64,000 bases of DNA, from positions 3,451 through 67,450 of the forward strand of contig CAZGKV010000003.1 of assembly GCA_964526305.1 (NCBI GenBank), in the 5' to 3' direction. The translations under genes were made by a program, and so were the position numbers. Positions 1-64,000 of this stretch are shown piece after piece. The number at the start of each line of letters is the position of its first letter. Positions within the stretch are counted from its first letter, which is position 1. Source of the DNA: an uncultured Planctomycetales bacterium (GTDB lineage Bacteria; Planctomycetota; MHYJ01; JACPRB01). The notes below the pieces were generated by a model that saw only the letters and a program-made list of their open reading frames with translations, had not been told where the DNA came from and did no database searches.

Positions 1-2
1 TC

Positions 3-518
3 ATCCTGTACCATCTCCCGCGCGCGGTCGAACACGGCCGGGATCTCGAGGCGCGAACGCACATGCAGAACGCGGCGAACATCGCCGGTCTGGCCTTTTC
101 CAACGCGAGCGTCGGCCTCACCCATGCCCTCTCGCACGCCACCGGCGCCGTCTTCAAGGTTCCTCACGGGGCGCTGAACGGGATCTTCCTCCCCGCGGTC
201 CTTCGCTTCAACTCCGGCGTTCCGACCAAGGTGACGCCGAACCCGAACGTGAAGGCCTACGTCGCTCCGAAAAAGGTCCAGATGTTCTGCGAGCTCGTCG
301 GGCTCAAGGACGTCGAGGCGCTGGCGCATCGGATCGAGGAGCTCAAGGTTCAGTGCGGGCTCCCCCGCCGCCTGCGCGACGCCGGGATCCCCGAAGCCGA
401 CTTCCGCGCGCAACTCGACCGACTCGTGGAGCTGGCGTTCCACGACCCGTCGCTCATCACCAATCCTCGCCGGCCGCTCTTGGCGGAGCTCCGGCGGATT
501 TTGGAGGAATGTTACTGA
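3..518 (+). CDS. iron-containing (group III) alcohol dehydrogenase, C-terminal fragment (5' end upstream of window)
   Basis: Open frame runs from the window edge. Translation ...NIAGLAFSNASVGLTHALSHATGAVFKVPHGALNGIFLPAVLRFN... matches the conserved C-terminal His-rich metal/NAD region of Fe-ADHs. Stop TGA 516-518 overlaps the next start (TGATG). Confidence 0.7.
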   Translation: MLYHLPRAVEHGRDLEARTHMQNAANIAGLAFSNASVGLTHALSHATGAVFKVPHGALNGIFLPAVLRFNSGVPTKVTPNPNVKAYVAPKKVQMFCELVGLKDVEALAHRIEELKVQCGLPRRLRDAGIPEADFRAQLDRLVELAFHDPSLITNPRRPLLAELRRILEECY

Positions 519-1294
519 TGGCGCAGTTCCTGAAGACCGCCGTAGAGACCGGAGTCGGAATCGTTTCCATCGACCGCCCCCCCGCCAACGTGCTTTCTTC
601 CGCCGTATTCCAGGAGATCGGGGAAGCCGTCCAGGCGTTCCACAAAGATCCCGCGGTGCGCTCGATCGTCCTGACCGGCGAGGGGGCGAACTTCGCCGCC
701 GGCGCCGATGTGAAAGAGATCGCCACGATCGCGGACGCCGCGACGGGCGAGCGGCTTTCGCGCGAGGCGATGCAGCTCACCCACCTCATCGCCGAAGGGC
801 CGCTTCCCGTCATCGCCGCCGTCAACGGCTACTGCCTCGGAGGCGGTTCCGAACTCGCCCTCGCCTGCCACCTTCGCGTCGCGAGCGATAAGGCTCGCAT
901 CGGTCAGCCGGAGATCAAGGTCGGATTCATTCCGGGCATGGGCGGCACCCAGCGGCTGCCGCGCCTCGTCGGCCCCGCCAAGGCGCTGGAGTTGCTCCTG
1001 ACCGGCGATCCGATTTCGGCCCAGGAGGCCTATCGCATCGGTCTCGTCAATCTCGTGGTTCCGGAGGCAGAGCTGCGCCGCCAAGCGGTGGGACTCGGCC
1101 GAAGGATCGGAGCGCAGAGCAAGCTTGCCATCGCCAAAACGCTCCAGGCCGTTCGCGAGGGAATGAACCAGCCGCTCCGCCCGGCGCTGGAACTGGAGTC
1201 GAGACTCTTCGGCGAGATGATGCCGACGGAGGATAAGAAGGAAGGTGTGGCCGCCTTCATGGAGAAGCGTCCGGCACAATTCAAGGACCGCTAG
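518..1294 (+). CDS. enoyl-CoA hydratase/isomerase (crotonase superfamily)
   Basis: ATG at 518 overlaps the upstream stop. ...[17 protein letters not shown]... and ...[21 protein letters not shown]... are the two oxyanion-hole segments of the crotonase fold. The in-frame upstream part of the ORF track entry (353-517) lies inside the previous gene. Confidence 0.85.
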
Positions 1295-1308
1295 ATGGGG
1301 AGAGACGG

Positions 1309-2505
1309 ATGAACGAAACCAGCACCGCCACCGGCCTTTCGTTCCAGTTCACCGAAGAGCAGGACATGATCCGCTCGATGGTCCGGGACTTCGTCGAGAA
1401 GGACGTCAAGCCTCTGGCCGCGAAGATCGACAAAGAGGGCCAGATCCCCAAGTCGCTCCTCGACAAGGCGAAAGAGCTGGGACTCTTCGGGATTTCCTTC
1501 CCCGAAGAGTACGGCGGCGCCGGCGCAGGCGAAGTGGGGTATTGCATCATGGCGGAGGAACTCGCCCATGGATGCGGCTCGCTCGCCGGGGTGATCGGGG
1601 CGCATCAGGGGATCGGCGCGATGTCCGTCTACCTCGCGGGTAGCGAGGAGCAGAAGCGCAAGTGGCTCCCCAAGCTCTCCACGGGCGAGTACGTCGCGTG
1701 TTACGCGCTGACCGAATCTTCGGGCGGGTCCGACGCCGCGATGGTCCGCTCCACCGCCGAACGGAAGGGCGCCAAGTGGGTCTTGAACGGCGAGAAGGTG
1801 TGGATCACGAACGGTCAGATGGCCAACATCTTCGTGGTATACGCCGTCACGGATCCGTCCCTTCGCGCTCATGGCGGCTTCACCGCATTCGTGGTCGAGC
1901 GACCCAACGTCGACGAGCCCCTTCCCGGACTCCGCATCGGCGCGAGCGACGAGAAGATGGGACTCCACGCCATGCACTCTCCGACGCTGTACTTCGAGAA
2001 CCTCGAGATTCCCGAGGAGAACGTCCTGGGAAAGGTCGGCGAAGGATTCAAGTATGCGATGATGGCCCTCGACCGGGGGCGCCTCTCTCTCGGCGCCGCG
2101 TGCGTCGGCGCGTCGAAAGAGATGCTCTGTCTTTCCATCGACTACGCGAAGCAGCGCCAGGCGTTCGGCAAAGCGATCGCCGAACACGAGTTCATCCAGG
2201 GCTACATCGCGGAGATGGCCGCGAAGATCTACGCGATGGAGTCGATGGTCTATCGAACCGCGTGGATGTGCGATCAAGGGCTGCGATTCAGTCGCGAGAG
2301 CGCGATCGTCAAGATGCTCTGCTCGGAGTTCAACGCGTGGATCATCGACCGCGCGCTCCAGATTCACGGCGGAATGGGGTACATGCGAGAGCTCCCGATC
2401 GAGCGGTTCTACCGCGATGAGCGGGTGAATCGGATCTTCGAGGGCACGAACGAGATCCAGCGGCTGGTGACCGCGCGAGACTTGCTCAAGAAGGGGCGGT
2501 ATTAG
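1309..2505 (+). CDS. acyl-CoA dehydrogenase
   Basis: RBS GGAGAGACGG precedes ATG 1309. 398 aa with YALTESSGGSDA, WITNG, QIHGGMGY and C-terminal FEGTNEIQ motifs typical of the ACAD family. Forms an apparent operon with the two upstream genes. Confidence 0.9.
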   Translation: MNETSTATGLSFQFTEEQDMIRSMVRDFVEKDVKPLAAKIDKEGQIPKSLLDKAKELGLFGISFPEEYGGAGAGEVGYCIMAEELAHGCGSLAGVIGAHQGIGAMSVYLAGSEEQKRKWLPKLSTGEYVACYALTESSGGSDAAMVRSTAERKGAKWVLNGEKVWITNGQMANIFVVYAVTDPSLRAHGGFTAFVVERPNVDEPLPGLRIGASDEKMGLHAMHSPTLYFENLEIPEENVLGKVGEGFKYAMMALDRGRLSLGAACVGASKEMLCLSIDYAKQRQAFGKAIAEHEFIQGYIAEMAAKIYAMESMVYRTAWMCDQGLRFSRESAIVKMLCSEFNAWIIDRALQIHGGMGYMRELPIERFYRDERVNRIFEGTNEIQRLVTARDLLKKGRY

Positions 2506-2774
2506 AGCGTCCGCCAAGACACGAGTCTTCCCTCATCCAGACGCCGCTTGTCGGACCGGAGTTTCTTGAGGTCTTCGGTTCGACTGCGCCAACAGAGGAT
2601 GTCTCGACGGCGATCATCCTGCGACACTCCTCGATCGGAAGCGGCCGTTCCGGGCTTGCCAGAAACTCGGCCCGGTCTTCCGCGCGAAACGAATTCCGCG
2701 CGGCCCATCGCAGGAGCGAGTTCGAGGGAGAATCCTCTTCGGAGACCCGCACCTATGTCAGATTGGAAATCACT

Positions 2775-3023
2775 TCATAGCTCGGACAATCGGCGCGTCT
2801 TCTTCAGGTGGAAGCCATGCCCGACTTGAACCAACTCCAATTTCAATGGAGGGGTGAGTTTGTGAACGCGGGCATGACACCGCTCCAGATTCGATCGGTT
2901 GGGGCGCACCCAGATGTCGATGTCCTCCGAGAATGTAGCCGCGCCGTACAGGACGGATGCTTGTCCGCCGATGAGGAGATACTCCACTCCTTCCCGCTCA
3001 AAGCTGCGGAAGAGATTTCGCAT
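2775..3023 (-). CDS. minimal nucleotidyltransferase (MNT)-like small protein, possible orphan antitoxin-type NTase
   Basis: 82-aa ORF. LLIGGQASVLYGAATFSEDIDIWV fits the GS...[DE]xD motif of the NTP_transf_2 fold. No HEPN partner recognised nearby. Overlaps the upstream region of the Kelch gene. Confidence 0.3.
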   Translation of the reverse strand: MRNLFRSFEREGVEYLLIGGQASVLYGAATFSEDIDIWVRPNRSNLERCHARVHKLTPPLKLELVQVGHGFHLKKTRRLSEL

Positions 3024-3264
3024 CGGGGACGGCCTGGTGGTTCTTGAGGCGGGATCGGAGTCTCCACGAACGCCGGAGTCGCTCCCTCGGGGTCAGCGAA
3101 AGCCACATCTCGAAGTACGGATCCGGAAGGAGGGAAGAAGCGCGCTCCCGATTCGGGGGGCGCCGGCTCATGCAAGGAGTATACCTCCATCGACGCCCAG
3201 ACGATTTCGCCCGATTCTCTTCCCCGGAATCCCAATGTGAATTGGCGGCTATGAGGAGGGAACC

Positions 3265-5799
3265 ATGCGAACGCGATGGGTCTTCGTCGGTTCCATCTGC
3301 GGGCTCTTCGCCATCCTGTGGTCGACCGGAGCGCAGTCGCCCCGTCCCGAAACAGCGCGCCGGATCCTCGGGTGGCGGACGGTACTTGAGAGCCCGGCGC
3401 CTACCCCTCCGACCTTCGCAACGGAGCCCTCCCACCCGGGCGACCTTCTCTTGGAGCATCGCGGAGTCCGGGTGCGCCAACGATGGGTTGGTGCCGAAGC
3501 GCGCCTGGCCCCGGCCACTGCGGAATACCCCGACTCCATGGCATCTCAGAACGGCAACCGCATTGTGGACTCCCTCTTCCTGCGCTCAATAAGCTCGGGC
3601 GATCTGCTTGTCGAGATGGCGATCGAAAGCGACGGGCACCAGTTTTCCGAGCAGGAACCGACGACCCTCATCGATTCGGATGGGACCGCGATTCTCCGTC
3701 TGGGAGAGACGCTCCTCTGGGAGCAGGGTCATCCTCGTCCGAGGATCGTTCTTCCGAAAGCGATCCGGGTCTCGGCGCGAAGAATCCTGCTCCGGCTGCC
3801 CCCCGGCGACGAATGGGGCGGTCCCGAACTCCTCCTCCAATTCATCTGGATCCAAGCGGCTGCGATGTCCGTCCCACGCGCAGGCCATCGAGCGGCGCGA
3901 CTCCCGGACGGGAGGGTCATCGTCATGGGCGGCTATAATGCCTCCTCCCTTGCTCTTTCCAGCTCCGAGATCTACGATCCGGCGAGCTCGACTTGGAGCC
4001 CTACCGACAGCCTCAAGGACCCCAGGGTTCAATTCACGGCGACGGTGCTTGCGGACGGACGGGTCTTGGTCGTAGGAGGCATCAGCAGCTCGAACGTCTT
4101 GTTCGAGTGCGAGATCTACGATCCCACGACGGAGACGTGGGCCCCGACGGGCAATCTCCCGAGACAGCTCGCAATGCACGAAGCGGTCCTCCTGTCGGAC
4201 GGCCGCGTCCTGGTCGCAGGGGGGTTCGCAAGCCCGATTGCCGCGTGTTTCCTCTTCGATCCTTCCGTAGGACAGTGGAGTACGACGGGGTCGATGGCCT
4301 CCGGACGAACCTCTCACGCGCTTACGCGACTGGGGGACGGCCGAGTCCTCGCCTCCGGTGGACAGAAATCTGGGGCGTACGCCTCGTGTGAGATTTTCGA
4401 TCCGGCTACCGGCCGATGGTCACCGACGGGATCTCTAATCGTGGGGCGCGCGCACCATTCTGCGACGCTCCTGCCCGACGGGCGCGTGTTGGCGGCCGGC
4501 GGACGTAATCCTCTGGCCAACCCCGTCGATACCACGGTTTGCGAAATCTACGACCCCTCGACGGGCACGTGGACTCAGACCACGTCTCTCGTCGCGGGGA
4601 GAAGCGGGGGCGCCAGTCTCCTCTACGGCAGCGCGTTCGTGCTGATGACGGGCGGCGGCCCCGACGGCGGTTCCTGCGTGGCGTTCGACCCGGCAACGGA
4701 GGCGTGGACCAACGTGGACCGAATGCGCACGGGTCGCGCCGGCCACACCACTACAGAATTAATGAGCGGCCAGGTACTCGCGGCCGGCGGCTCCGATCGC
4801 ACCGGAGCGTTTCTCGCTTCGAGCGAACTCACGTGCACGAACTGTCAACCGTCCTGGAAGTACACCGGCTCGCTGAGAACCCCGCGGCTGAATCACGGAG
4901 CCGTTCTCATGGCCGACGGACGGGTGCTCGTCGCGGGCGGGCAGAACAATCAGAGCGATCTGGATTCGTGCGAGATCTACGATCCTCGGACCGGACGGTG
5001 GACCGGGACGACTTCGCTCCATTCGAAAGGAGTTGTGACCCAGTGCATTCTGCTCCGGTCCGGAAGGGTCTTGCTCCACCACGCTGGAGTTCCTGGAAAC
5101 ATGGAAGTCTACAATCCTCTGGCCGCCACCTGGCGACAGGTCCCTTCACCGCAGGCCAGAGACAATGGCCGCTTGGCTCTACTGCCCAATGGAAGGGTAC
5201 TGTCCGTCCCCATCACTCTTCAGGACACGAGGTGCGAACTCTTCGACGAATCGACGGATACATGGATGCCTACAGGAAGCCTCCTTACGGCTACGAGTTC
5301 GGCAGACGCCGTTCTCTTGTCCACGGGAGTGGTTCTCCGAGCGGGCGGAACAGGCATGTTTGGAGGCCAATTCACTCAAACCTACGATCCTGCGACGGGA
5401 CAGTGGACTCAGGTAGCCGATCCAACTCAGGCATTCTCCCGGAGCACGATGATTCCCCTGCAGAATGGGGAAGCCCTGCTCTTTGGTGCTAGCACATCGG
5501 AGCTCTACCGAAATGGACAATGGGGCGCTCTTCCATGGGCCGCACTCTCCGATGTAAGCGTTGGAGTTCCGCTCCATGATGGGAGTGCGCTGGCCATCGG
5601 TGGGATCTTCGGTGGGGTGGTGGATCGCTGCCTTCTGTACCGCCAGGGGATGCCGGGGTGGAGTCCTACCGCCCCCTTGAACGTCCCCCGAGTGGATCAC
5701 ACCGCTACCGTCCTTCGGAACGGCAAGGTGTTGGTCGTAGGGGGGAGGAACGACATCGATGGCCCCCTCGCGTCCGCGGAGATCTACTCGTACTATTGA
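3265..5799 (+). CDS. secreted Kelch-repeat (galactose-oxidase-type beta-propeller) protein
   Basis: RBS GAGGAGGG lies 5 nt upstream of ATG. N-terminal signal peptide MRTRWVFVGSICGLFAILWSTGAQS. At least 12 repeats of the form ...DGRVLVVGG...YDP.T..W... characteristic of Kelch blades. Confidence 0.8.
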   Translation: MRTRWVFVGSICGLFAILWSTGAQSPRPETARRILGWRTVLESPAPTPPTFATEPSHPGDLLLEHRGVRVRQRWVGAEARLAPATAEYPDSMASQNGNRIVDSLFLRSISSGDLLVEMAIESDGHQFSEQEPTTLIDSDGTAILRLGETLLWEQGHPRPRIVLPKAIRVSARRILLRLPPGDEWGGPELLLQFIWIQAAAMSVPRAGHRAARLPDGRVIVMGGYNASSLALSSSEIYDPASSTWSPTDSLKDPRVQFTATVLADGRVLVVGGISSSNVLFECEIYDPTTETWAPTGNLPRQLAMHEAVLLSDGRVLVAGGFASPIAACFLFDPSVGQWSTTGSMASGRTSHALTRLGDGRVLASGGQKSGAYASCEIFDPATGRWSPTGSLIVGRAHHSATLLPDGRVLAAGGRNPLANPVDTTVCEIYDPSTGTWTQTTSLVAGRSGGASLLYGSAFVLMTGGGPDGGSCVAFDPATEAWTNVDRMRTGRAGHTTTELMSGQVLAAGGSDRTGAFLASSELTCTNCQPSWKYTGSLRTPRLNHGAVLMADGRVLVAGGQNNQSDLDSCEIYDPRTGRWTGTTSLHSKGVVTQCILLRSGRVLLHHAGVPGNMEVYNPLAATWRQVPSPQARDNGRLALLPNGRVLSVPITLQDTRCELFDESTDTWMPTGSLLTATSSADAVLLSTGVVLRAGGTGMFGGQFTQTYDPATGQWTQVADPTQAFSRSTMIPLQNGEALLFGASTSELYRNGQWGALPWAALSDVSVGVPLHDGSALAIGGIFGGVVDRCLLYRQGMPGWSPTAPLNVPRVDHTATVLRNGKVLVVGGRNDIDGPLASAEIYSYY

Positions 5800-5930
5800 T
5801 CGGCTTGAGCCCGCCCAGCCGAGAACAACCCATATCGGCCCGATTATTCGTCAACGCCAAGCGTAATTCCCGGAACTGACAGCCCGATCTCGGGAATTAG
5901 GACTCGCCGCATTAACGAAAGGGGTGGCGC

Positions 5931-6977
5931 ATGAGGTTGATCTCTTCTCGAGCTTGGCTTTGGCCGATGGCGCTCGTGGCCGGTCAACTGACTTCTTGCG
6001 GGGGGTGTGGCGGCGGGGGCGGTGGCGGAGGCGATTCGTCTTCGGACTCGACTCCCGCGGCCGAGTTGTCTTGGGTGAAGGACGCGGATAACCCCGTCGT
6101 CGTGGCGGATCCGACCAGCACGTGGGCGAACGGATCGGCGGAATCGCCCCACGTCCTCAAAATCGGCGATGTCTATCTCCTGTGGTTCGTGGCCGCGGAC
6201 AGCGCAGGGACGTGGCGGATCGGTCTGGCGCAGTCCCTCGACGGAGTCGAATGGGGACGCCACCCAAGCCCCGTACTGAGCCCGGGTCTAAGGGACAGTT
6301 GGGACGATCTCTTCGTGACCGACCCGTGGGTGATCTTCGACGGTCTGAAATACTGGATGTGGTATCGAGGGGGAAGCACGAAGGGGACTTTCGCGATCGG
6401 ACTCGCGACCTCCGATGACGGGGCGACCTGGAGCAAGTTCTCCGGCAATCCGGTTCTTCAAGCGGGCTCGGGCGGTTCCGGGGCCATGCTCGTCATGACG
6501 GCCGGGCCTCCGGCTCCCTCCGCCGGAAACGTCTTCAGCCCCGCCGTTCTCCGAACCGACTCGGGATTCGCCATGTGGTACAACGAGGGGAACGACGGGA
6601 TCCATCATGCTACGTCAGCGGACGGCGCCACCTGGGTGAAGACAAAGTCCGATTCCGTCTTCGGGCCAGGCGAAGGGGACTCCGGGACTCCGACGGATTG
6701 CACCGTTCTTCAGGACGGCAACGTCCTTCGGATGTGGTATGCGAGTCTGGACTCGGAAGGAATCCGGAGAATTGGGACTGCCGAGTCCTCGGATGGTATC
6801 ACCTGGACGCGATCCGGAGAGAATCCGGTTCTCGCGCCGGGGGATCCCGGGTCGTGGGACGACGGCGGCGTGGGAGAGCCTTCGGTCATCAAGGACGGCG
6901 ATGGATTCCGGATGTGGTTCACCGGCGAGCGGTCGACCGGGGGGAGTTGGGCGATCGGGCACGCCCGCTATCAATAG
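5931..6977 (+). CDS. lipoprotein with GH43/GH32-like five-bladed beta-propeller domain (putative glycoside hydrolase)
   Basis: Signal peptide with lipobox LTSC followed by a poly-Gly linker. Repeated WDD...DP.V motifs (WDDLFVTDPWVIFDG, GSWDDGGVGEPSVIKDG) typical of the GH43/GH32/GH130 beta-propeller superfamily. Confidence 0.6.
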   Translation: MRLISSRAWLWPMALVAGQLTSCGGCGGGGGGGGDSSSDSTPAAELSWVKDADNPVVVADPTSTWANGSAESPHVLKIGDVYLLWFVAADSAGTWRIGLAQSLDGVEWGRHPSPVLSPGLRDSWDDLFVTDPWVIFDGLKYWMWYRGGSTKGTFAIGLATSDDGATWSKFSGNPVLQAGSGGSGAMLVMTAGPPAPSAGNVFSPAVLRTDSGFAMWYNEGNDGIHHATSADGATWVKTKSDSVFGPGEGDSGTPTDCTVLQDGNVLRMWYASLDSEGIRRIGTAESSDGITWTRSGENPVLAPGDPGSWDDGGVGEPSVIKDGDGFRMWFTGERSTGGSWAIGHARYQ

Positions 6978-7965
6978 ACGCGAGGTTGGCCAGACACGCC
7001 CGGGCGTTCGGATGGTTTCGTCCGAGCGTCCGGGCGAAGATGTCGAGCGCCCGACGCAGGAATTCGCGAGATTCGTCCGCGCGACCGCGAGAAGCGTACA
7101 GGAGGCCGAGGTTGTTGAGGGTGATGGCGACGTCGGGATGGCGGCGCCCGAAAATCCGTTCCTTGATCGCGAGAGTCCGGCGATAGAGTCGGTCGGCCTC
7201 CCCTATTTGATTGCGCTCCGCCTGCACGGCGGCGAGGTTGTTCAGATTCACGGCGACCTCATAGTGGATCGGCCCATAGGTTCGCCGAAAGAAGGCAATG
7301 GCCCGACGGAACATCGGCTCGGCCTCGTCCAAGTTCCCCTGGTCCTGGAGGAGGGAGGCCAACGCCGCTAGGTCGGCCGCCACTACGGGATGCTTCGGCC
7401 CCAGCTCGCGGAGATGAATCTCCACCGAGCGCCGGGCGTAGGGCTCTCCACGCCGGGGATTCCCCCGCGCGTGCTCGAGACCTGCGAGATTGTGATAGAG
7501 CGATCCGCGGAGAGGATGGGCACGGCCTCGGAGGAGTCGAAGGGCGGAGCGATACTGCCGTCCGGCTTCGGAAAACCGACCCATGTACTTATAGAGGATG
7601 CCCAGGAAGTTTCGGATCGCGGCGACGTCGGCACCTTCCTTCGCCCGCATCAGGCATCGTTTCAGCCGCCGCTCGGAGGCTCGATACCGTCCTCGAATTC
7701 GGAGGAGGTTCGCGCTTCGGACTTCGGCTTCGAGGCGGATTCGTGCGTCGTGGCCAGCCAGACTCCCGGCTCGGCGATAGCATCTCTCCGCTGTTTGGAG
7801 CGACCCCATCGCCTCTTCGATCTCGCCGAGGACGAGGTGGGCGTCCGCCGATCCCGTCGTCCGGAGCGCGCGCAAGGCGGAAGTTCGGGCCTCCCGGAGA
7901 CGTCCGGCCGCGAGAAGTCGTTCCGTCGGGGTGACAGCGTCGGACTCCGCAACCGAACCGCGCAT
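6919..7965 (-). CDS. tetratricopeptide-repeat protein (TPR_10/TPR_12, kinesin-light-chain-like)
   Basis: Repeated 42-aa units ...NLA.LY..QGR..EAE.L..RAL.I.E...G..HP.VA..LNNL... The ORF track extends to 7995 through a GTG, but an ATG at 7965 has a strong RBS GGAAGGAGGT 7 nt upstream. The 3' end overlaps the convergent gene by 59 nt. Confidence 0.75.
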   Translation of the reverse strand: MRGSVAESDAVTPTERLLAAGRLREARTSALRALRTTGSADAHLVLGEIEEAMGSLQTAERCYRRAGSLAGHDARIRLEAEVRSANLLRIRGRYRASERRLKRCLMRAKEGADVAAIRNFLGILYKYMGRFSEAGRQYRSALRLLRGRAHPLRGSLYHNLAGLEHARGNPRRGEPYARRSVEIHLRELGPKHPVVAADLAALASLLQDQGNLDEAEPMFRRAIAFFRRTYGPIHYEVAVNLNNLAAVQAERNQIGEADRLYRRTLAIKERIFGRRHPDVAITLNNLGLLYASRGRADESREFLRRALDIFARTLGRNHPNARACLANLASIDSGRARSPNSPRSTARR

Positions 7966-8169
7966 CCAGGGACCTCCTTCCGCTCTTGCGCGCACCCGAA
8001 CTTGGGGAAGCTATCGGGATCGTGTTCGGACCAGCTTCTCGTTGTGATTGAGTCCGCCGCCCATGGAGCGGCCGGACCGGAGGCCCGTCTTCACCTGGAG
8101 GAGTTTCTGGTTGTGATTCATGCTTCCACCCAACGCGCCACACCGAAGGTTCGTCTTCACTCGTTTCAT
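7960..8169. repeat. direct repeat unit, copy 1 (~210 bp; small ORF plus RBS/5' end of the TPR gene)
   Basis: About 90% identical to 8375-8582 by eye. Alignable blocks include gcacccgaact..ggaagctatcgggatcgtgttcggaccag and ggagcggccggaccggaggcccgtcttcacctggaggagtttctggttgtgattcatgcttccacccaacgcgccacaccgaagg. Confidence 0.8.
8011..8169 (-). CDS. small ORF (52 aa), copy 1 of a tandemly duplicated unit: MKRVKTNLRCGALGGSMNHNQKLLQVKTGLRSGRSMGGGLNHNEKLVRTRSR
   Basis: Not in the ORF track (<60 aa). ATG start and TAG stop, with an internal GG(S/G)(M/L)NHN(Q/E)KL(L/V) repeat. Sits 45 nt upstream of the TPR gene start. A paralogous copy lies 413 bp upstream. Confidence 0.35.
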   Translation of the reverse strand: MKRVKTNLRCGALGGSMNHNQKLLQVKTGLRSGRSMGGGLNHNEKLVRTRSR

Positions 8170-8374
8170 CTCAGCACCCTTTCACGATGTTGGAACTACA
8201 TATCGCATGGATTTCCGGTCGTTTTGAATATTCTTGCGCAAGCCAAGACATAAGCACAACGCATTCGCCACCAGCGGGTTAAGATGCAAGCAAACCCGTC
8301 CGCTTCCCCAAGCCCCCTCTCCGAGGGTGAGCGGAGCGTCCGCACGCGAGGCAAGGTCGGCGCCTTGGATTCCT

Positions 8375-8582
8375 CGGTGGCGCGGTCCCTCCAGGCCCCT
8401 CCTGCACGCACCCGAACTCGGGAAAGCTATCGGGATCGTGTTCGGACCAGTTTCTCATTGTGATTGTCGCCGAACATGGAGCGGCCGGACCGGAGGCCCG
8501 TCTTCACCTGGAGGAGTTTCTGGTTGTGATTCATGCTTCCACCCAACGCGCCACACCGAAGGCTCGTCTTCACTCGTTTCAT
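8375..8582. repeat. direct repeat unit, copy 2 (~208 bp), carrying a degenerate copy of the TPR gene 5' end
   Basis: See copy 1. Downstream of the small ORF the copy retains GTGCGTGCAGGAGGGGCCTGGAGGGACC, a degraded version of the TPR start GTGCGCGCAAGAGCGGAAGGAGGTCCCTGGATGCG, with the ATG lost. Confidence 0.8.
8427..8582 (-). CDS. small ORF (51 aa), copy 2: MKRVKTSLRCGALGGSMNHNQKLLQVKTGLRSGRSMFGDNHNEKLVRTRSR
   Basis: Good RBS AAAGGAGA 7 nt upstream of ATG. Differs from copy 1 by one 3-nt in-frame indel and a few substitutions, including a synonymous AAG/AAA change. Same start/stop architecture. Confidence 0.35.
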   Translation of the reverse strand: MKRVKTSLRCGALGGSMNHNQKLLQVKTGLRSGRSMFGDNHNEKLVRTRSR

Positions 8583-8915
8583 CGCAGTCTCCTTTACCGA
8601 TTCGAGAACAGTCGATCACCAACAACCAAAGCCGATCTACAGGATCGTTTCGCACGCCTTCCGTCGAGATCCCAATCCGGAGGCGGAGGGATCTTCGCAC
8701 CACTCACGATCCATCGTCGTGTTCGGACGCCTCGCGCGCTTCTCGTCCTACAGACATAGCGCAATCGATCTCCGAGTTCCGTACCTTTCCTCTTTGTCCG
8801 GGGTCCCCAAGAAGAGTCCTTCGCGGAATGCGCGGTCCTCTTCCTGGCCGTCTACCCCGAAGCGCGGGGATTCGGACACGGAGGGAAAGGGCGGAGAGGC
8901 AATCAGGCGGGTCGA

Positions 8916-9626
8916 TCACACCCAGGGCAAGAGCATCCCCGTTCGACTCTTGTACTCCTTCCATTCTGGATGGCGCGACATGGAGGCTTCCTTCATGAGG
9001 ATGTTGGCCGCGAAAACGTTTCCCCAGACCCATAGAAGCACGATCCACGGAAACCAATGCCGCACGAGGAGCGCGTATGCGGCATAGAGCATCATCTCTC
9101 CAAGATAGTTTGGATGGCGCACGAGTCGGAACATTCCGTCGGTAATGAGTCCGGGACGCAGGCGCAACGTGAAGTACTTCTGCGCGTCCGCCGTCATCAT
9201 GATGACGACGCCCAGCGTGTGGAGCGCGATGCAGGCGGCCAGCCAGGTCCCCCCCGGGTCGCGCTTTCCTCCCAGTCCGGAAATGAGGATCACCGGGAAC
9301 GACCAATAGAGCGCCAGAACGAGAAGAAAGCTCATCAACGCTCCGCCGAAGGTGATGCGAACGTCCCATTTCGGATCGGGGAGCGCCGCGTGCTTGAGGA
9401 GCCAGCACAGGCCGTACGATCCGTGGAGGGCCAGGTAGACCCACGCCGACGTCGACCAATTGTCGAAGGCCCACATCAGCGCCAGAACGAAGGGAAGCGT
9501 TCCGCCCTTCTGAACGTTGATCACCCACGAGAGCTTGAGGAGCTTCGGTCCGCCGAGGAATTCCGTCGAGAGGTGCCGGTTGAATCCCGCCCAGGCGCGG
9601 AGCCAGGCCGGAGGGGTCTCGTTCAC
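8916..9626 (-). CDS. membrane methyltransferase of the ICMT/PEMT (isoprenylcysteine carboxyl / phospholipid methyltransferase) family
   Basis: Multi-TM protein with RHPNYLGEM and the C-terminal EASMSRHPEWKEYKSRTGMLLP (EE..L...FG..Y..Y...rliP-like) signature. Confidence 0.7.
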   Translation of the reverse strand: MNETPPAWLRAWAGFNRHLSTEFLGGPKLLKLSWVINVQKGGTLPFVLALMWAFDNWSTSAWVYLALHGSYGLCWLLKHAALPDPKWDVRITFGGALMSFLLVLALYWSFPVILISGLGGKRDPGGTWLAACIALHTLGVVIMMTADAQKYFTLRLRPGLITDGMFRLVRHPNYLGEMMLYAAYALLVRHWFPWIVLLWVWGNVFAANILMKEASMSRHPEWKEYKSRTGMLLPWV

Positions 9627-9706
9627 GGTCGAGGATGATAGCGCGAGGGCCCACGGCTCGAAACAGAATCCGTGTGGAGGGACCGTGATATCATTGTAGA
9701 AATCGA

Positions 9707-12316
9707 ATGACTGAGGATTCGGGAGATCCCAACGACTCCTTGGAGGAACGATTCCTCGAAGGCATGAGGGATCACGAGCGTTCCCGCCGCCAGGCCGCCC
9801 ATCGATACGAGAAGCTCCAAGAGATCGGACACGGGGGATTCGCCACCGTCTACAAGACCCTCGATCACGAACTCAATCGCACCGTCGCCCTCAAGCAACT
9901 TCGCCACGATCGTGCTCTTCGCTCGGAGGCCCTCCTCCGATTTCGGCGCGAGGCAGAAGTCGCCTCCCGGCTTTCCCATCCCGCGTTGGTCCCAGTCTAT
10001 GACGCCGGCGAGATCGACGGGGCTCCCTTCATCGTCATGGAGCTGGTCGAAGGCGAGCCCTTGGACGCGGTTCTCAAGCGTCGGCATCTGGGACTGCGGG
10101 TTCTCGTGGAACTCCTCGAGAAGGCGGCCCGCGGGGTCGCTCACGCCCACCAGCACGGAATCGTGCACCGAGATCTCAAGCCACAGAACATTCTCGTCAC
10201 TCCCGCCGGGGAACCCAAAGTGGCCGATTTCGGATTGGCGCACCTTCTGGAATCGGACGAGGTGCTCACCCGGACGGGAACGGCCGTCGGGACACCGTCC
10301 TACATGTCGCCGGAGCAGGTCGAAGGGCGCGTCAAGGAGATTTCGACCCGGACCGACGTGTATGCCCTGGGAGCCATCCTCTACGAAATCCTTACAGGAC
10401 GGACTCCGCATCTCGGTCAGACGCCCAAGGAGCTCTACGACAAGATCGTCAGTGACGATCCGGTTCTTCCCCGAGTGATCTCCCCCATCCTCCCCCGAGA
10501 CTTGGAGACCATCTGTCTCAAGGCCTTGGAGAAGAAACCGACGCGCCGGTACGAGACGGCCCAAGAGTTCGCGAACGAGCTCCGGAGATTCCTTCTAGAC
10601 GAGAACATCTTGGCCCGTCCTCCGGGGGTATTCCTTCGAGGCCTGCGATGGACCCGGAAGCATCGTACGCTGATGGGGATCGTCGGAGTGTTTCTTTTCG
10701 CCGCAGCGATCGGAGGAGGGCAGGCGTGGCTCCGAAACGCCGCCCGGAATCGGGATCTCCGGCGCTGGCAGGAGCGTGCCGCGTCGGCCATGGACGCGCA
10801 ACGATGGTCGGAGGCCGCTCGGTACTACGCGGAGGCGCAAAAGCGGGCTCCCGAGGATACGCACCTTGCCATGAAGCAACGAGCGGCCGAGTCGATGGCA
10901 AAGGCCGCTCGGGCTATGGAGCGGGCGACACGCGCCCGGACAATCGCCGTGGAGGAGAACTCGCGGTCCGAACACCCCCGGTCGGCCGCTTTGTCGGCTC
11001 AAGAAGCGGAGGAAGCCGCCCGAGAGGCCCTGGCCCTGGAACCGACGCTCACGGCAGCGAAGACTATCCTGGCCGAAGTCTACTTCTGGAGATTTCAGGG
11101 AGCATGGAAGTCCAAGGATTACGAGGGAAGTGAGGTTTGGGCTCGGCAGTGCCTGAATTACGCTGAGGAGTCGCATCGCGCGCAAATCTACGGTGAGGTG
11201 GAGTTGGCCCCGAATCCCTCGGTAGAACGAGCCTATCTTTTTCGGTACTCGAATCGCGGATCCCGCCAAATCCCTCTCCCCTGCTCGGCCACGGGAGAGG
11301 TTCTCGAGACGGAGATCGCCTCCGTCGAGAGCATTCCTTCCACGGCATCAGAGGAAGCGAAGGCCCGCGTGCGGACCGGGAGCGCCTACCGACTCGACGA
11401 TCTCGCATTCAACGAGGTCCGGTTTCCTCTTCGGCTCATTCCGGGGTCGTATCTAGTCCGACTTCGGCGAGACGGAGCGGTCGAGACCCGCGTGCCGCTC
11501 TTCGTAGGTCCCGGAGATTCGATTCATCTCGAGATTCCCCTGCTCCCCAAGGATGGGTTTTCGGAAGGGTTCATCTACGTTCCCCCGGGGCCGGCGCTCC
11601 TGGGCGGGGACCCCACGGCCGAGCCGATCGAGAGTTCGCGGTTCTCTCCGACGCGCACGATGGTGGCGGGATTCATCCTCATGAAGTTCTCCGTCACGTG
11701 CGCGGACTATCTCCCCTATCTCAACGACCGAAAGCGGCACACGATCGAGGAGGCGGAGCGAAGGATGCCGAAGGATTTCGGGAGTGTTCGCCACTTCCAG
11801 CGGAACGGGGACGCCCTTTCCCTGGGCTGTCAGGGCGGGGATCACGCCCTCGAGGGGCTGCTCCTTCCCGCTGTCGAGGACTTTGCGGGATGGTTCACCC
11901 GAACCCATGGGAATGGGAAGTGGGTCTTCCGGCTCCCAACGGGCAAGGAGTGGGAGAGAGCGGCGCGGGGGGCGGACGGTCGAAATTTTCCCTGGGGGAA
12001 CCGATTCGATCCGGCGCTGGCGGATGCGCGAAGAAAGACGATCTCGCACGACATGATTCGAGGAAGAGCCGGGCCCCGGTTCGGCCTCTTCCCTGGCGAT
12101 GAGTCTCCGTTCGGAGTTCGCGATATGGTCGGGGTGGTCTCCAATTGGCTCGGGACTTCCACGGTGAGCCAGACGATTCGAGAGACCGCGGGCGGTTCGT
12201 ACTCGGAGTTCGAGACTCGGTGGTGTCTCTCGATGCTTCGGAAACAGATGTTCGTGGACGAAAAAAGCTCGTACCCGGGCATCGGCTTCCGTCTCGCGGC
12301 CTCCCTCCCGAAGTGA
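9707..12316 (+). CDS. Ser/Thr protein kinase fused to a C-terminal FGE-sulfatase (SUMF1-like) domain
   Basis: Kinase subdomains are present: glycine loop GHGGFATVYK, VALK, catalytic loop HRDLKPQN, DFG, and SPE. A TM segment follows. The C-terminal region FSVTCADYLPYLND...RLPTGKEWERAARGADGRNFPWGN...GFRLAASL matches the FGE-sulfatase fold. Confidence 0.85.
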   Translation: MTEDSGDPNDSLEERFLEGMRDHERSRRQAAHRYEKLQEIGHGGFATVYKTLDHELNRTVALKQLRHDRALRSEALLRFRREAEVASRLSHPALVPVYDAGEIDGAPFIVMELVEGEPLDAVLKRRHLGLRVLVELLEKAARGVAHAHQHGIVHRDLKPQNILVTPAGEPKVADFGLAHLLESDEVLTRTGTAVGTPSYMSPEQVEGRVKEISTRTDVYALGAILYEILTGRTPHLGQTPKELYDKIVSDDPVLPRVISPILPRDLETICLKALEKKPTRRYETAQEFANELRRFLLDENILARPPGVFLRGLRWTRKHRTLMGIVGVFLFAAAIGGGQAWLRNAARNRDLRRWQERAASAMDAQRWSEAARYYAEAQKRAPEDTHLAMKQRAAESMAKAARAMERATRARTIAVEENSRSEHPRSAALSAQEAEEAAREALALEPTLTAAKTILAEVYFWRFQGAWKSKDYEGSEVWARQCLNYAEESHRAQIYGEVELAPNPSVERAYLFRYSNRGSRQIPLPCSATGEVLETEIASVESIPSTASEEAKARVRTGSAYRLDDLAFNEVRFPLRLIPGSYLVRLRRDGAVETRVPLFVGPGDSIHLEIPLLPKDGFSEGFIYVPPGPALLGGDPTAEPIESSRFSPTRTMVAGFILMKFSVTCADYLPYLNDRKRHTIEEAERRMPKDFGSVRHFQRNGDALSLGCQGGDHALEGLLLPAVEDFAGWFTRTHGNGKWVFRLPTGKEWERAARGADGRNFPWGNRFDPALADARRKTISHDMIRGRAGPRFGLFPGDESPFGVRDMVGVVSNWLGTSTVSQTIRETAGGSYSEFETRWCLSMLRKQMFVDEKSSYPGIGFRLAASLPK

Positions 12317-12438
12317 TTCCTCGCGATCCTCCGTCGCTTCGATCCTTCCGTGGAACCAATCCAAGGAGTGCCCGGTAGGATCGATCTTGCGCCCTTCTCA
12401 TTCTTGGAGCTCCCCTGGAGTGCTTTCGGAAAGCGACG

Positions 12439-13629
12439 TCAAGGAGCATAGGACCGCCGGCGCACCCCATCTCGTACAAGCTCCACCTGGGGGCGCCCCT
12501 CGATGCCCGTCACCGATCGTCCACGAGAGAGAAGGAGCGCTCCCGCGGCCTCCCCGTACCGGTGGCTTCCGTACCCGACGACAATCCGTGCCGGGGAAGT
12601 GCGATGGACTCGTGCCGGCAGCCGCCCCGGATCGCCGGTCAACTCGGTGCCCCAGTACATCAGATTCCCGTGCGCCCAAAGGTCCTCGCGGGTGTGACGA
12701 TCGACCCTGTCTCCGTTCTGAAAGTGCGGGAGTCCCAGAATGTGCCCGATCTCGTGGGCCAAGACATGAGCGCAATACTCGTCGGATCGCGCGTCGGAAA
12801 TCACAAAGCCCGGGGGCAGTCCGATGTCGGTACATCCCGTCATCCGGGTCAGCGTGTAGCCGTGAACGTGTCCGCCGTCGCCGGCGAACGCGCGCACCAG
12901 GTATACATTGAGCGCATCGGGAGTGGGATGCGAACCCATGACGGTCCGGAGGTCTCCACAGTCGAACCGCGTCGGCTCCGCCGGGCCCAGATCCATCGTC
13001 CCGTCATGCCGCGAAGTCTCGACCCGAACGCAGGAGTGTATCGTCGGGCTTGGACGGAAGAACACGCCGGCTTGGGAATAGATCGCGTTGACCCGTCGAA
13101 ACATCAAGTCCAGAGATGCTTGGGAACGAGTCGCGGTCAAGGTGTCGAGCGTCGCCCGGTGGAGCTGGACAGGAACGCTGATCCCGTCATACCGCGCGAC
13201 GGTCAGCCGGGCGACGACCTGCCCCTGGGCAGATTCGAAGTGAAGGTCGAGACGAGTCGGAGAGCCTCCGTCCGCCTCGTTCGTCGCCCGGAGAACGATT
13301 TCGTTCGAGGCGGGTAGAGGCTGCCCTGCTCTCGGTTCGACGAGTTGCGCAATCCGTGGGCCCTCCAAGCTCGGAAAGAGCGGTGCCGAATCCGCCAGTC
13401 GATCCCGAACCACGCGGACACAGATCGGTGGAAACGGATCTCCCGCCGGCGCCGGTTCGCGATTCCATCTGGTGATTCCGATCCTTGGGCCCTTGTCTCC
13501 GGTCGGATCGTGGCCGCATCGTTCGAATTCGATCCGGATCGGATCCGCGGGTCCCTCCGCAGCCCGGGTGAATCGGACCGGCGCGATTCGGTGAAGCGTA
13601 CCCGGGACCAATCGGATTCTGTAGGCCAC
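12439..13629 (-). CDS. zinc metalloprotease, metzincin-like (HExxHxxGxxH)
   Basis: HEIGHILGLPH motif. Start lies 2 nt after the stop of the upstream gene (operon). Confidence 0.65.
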   Translation of the reverse strand: MAYRIRLVPGTLHRIAPVRFTRAAEGPADPIRIEFERCGHDPTGDKGPRIGITRWNREPAPAGDPFPPICVRVVRDRLADSAPLFPSLEGPRIAQLVEPRAGQPLPASNEIVLRATNEADGGSPTRLDLHFESAQGQVVARLTVARYDGISVPVQLHRATLDTLTATRSQASLDLMFRRVNAIYSQAGVFFRPSPTIHSCVRVETSRHDGTMDLGPAEPTRFDCGDLRTVMGSHPTPDALNVYLVRAFAGDGGHVHGYTLTRMTGCTDIGLPPGFVISDARSDEYCAHVLAHEIGHILGLPHFQNGDRVDRHTREDLWAHGNLMYWGTELTGDPGRLPARVHRTSPARIVVGYGSHRYGEAAGALLLSRGRSVTGIEGRPQVELVRDGVRRRSYAP

Positions 13630-13630
13630 G

Positions 13631-14476
13631 TCAGATCTCCGCTCGGGATCTCAGCTGCGACTTCGTCTCGGGAGTCAACTCCGCGCTCGAAATCAGCCCG
13701 TGATCCGCCTGGAAACTCTGGAGCGCATTTTGCGCCCTCGGCGAATCCCGATCGTCGTCGACCAGGGAGTCGTCCCCCTCCGAAACTCGATCCTGGAGGT
13801 GCCCGGTGACGTACCCCAAGATATCCAGGCGCTTCTTCGCACCGGCGTGCGACACCGCGGCGGCTCCGTCCAACGTCTGGACACCCGGATGGAGGTCCAG
13901 CTCGTATTGCGTACCCAGGATGTGTAGCGTGAGGATCTCACTCGGGCGGATGCGAACGGTGACGTCGCCGGCGCCGTTCGTCCTGCCGCGCGCGCGTTCG
14001 GCACCGCCCGGAGAGGGTCCCTCCCGAATCACATACGGAAGATCGGAAATGCCGAGCCCATTCGCATCGCCCGGACAGAGTTGAAATCGCAAACGGATTT
14101 CGTATTCCGCTTCCCCCCCAAGACGTTGATAGACCGGCAAGGGAGTCGGAGAGACCCGTTCGGGAGGAGGAGCCATTCCCCCTACCCGCCGACTCCGACA
14201 CACGCGGATGCGACCCTGGCCAATCTCGCGCGCGACTTCGGCCAAGATCTGCGGACGCGTGAGCCGATGAACCTGAGGAACGCCCAACTCCTGAAGCGCC
14301 CCTCGCAATGCCGGCTCATTGAGAGAAGAAAAACTCGAGGTCAGGAATTGGTTCCGATCGAGAAAGGCCCGCGCCTCCTCCCGAGTGGCCAGGGGCAGCG
14401 GATCGCACCGGTCGGGAGCGGTATCCCTGCGGCCGATCAGGACAAAGGTCTCACCACTGCGGATGTATTGGAACAT
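13631..14476 (-). CDS. hypothetical protein with C-terminal putative peptidoglycan-binding (PG_binding_1-like) domain
   Basis: C-terminal ...QNALQSFQADHGLISSAELTPETKSQL resembles the PGBD consensus. Tightly linked (3-4 nt) to the kinase upstream and the protease downstream. Confidence 0.5.
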   Translation of the reverse strand: MFQYIRSGETFVLIGRRDTAPDRCDPLPLATREEARAFLDRNQFLTSSFSSLNEPALRGALQELGVPQVHRLTRPQILAEVAREIGQGRIRVCRSRRVGGMAPPPERVSPTPLPVYQRLGGEAEYEIRLRFQLCPGDANGLGISDLPYVIREGPSPGGAERARGRTNGAGDVTVRIRPSEILTLHILGTQYELDLHPGVQTLDGAAAVSHAGAKKRLDILGYVTGHLQDRVSEGDDSLVDDDRDSPRAQNALQSFQADHGLISSAELTPETKSQLRSRAEI

Positions 14477-14479
14477 GGC

Positions 14480-16378
14480 TCACTCCCGGATGCCCCACCA
14501 GCGAATCGTCCGATCCGCGCTTCCTGTGGCCAGAATCGTCTTTCGGGGATGGAAAGCGACGGCAACGACTTCGTCTTGATGGCCGCGCAGCGTCTTGATT
14601 TCCCGTCCGTCCGGGAGACTCCAGAGTCGTGCCGTACGATCGGCTCCACCGGAGGCCAAGAGTCTCCCGGAGGGGTGCATGGCGAGCGAATACACGTATC
14701 CGGAATGACCGGTGAGAACTCCCGACGGATTCCCCGAGGGGACGCTCCAAAGCCGGATCGTCCCATCCGCGCTTCCGGACGCCAGGAGCGAGCCCTCCGG
14801 AGTGAAGGCCAACGCGAGAATCAGTCCCGCATGCCCCTGAATCACCCGAGTCGGAGCATTGCTCTTTCCGTCCCAGATGCGAATCTCCTGATCCTGTCCT
14901 CCCGAGACCATCCATTCTCCCTTGGGGCTGACGGCGACCGCAAAGATCGGTTGGGTCCCGGCGCGCCAAGTTTTGACTCCCTTTCCCTCCAGGACATTCC
15001 ACAGAGTGAGATCCAAGTCGCTTCCGCACGTGAGCAGGGTCTTTCCATCCGGGCTGAAGGCCATCGCCGTGAACGAGTTTCCGGTCTTGGAAAGGGAGTG
15101 ACGGACCGAAGTAAAGGGGGCTTCTCGGAGGAGAACTCGATCGTCCTTTCCCGCCGCGGCTAAAAGACGGCCATCCGGGCTGAAGCGGACCGCGTTGACC
15201 CACCCCGCATGTCCCCCCAGACGCCCCCGTTCGCTCCCTGCCTGATCCACCAGCCTCACTTCTTGAAACGTGGCCGCGGCGACGGTATCTCCGTCCCTCG
15301 AAAAGTCCAGGGACTTGATTCCATATTCGAGCGTTACCGGCGCCCGGAGTTCGGCGAACCGATCCGCTTCAGGAACGGCAGGTTTCTCCTGCGGGGGAGG
15401 AACGGGCGGCGCCGGGAAATTCGGTCGCGGACGCGCGAGGAAGTACCCTGCGGGAGCCAAGGCCAGGAGGATCAACGCGGCGACGGCCCAGATCCAACCA
15501 CGACGTCTCCCTGGAGGATTCGATAGCGCAGCTTCGATTCCTGTCCGCAACTCCAGGATGCTCGCGGTGCGCTTCGAACGGTCGTGCGCAAGAGCGGAAG
15601 CGATGACGGAATCCATGCGGGCGTCCACCCGAGATAGGCGTGAAACCGGCTCGAATTGTCCCAAGGGTCTCTTTCCCGTCAAGAGCTCGTAAAGGACAAC
15701 CCCGGCGGCGTACACATCGGCCCGGGCATCCACTTCTCCACCTCCGGTCGACTGCTCCGGGGCCATGTAGTGTGCGGTTCCCAGAAGGTCTCCCGAGCGA
15801 GTAAGGGCGAGCTTCTGACCGGGTTCTTCCTGCAAGCTCGCCAGACCGAAGTCTGCGATCTTGAGTCGCCCCGATCGATCCAAGAGTAGGTTTTCCGGCT
15901 TGATGTCCCGGTGAACGATTCCGGCTTGATGGGCGCACGCCAAGCCGTCGCACAGCTGGAAGATGAAGTGCGCCGCCTCGGCCGGCGGGAGCTTCCCCCC
16001 GGCGATCTTCTCTCGAAGCGTGCTCCCTTCGACCAACTCCGTAACGAGATAGCAGGTGCCTTCCTCACATCCGAAATCATGGACGGTGACGATGTTGGGG
16101 TGTTGGAGCGAGGCGAGCGCTTGAGCCTCACGACGGAAGCGTGCGTTGAAAAGGGGATTCTGCGTTTGGTGGAGGATCTTGAGGGCGACAAGACGGTTGA
16201 GATCCGTTTGTCGCGCCCGGTATACCGTAGCCATGCCCCCCTGCCCTAGGGGCTCCATGACCTCGAGACCGCGGAATCGCGTGCCCGCTGCCACAGCGAC
16301 AACCTGGGGCGCCGCGGTACATTGCGGGCATCGTGAAGCCGCATAGACGGAACCGCAGGTGGAACACGTTTGAATCAC
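14480..16378 (-). CDS. Ser/Thr protein kinase with N-terminal zinc-ribbon, TM segment and C-terminal WD40 beta-propeller
   Basis: CSTCGSVYAASRCPQC zinc ribbon; kinase motifs (GQGGMATVYRA, HRDIKPEN, DFG, APE); seven repeats of the WD40 type (...SPDG..LA.GS.D..I.LW...). Confidence 0.85.
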   Translation of the reverse strand: MIQTCSTCGSVYAASRCPQCTAAPQVVAVAAGTRFRGLEVMEPLGQGGMATVYRARQTDLNRLVALKILHQTQNPLFNARFRREAQALASLQHPNIVTVHDFGCEEGTCYLVTELVEGSTLREKIAGGKLPPAEAAHFIFQLCDGLACAHQAGIVHRDIKPENLLLDRSGRLKIADFGLASLQEEPGQKLALTRSGDLLGTAHYMAPEQSTGGGEVDARADVYAAGVVLYELLTGKRPLGQFEPVSRLSRVDARMDSVIASALAHDRSKRTASILELRTGIEAALSNPPGRRRGWIWAVAALILLALAPAGYFLARPRPNFPAPPVPPPQEKPAVPEADRFAELRAPVTLEYGIKSLDFSRDGDTVAAATFQEVRLVDQAGSERGRLGGHAGWVNAVRFSPDGRLLAAAGKDDRVLLREAPFTSVRHSLSKTGNSFTAMAFSPDGKTLLTCGSDLDLTLWNVLEGKGVKTWRAGTQPIFAVAVSPKGEWMVSGGQDQEIRIWDGKSNAPTRVIQGHAGLILALAFTPEGSLLASGSADGTIRLWSVPSGNPSGVLTGHSGYVYSLAMHPSGRLLASGGADRTARLWSLPDGREIKTLRGHQDEVVAVAFHPRKTILATGSADRTIRWWGIRE

Positions 16379-16451
16379 GTTGTCGGTTCCCCTCCTCGGA
16401 AGCTGATACCCAGTATACTAGCCTCCGGACCATTCTTGTCGAGGAGCGAAC

Positions 16452-18662
16452 ATGACGCTGAATCCGAGTACCGCGGCCCAGTTCTATATCAAACTACGAA
16501 GCGACGCCCTCTCGCGCGACGGCAGTACGCCGCTGCTCGTCACCCATGCCGACGGTAGCGAGGGATTATCGAGGCCCTGGCAATTCACCGTCGAGTTCGT
16601 TTCCCACGATCTCGATGTCGAAGCGATCATGAGTCGCCGAGTCTCGCTTGTCGTCCTCCACAATCTCGGGGAATCCTCGCCCGGGAGACCCAATCTGGTG
16701 GAGCTTCAGTTCAACGGAGTGCCTCTCTCCTTGGAGCATTGCGACAGCGGCTCCTCTGCGGGCACATGGCGGGCGTACCAGATGCTCCTCATTCCCGAAA
16801 TCGCGACTCTTTCCTTCACGATACGATCCCGCGCCTTCGTCGGGAAGACGGCGCCGGAGATCGTCCGCCAAGTCTTGGAAGAGCACGGACTGCGCGAGAC
16901 GGAGCATGAATACGAATTCCGACTTTCGCGCGAGTACCGCTCCCTTCCTCACGTCCTCCAGTATCAGGAATCGGATCTTGCCCTTGTTTCGCGCCTGTTG
17001 GAGCACGAGGGGATCTTCTATTACTTCTCCCAGGCCCGAGGGGACGAGGGTCGAGATACGGTCGTCTTCGGAGACTCCGTGGCAGCCTACCCCAACCCTC
17101 TCCCAGGAGTTCCCTCCACCATCTCTTATCGACCCGCAACCGGAGCGCCCGAGAACGTCGACTGGTGGGAGACTCCCACCGTCTCTTCGTTTCACTACCG
17201 AAGGACGTTTGGTCATGGCATCGTGGAGCTGGAGGACTTCGATCCGCGCACCTTCGTCGCTAGGGTCGAGGGAAACTCCGAAACCCCGCCGAACGCAGGC
17301 ATCAATAGGGCAACGCTGTTCGAGTACGGCAACCTGGCGGAAGGCGAGGTGGACGCGCGTCGACTCCTCGAAACGCGGATCGACGAAATCCGTTCTCGCG
17401 CGAAGAGCTTCGGGGGTAGATCCAACGATCGCACGTTCCGTCCGGGGAAGAAGGTGCGTTTGAGCGATCACTACAAACCGGACTATAACGCAGAGTACCT
17501 CCTGACCGAAATGACGCACGCCTGGACGCAGGAGCTGAGTCTCGCGCCGACGCCAGGGGCCGTCGCTCGGTCCTATGCCAATCAATTCGTTTGTATTCCC
17601 GCGGAGCAGTGTTTCCGGCCGTCCAGATCTACTCCCCGCCCCATCCTTCCTTTGCTCGTCGGGCGCGTCCGTGGACCCGGTTCCGTTCCGAACCTGAATT
17701 CCCAGGGCTCCTATCAGGTCGAACTTCCGTTTCAAGTCGGTGATGAGCGAGCGAGCCAAACGGTAACGATGACCAAGGCAGAGCCGGGGGCCGGGCCCAA
17801 TCGCCAGCACTTTCCCCTCCTGCCCGATTCCGCCGTCTTGGTCCAATACCTTCACGGGGAGGCCAATTCCTGCACCCCGATCATCACCGGAGCGGCCCAC
17901 TGGCTGGGCCACCCGAGTCCGACCGTGGACGAGAACAACACCCAATACCGCATGCGCATGGCCAACGGTGTCGAATGGACCTTCGACGACGGCGGCGGGC
18001 AGCACATCCGAATCCACTGTCCGACGGAAAACGCCACGCTCCATTTGGGGGCCGAGCGGGAGGGAGTCGATCCCGGGGCGTCCATCACGACGACCGCCTC
18101 AGGTGAATTCCTCGCGATGGATCGCATCGCGCTCGTGTGCGGCGTCCGAGACCGAGACGGACTTCAACAGGTTTACGGAACCATGACTACGGCCATCAAT
18201 GAAATCGTCGACGGCCTCCAAGCGGATGTCCACGCCGGAAACTCCGTTTCACCGACGCCCCCACGGCCGAATACCGAGGGAAAGAAGAAGGCTTTCGTGG
18301 GAGGAGAAGTGGTCTTGGTGGGCGCTACCCATGCCGTCGGAGTCGTGGCGTCGGGAGAATCGGGAACCTGCGAAATCGCCGCGAACAGTACGGGAGTCTA
18401 CGGAGATTCGTTTCTGGTCCTTTCCGGCGCAGCGGTCGGCATCAGCGCGGACAGCGTGTTTCAGGTAACGACATCCGCCGGACACTTGACGCTCCAATCA
18501 GCCACCATGGCCAGCATCAAGGCGGTCCAGAAGATCCACCTTCTTTGCGGCCCAAGCCAGATTTCTCTGGAAGCCGACAAGCTGATCCTGGCGGCCCCGA
18601 AGGTCGTCGTTGCGGCGGCCGATTTCGTCTCCACTGTTCCTCCCCGGGTTGGCTCTCCATGA
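16452..18662 (+). CDS. vgrG: VgrG-like spike protein (T6SS TssI / phage baseplate hub gp27-gp5-like)
   Basis: RBS GAGGAGCG. N-terminal ...EGLSRPWQFTVEFVSHDLDVEAIMSRRVSLVV..., ...RAFVGKTAPEIVRQVLEEHGL..., ...YQESDLALVSRLLEHEGIFYYF..., VTMTKAEPG and a C-terminal beta-helix-like GxV repeat region match conserved VgrG blocks. Confidence 0.75.
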   Translation: MTLNPSTAAQFYIKLRSDALSRDGSTPLLVTHADGSEGLSRPWQFTVEFVSHDLDVEAIMSRRVSLVVLHNLGESSPGRPNLVELQFNGVPLSLEHCDSGSSAGTWRAYQMLLIPEIATLSFTIRSRAFVGKTAPEIVRQVLEEHGLRETEHEYEFRLSREYRSLPHVLQYQESDLALVSRLLEHEGIFYYFSQARGDEGRDTVVFGDSVAAYPNPLPGVPSTISYRPATGAPENVDWWETPTVSSFHYRRTFGHGIVELEDFDPRTFVARVEGNSETPPNAGINRATLFEYGNLAEGEVDARRLLETRIDEIRSRAKSFGGRSNDRTFRPGKKVRLSDHYKPDYNAEYLLTEMTHAWTQELSLAPTPGAVARSYANQFVCIPAEQCFRPSRSTPRPILPLLVGRVRGPGSVPNLNSQGSYQVELPFQVGDERASQTVTMTKAEPGAGPNRQHFPLLPDSAVLVQYLHGEANSCTPIITGAAHWLGHPSPTVDENNTQYRMRMANGVEWTFDDGGGQHIRIHCPTENATLHLGAEREGVDPGASITTTASGEFLAMDRIALVCGVRDRDGLQQVYGTMTTAINEIVDGLQADVHAGNSVSPTPPRPNTEGKKKAFVGGEVVLVGATHAVGVVASGESGTCEIAANSTGVYGDSFLVLSGAAVGISADSVFQVTTSAGHLTLQSATMASIKAVQKIHLLCGPSQISLEADKLILAAPKVVVAAADFVSTVPPRVGSP

Positions 18663-18690
18663 TCCCCAATCCTGGGGTATCCTTGGAGAC

Positions 18691-19923
18691 ATGAGAAACA
18701 GCGTTCGATGGCTCTTCATCCTCCTCCTCGCTACCGGCCTCCCGGCCGAGGAGACGCAAGTCGCGCTCAAGTCCGGTGAGAAGCTCGAGGGGCGGTTCTC
18801 GGCCGACGCGGAGGGCGTGATCCTCCTCGATGCGGGCCAGCAGAGAAAAGTGCCCTGGAGCGATGTGACGGAGATCCGCGGTCTGCTCGATCAGCCTCCT
18901 TCCGATGGGGAGCGGGAGGCGTACAAAGAAAAGCGATCCGCTGCGAGCACGGTAGACGATTGGTCGGCGCTGGGTCGATGGTGCACCCGGTATGGAATGG
19001 CTCCGGAAGCCGCGGAGGCCTTCGACGAAGCCGTGAAGCTCGATCCGGACAACAAGGTCCTTCGACGAAATGCCGGGTACGCCCAGGTCGAGGGCGCGTG
19101 GAGGAAAGGAAGCGACCTCTTCGCGGAGTGGAAGAAGGATGTCGACCTGCGAGATCCTGAGGCGCTTCTCGCTCTTGCGGACCGGTGCGCCGAGAACACT
19201 CTCTGGGACTACCAACGGCGGTGTGTCACCGCGGCCGTGGTGCTGAGGAAGGATCACCCTCAGGCGCTACTGCGGTTCAAGCCGACGACGGCGAATTCGT
19301 TCCGCCCATCGGTTGCGCTGTTCCCTCCGCTCAAGGGGTTGGTGTGGGCTTGGCCCGACAAATGTGGCCACCATTCCAAGCACGGCTACATGACCTTCGC
19401 GCTCGACCTGATCCTCGTGGATCAGCGTGGAAACCACTATCGCGATTCGGGCTGGGAGAACCACGACTACCTGGGGTGGAACGCGCCCATCTACGCCGTC
19501 GCGGACGGAACCGTCACGGACGCGCGAGATCATTTCGACGACGAACCGCCTCTCAAGGGGAGGAACAACGGGGATGCGGCCAACCATCTATCGATCCGAT
19601 GCGGAAACACCTTGGTTTTCCATCAGCACCTCAAGAAGGGTTCGCTGAAGGTCAAGACCGGCGATGCGGTGCGTCGCGGCCAGGAAGTCGCCCGAGTCGG
19701 GAACTCGGGGAACGCCTCCTATCCTCATCTCCACTTCGTCGCCTACCACTGGTTTGAGTTCGAAGGCGCATCCGACTGGCTCTCCGTTCCCTTCGCGCTC
19801 GACGACTACGAGATCGCCTTCTTGAAGCCTCAGGATCCCGGTCCCGTCAAGCGCGTCGGAGTGGCCTGCCGAAATGCCGTACCTCGCGAGGGTTGGATCA
19901 TGAGGTGGGCCGGGCCGAAGTAG
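18691..19923 (+). CDS. secreted M23 (LytM/lysostaphin-type) metallopeptidase with N-terminal domain of unknown function
   Basis: Start placed at ATG 18691, with signal peptide MRNSVRWLFILLLATGLPAEE; the ORF track begins at 18610 inside vgrG. M23 motifs: HHSKHGY...FALD, GAPIYAVADGTV, and GNSGNASYPHLHF (HxH). Confidence 0.8.
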   Translation: MRNSVRWLFILLLATGLPAEETQVALKSGEKLEGRFSADAEGVILLDAGQQRKVPWSDVTEIRGLLDQPPSDGEREAYKEKRSAASTVDDWSALGRWCTRYGMAPEAAEAFDEAVKLDPDNKVLRRNAGYAQVEGAWRKGSDLFAEWKKDVDLRDPEALLALADRCAENTLWDYQRRCVTAAVVLRKDHPQALLRFKPTTANSFRPSVALFPPLKGLVWAWPDKCGHHSKHGYMTFALDLILVDQRGNHYRDSGWENHDYLGWNAPIYAVADGTVTDARDHFDDEPPLKGRNNGDAANHLSIRCGNTLVFHQHLKKGSLKVKTGDAVRRGQEVARVGNSGNASYPHLHFVAYHWFEFEGASDWLSVPFALDDYEIAFLKPQDPGPVKRVGVACRNAVPREGWIMRWAGPK

Positions 19924-20015
19924 CTGCGCCGTTTTCGTTACGCCCTTTCGGATAATCCCACAACCCCTCTCCCCGCTCGATTGTCCAATCTTCCAAACAT
20001 TCTGAAGGAGAATCC

Positions 20016-20711
20016 ATGAGGCATTGGACCACGTTAGCCGCGCTCGCAACCATGATGGGCGCCGCCGCCGCACAGGAGGACGCGGCTTCCGAGCTCGGCA
20101 AGGCCGGAGCGAAGTCCCAGGAGTGGAAGTCCTATTCGTTCAAGATTGCCTCCAAGACGGAGGGAATGCCCCAGCGAGGCGGGGGACAGAACCCGGGGGA
20201 ACGGACGACCGAGGGAGAGTACGTCGCCGAGAAGGGCCTCCACGGGAAAGCGGGGGAAAGCGAGGTCTACAAGAAGGGAAGCAAGACGGCGGTCAAGGGC
20301 CGCGACGGAAAGTGGGCGGCCCCTGAGGGAGGCGGGCGGCGCGGAGGTCGCGGCTTGTCCGGCCTCACCGCCCCCCACGAGACCTTCAAGGAAATCGAGA
20401 AGCATTTCAAGAAGGTCGAGAAGACGGCGGACGGCGACGCGGCCGTCTACTCGGGCGAGCTCACCGCGGACGGCATCGCCAAGCTCGGCGGCGGAATGGG
20501 CCGGATGCGCGAGGGCGGCGAATCCTCCGGCACCGCCAAGGTGTACGTGGACGCTTCGGGAGAAATCACCAAGCTCGAGGTGAACACCAAGATCAAGGCG
20601 AAGTTCCAAGAGCGCGAGGTCGAAATCACGACGGCCCGCACCATCGAAGTCTCCAATCTCGGGAAGGCCGACTTCGAGATCCCCGAGGAGGTGAAAAAGC
20701 TCCTCGAGTAG
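20016..20711 (+). CDS. secreted Lys/Gly-rich hypothetical protein
   Basis: RBS GGAGAA. Signal peptide MRHWTTLAALATMMGAAAAQ. Low-complexity K/G/E-rich mature region. Confidence 0.55.
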   Translation: MRHWTTLAALATMMGAAAAQEDAASELGKAGAKSQEWKSYSFKIASKTEGMPQRGGGQNPGERTTEGEYVAEKGLHGKAGESEVYKKGSKTAVKGRDGKWAAPEGGGRRGGRGLSGLTAPHETFKEIEKHFKKVEKTADGDAAVYSGELTADGIAKLGGGMGRMREGGESSGTAKVYVDASGEITKLEVNTKIKAKFQEREVEITTARTIEVSNLGKADFEIPEEVKKLLE

Positions 20712-20771
20712 GTTTCGGAAAGGCCGCGCACGCCGAACCTTTCGGACGTACCATCTGACAGATCCTTCGGA

Positions 20772-21323
20772 ATGCTCGCGTCCGTGGCTGAGGCCGAGAC
20801 CGATTCCAACGACGAGACCTTGCTCGCCCGCGCGGCCGCGGGGGATCGCGAGTCGTTTCGCCTTCTCCACGAGCGCCATCGCAGGCGCGTGTTTCAGATC
20901 GCGTATCGGGTGACGGGCAACGCCGACGACGCGGAGGAGCTGACGCAGGAGACGTTTCTCACGATCTACCGCGAAGCCCAGACGTTCCAGGGAAGGGCGC
21001 GGTTCACGACGTGGCTGACGAGCATCGCTCTCAACAAGAGCATCAACCTCGCCAAGCAGCGACAGGGGCGGTTCTCCCTGCTTCGCCGCTTTTTCGGGAA
21101 GCCCCGGGAATCGGTTGCGGTCCCGTCCGATGCGGCTCAGGGAATCCTCGATCGCGTGGCCCCGGCCTACCGCGCGATCCTGACCCTGCGCTATGTCATG
21201 GGCTATTCGTACGAGGAGGTCGCCCAGACTTTGGGCTGCCCGCTCGGAACGGCCAAATCGAAGTTGTTCCAGGCGCACCTGGCCGTCCGCCGCGCCTTGG
21301 AAGGGAAAGGAGTCGACGAATGA
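20772..21323 (+). CDS. ECF (sigma-70 family, sigma-24-type) RNA polymerase sigma factor
   Basis: Region 2 (...ELTQETFLTIYREAQTF...RFTTWLTSIALN) and region 4 (YRAILTLRYVMGYSYEEVAQTLGCPLGTAKSKL). Confidence 0.85.
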   Translation: MLASVAEAETDSNDETLLARAAAGDRESFRLLHERHRRRVFQIAYRVTGNADDAEELTQETFLTIYREAQTFQGRARFTTWLTSIALNKSINLAKQRQGRFSLLRRFFGKPRESVAVPSDAAQGILDRVAPAYRAILTLRYVMGYSYEEVAQTLGCPLGTAKSKLFQAHLAVRRALEGKGVDE

Positions 21324-21700
21324 CCTGTTCGGCTTGCGAAGAACGGCTTCTCGATTGGCTGGACGGATCGCGCGAACCGATGGTCGAAGAGCACCTGGCC
21401 GCTTGCGCACCGTGTCGTGGGCTCTTCGAGTCGGCGCGATCCACGGCAGAGACCTTGAGATCCGCCCCGGCCGTTGTCCCACGAATCCGGCCCCGCCTCC
21501 GGTGGCGCTGGCCTGCCGCCGCGGCGGCGGTTGCGGTCATCGCCGGCGCGGGATTCCTCGCGACTCGTCGGGACGAATCCCCGCCCAAGCGCCTTCGCAT
21601 CCAAGTCGTCGATGCCGCCAATCGTGTTGAACCGGGTCACGTCGACGCTGTCTTGGACTCGATCGAAGGCGGGCCGCTGGCGGATCGAGGCTCGCGATGA
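21320..21700 (+). CDS. anti-sigma factor, zinc-finger (zf-HC2) type, single TM
   Basis: ATGA overlap with the sigma gene. CSACEERLLDWLDG...HLAACAPC matches the zf-HC2 motif. A hydrophobic segment WPAAAAAVAVIAGAGFLA follows. Confidence 0.6.
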   Translation: MTCSACEERLLDWLDGSREPMVEEHLAACAPCRGLFESARSTAETLRSAPAVVPRIRPRLRWRWPAAAAAVAVIAGAGFLATRRDESPPKRLRIQVVDAANRVEPGHVDAVLDSIEGGPLADRGSR

Positions 21701-22608
21701 AGCGGTGGGGGTTGATCGTCCTGATTCTGGGATGCCTTACAGCCACCGGGTTGGCGGTCGCCGCGAAGGTCCGCCGGGACAACGCGCGGAATCTCCTCTC
21801 CTCGATGGTCGCGGCCGAAGAGTCCGGAACGTACACCGCCGAGGTGTCCCTGCGGTATCAACGCGGGGATTCGGCCAAGTCGCATCGGATCCGAGTGATC
21901 CGAGTGTCGGGACAGACCTTTACGGAACCGCTCGATCCCTCCTCGGAGCGTCGTCCGCGGTGGCGCCATCGCGGGCCGATTACGGATGTGGACCTTCTCC
22001 TGGCAAACTACTCGGTCGCACTCGAGGGGGAAGAGCCGATCGCAGGGCGACCGGCGCGCCGGGTCGCCGTCCGACCGCGCCATCCCGACCGTCCGACCTG
22101 CACCCTCTGGATCGACCGAGAGCGATCGTTCCTCCTCAAGTACGAGACGAAGGACCGGACCTACGAGACGAACGCCATCCTGTTCGAGGCGAAAGCTCCC
22201 GAGCGGTCGGACAGCGGAAGATCCCGCGGACGCCGGGAAGTCTCCTTGTCCGAGCTGCCCCAGGCGGTGTCGTTCCCCGTCGCCGTTCCTTCCTGGCTCC
22301 CCAAGGGATTTCGCCTGCAACGTGCGAGCGTGATGAAATGGGAGTCGCACGAGTCGCTTCATCTTCTGTACACGGACGGCCTCGCGACCCTGTCCGTCTT
22401 CGAGAGCCCTGAGGGATCGGAGTGGGGCCGCCGCTGGGAGTGGTTGAAGAAGAAGGGCGGCCCGTGTTCCGCGGGCAAGGTTTCCCGCGGGGGTTGGACG
22501 ACGCTCACGATCGCCCTTGAGGGCGTGGTGGTGACCGTCGCCGGATCGATCTCCGAAAAGGAACTCGTCGATCTTCTCGAGTCGATGGACGTGCGGCGAA
22601 GGGGCTGA
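21697..22608 (+). CDS. MucB/RseB-like (LolA-fold) periplasmic sigma-regulatory protein
   Basis: ATGA overlap with the anti-sigma gene. Signal peptide present. The N-terminal ...SGTYTAEVSLRYQRGDSAKSHRIRVIRVSGQTFTEPLD... pattern resembles the RseB N-domain. Operon position after the sigma and anti-sigma genes supports the call. Confidence 0.45.
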   Translation: MKRWGLIVLILGCLTATGLAVAAKVRRDNARNLLSSMVAAEESGTYTAEVSLRYQRGDSAKSHRIRVIRVSGQTFTEPLDPSSERRPRWRHRGPITDVDLLLANYSVALEGEEPIAGRPARRVAVRPRHPDRPTCTLWIDRERSFLLKYETKDRTYETNAILFEAKAPERSDSGRSRGRREVSLSELPQAVSFPVAVPSWLPKGFRLQRASVMKWESHESLHLLYTDGLATLSVFESPEGSEWGRRWEWLKKKGGPCSAGKVSRGGWTTLTIALEGVVVTVAGSISEKELVDLLESMDVRRRG

Positions 22609-22612
22609 TCGA

Positions 22613-25600
22613 CTACTTCGAGCGGGGACCCACGAACTCCTCCTCGAGCGGCCCGATGATCTTGACGTGACCCGCGCCGGATTCCAGCGCATCGGCCAAG
22701 GCCGACGCCTCCAACTTCGAGAGCGACCCCGTGATCCAGATGGAGCCCCCGAACTTCGCTGCCTGGACTGTGGGCATCGACAGGATCCGTCCCTCCATCA
22801 GGATAGCGATCAGGCCCTTCGGCACTTGCTCATGCAGGACCTCGGTCGATCGATCAAACCGGCGGGCGCCCTCTTCGGTTAGCTCCGCGGAGAGATACCA
22901 CCCCTCATGGCTCCCCTCTTTGGCCACCGCGATCGCGATGTCGTTTCCCGTTACGCTGGGCTCCCGCAATAGCAGGATCTTCTTTCCACGAATGTGATCG
23001 TACTCCCCTTCAAGGACTTGCTCGCAATCGACCACGGCGTAGCCCTCGGGGACGGTTCCGGTCTTCCGCCACTCCTCATGCAGCTCGCGAGTCGCCACGG
23101 GCCGGAATTCCAGGTTGGGCGTCGGCTTTCCCGCGGGACGCAGCCGCTCTTTGATTCGATCGAACCCGGTACGATCCACGTTCGCCATGCGGACCCGGAC
23201 CCGACCATCTTCTTCCAACGTAATCAGAGGATCGTGGGGAAGCACTCCCTGAACACGAGCCCGAAGTCGTTGGAGCAGGAGCTCAGGAATCTGTCCCTTA
23301 CGCGAAGGCTCACCCTTGGGCCAGAGGATCTTGTATGTCAATCGCGAATAGGCGTCGTACTTCGCCACGATGGCGCGAACGGTAGGCTCTTGACGTACGA
23401 GGTCGAAGTCCGCATCCAGCCGGTCAAGGCCCAACTCGAAGGCGCGCTCCAGCATCGCCGCGATCCTCGGAATGAGCGCCGTCCGATCCGCACCTCGCTC
23501 GATATCTCGGCATCGCGCCTTGGCATACTCGACGCAGCCCTGCCGGACTCGATCGTCTCCGGGCTTGAACGGGATCTCGACAAACCACGCTCCCCACTGG
23601 TCGCGCAAGAGTTGCTCCACCCACCCGAATCGGGCCCACGGATGATCCAGGTTGTCCGATTTCCAAGCCTCGAGATCTGCCTTGCTCCCCGCCCCATCCT
23701 CGAGATAGATCTTTCGAACCCCCGCGCGCAGGAGACGGGCCTTGCCCGACTTTGGCTCCAGGGACACGGCACGATCCAGATCTTCGATCACCTGGTTTCG
23801 GTTCGGCAAGCGGTCCGGCGGACCCCACTCCTCCGTTTGAAGTAATGCCCGTACGTAATACGGCTCGGGCTCTTTGGGAAAGGCACGGAGGCTCGAATCG
23901 ATATCTTCTCGCGCGAGCGATCGAAGGCCCATCTGCCACAGGTATTGCGCGCGCCGGAGCCGCTCCCTTCCGCGCTCCCCGGTGAGCGTGACCGCAGCTT
24001 CCTCGTCTTCGAGCGCGGCTCCACACTCTCCCAACCCCCACAGGACTTTCGCCCGTTCCCCATGGCAACGCGCGTCGTTCGGTTCGACTATCAGGGCCCG
24101 ATCCAGGAACGCCCTGCGGGATCGTACCTCGGCCATCGTGTCCTTCGTAGGATTCGGGCTCACCAACATCCCCTTGAGGAGGAGGGCATCGAAGTAGACC
24201 GGATTCTCCTTCAAGGACGTGTCCAAGCCTCGATCCAAGGCTTCGTGAATCTTCAATATCCGCGCCTCCTCGGGACGAGACCAAAACCCGGGATCGTTCT
24301 GGAGTATTCCGCATGCTTTGGCGAACTCCAGCACCGACCGCAGCAGGATCGTTCGCTCCTTCTGCCCGGATCTCGCCTCCAGGAAAACCAGGTCCTTCTC
24401 CAGGGGCCCGCTCGGGAGGGAGGAAAACGCCCAACTCTGGATCGCTCGAAGGAGCCATTCCCTCACTCTGATGAGCACGCGTCGATAGCGGGCATCGTCC
24501 AGATCGGGAGACAGTTCGAGCGCCTGGGTGTAGTCCGCGACCGCCGCTTCCGTCCCCCCTAACGCCTCGTGCACTCGGCCGCGCCAGTAGTGCCGATCGG
24601 CCGTGCTGCCTTGAGTTTCGAGCGTACGATCGAGAGACGCTCGGGCCTCCTCGAGCCGCTCCCGACGTTCGGCGCGCTCCGCATGTCCCGTCCCGAATCG
24701 GGCCGATTCGAGCACCATCTGCACCCGGGCCAGGGCGAACGCATCACCGAGGTCGACGTTGAGCTTCTCGACGAGGCGATTGACCCGGATTCCCGTGCCG
24801 GCCAGCGCAGCAGAGATTTCTGCGTTCACCCACCGCATCGCGAAGTAACCGCAGCCCACGATCGCGATGAGGAGCGCGGCCGTCATGCCCAGGATGGTCG
24901 CCCTGCGGCGCGCCCACCGCGCCGCTTTCCGCGGAAGACCGGCCGGCCTGGCCATGATCGGTCGCCCATCGAGATGGCGCCTCAGATCGTCGGCCAACTC
25001 CCGGGCCGTCGCATAGCGTGCCGACTTTTCCTTTTCGAGCGCCTTGAGACAGATCGCCTCGACCTCGCGCGGCACGGCCCGATTGAGCTTGGAGGGGCGG
25101 CTCGGTTCCTCCGTCGCGATCTTCCGAAAGATCTCCATCACCGTTTCTCCCGAGTGTGGAGGTCGGCCGGTCAGGATCTCGTAGAGGATCGCGCCGAGCG
25201 AATAAACGTCCGCCCGCGCGTCGAGATCCTTCGATCCCGCCGCCTGCTCGGGACTCATGTAGGGCGGGGTCCCCAGGACGTTTCCCGTCCCCGTCGCTCC
25301 GCCTTCGGTCGTCAGGCTCTTCGCGATCCCGAAGTCCAGGATCCGCGGTTCGCCGTTCTTATCGATCATGACGTTTGTGGGCTTGAGGTCGCGATGGATC
25401 ACGCCGTTCTCGTGGGCATGGTGGACGGCGCTTGCGATTTTCTCGACCAGCCCCAGCGCCTCCCGAGATGCCCGCTCCCGATCCCGGAAGTACTCGGATA
25501 GGGTGACTCCTTCGACGAGCTCCATGCTGTAGAAATAGGTTCCGTCGTGGCTGTCGACCTCGTGGATCGGAACGATGTTGGGATGGCGAAGTTTGGCGGC

Positions 25601-25912
25601 CATCCGGGCCTCGCGCAGGAATCGTTCCACCAACTCCGCCGGCGCTCCCTGGCTCGGAAGTATCTTGAGCGCTACGGTTCGGTTGAGTCCCTTTTGCCGG
25701 GCTTTGTAGACGATCCCCATTCCCCCCGTTCCGAGGACCCCGAGGAGCACGTAGTCTCCGAATTCGGACCCGACCGAGGGGACGTCCGCCTTCGGGGCGT
25801 CCAGCATCGCGGAGAGCAGGCATTTCGGACAGGCGCCGTCGAAGCGGGCTTCCGCTTCGCGCGCGGAGACCGCGACGCCGCATCGAGGACACGTCCGAGC
25901 CACGAGTTCCAT
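22613..25912 (-). CDS. Ser/Thr protein kinase with N-terminal zinc ribbon, TM segment, TPR region and C-terminal domain of unknown function
   Basis: CPRCG...CPKC; kinase motifs (GTGGMGIVYKA, HRDLKPTN, DFG, SPE); TM helix ILGMTAALLIAIVGCGYF; TPR-like repeats. About 350 aa at the C-terminus are unassigned. Confidence 0.85.
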   Translation of the reverse strand: MELVARTCPRCGVAVSAREAEARFDGACPKCLLSAMLDAPKADVPSVGSEFGDYVLLGVLGTGGMGIVYKARQKGLNRTVALKILPSQGAPAELVERFLREARMAAKLRHPNIVPIHEVDSHDGTYFYSMELVEGVTLSEYFRDRERASREALGLVEKIASAVHHAHENGVIHRDLKPTNVMIDKNGEPRILDFGIAKSLTTEGGATGTGNVLGTPPYMSPEQAAGSKDLDARADVYSLGAILYEILTGRPPHSGETVMEIFRKIATEEPSRPSKLNRAVPREVEAICLKALEKEKSARYATARELADDLRRHLDGRPIMARPAGLPRKAARWARRRATILGMTAALLIAIVGCGYFAMRWVNAEISAALAGTGIRVNRLVEKLNVDLGDAFALARVQMVLESARFGTGHAERAERRERLEEARASLDRTLETQGSTADRHYWRGRVHEALGGTEAAVADYTQALELSPDLDDARYRRVLIRVREWLLRAIQSWAFSSLPSGPLEKDLVFLEARSGQKERTILLRSVLEFAKACGILQNDPGFWSRPEEARILKIHEALDRGLDTSLKENPVYFDALLLKGMLVSPNPTKDTMAEVRSRRAFLDRALIVEPNDARCHGERAKVLWGLGECGAALEDEEAAVTLTGERGRERLRRAQYLWQMGLRSLAREDIDSSLRAFPKEPEPYYVRALLQTEEWGPPDRLPNRNQVIEDLDRAVSLEPKSGKARLLRAGVRKIYLEDGAGSKADLEAWKSDNLDHPWARFGWVEQLLRDQWGAWFVEIPFKPGDDRVRQGCVEYAKARCRDIERGADRTALIPRIAAMLERAFELGLDRLDADFDLVRQEPTVRAIVAKYDAYSRLTYKILWPKGEPSRKGQIPELLLQRLRARVQGVLPHDPLITLEEDGRVRVRMANVDRTGFDRIKERLRPAGKPTPNLEFRPVATRELHEEWRKTGTVPEGYAVVDCEQVLEGEYDHIRGKKILLLREPSVTGNDIAIAVAKEGSHEGWYLSAELTEEGARRFDRSTEVLHEQVPKGLIAILMEGRILSMPTVQAAKFGGSIWITGSLSKLEASALADALESGAGHVKIIGPLEEEFVGPRSK

Positions 25913-25955
25913 CCTTGCACCTCCCGATAGAAGTGGGAGGGGCCGATCCGGTCTT

Positions 25956-26669
25956 TCAGAAAATCCGCCCGAACCTCGCCAATTCGCTCTCGAGATCCTC
26001 CGGCGAGGCCACCGTTTGACGGACCTCTTCCTCGAGAAGCTCGCGCAGCCGGCGCTTCCCCCGATGGAGGAGATTCGTCACAGCCTCTTCCGAGACGCTC
26101 AGTCTTCGAGCAATCTCGGCGTACGAGGCCGGTTCCGACTCGTGCGGAAAGCGCAGGCACATCGCCTCGATCCATTTGGTTCGCTCTCCCGCCCGACACT
26201 CCTCCCGAAATCGCTCCCAGACCCGGGCGAGCGTCTCGGAGACGTAGGATCGATCGAACACTCCCTCGGGATCCTCCTCGGTGAAGTGCGCTTCGGCTTC
26301 GGCGAAGTCCATCGGGACGCGAAGGGCACCGCCGCCGCGCTTGAGAGCCCGGTCCCGATCGTGCTGGTCCGAAAGGAAGCGCTGAAGGACGCCGCGAAGG
26401 AAGGCGCGAAACGATGCGGATTCGTCCTTCTTGGAGAGGATCTCCTTCTCCAGGAGATAGGCGAAGAATTCCTGCGCAAGGTCCTTGGCTTCCTCGACGT
26501 TCTTGCCCTTGCCGCGGATGTGAAGATAAACGGGCTTCCAGTATCGGGAACAGAGCCGTCCCAGGGCCGCCCGCCGATCGGCGGAATCGGGCCCCTTCGC
26601 GCGAAGAACGGTCGACCAAGCGGTCGACGACCAAGCCCCTCCCGGCCCCCCGATCTCGGTCTCGCGCAT
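25956..26669 (-). CDS. ECF-like sigma-70 family sigma factor, Ser/Thr-kinase-associated type
   Basis: Start reassigned to ATG 26669 (MRETEIGG...); the ORF track runs to 27062. ...LCSRYWKPVYLHIRGKG...AKDLAQEFFAYLLEKE... fits region 2 and ...SYAEIARRLSVSEEAVTNLLHRGKRRLRELL fits region 4. Lies immediately upstream of the kinase gene on the same strand. A paralog is at 42221. Confidence 0.65.
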   Translation of the reverse strand: MRETEIGGPGGAWSSTAWSTVLRAKGPDSADRRAALGRLCSRYWKPVYLHIRGKGKNVEEAKDLAQEFFAYLLEKEILSKKDESASFRAFLRGVLQRFLSDQHDRDRALKRGGGALRVPMDFAEAEAHFTEEDPEGVFDRSYVSETLARVWERFREECRAGERTKWIEAMCLRFPHESEPASYAEIARRLSVSEEAVTNLLHRGKRRLRELLEEEVRQTVASPEDLESELARFGRIF

Positions 26670-27004
26670 CGGGGCGTTATATCCGCGAGCGACCCCGATT
26701 TCTAGGCCGGATGCGCCGGGAGGAATTCGTAGAGCCGCTCCCAGTATCCCGGAAGGCTGCGCAGACTCGCTTCCCGCTCCCGAAGCCATTCCTGCGCTTC
26801 CCGGCGGATTTCCCAGGGAAGCTCGGGAAGCCGAGCGCGGAGACGCACGAGCGTCAGGAGCTCGAGAGCGAAGCGTTCCGGACTCATCCGTTCTCTTCTT
26901 TCGGTTTCTCCCTGGGAGAGTTTGGGGAATTCTGACCCAGACGATTTCCCGCGGATTCCGTACAAGAATTTTGGCACATGTTCTACTAAGATGATGTATA
27001 ACAA

Positions 27005-28084
27005 ATGGGGGAGGACTCCGTGAAGCGCAGAGGATTCGGGGCGGTGCTCGCGGCGGCGCCACTGGTCGTCTCGTTCGCTCCAGACATCGGAGAAGGTTCC
27101 CCGTTCCCCTACGCCCACCGAGTCCCGGCCGACGCGGCGATCTATGTCTCGGTCCCGGACCTTCCGGACTTCTTGAACCGGGTCGAGGGGCATCCGGAGT
27201 GGATCCGCGCGCTCGGGCTGGCGCCGTGGATCGAGCGCCTGACTCCCGCCCGTCCCTGGCTCGCCGGTCCCGCGGCCTTCTACGCGGTTCTGCGCCACGG
27301 GCGGCTCGAATGGAACGCCCTCCTCCGCCTCCGGAGCGGCCAGACCTATGTAGAAGGCGCGGACTATTCCGGGGCCGATTCCCTGCACCGGATTCTGGCG
27401 CCGTTCGAAAACGACCCCCCGCGCCCGCGCCTCGTCTTCAACTTCGACGCCATGCCCCCGGCCGTCCGGGAGCTCTGGGGGGAGTTCTCGCGAGCGATTC
27501 TGGAGATCGGGATCGAACGATCCCTGGTTCTCCGGGGCACGCTGACGTACCGGCCGGGCGCACGGTTGGAGATGATGGAACGGCGGGTACACGCCTCCCC
27601 CACGCCGGAGCCGGGCCCCGGGATCCTGGTTCATTCCGGGCTGAGCGACATCGAGCGGCTCTGCGAGGCGCTCGATCTCCATCCGCCTCTTCCCTCGCGC
27701 GTGCGGCGCAGCCTCGGCCCCGCGTGGGGTCTCGAGGTCCGATCGGCCGACGACCTCGCCCTCTGGTTCGAGGCGCGTGGAGACGCGCTCAAGATCCGCC
27801 CGACCCAATGGAACGGCTTCCACGTGCAGCTGGAACAGGGCCGCCTGGTCCTTCGTCACGGTCGTTCTCCTCTTCCCGGCATTCCCGGTGTCCATGCGCA
27901 GACGCGGGTCGATTCCGCTGAGGCCGCCGTGGCGCTCCGCCGCCTCCTGGGCCCCCGCGCGGAGCCTCTCGCCTCGATCCTCACCCACACTTCGCAAATC
28001 GACTCCCGGCTCCTCTATCGAGGCGAGGAAGCGGAGCTCGAGCTCCGTCTGAGCCCCCCTCTTGACACCCTCCGGACCCGGTGA
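27005..28084 (+). CDS. hypothetical protein
   Basis: 359-aa ORF first in a three-gene co-directional cluster with the following epimerase and acyltransferase. No recognisable motif. The competing 845-aa antisense ORF is rejected. Confidence 0.45.
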   Translation: MGEDSVKRRGFGAVLAAAPLVVSFAPDIGEGSPFPYAHRVPADAAIYVSVPDLPDFLNRVEGHPEWIRALGLAPWIERLTPARPWLAGPAAFYAVLRHGRLEWNALLRLRSGQTYVEGADYSGADSLHRILAPFENDPPRPRLVFNFDAMPPAVRELWGEFSRAILEIGIERSLVLRGTLTYRPGARLEMMERRVHASPTPEPGPGILVHSGLSDIERLCEALDLHPPLPSRVRRSLGPAWGLEVRSADDLALWFEARGDALKIRPTQWNGFHVQLEQGRLVLRHGRSPLPGIPGVHAQTRVDSAEAAVALRRLLGPRAEPLASILTHTSQIDSRLLYRGEEAELELRLSPPLDTLRTR

Positions 28085-28099
28085 TACAACCCCCCTTCC

Positions 28100-29035
28100 A
28101 TGGTCACCGCCACCGCAGCCCAAACCGTTCTCCTCACGGGGAGCGAGACTCCGATGGGAAGGCTCGTTCTCAAGCGGCTGGGGGCGGCCCCGGCCATCGG
28201 GCGAATCCTGACGGCCGGCACCGGCCAACCCGCGCGCGGGAAGAAGGTCAAGCACCTCAAGGTGCCTTGGGAGAGCGAGAAAATCATCGAGCCGGTGCGC
28301 CGCGAGAAGGCGGAGACGATCGTTCACCTCGGAGCTTTCGCGGGCCGAGCCCGCGATGACGCGTCGTTCGAGAAAAGCGTGCTCGGAACGATGACCCTTC
28401 TCTCCGCCGCCGTCGAGGCCGGAGTTCGGAACGTGATCTTGACCTCGAGCTACTTGGTGTACGGCGCCCACTACAACAACCCGAACTTCCTTCCGGAGTC
28501 CCGTCGCGTCCGCCTCGGCGGGCGAACCCAGGGCGCGAAAGATGCCGCCGAGATCGAGCGCCACGTACAGGAGTTCCTCCGCCACTACACGAGCCTGCGG
28601 TTGGCGATCCTCCGGCTGGCGCCCGTCGTCGGCCCGACCGTCGATTCTTCCTTCATGCGGTATCTGTCTCAGGACTCGTGTCCGGCCCTTCTCGGATACG
28701 ACCCGCTCGTCCAGCTCCTCCACGAGGAGGACGCCGCGGACGCTCTCGTCGCCGCCGCGGAATCCGACGTCTCGGGGGCCGTGAACATCGCCCCCGACGG
28801 AGTCGTCCCTCTCCTCAAGATCCTCCGTTTCCTCCGCAAGGATATCGTCGTCGTTCCGTACTTCCCGATGAGGCTCAGCGAGCAGCTCCTGGCCGCGCTC
28901 AAGACTCTGCCCTTCGACGCCTCGTATCTTCGATTCTCCGCCTGTCTGGACACCGATCGAATGGCGGAGGAGATGGGATTCCGACCGAAACGTTCCTCGA
29001 CGGAGGCGCTCCGTGCGCTTAGAGAAGGCGCTTAA
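28100..29035 (+). CDS. NAD-dependent epimerase/dehydratase (extended SDR family)
   Basis: N-terminal VLLTGSETPMGRLVLKRL Rossmann glycine motif; YxxxK-region sequence SSYLVYG. Confidence 0.7.
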   Translation: MVTATAAQTVLLTGSETPMGRLVLKRLGAAPAIGRILTAGTGQPARGKKVKHLKVPWESEKIIEPVRREKAETIVHLGAFAGRARDDASFEKSVLGTMTLLSAAVEAGVRNVILTSSYLVYGAHYNNPNFLPESRRVRLGGRTQGAKDAAEIERHVQEFLRHYTSLRLAILRLAPVVGPTVDSSFMRYLSQDSCPALLGYDPLVQLLHEEDAADALVAAAESDVSGAVNIAPDGVVPLLKILRFLRKDIVVVPYFPMRLSEQLLAALKTLPFDASYLRFSACLDTDRMAEEMGFRPKRSSTEALRALREGA

Positions 29036-30059
29036 CCCCTCGCTCCTCGCAGAGGCGCTCGAAGAGGCGCGCGATCGGCTGGGCGACGTCCTCGCCGCGT
29101 TCACCTCGGGGGACGGCGCGGCTTTGACTCGCGAGTTCAAGTCCGAGGACTTCCTTGCGCAGCTCGCCGGCGGCTTGAAAAAGCTGGGGCAAGTCGACGT
29201 CGAGACGCTCAAGGCGTTACGATTCGTCGTCCAGGCCACGATCGACAGCTACAAGGAAAGCCTCGACCGCCGACTCAAGGGCCAGTACGACGTCGACGAA
29301 TTCGGCCTCGACGAGGAATTCCTCGACCTCGTGCGCCCGCTCTTCGCCTTCCTCTACAAGAAGTGGTGGCGGGTGACGTCGCACGGGATCGAGAACATCC
29401 CCACCGATGGGGCGGCGCTCCTCGCGGCGAACCACTCGGGGAATCTCCCCTGGGACGGCGCGATGATCGCCTACACGATCTACAATGAGCTCACGCCGCC
29501 CCGAATCGCTCGTACCCTCTACCACGACTGGTTCACGCAGATCCCGTTCGTGGCTCCGTTCCTCGCCCGGACCGGCGCGGTGCACGCGGCGCCCGAGAAC
29601 GCCGAGCGCCTTCTCCGAAGCGGACAGCTCACCGCAGTGTTTCCCGAGGGAATCAAGGGAGTCGGCAAGCTTTTCAAGAACCGCTACCAACTGGCGCGCT
29701 TCGGCCGCGGCGGATTCGTGAAGGTCGCGATCCGCGCCAAGGCGCCGATCATCCCGGTCTCCGTCGTGGGCGGGGAGGAGATCTACCCCACGATCGCGCG
29801 GGCGGACTGGGTCGGCAAGCCCATCGGCGCGCCCTTCTTTCCCGTGACGCCCTTCTGGCCCTGGTTCGGCCTCCTCGGTCTCGTCCCGCTCCCGTCCAAG
29901 TGGTCGATCCATTTCGGAAAGCCCATCCCCACGGCGGAGTACTCCGATCGGGACGCGGAAAACTTCCTCGTCGTGCAGAGGCTCACCCATCGGGTCCGCG
30001 ACGAAATCCAGGAAACCCTTCAGAAGGCCGTGCTGAGAAGGAAGTCGATTTTTTTCTAG
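29013..30059 (+). CDS. lysophospholipid/glycerol-3-phosphate-type acyltransferase (PlsC/LPLAT family)
   Basis: HxxxxD motif NHSGNLPWD, FPEGIKG block, and PIIPVSVVG block. Confidence 0.7.
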   Translation: MRLEKALNPSLLAEALEEARDRLGDVLAAFTSGDGAALTREFKSEDFLAQLAGGLKKLGQVDVETLKALRFVVQATIDSYKESLDRRLKGQYDVDEFGLDEEFLDLVRPLFAFLYKKWWRVTSHGIENIPTDGAALLAANHSGNLPWDGAMIAYTIYNELTPPRIARTLYHDWFTQIPFVAPFLARTGAVHAAPENAERLLRSGQLTAVFPEGIKGVGKLFKNRYQLARFGRGGFVKVAIRAKAPIIPVSVVGGEEIYPTIARADWVGKPIGAPFFPVTPFWPWFGLLGLVPLPSKWSIHFGKPIPTAEYSDRDAENFLVVQRLTHRVRDEIQETLQKAVLRRKSIFF

Positions 30060-30118
30060 GCTCGAGGAACGCGCGGTTTCGAGCTAGGACCCGGGCGCTC
30101 CCGGGGTAGAATCTCTTC

Positions 30119-31693
30119 ATGACTATCCTGCTTCGCGCCCTCCCCGCGCTCCTTCTCCTCGCCGGCTCTCTCGATGCTCAGAACGAATCCGCCTCGGAGG
30201 AGGCTCTCAAAGAGGAAGCCGCCCGCCTCCCGGTCCTTCGCGAAGCCCTGCGCCGAACGGCGCTCATCCTCGTCCAAAACGGACAGAAGTGGATTCCCAT
30301 CGGGAGCGGCGGAGTGATTTCGCCCGAGGGCCACGTCGTCACGTGCGCCCACGTGGTCGAGGGAGGAAGGCAGGCCTTCCCGTCGGCCGAGTTCGCCGTC
30401 GTCCTCTCCGACGGAAAGCTCCACGAGGCGAAGCGGCTTGGGAAGAACTCGAACAACGACATCGCTCTCCTCAAGATCGAGGGGGAGAAACTCCCCTGCT
30501 TCGATCTCGCCGACGTGCGCCCCGCCAAGGACGAGTCCATCCTCGCCCTCGGCTACCCGGCCGGAAACGTCGGGATGTCGCAGGACTTCCGCGACGGCAC
30601 GCTGCCCCACGCCTCCGTGGCGCTCGGGCGCGTGCTCGATCCGAACCGGCGGTTCGTGATCCCGTCGGAGCACGGCTGGAAGTTCTATCCCGACTGCATC
30701 GAGAGCGACACGCCGATCTTCATGGGCAACAGCGGCGGACCCCTCGTCGACCTCCAGGGACGGCTCGTCGGATTGAACGCGGCCATCTCCAGCGCGGGAA
30801 AATCGTATACGCTCTCCGCCGCCTCGATCCTGAGCGCCCTGGACGAGATGAAGAAGGGCCGCGACGTCGAGGGCAAGCGCGTCGAGGACGGAATGAAGGG
30901 GGAGGATTACGGCCGAATCCTCGGCGACATTCTGGGATGGTCCGATCCTTCGGGCGGAGAACGCGAGTACCTCCGGCCGGGCTTCGCGCGCATGGCGGAG
31001 GCGCGAAAGTCCGGCGTCCTCCGGATCACCCGCGGGCGGGACACGGTCGGCCATGCCACGGTGCTCGACGCGGACGGGAATCTCGTCGCCGCTTCCGCCG
31101 CCCTGGACCGAAAGAGCGCGTGGGCGAAGGCGCTCGAGGCCATCGGCGAGCAACTCAAGAAAGACAAGGATCTCTGGAGCCTGTGGGAAGACGCGCGAAA
31201 ACTCCTCGGATTGGAGGAGGGGGTCGAAGTACGGCTTCCCTCCGGCAAGCGCGTGAAGGCCGAGGTCGTCCGGCGATCGGAGAAGCTCGGCGTGGTCCAT
31301 CTCAAGATCGACCCCTCGGGGGAAAAGCTCGTGCCCATCCCGGAGGCGGAGGCGGTGGGGATGGAACCGGGACGGTGGGTCGCAGTCCTGGGCGGGGGCG
31401 CGCTCCCGATTGCGGTCGGCCTTCTCTCCGCGCCGAAGCACACGATCGCCTCCGGCATGCGGATTCCGATGAGCTTCCAGGACTACATCGATGCGTGGGC
31501 GAACGACGAAGTCAAGCCGCGGGAGTTCGTGGACATCATTCTCTTCGACGCGCGGCTCGCTCCCCGCGAGCTGGGCGCGCCCCTTTGCGACGGCCGCGGA
31601 CGAATGATCGGAGTCGCGATCTTCCATCCCTCCCGGGGGACGACGTATGCGGTCCCGATCGGAGATCTCCGGAAGGAGTTCGGAGTGAAGTAG
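30119..31693 (+). CDS. secreted trypsin-like serine protease (S1, HtrA/DegP-like protease domain)
   Basis: Signal peptide. Catalytic triad context TCAHVV (His), NDIALLKI (Asp) and GNSGGPLVD (Ser). Confidence 0.8.
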   Translation: MTILLRALPALLLLAGSLDAQNESASEEALKEEAARLPVLREALRRTALILVQNGQKWIPIGSGGVISPEGHVVTCAHVVEGGRQAFPSAEFAVVLSDGKLHEAKRLGKNSNNDIALLKIEGEKLPCFDLADVRPAKDESILALGYPAGNVGMSQDFRDGTLPHASVALGRVLDPNRRFVIPSEHGWKFYPDCIESDTPIFMGNSGGPLVDLQGRLVGLNAAISSAGKSYTLSAASILSALDEMKKGRDVEGKRVEDGMKGEDYGRILGDILGWSDPSGGEREYLRPGFARMAEARKSGVLRITRGRDTVGHATVLDADGNLVAASAALDRKSAWAKALEAIGEQLKKDKDLWSLWEDARKLLGLEEGVEVRLPSGKRVKAEVVRRSEKLGVVHLKIDPSGEKLVPIPEAEAVGMEPGRWVAVLGGGALPIAVGLLSAPKHTIASGMRIPMSFQDYIDAWANDEVKPREFVDIILFDARLAPRELGAPLCDGRGRMIGVAIFHPSRGTTYAVPIGDLRKEFGVK

Positions 31694-31741
31694 GGGGCGT
31701 GCGACGCCCGATGGACCGAACGCCGCACGCCGCCTAACCGG

Positions 31742-33985
31742 CTATCGGAGAGCCAGGGAATGCTCTCCTCCTGCCGCGATCGCGCGCACGGAGCCCGCGA
31801 TCGGCACGGTCACGGGTGAGAGTCGATTCTCCGCGGTTCCATCCCCGAGCTGGCCGGAGCTGTTCCGACCCCACGCCCGAACGCTCCCGTCCGTTCGCAG
31901 CGCCAATACATGCCACTGGCCCGCCGCGATCGCGCTCACCCCATCGAGCCCCGATACGGCCGTCGGCAACGAGCGGTCGACGGTCGAGCCGTCCCCGAGT
32001 TGGCCATAGTGGTTCTTGCCCCACGTCCACACGGTGCCGTCGAAGCGGACCGCCGCGGAGAAGTGCGTACCGAGAGCCAAGGCGATGACCTTCGAGATTC
32101 CCGAAACCGCCGTCGGCACGGTCCGGTTGATCGTGGTGCCGTCTCCGAGCTGTCCGTTGCCGTTGAGCCCCCAAGCATAGATCGTTCCGTCCGAGAGAAT
32201 CGCCATGCTGTGATACGGACCCGCCGCGATGGAGACCACCCCGCCGAGGCCCGGGATCACTGCGGGTACGAGACGATTCGTGGTGGTCCCGTCCCCGAGT
32301 TGACCGTAGACGTTGTAGCCCCAGCTCCAGACGGTGCCGTCGGAGCGGAGCGCGAGCGTATGGAAAAGGCCCGAAGTGACTGAGGTAACCCCCGAGAGAC
32401 CCGCCGCGGTCACGGGAACCGTGGAATCGAGGCCGGATCCGTCTCCCAACTGACCGTAGGTATTCGACCCCCAACTCAGGATCGTTCCATCGCTCAAAAG
32501 CGCGGCGGCGTACGTGAACCCCGGAGCCACGGCTTGAACCGGAGGAAGATTCGGGATCGCTTCGAACGAGGAGTGAGCCGCGCTCGCCGAGATCCCGAGC
32601 TGTGCGAAATCATTCGCCCCGCAACCGTGAACGGATCCGTTGGTAAACCGAACGAAGGAGTTGCTAAGGGAGCCCTGAATGGAAGAGACGATCGTCGCGT
32701 CCACGCCGTCGAGAACCTTAGGTGCGGTTTGTTTCACCTCCCGGCGAAGTCCTAATTGCCCGTCCGCGTCGCTTCCCCAGGATCGTACGATCCCGTCGGA
32801 ATCGAGGGCGACCGAGTGGCTCATCCCGGCCGCGATGCGTTGAAGACCCGAAGGCGCGATGACGGGAACGGGCACGAGAGCGTCGCTCTCTTGGGAGTTT
32901 CCGAGCTGTCCATACCGGCCATATCCGCACGCGACCGCATTGCCTCCGGTCCGAAGAACGATCGTGTGCATCCCTCCCGCCACGACCGCCGTCGCATCGG
33001 TAATATAGTCAAGCCCCGTATCATCGCGCATCTGCGCCGGGGTCGTCCGGTTGAAAATGTCGCCCACCCCCAGACGCCCGCTCCCGTTGTTGCCCCAGAC
33101 CCAAACCGTTCCATCGTTTCGAAGAGTGACCGAGTGGATGTAGCCTCCCGCGATCGCCGTCACGTTCGAGAGGCCCGGCACGGTGATCGGATCGGGATTC
33201 GGCGTCTCGCCGGTCGCCGCGCCGTTGCCGAGCTGGGAATACCGATTCCATCCCCACGCCTTGACGGTTCCGTCCGAAAGCAGCGCCAACGAGTGGCTCC
33301 CGCCGGCCGCGATGGCGAGCACGTTGGAGAGAACGGAGATCTGGACCGGTTGGTTGCGATTCGAGGTCGTCCCGTCTCCGAGCTGGCCGTAGTTGTTTCG
33401 GCCCCAGACCCAGATCGTTCCGTCGGAGCGAAGGGCGAGGGAGTGAGCTCCCCCCGCCGCGACGGCGATCACACCGGAGAGGCCGGTGACCGGCACCGGG
33501 GTAGAGGAGTCGTTTGCCGTTCCGTCCCCGAGTTGACCCAAGAGGTTGTACCCCCAGGCGACCACAGTACCGTCGCTCTTCAGGGCCAACGCGTGAGAGC
33601 TTCCCGCGGAGACGGTCACGATTCCCGTCGTTCCGGAAACTGCGGCGGCCCGACCGTCCGCCGTCAGCCCGCTCCCGGTCCCGAGTTGTCCTTTGTTGTT
33701 GAAGCCCCAGCTTCTCACCGTTCCGTCGCTGAGGAGCGCCAGGGTGAAATGATCGCCGCTCGAGATCGAGGTCACTCCGGAGAGATCGGTGAGCGAGACC
33801 GGGGCCGCCCGGAAGGTGAGACTTCCGAACCCCAGTTGGCCGTACCGATCCGAGCCCCAGGAGAGAACGGCCGGTGCGGGAGTTTCGGCCGCGGTGGAGC
33901 TATCGTCCCCTCCACCTCCCCCGCCGCCACCGCCGCAGGCGCCCAAGAGTGCCACGAGAAGAAAAGCGCCGCTCGATCGTTTCAT
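31742..33985 (-). CDS. lipoprotein with RCC1 (regulator of chromosome condensation)-type beta-propeller repeats
   Basis: Lipobox LGAC plus poly-Gly linker. At least 12 repeats of ...G.N.YGQLGDGT...P..V....V..IAAG..HSLAL..DG.V..WG. Confidence 0.8.
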   Translation of the reverse strand: MKRSSGAFLLVALLGACGGGGGGGGGDDSSTAAETPAPAVLSWGSDRYGQLGFGSLTFRAAPVSLTDLSGVTSISSGDHFTLALLSDGTVRSWGFNNKGQLGTGSGLTADGRAAAVSGTTGIVTVSAGSSHALALKSDGTVVAWGYNLLGQLGDGTANDSSTPVPVTGLSGVIAVAAGGAHSLALRSDGTIWVWGRNNYGQLGDGTTSNRNQPVQISVLSNVLAIAAGGSHSLALLSDGTVKAWGWNRYSQLGNGAATGETPNPDPITVPGLSNVTAIAGGYIHSVTLRNDGTVWVWGNNGSGRLGVGDIFNRTTPAQMRDDTGLDYITDATAVVAGGMHTIVLRTGGNAVACGYGRYGQLGNSQESDALVPVPVIAPSGLQRIAAGMSHSVALDSDGIVRSWGSDADGQLGLRREVKQTAPKVLDGVDATIVSSIQGSLSNSFVRFTNGSVHGCGANDFAQLGISASAAHSSFEAIPNLPPVQAVAPGFTYAAALLSDGTILSWGSNTYGQLGDGSGLDSTVPVTAAGLSGVTSVTSGLFHTLALRSDGTVWSWGYNVYGQLGDGTTTNRLVPAVIPGLGGVVSIAAGPYHSMAILSDGTIYAWGLNGNGQLGDGTTINRTVPTAVSGISKVIALALGTHFSAAVRFDGTVWTWGKNHYGQLGDGSTVDRSLPTAVSGLDGVSAIAAGQWHVLALRTDGSVRAWGRNSSGQLGDGTAENRLSPVTVPIAGSVRAIAAGGEHSLALR

Positions 33986-34063
33986 CCGATCCTCCGTTTC
34001 CGCGCAGGGACGCTTCCTTATCTGCGCTCGGGTACGGGCCTCGGAGGAAAATGTGAACCCGGC

Positions 34064-37000
34064 TCAATTCCCGCGGCGCCGGAGCTTTTTCCGCACCCGC
34101 TGCAGGTCTTTCTGAGTGCCGGCGCGATACGACCAATCCGGGGAGGCGCACTCCAGCGCCCGCTCGTAGTCTCGAACCGCCCCGGACAGGTCGCCGAGCG
34201 AATACCGTGCATTGCCGCGATTCCGCCAGGTCTCGGGGTCCCTCGGTTTGAGAACCAGCGCCTGGGTGTAGTCGGCCAAGGCACCGAGTTGGTCTCCGAG
34301 TTTCCGCCTGGCGTTTCCGCGCATGTACCAGGCTGGGGCATGCGTGGGAAAGACCCGGAGCGCGTCGGCGAAATCGGCACAGGCGCCGATCCGATCTCCG
34401 ACAGCCGCACGGCTGGAGCCCCGTCGGGTGAAGGACTCCTCCATCGTAGGCTTCGCGTCGAGGGCGCGCGTGAATTCCTGAATCGCGCTGGAGTGATTCC
34501 CGGCGGCCTGGAGAACGAATCCACGCGCGTATCGGGCGCCGGGATGGTGGGGGTCTAGGAGGAGCGCCTGGGACGCATCTGCAAGACCCCCCGCCACGTC
34601 GTTCGACGCCAGCCTCAGGTGGGCTCGTCGATTCCATGTCGCGGACTTCCAAGGTTCGCTCCGCAGCGAGGAAGTGTACTCCGCCACGGCGGCGCGGAAG
34701 TTCCCTGTCTTGCCCAGGATCTCGCCGCGCGCGAAATGCGCCCCAGCGTGTCCGGGCTCGACCTTCAAGAACTCCGCGTAGTCGGTCAATGCGGCTTCGA
34801 AATCGCGGATCTCCTTTCGGACACCGGCTCGATTCAATAGAGCCGTCGGATGGCCTGGTTGGACTCCCAGAGCTCGAGTCTGGTCCTCCAAAGATCCCAG
34901 GAGATCTCCCTTCCGTCGACGAACGATACCTCGATTGACGTAGGCCTCCACGAATTCGGGACGGAGGCGGAGCACCTCGGTGAAGTCGACGATCGCCTCT
35001 TCGAACTTCCCCAGATCTCCCCGCACAATTCCCCGATTGTAAAGGACGTCGCAGTCCGCGCCGTCCATCCTGAGAACTTCCGTGAAGTCCGCCTCCGCCC
35101 GTTTCCATTCTTGAAGGCCGTGCAGAAGGGTTCCGCGATTCAGGAGCGCCGGCCGGTATTGGGGAAAGACCTCCAGTGCGGCCGAGTAGTCGGCGAGAGC
35201 CCGTCCGGATTCCCCTTGCTGCGCCCGCATCGCTCCGCGGAGGAACCGCCCCCACGGATAATGAGGTCGCCTCCGAAGGGCTTGGTTCAGCAACTCAAAG
35301 GCCGCCGGGGAATTCTGGTCGGCGGCGGCGAGAAGGCATTGGAATTCCTCCACTCCGAGCAGGGAAGGAAAACGCTCCATGCCCTCTTGACAGAGAGCTT
35401 GTACGCCTTCCCGGGTCCCGTCCACCATCGCAAGATGAGCCCGCGCCAGATGGCGCTCCAGTTCCGTCGATCCCTCCCACCCCCCGGCCGCAAGCCGGAG
35501 GGACTGTTGCGCCTGAGCGTTTAGCCGGCGAGAACTCTTGATTCGTTCCTGAGCCTCGCGAGGCGAGCCTACCAGCGTCGAGAAGGCCAGCTCCAGATAG
35601 ACCCGGCCGAGGTACGCATGAATCCGCGCATCCGTGGGGACAAGCTCCGCCGCGCGAAGGAGCGCTTGCTCGGCTCGAGTGAGGTTCCCCACGACATACC
35701 ATCCGGTCCCCAGAGTCGTCCACACGTCAGGGTGGCGGGCAAAGGCCGGATCGGCCGCAACCGGTTCGAGTTCTTCCAAGGCTCGCTCGAGGGGTCCCAG
35801 GCGGGCCCGAATGTCGATGTCCGGGATATAGAAGCCCTGCCGGGTTTCTTCGATCTTGCGTTCCAGCGGGCGAATCCGTTGCGCCTGCAAGTCGAGAAAG
35901 CGTCGGCGATCCCTCTCTTTGGTCTCCATCTCCCTGCGCAGCTGCTCCAGCCGAAGATCGCGCCTCCGAGAAATCTCCCTAAGCCCCACCCCCGCGATGA
36001 TCGCGGCCAAGAGAACGGTCCCGAGGATTGCCATGATCCCCGGCCTCCGCGCCAATCGCTTCTTGATCCGGTACGACCAACTCGGAGGTCTCGCAAGAAT
36101 CGGCTCGCCTCTTCGAGCCCGCGCCAAGTCCTCGGCAAAACCGCCCGCGTCCGCGTACCGCCGGATACGCTCCTTGCAGAGCGCCTTGAGACAGATCACC
36201 TCCAGGTCGCGCGAGACGTCGCGCCCGCAAAGGGAGGGTCTCACCGGATCGGATTTCAGAATGCGGAGGAAGAGTTCGGGAGGGGTCGTCCCCGAAAACG
36301 GCGGATGGCCCGTCAAGATCTCGTAGAGCATCACCCCGAGCGAAAAAACGTCGGATCGCGAGTCGGTCTCCGCGGTTCTCCCTTCCACCTGTTCCGGCGA
36401 CATGTACTGCGGAGTCCCCATGAGCCCGTGGGTTCGGGTGAGTCTGGTCGCAAAGCTCTTGGCCTTGGCTAAGCCGAAGTCCGTCAGCATCACCCGCCCG
36501 CCCTGCTCGACGAGGACGTTTCCCGGCTTGAGATCCCGGTGAACGACTCCCCGGGCGTGGGCGTAGGCGACGCCGAGCGAGACTTCTTCGAGCATCCGAA
36601 GCAGTTCCCTCCGGGGAGTTCTCCCGCGCGCCACGAGATCCGCGAGCGTCTCCCCTTCGACGAAGTCCATCACGATGAAGTGGGTGGGGCGGCCCTGCCC
36701 ATCGGGAGCGACGCCCACCTCGTGGACCGCGACGATGTTCGGATGGCGAAGCTGCGCGGCGATCGCCGCTTCCCGATGGAGACGCCTCAGGGTCTCCGGA
36801 TCCGCTTCCCCATCCCGAAGAACCTTGAGCGCGACCCTGCGTCGGAGGTCGGTGTCCGTCGCCTCATGGACGATCCCCATCCCGCCTCTGGCCACCTCCC
36901 GGACGAGGACATAGCGTCCCAAGCGATTCGCCAGAGGCGTGGGTGGGGCGTGGAGCCGGTCGAGGATTTCCAGGTAGTGCTGCGGCGAAAGAAACCCGCG

Positions 37001-37183
37001 GCGGAGAAGGATTTCGCTCAACCGTACGGCTTCTCCAAGCCGTCGTCGTTCCTCGAGGCAGGATTCGAGCTCCTCGACCGTGACGGCCGCTTCCGCCAAG
37101 ATCGCGCGTTCGAACGCCTCTTCGTCGGCATCCCGGTAGGCGTTCCGAAGCAAGTATCGATACGGTTCAGGCAAGGAGACCAT
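34064..37183 (-). CDS. Ser/Thr protein kinase with TM segment and extensive C-terminal TPR array
   Basis: Kinase motifs (GGMGIVHEA, HRDLKPGN, DFG, SPE); TM helix IMAILGTVLLAAIIAGVGL; at least 12 TPR units. Paralog of the gene at 39055. Confidence 0.85.
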   Translation of the reverse strand: MVSLPEPYRYLLRNAYRDADEEAFERAILAEAAVTVEELESCLEERRRLGEAVRLSEILLRRGFLSPQHYLEILDRLHAPPTPLANRLGRYVLVREVARGGMGIVHEATDTDLRRRVALKVLRDGEADPETLRRLHREAAIAAQLRHPNIVAVHEVGVAPDGQGRPTHFIVMDFVEGETLADLVARGRTPRRELLRMLEEVSLGVAYAHARGVVHRDLKPGNVLVEQGGRVMLTDFGLAKAKSFATRLTRTHGLMGTPQYMSPEQVEGRTAETDSRSDVFSLGVMLYEILTGHPPFSGTTPPELFLRILKSDPVRPSLCGRDVSRDLEVICLKALCKERIRRYADAGGFAEDLARARRGEPILARPPSWSYRIKKRLARRPGIMAILGTVLLAAIIAGVGLREISRRRDLRLEQLRREMETKERDRRRFLDLQAQRIRPLERKIEETRQGFYIPDIDIRARLGPLERALEELEPVAADPAFARHPDVWTTLGTGWYVVGNLTRAEQALLRAAELVPTDARIHAYLGRVYLELAFSTLVGSPREAQERIKSSRRLNAQAQQSLRLAAGGWEGSTELERHLARAHLAMVDGTREGVQALCQEGMERFPSLLGVEEFQCLLAAADQNSPAAFELLNQALRRRPHYPWGRFLRGAMRAQQGESGRALADYSAALEVFPQYRPALLNRGTLLHGLQEWKRAEADFTEVLRMDGADCDVLYNRGIVRGDLGKFEEAIVDFTEVLRLRPEFVEAYVNRGIVRRRKGDLLGSLEDQTRALGVQPGHPTALLNRAGVRKEIRDFEAALTDYAEFLKVEPGHAGAHFARGEILGKTGNFRAAVAEYTSSLRSEPWKSATWNRRAHLRLASNDVAGGLADASQALLLDPHHPGARYARGFVLQAAGNHSSAIQEFTRALDAKPTMEESFTRRGSSRAAVGDRIGACADFADALRVFPTHAPAWYMRGNARRKLGDQLGALADYTQALVLKPRDPETWRNRGNARYSLGDLSGAVRDYERALECASPDWSYRAGTQKDLQRVRKKLRRRGN

Positions 37184-37240
37184 CGGGACTCCAGACGCCG
37201 TCTTGTCTGCGCTTGCGGGGGAATCCAGAGAGAGATTCGC

Positions 37241-37573
37241 CTACGGGCGGGTCTGGTCGAGTAACGACGACGGCCGCGCCGCTTCTTCCCTGACGATTCT
37301 CGTGTACGCCTCCACCGCCGTCCTCCCTCGGTACGGCCGCGATCCCGTCAGGATCTCGTACGGCATCACCCCCAACGCGTGCACGTCCGTCCTCGCATCC
37401 ACCTCCCTCACCCGCCCGGACTTCCCCGACCGCCGACACTCTTCCTGCGCCGCCTCGATCTCCTCCGCCGACAGCCCTGCGATCCGCCGGGCCGCTTCGG
37501 CGGACTTTTCCACCGACGCGATTCCCCACGCATTGGACAGAAGGTTGCGATGGGCAGAGGGAAGTAAAACCAT
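37241..37573 (-). pseudogene. Ser/Thr kinase gene fragment: N-terminus of the 39055-42174 paralog joined to part of its kinase C-lobe, then truncated
   Basis: MVLLPSAHRNLLSNAWGIASVEKSAEAARRIAGLSAEEIEAAQEECRR matches residues 23-70 of the downstream kinase. GRVREVDARTDVHALGVM.YEILTGS.P.RGRTAVE.YT.IVREE.ARPSSL matches its residues ~280-330. About 225 aa are deleted internally and the reading frame is lost after SSL. Confidence 0.55.
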
Positions 37574-37630
37574 AAGATAGGAATCAATATGCCCGAATTC
37601 GGGAAAATCGGATCCTGAGACTTCTCATCG

Positions 37631-38974
37631 TCACGGCGCCTGCTGAGCGACGGCACATCCCGTCGACGTCGCGGTGGAGGTCGACGTGGCAACCGTCGGG
37701 CTTTGAGCGGCTCCGCTTCCCAGGGTGGAGGTATCCGTCACCGTCGCAGAGGTGGTCGAGGAACCGGCGGCCGAGTCGATTCCGAGAGGGGGCACGGTCC
37801 CGTCGCTCGCCAACCGCAGGACCCAGAAGTCTTTGCCCCCGGACCCGTACGATTCAGTCCGCCCGGCGATCGCAATCGATCCATCGGAGGCTGTCCGAAG
37901 CGACAGGGCCGCATCGTTGGAGATGCCTCCATAGGCGCGCTGCCAGGAGATCGCTCCGGTACTCGTGAGGGACACCACCCACCCCTGACCGTCCGTCGCT
38001 GTTCCCGTACTCCCGGCGAAGAGGATACCGCCCGAATCGAGCTGCCGAACGGAATACGCGTAATCGGGACTCGAAGCGACGCCAATTTGTTTCTGCCACT
38101 CGAGAGCGCCGGCGCCGGAGAGTTTCAGGAGCCAGGCATCCCACGCACCCGCGCTGGTGCGCCCGGCCACGATGTACCCTCCGTCGGTCGTTTGGTGAAT
38201 CGAGTCCGCTAGATCGCTGGCGCTTCCGTTCCCGTAGGCATATTGCCAGGTCACGGCCCCCGAGTTCGAGAGCTTGACGACCCAGATGTTGTAGGGACCG
38301 GCCCCCTCTTCGACGACCCCGGCAAAAACGTATCCCCCGTCAGAGGTCTGCTGGATGCTCTTCGCCTGATCCAGCCCCGCGCCGCCGTAGGCCCGCTCCC
38401 AATCGAGGCTGAGGTCGGCATTGAGTTTCAAGATCCAGGCATCGTCGTTATTGACCCCGATCTGGCCGGCCACGACATAGCCCCCATCCGTAGTTTGCTG
38501 AATCGCCCATCCGATCTCGGAGGTGGAAGTCCCGTAACTCTTCTGATTCTGGATCTCTCCCGTCGATTCGAGCTTCAGCACCCAGACGTCGCTGATCCCC
38601 GCAGCGAAAGAATTCGTGGAACCCACTACGGCATAGCCGCCATCGTTCGTCGTACAAACCCCATAGGCACGATCGGTGGATGCCCCTCCGTACGCCTTCT
38701 GCCATTCGACGGCACCCTCGGCCGAGAGTTTCACCGCCCAGAGATCCTCGCTGCCGTGCCCGAAGCTCGTCGTCCATCCCACGACGATCATCCCGTCGTC
38801 CCCAGTCGGACACACCGCGCCGGCCTCCTCCGTGCCGGTTCCACCATAGGACCTGGCCCACGGAGTGACGACCTCCGTTTCGCCGCTGTCCGTGTCTTCG
38901 CCAGAAGACCCTCCGCCACCTGAGCCACATCCGACGAGTACGAGCGTCATGCAGAATCGGCTGATGGATCGCAC
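37631..38974 (-). CDS. lipoprotein with seven ~50-aa beta-propeller-type repeats (SBBP/PQQ-like)
   Basis: Lipobox LVGC plus G/S linker. Repeats of W.KAYGG...D.A.S..QT.DGGY.VAG.T.S.G....D.W.LKL...G...W. Confidence 0.7.
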   Translation of the reverse strand: MRSISRFCMTLVLVGCGSGGGGSSGEDTDSGETEVVTPWARSYGGTGTEEAGAVCPTGDDGMIVVGWTTSFGHGSEDLWAVKLSAEGAVEWQKAYGGASTDRAYGVCTTNDGGYAVVGSTNSFAAGISDVWVLKLESTGEIQNQKSYGTSTSEIGWAIQQTTDGGYVVAGQIGVNNDDAWILKLNADLSLDWERAYGGAGLDQAKSIQQTSDGGYVFAGVVEEGAGPYNIWVVKLSNSGAVTWQYAYGNGSASDLADSIHQTTDGGYIVAGRTSAGAWDAWLLKLSGAGALEWQKQIGVASSPDYAYSVRQLDSGGILFAGSTGTATDGQGWVVSLTSTGAISWQRAYGGISNDAALSLRTASDGSIAIAGRTESYGSGGKDFWVLRLASDGTVPPLGIDSAAGSSTTSATVTDTSTLGSGAAQSPTVATSTSTATSTGCAVAQQAP

Positions 38975-39054
38975 AGCGGACCTCCTGTTGTGTCTCCCTC
39001 TCCTGTCTGCAGTTCGGGGTTCTTTCAGGAAAGGATTCGGGCAAGACGCCGGGC

Positions 39055-42000
39055 TTATCGATGGCCGGACTTGCGGTTCAGCTGATCCAACGCCTGGCGT
39101 GCTTGGCGATTCCGCGGATCCAAACTCAGGGCTCGGATGAAATCAGCCCGGGCCGCGTCCTCTTCCTCGAGGGCGATCCATACGAACCCCCGCCGGATCC
39201 AACCCTCCGCGAATCGAGGACGACGATTCACGGCTTCATTGCAATCCAGAAGCGCGCCTCGCGGATCCCCTATGGTCATCCGAACCCAGGCTCGCTCGAG
39301 CCAGGCCACATCGGCGCCGGAAGGATCGACCTCGATCGCGCGGTTCAAATCGAAAAGGGCTCCGGAGAAGTCCCGCCGCGAAGCCCGGACGTACCCGCGA
39401 AGAAACCACGCCTCTGCCGTACGCGGATTCCATGCCAAACTCTGATTCGCGTCCGTCCACGTACGGTCGAGATTGCCCTGTCGCTTCCATGTTCCCGCGC
39501 GCAGGCACCACATCCTGGCCGAACTCGGCCGAAGCCGAAGCGCCCCCGTGAAGTCTCGGAGGGCTCCGGAGAAGTCTCCCAATCCGCGTCGGACCAACCC
39601 CGCATCGTGATAGAGATCCGGATCGGCGGGATCGCTTTCGATCGCCTCCGCGAAGTCCGTGAGGGCGCCTCTGAGGTCTCCGAGCCTGACGCGGGTCCGC
39701 GCTCGGATGGCCAACGCGTACCGGTTCCGCGGTTGCCGGTGAAGCGCCAGGGTTGCATCGAGGAAGGCGCCCGCATGATCTTTGAGGAGTGCCCGAAGCC
39801 GGGCCCGCTTCGTATACGCCGGAACGTAGTCCGGATTGAATCGAAGAGCCTCCTCCAAGTCTTGAAGTGCCCCGATCGAATCGCCTCTCTCAAGACGCGC
39901 GCTGGCTCGACCGGCATACGCCATGCTGAACCCCGGACGGATGTGAAGAGCGGCGGTGAAATCGGATATCGCCTCCTCCCACCGACCCATTTGGTGATGG
40001 AGCACCCCTCGGCCCGTGTACGCCCAGTACAGACGAGGATCTTGCTCGATCGATTTTCCATAATCCGTCAGAGCCTCGCGATTCCGTCCTCCCTCGTGGT
40101 AGAGCTCGCCCCGGAAGAGGAAGAGCCACGGGGCATAGGGACGGATTTGAACCGCCTTGGTCAGATCCACAATCGGATCTCGATCGCTTCCGTGTCGGAG
40201 CATCGCCAGCGCGACCCAAAACTCCTCCACGCCCGGAGCATCGCCGAACGTCTCGACGCCTTCACGGGCCAGCCGGCAGTTCTGGTGGTGTTGGTCGTCC
40301 TCGGATTGGTGTATTCGGGCAAGGTGAAGTTCGATGGGAGTTGCCCCCTCCCACCCTCGGATCGCTCTGCGGAAATGGCGTGAAGCCTGCGCCAGCATCT
40401 TGTGAATCTCAGAGTTCGGCGACGGATCCTCGCTGTCTCGCAGGCGGGCAATGAGGGAGCGGTCCAAGTACACCCTTCCGAGATACGCCGCTACCCGGGC
40501 GTCGTCCGGAGACCGATGCGCCGCCTCCAGAAGGGCCTCTTCCGCTCGCGCGAGATCCCCCAAGACGTACCAACCCATCCCGATCGTCGCCCACACCTCG
40601 GAGTGGGAGCGAAACGCGGGATCCGCCGCGAAGGACTCGAACTCGAGAAGCGCCTTCTCCAATTCCTCAAGGTGAGCGCGGACATTCGCGTTCGGGATAT
40701 AGAACATCGTGCGCGACTTCTCGATCTTGGCTTGGAGACGCGGGATCCATTCTCCCTGAAACGCCAGGTATCGTCGCCGGCCCTCTTCTTCCGCCTCGAC
40801 GGTCCGAAGTCGCGCGCGGCTCTCCTCTCGAATCCCCTCGAGCGCAGGATCGGGTCGAATCCCGAGCGCCCGATCGCATTCGACCATGGCGCGGCCCCAC
40901 TCTCCCTCCGCAAAGGCGCGCTGCGCCGAGTCTCGACTTCGGTCGAACTCCCGCCGCCGCACGACCTGGCCCACGGTGACGGCCGTGGTGAAGGCCCCGG
41001 CCAGCGCCGCGATCGACGCCGCCACCAGCACGGGCTGCCGCGCCAGCTTTCGACGCAGGAGGAAGAACACGCTGGGCGGTCTCGCCCGGATCGGCTCCCC
41101 CCGGCGGAATCTCCCCAAGTCCTCCGCGAACTCCGTCGCATTCCGATACCGCCGGTTCTTCTCCTTCGACATCGCCTTGAGACAGATGATCTCCACGTCC
41201 CGCGCGATCGTCCGATTCAACGAAGACGGCCGCGCCGGTTCTTCCCTGACGATCTTCGTGTACACCTCCACCGCCGTCCTCCCTCGGAACGGCAGCGATC
41301 CCGTCAGGATCTCGTACAGCATCACGCCCAACGCGTGCACGTCCGTCCTCGCATCCACCTCCCTCACCCGCCCCTCCGCCTGCTCCGGCGCCATGTATTG
41401 CGGCGTCCCCAACAGCTCGTTCGTCCCCGTCAGCTTCGTCACGAAGCTCTCCGCCTTCGCCAGCCCGAAGTCCGTCAGCATCACCCTCCCCCCCCGCTCC
41501 ACCAACACGTTCGCCGGCTTCAGATCCCGGTGCACGATTCCCTTCTCGTGCGCATGCCCCACCGCCCTCGCCACCTCCTCCAGCATCCGCATCAGCTCCG
41601 GCTTCGCCGTCCTTCCTTCCCCCATCAACGCCGCCAGCGTCGGCCCCTCGATGTAGTCCATCGCGATGAAATGCGTCGGCTCCCCCTCCGGCCCCTCCGC
41701 CACCCCCACCTCGTGCACCGTCACGATGTTCGCATGTCTCAGTTGCGCCGCGATCGACGCCTCCCGGTGCAGCCGTCTCACCGTTTCCGGTGCCGCGTCC
41801 CCATGCCGCAGCACCTTCAGCGCCACCCGCCTCTTGAGCTCCGGATCGTCCGCCTCGTACACGATCCCCATCCCTCCCCGCGCGATTTCCCGCAGCAGCC
41901 GATACCGCCCCACCTTCCGCACCCCTGGCTCTTCCGGAGCGTGCAAGCGATCCAGGATCTCCAGATAGTGCCGGGGCGAGAGGAGTCCTTGGCGAAGCAA

Positions 42001-42174
42001 GACCTCGCCTATGCGCCCGGAGTCTCCCGGCCGACGACATTCTTCTTGCGCCGCCTCGATCTCCTCCGCCGACAGCCCCGCGATTTGCCGGGCCGCTTCG
42101 GCGAACTTTTCCACCGACGCGATTCCCCACGCGTCGGCCAGGAGGTTCCGATGGGGAGCTGGGAGCGAGACCAT
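39055..42174 (-). CDS. Ser/Thr protein kinase with TM segment and extensive C-terminal TPR array
   Basis: Start reassigned to ATG 42174 (MVSLPAPHRNLL..., homologous to the start of the 34064 paralog). The ORF track runs to 42240 and would overlap the divergent sigma gene. Kinase motifs and at least 12 TPR units. Confidence 0.85.
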   Translation of the reverse strand: MVSLPAPHRNLLADAWGIASVEKFAEAARQIAGLSAEEIEAAQEECRRPGDSGRIGEVLLRQGLLSPRHYLEILDRLHAPEEPGVRKVGRYRLLREIARGGMGIVYEADDPELKRRVALKVLRHGDAAPETVRRLHREASIAAQLRHANIVTVHEVGVAEGPEGEPTHFIAMDYIEGPTLAALMGEGRTAKPELMRMLEEVARAVGHAHEKGIVHRDLKPANVLVERGGRVMLTDFGLAKAESFVTKLTGTNELLGTPQYMAPEQAEGRVREVDARTDVHALGVMLYEILTGSLPFRGRTAVEVYTKIVREEPARPSSLNRTIARDVEIICLKAMSKEKNRRYRNATEFAEDLGRFRRGEPIRARPPSVFFLLRRKLARQPVLVAASIAALAGAFTTAVTVGQVVRRREFDRSRDSAQRAFAEGEWGRAMVECDRALGIRPDPALEGIREESRARLRTVEAEEEGRRRYLAFQGEWIPRLQAKIEKSRTMFYIPNANVRAHLEELEKALLEFESFAADPAFRSHSEVWATIGMGWYVLGDLARAEEALLEAAHRSPDDARVAAYLGRVYLDRSLIARLRDSEDPSPNSEIHKMLAQASRHFRRAIRGWEGATPIELHLARIHQSEDDQHHQNCRLAREGVETFGDAPGVEEFWVALAMLRHGSDRDPIVDLTKAVQIRPYAPWLFLFRGELYHEGGRNREALTDYGKSIEQDPRLYWAYTGRGVLHHQMGRWEEAISDFTAALHIRPGFSMAYAGRASARLERGDSIGALQDLEEALRFNPDYVPAYTKRARLRALLKDHAGAFLDATLALHRQPRNRYALAIRARTRVRLGDLRGALTDFAEAIESDPADPDLYHDAGLVRRGLGDFSGALRDFTGALRLRPSSARMWCLRAGTWKRQGNLDRTWTDANQSLAWNPRTAEAWFLRGYVRASRRDFSGALFDLNRAIEVDPSGADVAWLERAWVRMTIGDPRGALLDCNEAVNRRPRFAEGWIRRGFVWIALEEEDAARADFIRALSLDPRNRQARQALDQLNRKSGHR

Positions 42175-42220
42175 AGGATACGAATCAGTATACCTGGGTT
42201 CGGGATGATATGATTCGGAT

Positions 42221-42964
42221 GTGACGGGGCCGCTGGACACTTCGCTCGGGGGCGACGCGCGAGGATTCCCCTCGACCCACTGGAGCCTGCTGCGCGACGC
42301 CCGTAACCGCGACGCACCTGCCTACCGTCAGGCTTTGGAAGATTTGTGCCGGCGTTATTGGAAGCCCGCCTACTGCTTTGCCCGAGCCACTCGCGACCTC
42401 TCGAACGAGGAGGCGAAGGATGCGGTCCAGGAGTTCTTTGCGGAGTTGATCGAAGGGGACTTCTTTGCGCGATTCTCTCCGGAACGCGGTAGCTTTCGCG
42501 CCTATCTCAAGGGAGCGCTCACCCTCTTTCTCCTGGAGCGCCGGCGAAAGGCGGGAGCGCAGAAGCGCGGAGGCACGCGAAAGATTCTCGGCCTGGAGGA
42601 TTCCGACTTCACCCGCGCGGAGGCGGAGGCTCGCCGCGAAGGAGAATCGCCCGAGGCCGCCTTCGACCGGCAATGGGCCATGGACGCGATCGATCACGCC
42701 CTTCGCGATCTCGAGGAGGAGTACGGCCGATCGAATCGCGATTCCTGGTTCGCGGTCTTCCGCCGCTACGAGTGGGGAACGCCGGGCACCTATGCGGACT
42801 TGGCCCGAGAGTTCGGAATCGCGGAGTCGGAGGTCGGGTCCGCGCTCGCCCACGCGCGGCGGCGCTTCCGCGAGCTCTTCCTCGATCGCATCCGGGCCTA
42901 CACCGACAGCGAGGGGGAGGCCGCCACGGAATTGGCTTGGATTCTCTCGCTCCTGGGGCGATAA
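42221..42964 (+). CDS. ECF-like sigma-70 family sigma factor, Ser/Thr-kinase-associated type
   Basis: GTG start. Paralog of 25956-26669 (...LCRRYWKPAYCFARAT...EAKDAVQEFFAELIEGDF...TYADLAREFGIAESEVGSALAHARRRFRELF). Divergently adjacent to the kinase at 39055. Confidence 0.65.
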   Translation: MTGPLDTSLGGDARGFPSTHWSLLRDARNRDAPAYRQALEDLCRRYWKPAYCFARATRDLSNEEAKDAVQEFFAELIEGDFFARFSPERGSFRAYLKGALTLFLLERRRKAGAQKRGGTRKILGLEDSDFTRAEAEARREGESPEAAFDRQWAMDAIDHALRDLEEEYGRSNRDSWFAVFRRYEWGTPGTYADLAREFGIAESEVGSALAHARRRFRELFLDRIRAYTDSEGEAATELAWILSLLGR

Positions 42965-43030
42965 GGTCCTTCGGAAAAGGAGGCGCGTGGGGTCCGGTGT
43001 GTGGACCCCACGCGTGCCTGTGGTGGTGGT

Positions 43031-45514
43031 TTACCAGAATTTGAGCTTGCGGATCGCGCCGACGACTCCTCGCCGCACCGCGCTTGCGCCGCGCTTGGCG
43101 GCGTTCCAGGTCTCCGACGCCCGGTCGGCCGTCCAGGAACCCGCGGCCTTCATCCCCTGCCAAGTCGCCGCCAGGGCACGGTCGACGTAGGGGGTGATCT
43201 TTTCCGCGCCCCAGAGCATGACCGCGACCTGCGCGATCTCGAGCGCCCCGATGCCGACCCAACCTACCGGGCCGGCCGCAATGAGCGCGGGATAGACGGC
43301 TGCCCGGAGAGCGGCCTTGACGGGCATCATCGCCAGCATGGAAACCCCGAAGGACGTCGCATCCGTTGCGACGGCCCGGAGACTCTTCTGTCCGGAGGCG
43401 GCATGCATGATCGCCACTCCGGCATAGAGGGGCAGGGAGAAGCGCGTCACCGACGCCAGGGCGCCGCGCATCCCCAAGGCGGCTACGCCGCGGGTCGTGA
43501 CGTACTCGAGGCCCGCAAAAAGGCCGAACCCGCCGATGAAGGACGGTGAGAGCAGTCCCTTCGCGGCATCTCGGATACGGCCGGGATCGCCGTGCCAGAG
43601 GGCCTGCACCGTCTCCTTGAGCATCACCCCGCCGGCGAAGAATCCCATGCCGAGGGCACCGCGTCCCATCGCGCCCGCCGCCCGACCGAGCGCCGCTCGG
43701 TGGGGCTTCGCCGATGCGCCGCGGCCGTAGAGTTCCGGCCACCGGCTGCGGATCTCTTTCGCGAGCTCTGCGTCGCTTATCTTCGAAACCTCTTCGTGCC
43801 GGAATAGGGAGCGGAGTCCGGCCTTCTTGGCGAATGCGGCCTCGGCGCGGAAAGCCTCGACTTCACTTGCCGTCCGGCCGGTCTTGACGAATCCGTACGC
43901 ATGCGTGGCCTCGTGCACGAGCTCGACCGCAAGGCTCTTCGCCGAATTCTCGCGGACCAGGAAGACTTCGGCTCCCAGCGCCCCGGCCCCGCGGCTTCCG
44001 AGCTTCTTGGCATCGACCCAGTACACGCGGATTTCGCCCTGCCGTACCGCCTCGGCCAGATGGCGGGTGCCCGGACGATCGAGCCACCGGAGGACCTCGG
44101 CAAGCTTTTGGTCGGCGAAGGCGTCGGCCCGAGCGATCGGGGCACGTGTCCCCGTCCAGTTTTCCCACGTGCGACGGAGGCTGAGCCGGCGCCGGATCTT
44201 CGAAAGAAACGGCCGGTCCTTCGGACGCGAAGCCACTCCGTCGAACTCCGCCATTCCAAGTTCCTTGGCCTCGACGAGCTTGCCCTCGCCGTCGAAGAGT
44301 TCCATCTTGAAGCGGTCGTTGTAGCGCTTGTGTACTCGGCCGACCCGCACGATCCCCTCCGCCGTCTGGATCTCGGCGAGCTCGATCGTCGCTCCGTCGA
44401 CCTTGACTGTGCCCTCCGACGCGATGCGGACCTCGTACATCACGAAGGGATTGTCCAGGCCGCCCCACGTGTCTCCGCGGCCGGGCTCGTAGAAGTCCGC
44501 CACCCGGACTTGGGCCCCGACCGCCTTGAGCGGATCGGGAAAGTGGTTCCGCACGAACCGCTCGTAGGGGGTCCATTCCAATCCGAGCTCTCCGAGGAGC
44601 TTGCGGAACTCCGCCTCCGCCACCGTCGGGCTCCGAAGCGCATCGCGCTGGGCCTGAGTGAACTTGTGCGGCTCGATCGGCTTTCCCTTCGCCTCGAGGT
44701 GCTTGAGATACCGACCGAGGAAGCGCGCCTCGTCGTAGAGATCCTTCGGTCCCGACTGACCGCAGAACAACCGGACTTCGACCGTCGGCGGAGAGTCGGT
44801 CCACAAGTTCGTAAGGTTGACGTCCCGATAGCGCTGGCTGCCGAAGATCGGCTTCAGCGCGTCCAGGACGTCCTGATACTCGTACTTCCCTTTGGCCGCC
44901 GCCTTCCGGTCGATGGCCTCGATCACATCGATGAAGGCGTCCTGCTCGCCGCGTTCGAAGAGCGTCCGAGCGTTGTAGTGATCTCCCAGATCGTTGAAGA
45001 TCCCCTCGATGTAGGCCCGGTTGTGGATATCGACGAGGAGATTCCGCAGAAGAAGCGGGTTGTCCACGAAGATCTTCTTGTCGACGTGGATGTGTCCTCC
45101 GGTGCCCCACTTCGGATTGTCGGGGAGTTTCGTCTTGAGACCCACCGCCCACATCGCTTCATAGAGGGGGGTCATCTTCCGAACCACGTCGCTCAACTTC
45201 ATCGGGGGAGGCTGAACTTCGATGACTCCCGGATCCGTTCCGATGTTCCACTTCTGTCCTTCCCACTCGATCACATGGCCGTAGCCGTTATCTCTTCGCG
45301 AACCGGGCATGCGCGCCAGGAGCTCGTTGATGAGCGCGTCGCGCTTTGCCTCACGGGCCGTGCTGCTGACGCTCCAGTCGTCGCTGTAGATGTTGTCGTC
45401 CGTCGCCGTCGGTTCGAATCCGAAGATCAGAGCATCTTCCCGTACTTCCTGAGCTTGGGCGAGACCGAGGGATGCGACCGTGAGCAGGAGGATCCAAGAA
45501 GGGCGCCGCACCAT
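43031..45514 (-). CDS. large secreted protein, paralog A of a three-member family (shared C-terminal glycine-zipper-rich module; HExxH motif; N-terminal module with HIHVD motif)
   Basis: RBS AAGGAAG. Signal peptide MVRRPSWILLLTVASLGLAQAQE. HEATH in ...SLAVELVHEATHAYGF... The C-terminal ~250 aa (GAMGRGALGMGFFAGGVM..., SFIGGFGLFAGLEYV..., PVGWVGIGALEIAQVAVMLWGAEKITPYV..., ends AIRKLKFW) are conserved with paralogs B and C. Confidence 0.8.
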   Translation of the reverse strand: MVRRPSWILLLTVASLGLAQAQEVREDALIFGFEPTATDDNIYSDDWSVSSTAREAKRDALINELLARMPGSRRDNGYGHVIEWEGQKWNIGTDPGVIEVQPPPMKLSDVVRKMTPLYEAMWAVGLKTKLPDNPKWGTGGHIHVDKKIFVDNPLLLRNLLVDIHNRAYIEGIFNDLGDHYNARTLFERGEQDAFIDVIEAIDRKAAAKGKYEYQDVLDALKPIFGSQRYRDVNLTNLWTDSPPTVEVRLFCGQSGPKDLYDEARFLGRYLKHLEAKGKPIEPHKFTQAQRDALRSPTVAEAEFRKLLGELGLEWTPYERFVRNHFPDPLKAVGAQVRVADFYEPGRGDTWGGLDNPFVMYEVRIASEGTVKVDGATIELAEIQTAEGIVRVGRVHKRYNDRFKMELFDGEGKLVEAKELGMAEFDGVASRPKDRPFLSKIRRRLSLRRTWENWTGTRAPIARADAFADQKLAEVLRWLDRPGTRHLAEAVRQGEIRVYWVDAKKLGSRGAGALGAEVFLVRENSAKSLAVELVHEATHAYGFVKTGRTASEVEAFRAEAAFAKKAGLRSLFRHEEVSKISDAELAKEIRSRWPELYGRGASAKPHRAALGRAAGAMGRGALGMGFFAGGVMLKETVQALWHGDPGRIRDAAKGLLSPSFIGGFGLFAGLEYVTTRGVAALGMRGALASVTRFSLPLYAGVAIMHAASGQKSLRAVATDATSFGVSMLAMMPVKAALRAAVYPALIAAGPVGWVGIGALEIAQVAVMLWGAEKITPYVDRALAATWQGMKAAGSWTADRASETWNAAKRGASAVRRGVVGAIRKLKFW

Positions 45515-45577
45515 GGCTTTCTTCCTTGAGTTCTAGGCCAAGAGGACCGACCACCACACCTGCCGGTGCCCAGGGTA

Positions 45578-45594
45578 TTGCAACCGCCGTGCCA
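45578..45594 (-). promoter_or_regulatory. sigma-54 (-24/-12) promoter for paralog A
   Basis: Minus-strand sequence CTGGCACGGCGGTTGCAA, i.e. TGGCACG-N4-TTGCA, a full consensus match with correct GG/GC spacing. Lies about 54 nt upstream of the ATG of paralog A. Confidence 0.6.
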
Positions 45595-45702
45595 GGGACC
45601 GCCCGAGGGAAGCGCCTTCCGAAAACGCCCGCTTTCGGCCATCGTTGCCCGCCTCCGGGCGGCCGCCATGGCGCAATGCGTCACGCCGAAGGGAAACCGA
45701 AG

Positions 45703-45718
45703 TGGCACACCCGTTGCA
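45703..45718 (+). promoter_or_regulatory. sigma-54 (-24/-12) promoter for the 45795-52055 operon
   Basis: TGGCACACCCGTTGCA, i.e. TGGCAC-N5-TTGCA with GG and GC at consensus spacing. About 65 nt upstream of RBS/ATG 45795. Arranged divergently from the minus-strand promoter. Confidence 0.6.
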
Positions 45719-45794
45719 TTACCCCCGCTGCCCCCGGTTCCGGTGTCGTGGTGGTGCACGCCGCGGGGGAGTGGTGGATTGAGGAGAACGCCCC

Positions 45795-46688
45795 ATGTCC
45801 CGCGAACACGTATGGAAGTTCGGATGGATCGCCCCTGCTTTGCTCTTGGTCCTCCTGGCCGCACTGCTCTTGCGCCCCACGCAGGATTCCAAGGAACCCA
45901 AGCCGCGGAGCGCGACTTCGAAGATGCAGGTCCAGGAGACGACGCCTTCTCTGGAGAATCACGCTTCGCGGAACCCGGCATCCACGGAGCGGAAGCAGCC
46001 GCGACTTCGCGCCGAGGACACGGAAGAAGAGGATGAGTTGGAAGTCCACGAGAGGAGCGCCGCGGACGTCATCGCGGCCGATCCCTTGAAGTCCTCCCTC
46101 AAGACGGCTCTGACGCGGTTCGCCTCCCTTAAGTCCTACAGCTACTTGATCTCCGTGACGGTCTACGAGAACGGAAAGCCGATCCTCGAAACCAAGTCGG
46201 GCGGACAGGTAAAGGACCAGCAGATCGTGATGGGACTCACGGAAGTCCAGGGGGAAGTCTTCGAGGTGGCGAGCCGCGGTGCCGAATCGCGGATCCGCAG
46301 ACCGGGGGAGGAGTGGAGCGAGGCTGAGAACGGATGGTACGAGGCGGGAGAGGTCGACCCGCGGGCCGCCGAGATGGCCGAGGCGTGGGCCGATCCCGTC
46401 CTCGCATCCATGCCGCTCCGATCCGCCCCGACCGAAAACGTCGGCGGAGTGGACTGCAGCGCGATGACGCTCAATCTCGAAGGCGCGCTGCCGGGCGACG
46501 AGAACGTGAAGTCCGGCTCGGGCGCGAGCGCCGTCACCTTCGTCGTCGATCCCGACGGTCAGATCCGCCGGTGGCGACTGACGATGGAGATGAACCAGGA
46601 CGGAAAGAAAATGAAGACCGTCGCGGAGGCGGACTTCTCGGGTTTCGATGCTCCTTGGACCGTTCCTCTTCCGGAGTGGATGCAATGA
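45795..46688 (+). CDS. N-terminally membrane-anchored hypothetical protein, translationally coupled to paralog B
   Basis: RBS GAGGAG. TM helix WIAPALLLVLLAALLL followed by an acidic, low-complexity region and a ~180-aa C-terminal domain. Stop overlaps the start of the next gene (ATGA). Confidence 0.6.
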   Translation: MSREHVWKFGWIAPALLLVLLAALLLRPTQDSKEPKPRSATSKMQVQETTPSLENHASRNPASTERKQPRLRAEDTEEEDELEVHERSAADVIAADPLKSSLKTALTRFASLKSYSYLISVTVYENGKPILETKSGGQVKDQQIVMGLTEVQGEVFEVASRGAESRIRRPGEEWSEAENGWYEAGEVDPRAAEMAEAWADPVLASMPLRSAPTENVGGVDCSAMTLNLEGALPGDENVKSGSGASAVTFVVDPDGQIRRWRLTMEMNQDGKKMKTVAEADFSGFDAPWTVPLPEWMQ

Positions 46689-49528
46689 AACGCTGGACGC
46701 TTCTCTTCTGGCTGGTCCTCGCGGTCCCCGCGACCGCGCAGGACATCGAGAATCCGGAGTACCTGCGCCGAGCCGCGTGGGGATTGGCGAAGCAGAACCG
46801 GGCCAAGTCGCTCTACCTCTTCCTCGAGAACCAGTTCCCGACCTTTACGGGACTCGCGGAGGCGGCCGGACTTCCCGAGGCGCTGGACGGCGGGCTCTCG
46901 CTTCCGTCGTTCCGGAAGAGCTTCCACCAGAAGTTGAAGTCCTATAAGCCTTCCTCCGACCAACCCTCGGCCAAGGCGATGAAGGCGCTCTTCGACGCGC
47001 TCCACGGAGTCCTGACCGTCTTCCCGCTCCAGCCCCCGGCGCCCGGGGAGTCCGTCCGAGCGCTCGTACAGAACCGCGGCCCCCCGGAGGCGCTCCTCGA
47101 AAAGTTCTACAACGTCAGCGAGACCTATCTTGCGGGCTGGGACAAGCTCAAGACGATCTCGGTCAAGTCCGTTCCGGGAGAACTCGTGTGGTTCAACCCC
47201 GATCTCGCGATCCCCGAACTCGGGATCAAACCCGGCGTTCCTCTCACGGACGCGCAAAAGGCCCTCGTCCTGAAGTTCTTCTCGGTGCGGGTCACGAACG
47301 ACGCCGCCGCGAAGATCGGCGAAGCCTCCTATCCCTCCGATGTCGGACGCGCGGTGAACCCCCGCTCGGGCGTGCTCACGATCGTCGACGGCAACGACGG
47401 CAAGCTTCTCCCCGACCTCACCCTCAAGGGCACCGGAAGCAATTCGGATCCGGCCTCGACCTCCGAATGGTCGGGCAAGCTCGACGTCGGGGAAGCGATC
47501 TTCGACTCCGAGGTCTCTCTCTCCTTGATGCGAGAAGGGGTTCGAATCTACACGCCCGTGGCCGTCATCGCGGATCCGGCGAACCCCGCCAAGGGAGTCT
47601 CCGTCCGGGCCTCGATGACCTTCCTTCGCCATAGCCACATCTTGACGAACGGCTGGGGAAGCGTCACGCCGGAGGATGCGAAATTCCTCATCGAGAAGAT
47701 CCGGCAGAACGCGACCCTCGCCGAGGGACAGGAATTCGATCTGCGGGAATGGGCGAAGGACGTTCTCCCGAGGCTCGCGGGCCGAAACGCAGGGCTGATG
47801 TCGGGCCTCGGAGTCCGGCACGGCTCGGCGACCGACAGCAACATCGGCGTAGGCGAGCAAGTGGACTTCGGCGAGCCTTCCCTGGGAAACAAGCCATCGG
47901 AATCGCAAAAGGACTGGCACTGGAAGGCGCTCGAAAACATCACGAACGCGGCGAATCTCTCTCTTCCGGAAGGACAGAAGATCGACCTCGCCGCCTCCAA
48001 GGTCCTCTTCGAGGCCGAATTCTCCTCCTCGGTCGCTCGGGTCATCGACGAGGGGCTGCGACTCCGCGTCGGCGCCGAAAACCTCTCCCTCATGGACGAG
48101 TCCCACCGGAAGCGGTTGTACGAGGGGTACCTCGAGTCGCTCCGAGACTTGTCCGAGGCTCAGCTGCGGCAGGAAGTGGTCCGGCTGGGGCTCGAGAAGG
48201 TCGCCGTCGCCAAGACCCTCACGGCGGATCAGGCGCGTACGAAGATCCGGGACGCCTTCCGGAACGCGGACGTCTCGAAGCTCGAGCCCCTGCTCCGGCT
48301 TCTCGGGGTCGCGGAGTTCCGCGCCCGCGAGCTGGCCCTTCGGGGCGAGCCCCTCGCCAAGCTCCGCACGATGGCGCGGGATCGCGGGATCCGGAGTCCG
48401 GAAGGGCTCAACCGTTCTCAGCTCGCGCGGGAGATCGCCCTCTGGGGAGGAGCGGTTTCGCGACCGCGTTCGAACGAGCCGGAGCTCACGCGCCGGCTAC
48501 AGGGGGCCCTGAATTCCGCGATGCGGGCCGCCGACGGGATGGACCCCGCGCGGCGCGGCACGCGCGTCGAAGCGACGCTTCGCCGGCTCATGGCGGCGGA
48601 ACCCGGACTCTACTTCAACGTGAAGATCGCCGAACTCAACGGAAAGCGATTCGTATACGAGATCGGCGGACGGCGCGCGCTCCTCCCCGGAGGTCGCGTC
48701 ATCGCGGAGGCGGACGTTCTGAGACTGAAGCCCGGCCTGGCCCTGGAACTCGGGGCGGAGTTCGATTCCGCCAAGGTCGATCTCGCCTGGGAGATCAAGA
48801 GCTCGAGGCGGCCGATGCGTCCCTCGCAGGGAGAGCTCTATCGCTCCGTCTTCGGCCGCGCCCCGATCGAGATGCATCCGACGGAAGTTGCGGCCCGGCC
48901 GCGGGGCCGAAGTTCGGCTCGAGCGGCGATCGGTCAAGGAGCGGTCGGTCTCGGCATCTTTGCGGCCGGCTTCCTCGTGAAGGAAGCGGTTCAGGGGCTC
49001 GCCTCGGGCGACACCCAGCGGATCCGGAACGCGTTCCGTCACCTGAAGTCCCCCTGGTTCGCCGGGGGATTCGCGGTCTTTAGCGGCGTGGAATGGGCGG
49101 CGTCGAAGGCCTTGGGGGGGGCGAAAGGAGCGTGGGGCGCAGTCGGGCGCTTCGCGCTGCCCATCTACGCCGGCGTTTCGATTCTGCACCTCGTCCAGGG
49201 GAAGCGCGACCTCAAGTCGATCGCGACGGAGGCGACCTCCTTCGCCGTCTCCGCCCTGGCGATGCAGCCGGTGATGCACGCCATCCGCGGCGCGCTCTAT
49301 CCGGCCCTGGCCGCGGCCCCGCCGTGGGGCTGGGTCGGCATCGGTGCGATCGAGATCGCCAACGCCGCCGTGATGCTCTTCGGCGCGGAGAAGATCTCTC
49401 CGTATGTCGATCAGGCGCTCACGGCGACATGGAACGGAGCGAAAGCCGGTACCGCCTGGGTCAAGAAGGGCGCGACCGCTGTGGGACATAGGGTGATGGC
49501 CTCGGTTTCAAGACTCAAGTTTTGGTGA
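46685..49528 (+). CDS. large secreted protein, paralog B (shared C-terminal module; HExxH position degenerated to GAEFD; contains Rho-N-like helix-hairpin segment)
   Basis: Start taken at ATG 46685 (signal peptide MKRWTLLFWLVLAVPATAQD); the ORF track begins at 46334 inside the previous gene. C-terminal ...GQGAVGLGIFAAGFLVKEAVQG...PPWGWVGIGAIEIANAAVML...VSRLKFW. Where A and C have HEATH, B has ...LALELGAEFDSA... Confidence 0.8.
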   Translation: MKRWTLLFWLVLAVPATAQDIENPEYLRRAAWGLAKQNRAKSLYLFLENQFPTFTGLAEAAGLPEALDGGLSLPSFRKSFHQKLKSYKPSSDQPSAKAMKALFDALHGVLTVFPLQPPAPGESVRALVQNRGPPEALLEKFYNVSETYLAGWDKLKTISVKSVPGELVWFNPDLAIPELGIKPGVPLTDAQKALVLKFFSVRVTNDAAAKIGEASYPSDVGRAVNPRSGVLTIVDGNDGKLLPDLTLKGTGSNSDPASTSEWSGKLDVGEAIFDSEVSLSLMREGVRIYTPVAVIADPANPAKGVSVRASMTFLRHSHILTNGWGSVTPEDAKFLIEKIRQNATLAEGQEFDLREWAKDVLPRLAGRNAGLMSGLGVRHGSATDSNIGVGEQVDFGEPSLGNKPSESQKDWHWKALENITNAANLSLPEGQKIDLAASKVLFEAEFSSSVARVIDEGLRLRVGAENLSLMDESHRKRLYEGYLESLRDLSEAQLRQEVVRLGLEKVAVAKTLTADQARTKIRDAFRNADVSKLEPLLRLLGVAEFRARELALRGEPLAKLRTMARDRGIRSPEGLNRSQLAREIALWGGAVSRPRSNEPELTRRLQGALNSAMRAADGMDPARRGTRVEATLRRLMAAEPGLYFNVKIAELNGKRFVYEIGGRRALLPGGRVIAEADVLRLKPGLALELGAEFDSAKVDLAWEIKSSRRPMRPSQGELYRSVFGRAPIEMHPTEVAARPRGRSSARAAIGQGAVGLGIFAAGFLVKEAVQGLASGDTQRIRNAFRHLKSPWFAGGFAVFSGVEWAASKALGGAKGAWGAVGRFALPIYAGVSILHLVQGKRDLKSIATEATSFAVSALAMQPVMHAIRGALYPALAAAPPWGWVGIGAIEIANAAVMLFGAEKISPYVDQALTATWNGAKAGTAWVKKGATAVGHRVMASVSRLKFW

Positions 49529-49532
49529 TGCG

Positions 49533-52055
49533 ATGATGCTGAAGCTGCTCTTGGCGTTTCTGATCTCCACGGACCATCCGATCCTCTCGGACGCCCATCT
49601 GGAGGCGCTGATCCAGAACTACGGTCAGTCGATCCCGATCAAGACCGCCGAGGGATTGGGCGAGGCGCTCTACTGGGCGAACCTCGTCCAGAAGGACGCG
49701 ACGACCGTCGAGGTCACCGACAAGCTGATTCGGGACGTCGTGGCCGTCCGCCGATTTCACCAGCGCGCGCGCTACAACGTCGGCGACCGGCTGATCGTGC
49801 GCGCTTCGGAAGGGGGACTGTCCCCGCGCGCGGAGATCGCGACGGTGAATCCGGACGGGACGTACGACGTCATCGTGTGGGATAAGCTGAAGTCGTTCCT
49901 CCTTCCCAATACCAGCGCCGACGCCACCCGGGCGATGATCGACGAGGCGACGGGCGAGCTGGCCAAGCCGGGGAAGACGCAGGTCGAGGTCACCGACCCG
50001 GTAACCGGCGTGAAAAAGAAGGTTTGGATGGAGCGGCCGTGGCTGGAGCGTCCGAATCTTCGAACGGTCAAGATGACCCATACGGAGATCGCGGCGCTCA
50101 ACGGGCCGCCCAACATCGCGTTCCGCCAGCGGTACAACGTCTATGGCTACATCGTGGACGCCTTCACCCCCGGCTACGATCCGGTGCTCGAAAAGCGCCT
50201 CGCCAAGGCGGTGAAGGTCCTCGACCAGATGGTAGCGAAGGGCGAGCTCGACCTTCGCTGGCCGGAGAATCCCGCCGAGCAGCCGAAGTTCATGGAAAAG
50301 CTCCTCCGGGCCCAGCGGAAGCTCATCCGCACCGTGTGGTCCCAGAACGAGATGTCCTACCTCCGCGGGGACGAGGCCAGCAAGCGCTGGAACGAGGCGA
50401 TGTCCGATCCGACGCTCAAGGAGGGGTACTCGCACAAAGTCGGAGCTCAGCTCAAGGCGCGCGTCGGGGTTTGCAGCGATCAGACCGCCGGCATTACGTC
50501 GGTGCTTCGGGAAATCGGCCGTCGAGCGGGCTTCGAGATCCGTCCCGTGAGCGGCCGCACGCTCGACGGGGGAGGCCACGCCTTCGCCGTAATCCGGCTG
50601 GCGGACGGCAAGCTGCATCTGATCGATCCGTCCTGGCATTCGGTCTCGAGCCACACGAAGAACATCGCGTTGGAGTCGATCGATTTCGCGACCTTCGACA
50701 AGCGTTGGTGGTCCAACCGAGACCTCGGCTCCTTCGTCGAGACGTCGGTGGAGACGCCGCGGAAGGCCGGTCGCGGATTTACCGACACGCAAGATGCGCT
50801 CTTCCGCGCCACGGCCAAGAAGGGCCTGGGCGACGTCGCGGCTCGCCCGATCGAGCGGACGTGGATGGAAGAGATGCTGGAGCGGTACGAGGTCTACGAG
50901 CCCGCGGAGCCGAATGCGGTCCGCTGGCGCCGAGTGCCGGAATACGCCGTCTGGGCCGAGCCGATCACGGATTCGAAGATCGGCGAAGCGGTGGACATCA
51001 TGCGGGAACATGGCGCCGGCAAGTTGGCCGATCTGATCCTCCGCGGGGACATTCGGGTGTACTGGGTCGAGCCGCGAAGCCTGGGTTCGGCGGGGGCGAT
51101 CACCGACGGCCGGTTCATCTACGTGACTCGCGGGGCGACGGGCAAGAAGCTCGCCCTCGAGCTCGTCCACGAGGCGACGCATGCCGAAGGATTCCTCCGT
51201 ACGGGCCGTCCGGCGTCCGAGGTACAGGCCTTCCGCGCCGAGGCGGCGTTCGCCCAACGGGCCGGCGTGAAGTCCGTGTTCCGTCACGACAAGATTTCCC
51301 GGATGAGCGACGCCGAACTGGCGCGGGAGATCGAGCGGCGCTGGCCCGATCTGTACACGTCGGCCCGCGAGGGAGTTCCCGCCCGCGGTCACCGGGCTCG
51401 CATCGCAAGCGCCGCGAAGACCGTCGGTCGCGGGGCCATGGGCGCCGGGATCTTCGCCGCAGGGTTCCTCGTCAAGGAGACGATCCAGGGGATCTGGCAC
51501 GGAGACTGGGGCCGCATCAAGAGCGCGGTCCATGAGCTCAAGAGCCCGTGGTTCCTGGGCGGTTTCGCCGTCTTCAGCGGAGTGGAGTACGCCTCGGCGA
51601 AGATGCTCTCCGGAACCAAGGGGATGTGGGGCTCCGTCGGTCGCTTCGCCCTGCCGCTCTATGCGGGCGTCGCCCTCCTCCAGCTCGCCCAAGGCAAGCG
51701 CGACCTGAAGTCGATCGCGACGGAAGCGACGTCCTTCGCCGCTTCCGCCCTCGCGATGATGCCCGTGATGAACGCGATCCGGGGATCGCTCTATCCGGCC
51801 TTGGCCGCGGCTCCGCCGTGGGGCTGGGTCGGCATCGGCGCGATCGAAATCGCCAACGCGGCCGTGATGCTGTGGGGCGCCGAGAAAATGGCCCCCTACG
51901 TCGATAAGGCGATCACCGCGACCGTGAGCGCGACCAAGAAGGCCGCCTCGTGGGTCGCCGAAAAGGCTACGGGAGTCTGGCACGACACCGTGAGCGGATT
52001 CAACTCGGTGCGTCGCGGCGCGGTTTCGATGGCGCGGCGCCTCAAGTTCTGGTAA
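49533..52055 (+). CDS. large protein, paralog C (transglutaminase-like Cys/His/Asp module, HExxH motif, shared C-terminal module)
   Basis: Starts 5 nt after the stop of paralog B. GVCSDQTAGITSVLREIGRRAGFEIRPVSG...GGGHAFAVIRLADGKLHLIDPSW fits the transglutaminase-core/papain-like C...H...D signature. LELVHEATHAEGF. C-terminal ...GRGAMGAGIFAAGFLVKETIQG...PPWGWVGIGAIEIANAAVML...ARRLKFW. Confidence 0.8.
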   Translation: MMLKLLLAFLISTDHPILSDAHLEALIQNYGQSIPIKTAEGLGEALYWANLVQKDATTVEVTDKLIRDVVAVRRFHQRARYNVGDRLIVRASEGGLSPRAEIATVNPDGTYDVIVWDKLKSFLLPNTSADATRAMIDEATGELAKPGKTQVEVTDPVTGVKKKVWMERPWLERPNLRTVKMTHTEIAALNGPPNIAFRQRYNVYGYIVDAFTPGYDPVLEKRLAKAVKVLDQMVAKGELDLRWPENPAEQPKFMEKLLRAQRKLIRTVWSQNEMSYLRGDEASKRWNEAMSDPTLKEGYSHKVGAQLKARVGVCSDQTAGITSVLREIGRRAGFEIRPVSGRTLDGGGHAFAVIRLADGKLHLIDPSWHSVSSHTKNIALESIDFATFDKRWWSNRDLGSFVETSVETPRKAGRGFTDTQDALFRATAKKGLGDVAARPIERTWMEEMLERYEVYEPAEPNAVRWRRVPEYAVWAEPITDSKIGEAVDIMREHGAGKLADLILRGDIRVYWVEPRSLGSAGAITDGRFIYVTRGATGKKLALELVHEATHAEGFLRTGRPASEVQAFRAEAAFAQRAGVKSVFRHDKISRMSDAELAREIERRWPDLYTSAREGVPARGHRARIASAAKTVGRGAMGAGIFAAGFLVKETIQGIWHGDWGRIKSAVHELKSPWFLGGFAVFSGVEYASAKMLSGTKGMWGSVGRFALPLYAGVALLQLAQGKRDLKSIATEATSFAASALAMMPVMNAIRGSLYPALAAAPPWGWVGIGAIEIANAAVMLWGAEKMAPYVDKAITATVSATKKAASWVAEKATGVWHDTVSGFNSVRRGAVSMARRLKFW

Positions 52056-52110
52056 CGCAGATCCGATCCCTCAATCCGAGGCGGGGCCTGCTTGTGCGGG
52101 CCCCGCTCCC

Positions 52111-53589
52111 TTATTCGGGGCCGACGATCCCGTACTTCTCCATGCGCCGGCCGAAGGCTTTGCGGTCCAGGTTGAGGGAGCGCGCGGCCTTGGAGACGTT
52201 GCCTCCGGCCGCCGCGAGCGCATCTTGGATGCGCTTCCGCTCGAGCCCCTCGACCTCGCCGGGGAGACCGGCCTCCGGAACGTCGCGCCGGAGGACCCGG
52301 GGAGAGATCGCGTCGACGGAGAGGACGTCTCCGCAGAGAAGCGCCGCGCGCTTGAGTTCGTTCACCAGCTCGCGTACGTTCCCCGGCCACGGATAGGCCG
52401 CCAGCGTTCGCAAGGCCGCCTCCTCCACTCGAGGGGGTTTGCGACCGATGCTTTGGCACACCCTCCCGAGATGGTGTTCCACGAGTCGCGGCAGGTCCTC
52501 GAGGCGCCGGCGGAGCGGCGGCAGCTCGAGATGGATGACGTTCAGGCGGTGGAAGAGATCTTCGCGGAACTCTCCCTCGCGAATCATCGATTCCAGATCC
52601 TGATTCGTCGCGCTCACGATCCGGACGTCGACGCGGATGGGTCCGCGCCCGCCGACGGGGCGGATCTGTTGGTCCTCCAGGACCCGCAGGAGCTTGGCCT
52701 GCATCCCCGCGCTCATGTTCTCGACCTCGTCGAGAAAGAGCGTGCCGCCGTCCGTGATCTCGAAGAGCCCCTTCTTGTCCCCCGCCGCGCCGGTGAAGGC
52801 GCCTTTGACGTGGCCGAAGAGCTCGGATTCGAGGAGCGTCTCGTTGAACTCCGCGCAATTGACCGCGAGGAATGGGCCGTCGCGGCGCGGGCTGTGGAGA
52901 TGGATTTCCCGCGCGGTGAGTTCCTTCCCCGAACCGGTCTCTCCCTGGATCAGGACGGGGAAGTCGACCTGAGCGACGCGTTCGATCATCGCAAAGACCT
53001 GGCGCATCGCGGGCGAGGCGCCGACCATCGAGCCCATGCCGTGTTCGATTTCGCGGCGGGTTTCCCGGAGCTGTTCCGAGAGCGCGGCGACGCGGTTCTT
53101 GAGCTCCCATCTCTCGACGGCCGCGGCGAAGGGGGTGCGAGCGCGGGTGGCGAAGGCGACGCAGAGATCGAGGTCTTCGGAGAAAAAGCGCGCCCGATCC
53201 GCGGAGACGTCGAGGTAGATCACTCCCGCGGGGCCGGGGATCGGAACGCACAGAAGCGACTTGGCGTCCATGGACTGGATGCTCTGCCGATCGCGGAGAA
53301 GGGCCTCCTCGTGCGTGTCCGCGATGAGAGCCGGGCGGCCCGATTCCAAGACCTGCTCGACCACGCCGAAACTGATGCGGAGGGTCTCCCCCGCCAGGAG
53401 CGCCGGATCGATGGAGCGCGAGGCCACGAAGCGAGGGGCCCGGGCGGGATCGACGAGGATCATGAAGCCCCGTTCGGCCCGGACGGCGCTCACCAATTCC
53501 CCCAGAGCGGCGTCGAGCATCCGTTCCGGTTCGGGCCCCGCCTCGAGCATTCGGTCCAGGACTCCGAGGAGTCGGTCGCGAAGCTCCAT
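52111..53589 (-). CDS. sigma-54-dependent transcriptional activator (bEBP) with N-terminal GAF-like sensor, AAA+ sigma-54-interaction domain and C-terminal Fis-type HTH
   Basis: Start chosen at MELRDRLL (ATG 53589); the ORF track extends further, to 53766. Walker A GETGSGKE; GAFTGA sigma-54 contact motif; ESELFGH; arginine-finger region; C-terminal ...GNVSKAARSLNLDRKAFGRRMEKYGI. Confidence 0.8.
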   Translation of the reverse strand: MELRDRLLGVLDRMLEAGPEPERMLDAALGELVSAVRAERGFMILVDPARAPRFVASRSIDPALLAGETLRISFGVVEQVLESGRPALIADTHEEALLRDRQSIQSMDAKSLLCVPIPGPAGVIYLDVSADRARFFSEDLDLCVAFATRARTPFAAAVERWELKNRVAALSEQLRETRREIEHGMGSMVGASPAMRQVFAMIERVAQVDFPVLIQGETGSGKELTAREIHLHSPRRDGPFLAVNCAEFNETLLESELFGHVKGAFTGAAGDKKGLFEITDGGTLFLDEVENMSAGMQAKLLRVLEDQQIRPVGGRGPIRVDVRIVSATNQDLESMIREGEFREDLFHRLNVIHLELPPLRRRLEDLPRLVEHHLGRVCQSIGRKPPRVEEAALRTLAAYPWPGNVRELVNELKRAALLCGDVLSVDAISPRVLRRDVPEAGLPGEVEGLERKRIQDALAAAGGNVSKAARSLNLDRKAFGRRMEKYGIVGPE

Positions 53590-53725
53590 GGGGGTCGGAT
53601 CATAGCACCGGCCTCCGAGCCGCGCCACCCATAGAAGGCCCATATGGGGACCCATACGTCCGTACACTTTTGCATTGACACGGCCCGCGACGTTGGCACA
53701 ATAGCCTCCCCTCGGAGGGAATCGG

Positions 53726-56707
53726 ATGGACGGGAAAGCCCTGGGACAGCTCGCCCTCGTTCGCAAGGGCGTCGGACACGACCAGCTCCGCGAGGCGCTG
53801 GAGACCCAGTCGCGCTCCGTCCCGCGCCGCCCCCTCGGCCAAATCCTGGTCGAGAGCGGCTACCTCACCGCCTCGGATCTCGAGGACCTCCTTCGCGCTC
53901 AATCGAAACTCCGCCAGAGTCGCGAGGAGCGGTTCGGGGAGGTTGCGGTGCAGATGGGGTTCCTCACCCCGGAACGCCTGGAGCCCGCCTTGGAGGAGTG
54001 GCGTCGCCTGGTGGCCTCCGGCGCGCCCGTACAGCTCGGCCAGTTCCTTCTCCGCAGAGGATTGCTCACGCTGGACCAACTCCTCGAGGTCCTCCAGCGA
54101 CAAAAGCGCGTCATCATGCGCTGTCCTCGGTGCGCGCGCAAATTCACCGTCCCCACGGGCAAGAAGGGGCCGACCTGTCTGGGCTGTCAGACTCCCCTCT
54201 CGATGCTCCTGGAGGTTACGGATCCCGGGGCGGAGCTGCGCCGCTCGAAGCAGGAGGACTCCGGAGGTCTCAAGCGGCTCGGGAAGTACCAGATCCTGGC
54301 TCCGCTGGGTCAAGGAGCCAAGGGGATGGTCTTCAAAGCGCGGGATCCGGAGCTGGAGCGGATCGTCGCCGTCAAGGTCCTCAAGCAACTCGAGGGCGCT
54401 CGGCCCGACCAGGTCCAACGCTTCGTTCGCGAGGCGCGATTGGCGGGAAAGCTCCGCCATCCGAACATCGTGCGCGTCCACGACATCGGCTCCGACGGCC
54501 CTCTGCACTTCTTCGCCATGGATTTCGTGCCGGGCTCCGCTCTCGACGCCGTCCTGAAACGCAAGCCGCTGGGGATTCGCCGCTCCGCCGAGCTCGTGGC
54601 CAAGGTGGCGGAGGCGGTCCACTACGCCCATTCGGAAGGAATCGTCCATCGCGACCTCAAACCCGGGAACATCATGCTCGACGACAAGGACGAGCCCGTC
54701 GTAATGGACTTCGGACTGGCCAAATTGCTGACGGGATCCGACGTCCTCACCAAGACGGGCGCGGCGATGGGGACGCCGTACTACATGTCGCCCGAGCAGG
54801 CCCGCGGACGAGGCCGGGCCGTCGACGCCCGGAGTGACGTCTTCGCGCTCGGGGTGATCCTGTATGAATGCGTCGCGCGACGTCTGCCTTTCTTGGGCGA
54901 GAGCGTCGCCGAGATCGCGACCAAGATCGCGCAAGAGGATCCGCCCGCTCCGCGGTCGTTCGTGGCGCAAATTCCGCGGGATCTGGAATGGATCATCCTC
55001 AAGGCCCTGGAAAAAGAGCCCGAGCGCCGCTTCCAAAGCGCCCAGGAGCTCGCCGAGGATCTCCGGCGCTTCCTCGAGGGCGAGGCCGTCCGCGCTCGCC
55101 CCACCGGAATCTTCTACCGGATGCGCAAGATGGCTCGGCGGCGAGAGGCGCGCGTGGCCGCTCTCGTCCTCGCCTTTTCGACGGTATTGGCGGCGACGGC
55201 GGTGGCGGTTTCCCGCCCCTCCGCGCGCGATGCCCGCGCCGTCCCTCTGAGCCCGGCGTCCGGCTCCCACCTGGCCGAACGGCAGCGAAAGGTCGATGGA
55301 ACTCTCTACGCCCTCTGGGAAGAGGCGCGTTCGTATCTCCACGGAATCTATACCGCTCGAGAACTCTCCGATACGGAGCTCGCGCAGTTCCGGACGCGCC
55401 TCGCCGCCTACCGGGACCGATTCCGCGACTCCGGAGCCCTCGATCCGGACGGAGGCACCACGCTGGCGAAATACTTCCGAGCCCGGCTCCATCTCGAGAC
55501 GATGGAACACGACCGCGCCTTGGCCGAGCTCGAGGAGGCGATCCGGATCGAATCCTCCCGGAGCGGTCCGAATCTCGGCCTCTACTATCTCTTGCAGGCG
55601 AACGTCTACATGGAGCTCCAGATCTGGGTCCTGGGCGAGGACGGGGAGCGGGCGCTTCTCCTCGAGAAGGCGCGCGAATCCCTGGCTCGAGCCCGGGGAC
55701 ACGCCGTACCGAGCGAGGAGGAGGATACCGCGGCCTTGGCGACGGCCATTCAGGAGGCGACCGAGGGTCGATACGGCGCGGCGGTGGAGCGCCTCACGAA
55801 ACTGTACGAATCGCGCCGCAGGCCCGAGTTTCTGTGGGCCGTGGGGGCCGTTCACTTCACGGCGGCGGTGGCGAATCGCGACACCCTTCCGGTCCACCTT
55901 GAGCGCGCGATTCAGGCCCAGGAGCAGCTCCTGGCCACGATGCCGCACTATGCCAAGGCCCGTCTCGCGCGCGCCCACGCCCAGGTGCTCGCCATGCGCG
56001 GGACTCCCGCGATCCAGGACGCGACCGCCGCGATTCGTCTCCTTCCCGGCGTGTCCGACGGTTATCTCGTGCGGGCGACGGCGCTTTCTCTCGCCGGTCG
56101 CGCCGAAGAGGCGCTCGCGGATTGCGAGAAGGCGCTCGCCCTCGATTCGCGCGACGATTACGCCTACATGCAGCGCTCGACCGCGCTCGTCATGCTCGGT
56201 CGACTCGAAGAAGCGCAGCGCGACGCGGCCAAGGCGATCGAGCTTCATCCCGAAGGGGTGGAAGGCTACGTCGCCCGTGGGACGATTTATCTCCTGGAAG
56301 GGCGTATGGAGGAGGCCGAGAAGGACATCGAGGTCGTCTTCCGGCGAAGTCCCGGCAGCGTCAACGCCCACACGATGGGCGTCACCCTCACCATGATGCG
56401 AGGCCACTTCGACGAGGCGGAGAAGCGCTGCGACGAGTGGCTCCGGGCCGATCCCCATTCCCCGCTCGCCTACGGCCTGCGGGCGATGATCTACTATCGC
56501 CAGAATCGGCAGGAGAATGCGCTCAAGGACGCGGAACACGCGATCGCCCTATCGGAGGAAACCCCTCACGCGCGGCTCGTCCGCGGCCTCATCGCGTTCG
56601 AGCGGGGGGACTTCCGCACCGCGCGCAACGATCTCACCTTCTGCAAGGCTTATCCCCAGTTCCAGGAGATCGTGAAGGACGTGCTCCCGAAACTTCCCAC
56701 GCCGTAG
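53726..56707 (+). CDS. Ser/Thr protein kinase with N-terminal region, zinc ribbon, TM segment and C-terminal TPR array
   Basis: RBS GGAGGG. CPRCARKF...CLGCQ; kinase motifs (GQGAKGMVFKA, HRDLKPGN, DFG, SPE); TM helix VAALVLAFSTVLAATAVAV; TPR units. Confidence 0.85.
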   Translation: MDGKALGQLALVRKGVGHDQLREALETQSRSVPRRPLGQILVESGYLTASDLEDLLRAQSKLRQSREERFGEVAVQMGFLTPERLEPALEEWRRLVASGAPVQLGQFLLRRGLLTLDQLLEVLQRQKRVIMRCPRCARKFTVPTGKKGPTCLGCQTPLSMLLEVTDPGAELRRSKQEDSGGLKRLGKYQILAPLGQGAKGMVFKARDPELERIVAVKVLKQLEGARPDQVQRFVREARLAGKLRHPNIVRVHDIGSDGPLHFFAMDFVPGSALDAVLKRKPLGIRRSAELVAKVAEAVHYAHSEGIVHRDLKPGNIMLDDKDEPVVMDFGLAKLLTGSDVLTKTGAAMGTPYYMSPEQARGRGRAVDARSDVFALGVILYECVARRLPFLGESVAEIATKIAQEDPPAPRSFVAQIPRDLEWIILKALEKEPERRFQSAQELAEDLRRFLEGEAVRARPTGIFYRMRKMARRREARVAALVLAFSTVLAATAVAVSRPSARDARAVPLSPASGSHLAERQRKVDGTLYALWEEARSYLHGIYTARELSDTELAQFRTRLAAYRDRFRDSGALDPDGGTTLAKYFRARLHLETMEHDRALAELEEAIRIESSRSGPNLGLYYLLQANVYMELQIWVLGEDGERALLLEKARESLARARGHAVPSEEEDTAALATAIQEATEGRYGAAVERLTKLYESRRRPEFLWAVGAVHFTAAVANRDTLPVHLERAIQAQEQLLATMPHYAKARLARAHAQVLAMRGTPAIQDATAAIRLLPGVSDGYLVRATALSLAGRAEEALADCEKALALDSRDDYAYMQRSTALVMLGRLEEAQRDAAKAIELHPEGVEGYVARGTIYLLEGRMEEAEKDIEVVFRRSPGSVNAHTMGVTLTMMRGHFDEAEKRCDEWLRADPHSPLAYGLRAMIYYRQNRQENALKDAEHAIALSEETPHARLVRGLIAFERGDFRTARNDLTFCKAYPQFQEIVKDVLPKLPTP

Positions 56708-56830
56708 CCGCCCGATTTCGGGCGCATCCGGTCGCCTCTGGGCAGACCACAGACTCGGCACGAGGGAGAGAGTCCTGGCCTCTCGATTGCTCCCGACAGG
56801 GCACCGGGACTCAATTCTTCGGAGGGACCT

Positions 56831-57676
56831 TTGAAGATCCGACTTGCCGTTCTGCTCGCGTTCGCTCTCGGAGGGACCGCGTTCGCCGCCGACGACCCCC
56901 CCTCCACCTTCGCTCGGGACTTTCTGAAGATTCTCCGAAATCCGCAGAATGAAGCCGGGGCCTTCCTCCAGTCCGATCTCCGGCGTCCGGACGCGCTGGT
57001 CGACTTCTTGACGTGGCTCGACCGTCGCGTGCAGGAGGACGCTCGCTTCTGGATGGTCCTCTCCGGGGATTGGTCGAACACCAAGGACCTCAAGGAGGTG
57101 TCCCGGCTCATCCTGGAGCGGGCCCAGCAGGAGGGATTGACGCTGCAGCGGGGATGGATTCCGCGACGCCTCGCCATTCACAAAGCCTCGCACAAGGGCG
57201 GCGTGGTAGAGATCAAGGTGTTGAACGCGTTCCGCCCCAGGACGGGAGCGTACGCCGACATCGTCGAGCGGGGGACGAAGCCTCAAGGCCAGGGGTACAT
57301 GCTCGTGGGAAGGGGATCCTACGAATCGCTCGAGATCCTTTTCGACGTCTACGGAACTCCTTCGGGCTCCAAGAAGATCGGCATCCCTTTCGTAGAGCGG
57401 GATGCCAGCACGGGGTGGAGACACGCCCTCGGGGTTCTGGACGACCAGACCAGCGCCGGGGAGTCGGCCTGGCTGGCGGACGCGCGCCTCTATCTCCGGG
57501 GACTTCCGTCGGCCACGACCTTGGCCTCTCTCTGGCGCATGGAAGGAGACACGAGGGGTTGGCACAAGATTCCCGTGTATTCCCAGAAGCGCGCCAACGC
57601 CGGGATCTACGGGACCGGTCAACTCCGATGGTGGACGTTCTGGCGATGGGTTCGCGTCGACCCGATTCCGTACTAG
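56831..57676 (+). CDS. secreted hypothetical protein
   Basis: TTG start preceded by RBS GGAGGG. Signal peptide MKIRLAVLLAFALGGTAFA. No recognisable motif. Confidence 0.55.
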   Translation: MKIRLAVLLAFALGGTAFAADDPPSTFARDFLKILRNPQNEAGAFLQSDLRRPDALVDFLTWLDRRVQEDARFWMVLSGDWSNTKDLKEVSRLILERAQQEGLTLQRGWIPRRLAIHKASHKGGVVEIKVLNAFRPRTGAYADIVERGTKPQGQGYMLVGRGSYESLEILFDVYGTPSGSKKIGIPFVERDASTGWRHALGVLDDQTSAGESAWLADARLYLRGLPSATTLASLWRMEGDTRGWHKIPVYSQKRANAGIYGTGQLRWWTFWRWVRVDPIPY

Positions 57677-58143
57677 TTCGCGCCGGAAGGCGTCTCTTCC
57701 GCGGGAGGCGCTTTCGGACGTCGAGGTTTCGTGCGTCCCCCGAGCTTCTTCTCGAGCGAGACGATTTTCTGCTCGAGAGACTCTACGGTCTTGGCCAGCG
57801 AGTCGAATTCCGAGCGGGAGGGGATCCGAAGTCCCTTGAGGGCGTTTTCGAGGCCGGGTCCAAAAAACCGATCGGCGTGCTCGACGAGGGCTTCTTTGAT
57901 CTTCGCGCCCGACTGAAGAACGCTCGTGAAAAAGCTCTTGGGGAGCTGGCTCTTGTGCTTGCGTTCCTTGTCGAGGAGGATTTGCGACAGGGTGACGGTC
58001 GTGAGATCGTCGTCCGTCTCGTTGTCGAGAACTTTGACGTCGGCCCCGCCGCGGACGAGGGCCGCCACCTCCTCGAGAGTCACGTACCGCTTATCCTCGG
58101 TGTCGTACAGCTTCCGGTTCGAGTATCTCTTGATGACGCGCAT
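57673..58143 (-). CDS. phaR: polyhydroxyalkanoate synthesis repressor PhaR
   Basis: N-terminal IKRYSNRKLYDTEDKRYVTLEEV... is the signature PhaR DNA-binding motif. PHA-granule-associated C-terminal region. Confidence 0.8.
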   Translation of the reverse strand: MRVIKRYSNRKLYDTEDKRYVTLEEVAALVRGGADVKVLDNETDDDLTTVTLSQILLDKERKHKSQLPKSFFTSVLQSGAKIKEALVEHADRFFGPGLENALKGLRIPSRSEFDSLAKTVESLEQKIVSLEKKLGGRTKPRRPKAPPAEETPSGAN

Positions 58144-58225
58144 CGCTTCCCCGTGGCGGGAAGGGCCGCTCGAACCGGCGTTGGGGAGACCGGGCCAAGG
58201 CGCCCGGCCTCCCTCACGTCCGGAG

Positions 58226-58561
58226 CTACTTGTGCTTCTTGAGCGAATCGACCTTCGCGGCCAGCGCGTCGATCCGTTTGGCCAGGTCGACGAAGTCCTT
58301 CTTGGTCACGAGGGGCATATACCCCAGGACCCGCTTGACTCCGTCGCCCGCCTTGTCGGTCGCCTGGGTGCGCTTCTCGCCCAGCTTCTTGAGAGCCTTC
58401 TTGAGCTCGGGCTCGACCTCTTCGCCCTTGGACACCCACTTCTTGGCGAGGTCGGCAGCGCCTTCCTTCGCCATGACCGCCGCGCCGACTCCGGCGAGGA
58501 CGACCCGGCGAAGTTCCTTCTTCAGGTTCTCCAGGCTCACCTTTTCTCTGACCTTTTCCAC
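58226..58561 (-). CDS. phasin-family PHA granule-associated protein
   Basis: 111-aa alpha-helical K/E/A-rich protein (...AVMAKEGAADLAKKWVSKGEEVEPELKKALKKLGEKR...LVTKKDFVDLAKRIDALAAKVDSLK) of the phasin type. Adjacent to phaR. Confidence 0.7.
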   Translation of the reverse strand: MEKVREKVSLENLKKELRRVVLAGVGAAVMAKEGAADLAKKWVSKGEEVEPELKKALKKLGEKRTQATDKAGDGVKRVLGYMPLVTKKDFVDLAKRIDALAAKVDSLKKHK

Positions 58562-58753
58562 TTCCAGCCTCCTTTCATTCTAGGCTACGGGGGACGCAGC
58601 CGTCAATCCCTTTTGACGCACCGCATTATGGCCGGAGTATGACGCGCCGCGTCATGAAAGTCAAGAGGAAATCGTTCTCGAATTCGCGCCCGAGAGTTCC
58701 CTCTCCGCGGGCCCGGAAAAGCATCGGGAATACTTGACATCCATTACATATGG

Positions 58754-59278
58754 GTGATACACTCCTTCCGGGAGAACAAATCCGTGCCCGCCCTCTGGCG
58801 TCATGGCCTTCTTGCGATCGTCGCCCTCGCCTGCGGCGGGGCCGTCTTTTTCCTCTCGGCCCGCATCTGGGGGCGAACCGACACCCGGCTCGTCCGGGTG
58901 AAGTTCGACGATCGCCAGGGGCCTCGGCTGCTGAAGCTGGAGGGACGCCCCGACGACCGGCTCGAGTACGTTCCCGCCCCTCCCGAGGTTTTCCGGGCGG
59001 CCCGACCCGGGGACCAGGTGCTCTGCCGCGTCCGCCGAATCCCCGAGTTCGAGGTGGAATCGGCCGAATTCCGGCTCTATCGCGGAAGCCAAGAACTCGC
59101 CCGTTGGTCCGAAGGCGGATCCAAGTTCTGGATCGCCTGCGGTGGACTCTCCCTTCTGACGGGCCTCCTCGGGGCTTGGATCCTCGGTCTGGCCTTTCGA
59201 CGAACCCCGACTCGGCCCACCCTCTCTCCCCCGACGCGCCTTCTCCGTCGCGACGAGCTGACGCCCTTCTCGCGCTAG
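58754..59278 (+). CDS. hypothetical membrane protein (two predicted TM helices)
   Basis: GTG start. Hydrophobic segments LLAIVALACGGAVFFLSA and IACGGLSLLTGLLGAWILGLAF. Weak support only. Confidence 0.35.
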   Translation: MIHSFRENKSVPALWRHGLLAIVALACGGAVFFLSARIWGRTDTRLVRVKFDDRQGPRLLKLEGRPDDRLEYVPAPPEVFRAARPGDQVLCRVRRIPEFEVESAEFRLYRGSQELARWSEGGSKFWIACGGLSLLTGLLGAWILGLAFRRTPTRPTLSPPTRLLRRDELTPFSR

Positions 59279-59399
59279 CGGGAGTCAGCGCTGATTTCGG
59301 AGGTTGTCGCATCTCAGCGACAACCGAGGGAATCAGGCGTGTCGAACCACTAGAGATTGTTGTATCGACGCGCCCCCTCCGGCTGGTACTCTTCCAGCC

Positions 59400-60221
59400 A
59401 TGCGAAGGACGATCGCCGCGCTGATGGCCCTCTTGGGCTGCGGAACCAAGGTCGATTACGGATACCACGCGATCCCCGTCGACCGCTACTCCCACGAGAC
59501 GTTCGACGCGCTCCTCCGGAAGCACGTGGACGGGAGGGGGAAAGTGGACTATGGCGCGTGGAAGTCGAACGCCGAGGACATGAAGACGCTCGACGAATAC
59601 GTCAACCTCATCGCGAACGCCTCGCCGCTCTCGCGGAAGGAACTGTTCCCCACGAAGCGGGACGTCCTCGCCTACTGGATCAACGCCTATAACGCGCTCG
59701 TGATCCGGGCCGTGCTCCAGGCCTGGCCCATCCGGAGCGTGACGGACGTGAAGAGCGGTTCGAACTTCGTGCGTGGGCAGGGGTTCTTCGCGAACCGGAA
59801 GTACCGGGTCGGAGGGGAATGGATCAGCCTCTACGATCTCGAAAACCGACACATCCGAAACGAACAGGATCCTCGGGTCCACTTCGCGCTCAATTGCGCC
59901 TCCGGATCTTGCCCCCCGCTTCCGAACACGACCTTCAAGAGCGACGAATTGGAAAAGACCCTCGACGCGGCGGCCCGGGGGTTCGTCAATTCGGAGGAAA
60001 ACGTCTTCGTCAGCGAGAAACGAACCTCGGTGTTCCTCTCGAAGATTTTCGACTGGTACGAGGACGACTTCCTCAAGGCGCTCCGCCGGCCCGGAGCCAC
60101 CATCCTCGACTATCTCCTTCTCTATGCCGAGGCTCCGCTGGCGGAGAGACTCCGAACCGCGAAGGCGGCGAAATACGACATCGCCTACCTCGAATACGAC
60201 TGGACCCTGAACGGAAAGTAG
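59400..60221 (+). CDS. DUF547-domain lipoprotein
   Basis: Start reassigned to ATG 59400 (MRRTIAALMALLGCGTK, lipobox LLGC). ...AYWINAYNALVI..., ...HFALNCASGSCPPL... and ...FDWYEDDF are DUF547 hallmarks. Confidence 0.7.
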   Translation: MRRTIAALMALLGCGTKVDYGYHAIPVDRYSHETFDALLRKHVDGRGKVDYGAWKSNAEDMKTLDEYVNLIANASPLSRKELFPTKRDVLAYWINAYNALVIRAVLQAWPIRSVTDVKSGSNFVRGQGFFANRKYRVGGEWISLYDLENRHIRNEQDPRVHFALNCASGSCPPLPNTTFKSDELEKTLDAAARGFVNSEENVFVSEKRTSVFLSKIFDWYEDDFLKALRRPGATILDYLLLYAEAPLAERLRTAKAAKYDIAYLEYDWTLNGK

Positions 60222-60229
60222 GAGAGAGC

Positions 60230-61585
60230 GTGGATCACCTGATCGAGGTCACCCGGACCCTCTGCCCCGACTGCCTCCAGGTGGTCGACGGCCAGGTCGT
60301 CGAACGCGAGGGGAAGGCGTACCTGCGCCGGCGGTGCCCCACCCACGGGATCCGCGAGGGAATCGTGTCCGGCGATGTCGCGATGTACACGGAGGCGGCC
60401 CAGTACAACAAGCCGGGCACGATGCCCGTCAAATTCGGCGCCCCGGTACGGAACGGATGCCCGTACGACTGCGGTCTCTGCGCCGAGCACAAGCAACATA
60501 CCTGCCTCGCGCTCATCGAGGTCACGAACGCCTGCAACATGCGGTGTCCGACCTGCTTCGCTTCCAGCGGCGTCGGCGACTATCTCGACCTCGACACGAT
60601 CACCCGGATGATCGAGACCTTCGTTTCGCACGAAACCAACCCCGAAGTGCTCATGCTCTCGGGCGGCGAACCCACCATCCATCCCGAGATCCTCCGGATC
60701 GTCGAGATCGCGAAGGAGCGGGGGGTCAAGTGGGTGGTCATCAACACCAACGGGAAGAAAATCGCGGGCAACGAGGCGTTCGCGCGCCGGCTGGCCGAGC
60801 GGAAGGTGTGGCTCTACCTGCAGTTCGACGGATTCAAGCCGGAGACCGGACTTCGCATCCGCGGCGAGAGAGATCTGCTGGAGGACAAGCTCCGCTGCGT
60901 GGAAACGTGCGAAAAGGTCGATCTCCCCGCGATCGCCGTCATGACCGTCGAGGAAGGCGTGAACGACGACGAAATCGGAGCCGTCTGCGAATTCGTGCTT
61001 CGGTCGCCGATCCTGAAGGGGGTCTGTTATCAACCCGTGTTTCATGCCGGCCGCCACGACGGCCATTTCAATCCGATGACCCGAATCACGCTCGCGGACG
61101 TCGTGCACCGGTTGGTCGAGCAGACGAACGGGAAATTCCGAATCCGAGACTTCATTCCCGATCCCTGTCCCTACCCCACGTGCGGTTCGACGACCTACGT
61201 GTACGCGGACCCCGAGAAACCGATGGTGCTCCCGCGGATGGTGGACGTGCACACCTACCTCAATTACGCGCAGAATCGGACGGTGCCCGATGCGGCGCGA
61301 TTCCTCCGCGAACGGCTGGAAGGACTTTTCTCGGCGAGCGCGCTTCCGACGACGCCCGGGATCGTCGAGCGCTTCTGCGATTCCTGCGGGCTCTCGCTCG
61401 TCGAACTGGCGGCCGACGCGCCGAAGCGGCTCAAGATGATCAAGGTGAAGCCGTTCATGGACGCCTGGACGTTCGATCTCAAGCGCATCATGAAGTGTTG
61501 CGTCCACGAGGTCTCGACCGACGGCCGGCTGGTTCCGTTCTGCGCGTGGAACAACATCCCTCAGTACCGGGCCGCGCACCGATGA
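60230..61585 (+). CDS. radical SAM enzyme with N-terminal zinc-ribbon and C-terminal Cys-rich (SPASM/twitch-like) region
   Basis: GTG start after RBS GGAGAGAG. N-terminal CPDC...CPTHG. Radical SAM cluster motif CNMRCPTC, with SGGEPT and INTNG blocks. C-terminal Cys cluster CPYPTCG...CDSCG...CCVHEVSTDGRLVPFC. Confidence 0.75.
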   Translation: MDHLIEVTRTLCPDCLQVVDGQVVEREGKAYLRRRCPTHGIREGIVSGDVAMYTEAAQYNKPGTMPVKFGAPVRNGCPYDCGLCAEHKQHTCLALIEVTNACNMRCPTCFASSGVGDYLDLDTITRMIETFVSHETNPEVLMLSGGEPTIHPEILRIVEIAKERGVKWVVINTNGKKIAGNEAFARRLAERKVWLYLQFDGFKPETGLRIRGERDLLEDKLRCVETCEKVDLPAIAVMTVEEGVNDDEIGAVCEFVLRSPILKGVCYQPVFHAGRHDGHFNPMTRITLADVVHRLVEQTNGKFRIRDFIPDPCPYPTCGSTTYVYADPEKPMVLPRMVDVHTYLNYAQNRTVPDAARFLRERLEGLFSASALPTTPGIVERFCDSCGLSLVELAADAPKRLKMIKVKPFMDAWTFDLKRIMKCCVHEVSTDGRLVPFCAWNNIPQYRAAHR

Positions 61586-62343
61586 ACTGCTGCGTCGACT
61601 TCTACCGGAACCCGCTCGTCCGACTGATCCTGGGCGAGTCCTGGCATCCGGGCGGCCTCGAGCTCACCCGCCGCCTTGCGCGGCACTTTCATGGCCGGGT
61701 GCTGGACGTGGCGTGCGGCTCCGGGGTCAGCGTCGAACTCCTCCGACGCGAGTTCGGCCTTCGCGCGGTGGGGCTGGACGCGCGCAGGGAGGGCGTTTCG
61801 CTTCGCGGACGGGCGGGGCGCCTGCCGTTCCGCGACGGCTCGTTCGACGGCGTGCTCGTCGAATGCGCCTTGAGCACGTTCGAGGACCAGGAGCGCGCCC
61901 TGGCGGAGATCCGGCGAGTGTTGGCCCCCGGAGGAACGCTCGCGATCTCGGACATGACCGTGGAAGGACCGCTTCCGGCCGAGTTCGACGGGGCGATCGC
62001 CACCGTCGCCTGCCTCGTTCGAGCGAGGAGCCGCGAGGGCTGGGGCACTCTCCTGAGATCGGCGGGGTTTTTCGAAGTACGCACGGAAGATCGGAGCTCC
62101 GACCTCGACTCGCTCTTGCTCTCCGTCGAGGAGAAGGTCGAGGCGGTGCGGATTTTCGGGGTGCCGGTCGAGGAGGTCCGCCGCCATCTTGCGACCGCGC
62201 GCGCGCTCACGCAGGAAGGGCGGTTGGGCTACGCGGCGATGGTCGCGTCTCGAAGTGGGCCCGCGGTTTCCGCGGATGCTTCAGCAACGTCCACAGACCG
62301 ACGGCGGACATCAGGAATCCCCAGAAGCAGACCCACTGAGTGA
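61582..62343 (+). CDS. class I SAM-dependent methyltransferase
   Basis: ATGA overlap with the radical SAM gene. Motif I VLDVACGSG; acidic post-I residue; motif II-like LVECAL; LAPGGTLAI. The 3' end overlaps convergent lgt by ~137 nt, so the true C-terminus may be shorter. Confidence 0.65.
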   Translation: MNCCVDFYRNPLVRLILGESWHPGGLELTRRLARHFHGRVLDVACGSGVSVELLRREFGLRAVGLDARREGVSLRGRAGRLPFRDGSFDGVLVECALSTFEDQERALAEIRRVLAPGGTLAISDMTVEGPLPAEFDGAIATVACLVRARSREGWGTLLRSAGFFEVRTEDRSSDLDSLLLSVEEKVEAVRIFGVPVEEVRRHLATARALTQEGRLGYAAMVASRSGPAVSADASATSTDRRRTSGIPRSRPTE

Positions 62344-62959
62344 AGGTCAGTCCGAACCAGTAGACGCCGGTCCGTCCCGGGTCCCCGCGAAGAAACTCGA
62401 TCGCGAAACGAGACGCGGGGTAGAGCATATAGCACCAGCAGGGGATGAGTCCGATGCGCGGCCATCTCCAGAACAGCCACGATAGGACGGCGAAGATCGC
62501 GAAGCAGGCGCCCGATTCGTAGAGTTGCGTCGGATGTCGGTCGAGTCCGAAAGGAAGCTCCGCCGGCCTCCCGTAGCAGCACCCCGTCAGGAAACAACCG
62601 ATCTTGCCGATCGCGACGCCGAGGAAGATGCAGGGATTGGCGACGTCCCCCACGACCAGGAGATTCTTCCCACGGGCCAGGGAATAGAAAATCGCCGTCG
62701 TCAGCGCCCCGATCAGCCCCCCCGCCAGGAGGTATCCGCGGCTCCAGTCCCGGAGCATCTCCCAGGAAAAACTCGCCGGGTTCTGCGACAGAAAGCCGAG
62801 CTTGCCGCCCAGGATCCCCGCGAACGTGGAAAGCACCCCCATCTTGAAGACGAATTCGGGTTCGAGTCCTCCCGGCCGCGCGCGACGGAGCGCGACGATC
62901 ATCGCGACCCAGAATCCGGCGGCATTGAGGAGCCCATAGATCTTCACGGGCACGTGCAC
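62207..62959 (-). CDS. lgt: prolipoprotein diacylglyceryl transferase
   Basis: Multi-TM protein. HPTQLYES signature and G..G...Y conserved blocks of Lgt. Confidence 0.8.
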   Translation of the reverse strand: MHVPVKIYGLLNAAGFWVAMIVALRRARPGGLEPEFVFKMGVLSTFAGILGGKLGFLSQNPASFSWEMLRDWSRGYLLAGGLIGALTTAIFYSLARGKNLLVVGDVANPCIFLGVAIGKIGCFLTGCCYGRPAELPFGLDRHPTQLYESGACFAIFAVLSWLFWRWPRIGLIPCWCYMLYPASRFAIEFLRGDPGRTGVYWFGLTFTQWVCFWGFLMSAVGLWTLLKHPRKPRAHFETRPSPRSPTALPA

Positions 62960-63240
62960 CCGCCCTTGCCGTCATCCCCTCCGGGCGCTCCCGTACAGTG
63001 CTTGCACTCGCACTTGCCTTTCTTTTTCGCGCACTCGCATCCGCCCGTCCCGCAGTAGCACTTCGCGTCCTTTTCGCCCGAGCAGTGGTTGCAGGCGCAT
63101 CCCTTCGGACACCGACAGCCTTCCGAGTCGCGGACGTAGCGGCGCGATACGTCCTTCTTCGAGTCGAGCAGCCACCAGCATCCCGTGCCGAGGGCGAGAA
63201 CCGCGGTCAGTCCGATGCTCGCGAGGATGGCTTTCTTCAC
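62944..63240 (-). CDS. Cys-rich small secreted/lipoprotein, metallothionein-like
   Basis: 98 aa with signal/TM segment MKKAILASIGLTAVLALGTGC. The mature part has ~20 Cys in CxC/CxxC arrays (CRCPKGCACNHC, CYCGTGGCECAKKKGKCECKHC, GGCTCP). Confidence 0.55.
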   Translation of the reverse strand: MKKAILASIGLTAVLALGTGCWWLLDSKKDVSRRYVRDSEGCRCPKGCACNHCSGEKDAKCYCGTGGCECAKKKGKCECKHCTGAPGGDDGKGGCTCP

Positions 63241-63284
63241 GACGCCTCCGACCCAATCCTGGTTAGAACGGGCGCTCTCTCAAA

Positions 63285-63716
63285 TCAGCCGACGACGAGT
63301 TCGGCCTTTCCCTTCGCCTCGAGAATCTTCGGATACTGGGAATAGAGCGGCTTGAGAATGGGAAGGATCTTCATGATCTTGAAGATCGGACCCTTGGCCA
63401 CGACGTCGCGCTTGGTGAGGGCGACGAGCAGGTTCACCTTCCCGAGCCAGAATCGATGGCCGACGTCCGCGGTCATGAAGAACTCGACCTCGGGGGTCAA
63501 CCCGCCGGGGCCTTCGCACCACGACACCACCATTCCGGGCTGCTGGGGCGGATTCGCGCAATCGATCGTGATCACCGTCTCCGGGTTCGTGTAATTGAGC
63601 CGGATGACGAGCCCCGTCGCCTTCAGCTTCGGGGCGACCTCCGGGTGCCGGCCCGCCCAGTCGAAGAGTCCGCCGATACAGTCGACGACTTCCTTCGAGT
63701 TCTTGAAAAACGCCAT
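63285..63716 (-). CDS. SCP2 (sterol-carrier-protein-2)-domain protein
   Basis: Start reassigned to MAFFKNSKEVVD. ...ATGLVIRLNYTNPETVITID... and ...FFMTADVGHRFWLGKVNLLVALTKRDVVAKGPIFKIMKILPILKPL fit the SCP2 fold consensus. Confidence 0.5.
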   Translation of the reverse strand: MAFFKNSKEVVDCIGGLFDWAGRHPEVAPKLKATGLVIRLNYTNPETVITIDCANPPQQPGMVVSWCEGPGGLTPEVEFFMTADVGHRFWLGKVNLLVALTKRDVVAKGPIFKIMKILPILKPLYSQYPKILEAKGKAELVVG

Positions 63717-63727
63717 ACCGTCCCCTC

Positions 63728-64000
63728 CTAACGAGAGATCTCGAGTACGATTTCGTGCAGCCAGGTCACGCCCCACTTCACCGAACTCACGCGGACCCGT
63801 TCGTTGTGATTGTGGACCGTCGCGCGCTCCTCTTCCGTCGTCGGGCAGGGATGGATCCCGTAGACGGGCACTCCCTTTTGACGGAGGAATCGAGAGTCGG
63901 TCGCGCCGGTGAGCAGGATCGGAACCACGGGAGCGCCCGGAGCCAGCCGCTTCGATACGGCGCGGATCGCCTCCACCGCCTCGTTTTCCACCGGGGAGGC
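63728..64000 (-). CDS. M20-family peptidase/deacylase (ArgE/DapE-like), C-terminal fragment; 5' end beyond window
   Basis: ...LLTGATDSRFLRQKGVPVYGIHP...ERATVHNHNERVRV... matches the C-terminal metal-binding block of M20 enzymes. The frame stays open to the window edge. Confidence 0.55.
   Translation of the reverse strand, partial: ASPVENEAVEAIRAVSKRLAPGAPVVPILLTGATDSRFLRQKGVPVYGIHPCPTTEEERATVHNHNERVRVSSVKWGVTWLHEIVLEISR

Follow-up and report, generated by a model that had tools for sequence, protein, structure and literature searches.

Results

The window (the whole stretch of DNA that was analysed, 64 kb) carries on its minus strand, at 52111..53589, a gene for a sigma-54 enhancer-binding protein (bEBP), flanked on one side by a locus of three paralogous genes, A, B and C, and on the other by a Ser/Thr protein kinase gene. 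Paralog A (827 aa, 43031..45514, minus strand) is the putative target of a sigma-54 promoter that we designate PA. A second such promoter, PB, precedes a putative plus-strand operon (45795..52055 by ORF coordinates), in which a small ORF (297 aa, 45795-46688) overlaps the start of the second gene, paralog B (947 aa, 46685-49528), by ATGA, and paralog C (840 aa, 49533-52055) starts 4 nt past the stop codon of B.

Paralog C ends at 52055 and converges with the bEBP gene across a gap of 55 bp (52056-52110), an arrangement which the earlier note had given and which the ORF coordinates confirm. The gap holds a GC-rich hairpin of 11-12 bp (52081..52106; -28.6 kcal/mol, z -3.1 against shuffles). No T tract is present in the hairpin, and a terminator scan that requires a T run gave no match; the hairpin is probably a bidirectional terminator of paralog C and the bEBP gene. 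On its other side the bEBP gene is divergent from the kinase gene (53726..56707, plus strand; Pfam Pkinase E 9.8e-48, with TPR families matching C-terminal repeats), the spacer being 136 bp. A sigma-70-like promoter, TTGACA-N16-CACAAT with a TG extension (53675..53702, plus strand), faces the kinase (10/12 matches, 0.1 expected in shuffles). The divergence and the spacer length had been described before and hold, as does the element, then written as TTGACA-N17-ACAATA, which is the same site shifted by one base. The N-terminus of the kinase has four LGxxLVxxGxL...Q repeats, similar to c-di-GMP-binding MshEN motifs. As there are six Ser/Thr kinase genes in the window, the mere presence of a kinase beside the bEBP gene carries no significance. 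Rfam and tRNA scans found no RNA genes in the window.

The bEBP gene encodes a protein of 492 aa (the stop codon lies within the gene coordinates), as established by translation, Pfam and motifs. An identical protein in public data (P0001) has 479 aa and starts at the second ATG, 53550; the start codon is uncertain, the two candidates, 53589 and 53550, being 13 codons apart. A candidate promoter on the minus strand, the extended -10-like TGCTATGAT (53599..53607, a consensus match only), lies 9 nt upstream of ATG 53589, so that either the transcript would be nearly leaderless or translation would begin at 53550. The protein consists of a GAF sensor domain (residues 21-150, 53140..53529; Pfam GAF_2 E 5.7e-08, GAF E 7.5e-07), an AAA+ sigma-54 interaction domain (residues 188-354, 52528..53028; Sigma54_activat PF00158 E 3.9e-70), an AAA_lid_14 domain (residues 360-434; Pfam) and a DNA-binding Fis-type HTH (residues 447-486, 52132..52251; HTH_8 PF02954 E 2.7e-11), all encoded on the minus strand. 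The motifs comprise Walker A GETGSGKE (residues 216-223), ESELFGH (254-260), the sigma-54-contacting GAFTGA loop (263-268, window 52786-52803), Walker B LFLDEV (284-289) and FREDLFHRL (341-349), together with sensor I SATN and WPGNVREL. The protein features by which a sigma-54 activator is recognised (a Walker A/B AAA+ domain, GAFTGA and a C-terminal HTH) are thus present, and the earlier description of a GAF-like sensor, an AAA+ domain with GAFTGA and a Fis HTH is supported by Pfam and by the intact motifs. Judged by its sequence, the bEBP is most likely a functional one-component enhancer-binding protein of the NifA-type GAF/AAA+/Fis HTH architecture. It is the sole bEBP of the window, no other being brought up by a motif scan in all six frames or by a search with GAFTGA back-translated into DNA; no rpoN was found among the window ORFs scanned. 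The bEBP is a conventional regulator of the generic one-component GAF type, and its arrangement is as a specialist would expect.

The best solved-structure match of the bEBP is NifA (9qq6_C, E 1.8e-82, residues 8-484), which has the same three domains and aligns from end to end. Among the NCBIfam models, too, NifA (TIGR01817) scores best, with 362.8 bits against a cut-off of 528.85; with this score, no TGT-N10-ACA site in 45400-45900 and no nif genes in the window, the bEBP was rejected as a NifA equivalog. NorR (NF003451) was rejected at 319.9 bits against 476 for a match that includes the GAF domain, the alignment starting only at residue 122, and FhlA (NF011958) at 259.2 bits against 830. 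The GAF domain alone gave no sequence match to solved structures (PDB) and none to a characterised sensor, no equivalog cut-off being reached. In an alignment with 21 homologues the core of GAF is conserved, namely AERGF, the cysteine of LCVP (C114, nearly invariant) and Y125/D127; no conserved GAF pattern in this alignment could be attributed to a known ligand.

PA (TGGCACGGCGGTTGCA, 45579..45594, minus strand; exact consensus 45580-45594) lies 65 nt upstream of the start of paralog A, and PB (TGGCACACCCGTTGCA, 45703..45718, plus strand; exact consensus 45703-45717) precedes the small ORF, the first gene of the operon, by 77 nt. The two promoters stand back to back, 108 bp apart, with the common extended core GTTGCA(A/T)TACCC, and the start codons downstream of them carry the Shine-Dalgarno sequences AAGGAAG and GAGGAG. 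They are the only exact TGGCAC-N5-TTGC sequences in the window (two found against 0.01 expected; 0/100 shuffles). A weighted sigma-54 scan showed the rest of the window to be clearly weaker than PA and PB; two weaker candidates, 60492-60507 and 56776-56791, were checked against the ORF coordinates and both fall within coding regions. The same scan found no sigma-54 site upstream of the kinase gene. The distance from PA and PB to the bEBP gene is 6.4-8.0 kb, which bears out the earlier claim that the two sole full-consensus sites are 6-8 kb away.

A dyad, CCGAAAACG-CC-CGCTTTCGG (45619..45638; 9+9), is the single candidate enhancer site in the spacer between PA and PB. It is weak: although its sequence is unique in the window, dyads of its class number 84 in 64 kb, that is, 0.14 expected per 108 bp. 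This dyad and a 10-bp palindrome (45664-45673) are symmetric about the midpoint of the spacer. Dyad and repeat searches found no repeated half-site or significant enhancer repeat in the spacer, an alignment of the PA and PB regions showed only the -24/-12 core in common, and no NifA-type TGT-N10-ACA occurs in 45400-45900. The region 45595-45702, proposed beforehand as a dyad region, therefore contains one 9+9 dyad and no repeated site.

The paralog family is more unusual than its neighbouring regulator. None of A, B and C has an above-threshold Pfam or NCBIfam match. All three have hydrophobic, signal-peptide-like N-terminal leaders (judged by eye), end in LKFW, and share a C-terminal module of ~200 aa that is Gly/Ala-rich and predicted helical; a HEATH (HExxH-like) segment before this module is common to A and C. 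Paralog B is weakly SelO-like (pairwise E 2e-7 against a SelO-domain relative), and sub-threshold hints point to a transglutaminase-like C and an amidoligase-like A. An exhaustive HMMER search found 72 relatives of the C-terminal module among 1.84 billion representatives, and of the 185,579 species genomes scanned, a single Planctomycetota MAG contained the module; a word-index search and a first genome scan were both without match. In the relatives the module is fused to SelO, starch synthase, GH77, trehalose synthase, TGase-elicitor, CAP or M28, and the relatives often stand in long tandem arrays, one of which lies downstream of a T2SSF-like gene. The AlphaFold2 model of the module, with three sequences as input, has a pLDDT of 42. 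The small ORF of the putative PB operon was compared with the gene ahead of the array in one metagenome locus (L009) and is not similar to it.

The loci of paralog-family relatives (L002-L006 and L009-L014, of which L004-L006 belong to one Planctomycetota MAG and L009-L014 come from metagenomes) were searched both for the sigma-54 consensus and for DNA that could encode GAFTGA. No bEBP was found near the relatives in any of these loci, and none contains the exact consensus; sites with one mismatch occur only in L002, L003 and L011. L002 and L003 are two metagenome contigs from a related organism, in which the closest relative, a paralog A orthologue of 59-62% identity, is a single gene; about 9-10 kb of DNA to its left and to its right encode no bEBP. 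Its neighbours are a Ser/Thr kinase, an ECF-like sigma factor, a C39-ABC exporter with HlyD and, as judged by eye, a toxin-antitoxin-like pair and a tail-fibre-like protein. The orthologue is preceded, 15 nt before its likely start codon, by a one-mismatch sigma-54-like element, CGGCACGGGAATTGC. About 0.5 one-mismatch sites are expected per locus; that CGGCACGGGAATTGC should fall exactly before the orthologue by chance is unlikely. As a promoter it would imply an almost leaderless mRNA. If the element is real, the sigma-54 dependence of A would be kept without an adjacent activator.

A search of 5.8 billion proteins for homologues of the bEBP scored at least 8000, all at E <= 1e-30 and many from Planctomycetota. 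Apart from the identical P0001, there is no orthologue among the matches listed, the best non-self match being 46% identical; this homologue adjoins a cysH-like gene, and another (P0003) adjoins a 1588-aa protein. The identical protein is encoded on a second contig, which breaks inside paralog C. Among the matches listed, most of the close homologues come from Planctomycetota and carry an additional FHA domain (phosphothreonine-binding) at the N-terminus, before GAF. These uncharacterised FHA-GAF-AAA+-HTH activators are the nearest relatives listed (37-43% identity over >90% of the length) and differ from the bEBP itself, in which Pfam finds no FHA domain.

Three loci of homologues with the same architecture as the bEBP were examined (L015, L016 and L017). 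Two of the three have an exact, intergenic TGGCAC-N5-TTGC at a distance of 0.4-1.7 kb past the end of the bEBP gene: at 8004-8018 before the next gene at 8057 (L015) and at 9241-9255 before a gene at 9305 (L017). No sigma-54 site is nearby in L016. In L017 the gene of the homologue (P0032) forms an operon with an overlapping Pkinase gene, and the exact consensus follows this operon; in the other two loci there is no kinase beside the bEBP.

Discussion

We propose, from co-localisation only, that the bEBP activates PA and PB, which is a plausible best explanation of the locus and to which we give a probability of roughly 0.55. The C-terminal HTH would bind in or beside the 108-bp spacer, a signal would cause the GAF domain to free the ATPase, the bEBP hexamer would remodel the sigma-54 holoenzyme at PA and PB, and transcription would be switched on in both directions, into paralog A and into the small ORF-B-C operon. 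We infer the binding at PA and PB and the type of signal; that GAF is inhibitory is suggested by analogy with NorR and PexR. Activation of the paralog locus had been put forward in the earlier note, and is partly supported: its geometry and co-localisation stand, and neither conserved synteny nor a convincing enhancer repeat was found.

Activation of PA and PB by the bEBP is favoured by the intact catalytic and sigma-54-contact motifs and by the direct adjacency (55 bp) of the sole bEBP in the window to the PB operon, the sole sigma-54-driven operon. PA and PB are exact, correctly oriented and placed 65 and 77 nt before start codons with Shine-Dalgarno sequences, and nowhere else in the window, the surroundings of the bEBP included, is there a candidate sigma-54 promoter of comparable quality. 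A parallel is E. coli FhlA, a GAF-type bEBP whose gene lies distally in one of the two divergent sigma-54 operons hyc/hyp. The likeness extends to the distal position of the regulator gene and to divergent sigma-54 operons with a common intergenic control region; in contrast, fhlA is co-oriented with hyp, the bEBP gene is convergent and its proposed targets are unrelated to hyc/hyp. In Desulfovibrio vulgaris, 10 of 13 one-component EBPs are co-localised with their own sigma-54 promoters (PMC4641369), and for a one-component bEBP such co-localisation is a recognised predictor of the target. This precedent and the downstream sigma-54 consensus in two of the three homologue loci also favour the link. 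The D. vulgaris set includes EBPs each of which acts, through one common upstream region, on a pair of divergent sigma-54 operons, namely DVUA0100 (T3SS operons) and the regulator of the orange-protein complex (PMC4641369). In those cases motif and linkage are conserved across genomes, whereas here there is no orthologous locus to show conservation.

Several observations weigh against activation of PA and PB by the bEBP. Since no orthologue of the bEBP is among the matches listed, conserved linkage cannot be shown, and a bEBP is absent both near the paralog A orthologue of L002/L003 and at the distant family loci, which have no exact sigma-54 consensus either. The adjacency of bEBP and paralogs, for which conservation in related genomes had been suggested as a check, was thus not confirmed, the comparative outcome being neutral to slightly negative. 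The bEBP gene lies distally, beyond the 3' end of the operon, in convergent orientation and 6.4 kb off the promoters, divergent or in-operon positions being more typical, and the spacer has neither a repeated enhancer dyad nor TGT-N10-ACA.

The main rival is that the adjacency is coincidental, another bEBP driving PA and PB and the bEBP of 52111-53589 acting on sigma-54 promoters outside the window. Lineages of this kind carry many bEBPs (dozens per genome), and another could serve PA and PB. The same convergent, distal placement and the missing enhancer repeat fit a coincidence, as do the L003 orthologue, which has a sigma-54-like element and no bEBP within about 9-10 kb, the abundance of homologues (at least 8000 at E <= 1e-30, many in Planctomycetota), and L016, the one of three homologue loci without a nearby sigma-54 site. 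However, a coincidence would have to place the sole bEBP beside the sole sigma-54 promoters in 64 kb, and co-localisation is the rule for one-component EBPs and is met with in the other two homologue loci. We consider a coincidental adjacency rather unlikely.

As the signal, a small molecule at the GAF domain of the bEBP, as proposed earlier, is one possibility among several and is unsupported in either direction. GAF domains of bEBPs bind metabolites in NifA and FhlA. They bind metal centres in PexR (PMC12754779) and in NorR (PMC2941729). PexR of Myxococcus xanthus has the same GAF-AAA+-HTH order as the bEBP; its GAF domain autoinhibits the ATPase until the signal arrives, and the protein binds dyad repeats upstream of sigma-54 promoters (PMC12754779). 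It senses H2O2 through a GAF metal site (H102/H120/C122/D140) and targets ahpC and katB (PMC12754779), neither of which was found among the window ORFs scanned. E. coli NorR, again with the domain order of the bEBP, is similarly autoinhibited by GAF until the signal arrives (PMC2941729).

Another proposal concerns the signal and not the target, and is compatible with activation of PA and PB: the divergent Ser/Thr kinase (53726-56707) may phosphorylate the bEBP or a partner, instead of or alongside a GAF ligand. Phospho-signalling is an equally good input as a small molecule, given the neighbouring kinase across 136 bp, the FHA domain N-terminal to GAF in most of the close homologues listed, and the bEBP-kinase operon of P0032, in which the overlapping Pkinase gene is followed by an exact sigma-54 consensus; that the GAF domain matches no characterised ligand-binding GAF is also in line with it. 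Against this, an FHA domain is absent from the bEBP, the six Ser/Thr kinase genes of the window make a kinase a common neighbour here, and two of the three homologue loci lack a kinase beside the bEBP. Input from this particular kinase is rather doubtful. A literature search that combined a GAF bEBP with a Ser/Thr kinase returned no paper covering all of these elements. More speculative still is a single module made up of the bEBP and the kinase with its MshEN-like repeats, in which phosphorylation, and not a metabolite bound by GAF, would lead to bidirectional sigma-54 expression of an undescribed family of modular signal-peptide proteins, with diverse enzyme heads on one hydrophobic C-terminal module; we regard this as improbable.

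It is very unlikely that the main role of the bEBP is that of a sigma-70-type repressor or dual regulator at the promoter region of its own gene and the kinase gene, like PexR at ahpC: a sigma-70-like promoter does lie in the 136-bp spacer beside its gene, and PexR sets a precedent as a GAF bEBP that combines repression at a sigma-A promoter with activation at sigma-54 promoters (PMC12754779), but GAFTGA and all ATPase motifs are intact, as for sigma-54 activation, no dyad repeats were seen in this spacer and no sigma-54 site precedes the kinase.

Should the link between the bEBP and PA and PB be real, the locus would be a further case of one bEBP serving two back-to-back sigma-54 promoters, 108 bp apart, from a lineage that has been little sampled and is probably related to Planctomycetota. 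A constitutively active bEBP from which the GAF domain has been deleted should then turn the paralog locus on, and would provide an experimental handle on a very rare, uncharacterised protein family (72 matches in 1.84 billion).

A rare modular protein family

Paralogs A (43031-45514, minus strand), B (46685-49528, plus strand) and C (49533-52055, plus strand) of the window are members of a very rare modular protein family, with 72 matches among 1.84 billion representatives and presence in one of 185,579 species genomes; their relatives lie in loci of a Planctomycetota MAG (L004-L006) and of metagenomes (L009-L014). Common to the family is a hydrophobic, Gly/Ala-rich, predicted helical C-terminal module of ~200 amino acids, which is joined to enzyme heads of unrelated kinds (SelO, starch synthase, GH77, trehalose synthase, TGase elicitor, CAP and M28); an AlphaFold2 model of the module, based on three sequences, reached a pLDDT of 42. 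Long tandem arrays are frequent among the members, and one such array sits behind a T2SSF-like gene. A second public contig, L001 (JGI 3300025157, Ga0209399_10000459), carries the identical bEBP, the GAF-domain sigma-54 activator, together with the kinase and downstream genes, and ends within paralog C, a break of the assembly probably caused by the repeated C-terminal module.

Signalling genes around the paralogs

Signalling genes are unusually dense in the 64-kb window. Six Ser/Thr kinase genes were counted (9689-12316, 22613-26077, 34064-37240, 39055-42240 and 53726-56707, the list of six also including 31742-34063, an RCC1-repeat neighbour context). Sigma factors of the ECF type are encoded twice, at 20712-21323 and at 42209-42964, and a MucB/RseB-like gene occupies 21631-22608. 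The kinase at 39055-42240 (minus strand), which has TPR repeats, and the ECF-like sigma factor at 42209-42964 (plus strand) adjoin paralog A. This pairing is conserved in L003, a metagenome contig with a paralog-A orthologue (kinase at 14089-16923 and sigma factor at 17632-18387, both on the minus strand), the kinase domains being 50% and the full-length sigma factors 36% identical. In contrast, no bEBP was found beside the L003 orthologue.

One-mismatch sigma-54-like elements occur, all intergenic and on the plus strand, in L003 (9075-9089 and 17053-17067) and in L002, a second contig with a paralog-A orthologue (9912-9926). The likely start of the orthologue follows one of them, CGGCACGGGAATTGC, by 15 nt; another, TGGCACGCCGTTCGC, lies about 40 nt upstream of a small plus-strand gene with a GGAAGGAGG ribosome-binding site.

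The kinase divergent from the bEBP has an N-terminal region (53726-54300, plus strand) in which four ~24-residue repeats with the pattern LGxxLVxxGxLxxxxLxxxLxxQ precede a CxxC...CxxC zinc ribbon. In Pfam, this region has a weak PatA_N/DUF4388 match and nothing else; the repeat presumably resembles the c-di-GMP-binding MshEN/T2SSE_N motif.

In L017 (6001-10579), a GAF bEBP of the same architecture, 40% identical to that of the window, is encoded by a gene overlapping a Pkinase-PEGA gene; an exact sigma-54 consensus, TGGCACAACATTTGC, then comes 50 nt upstream of a Kelch beta-propeller gene. L017 is a second case in which genes for a bEBP and a Ser/Thr kinase occur together with a sigma-54 promoter.
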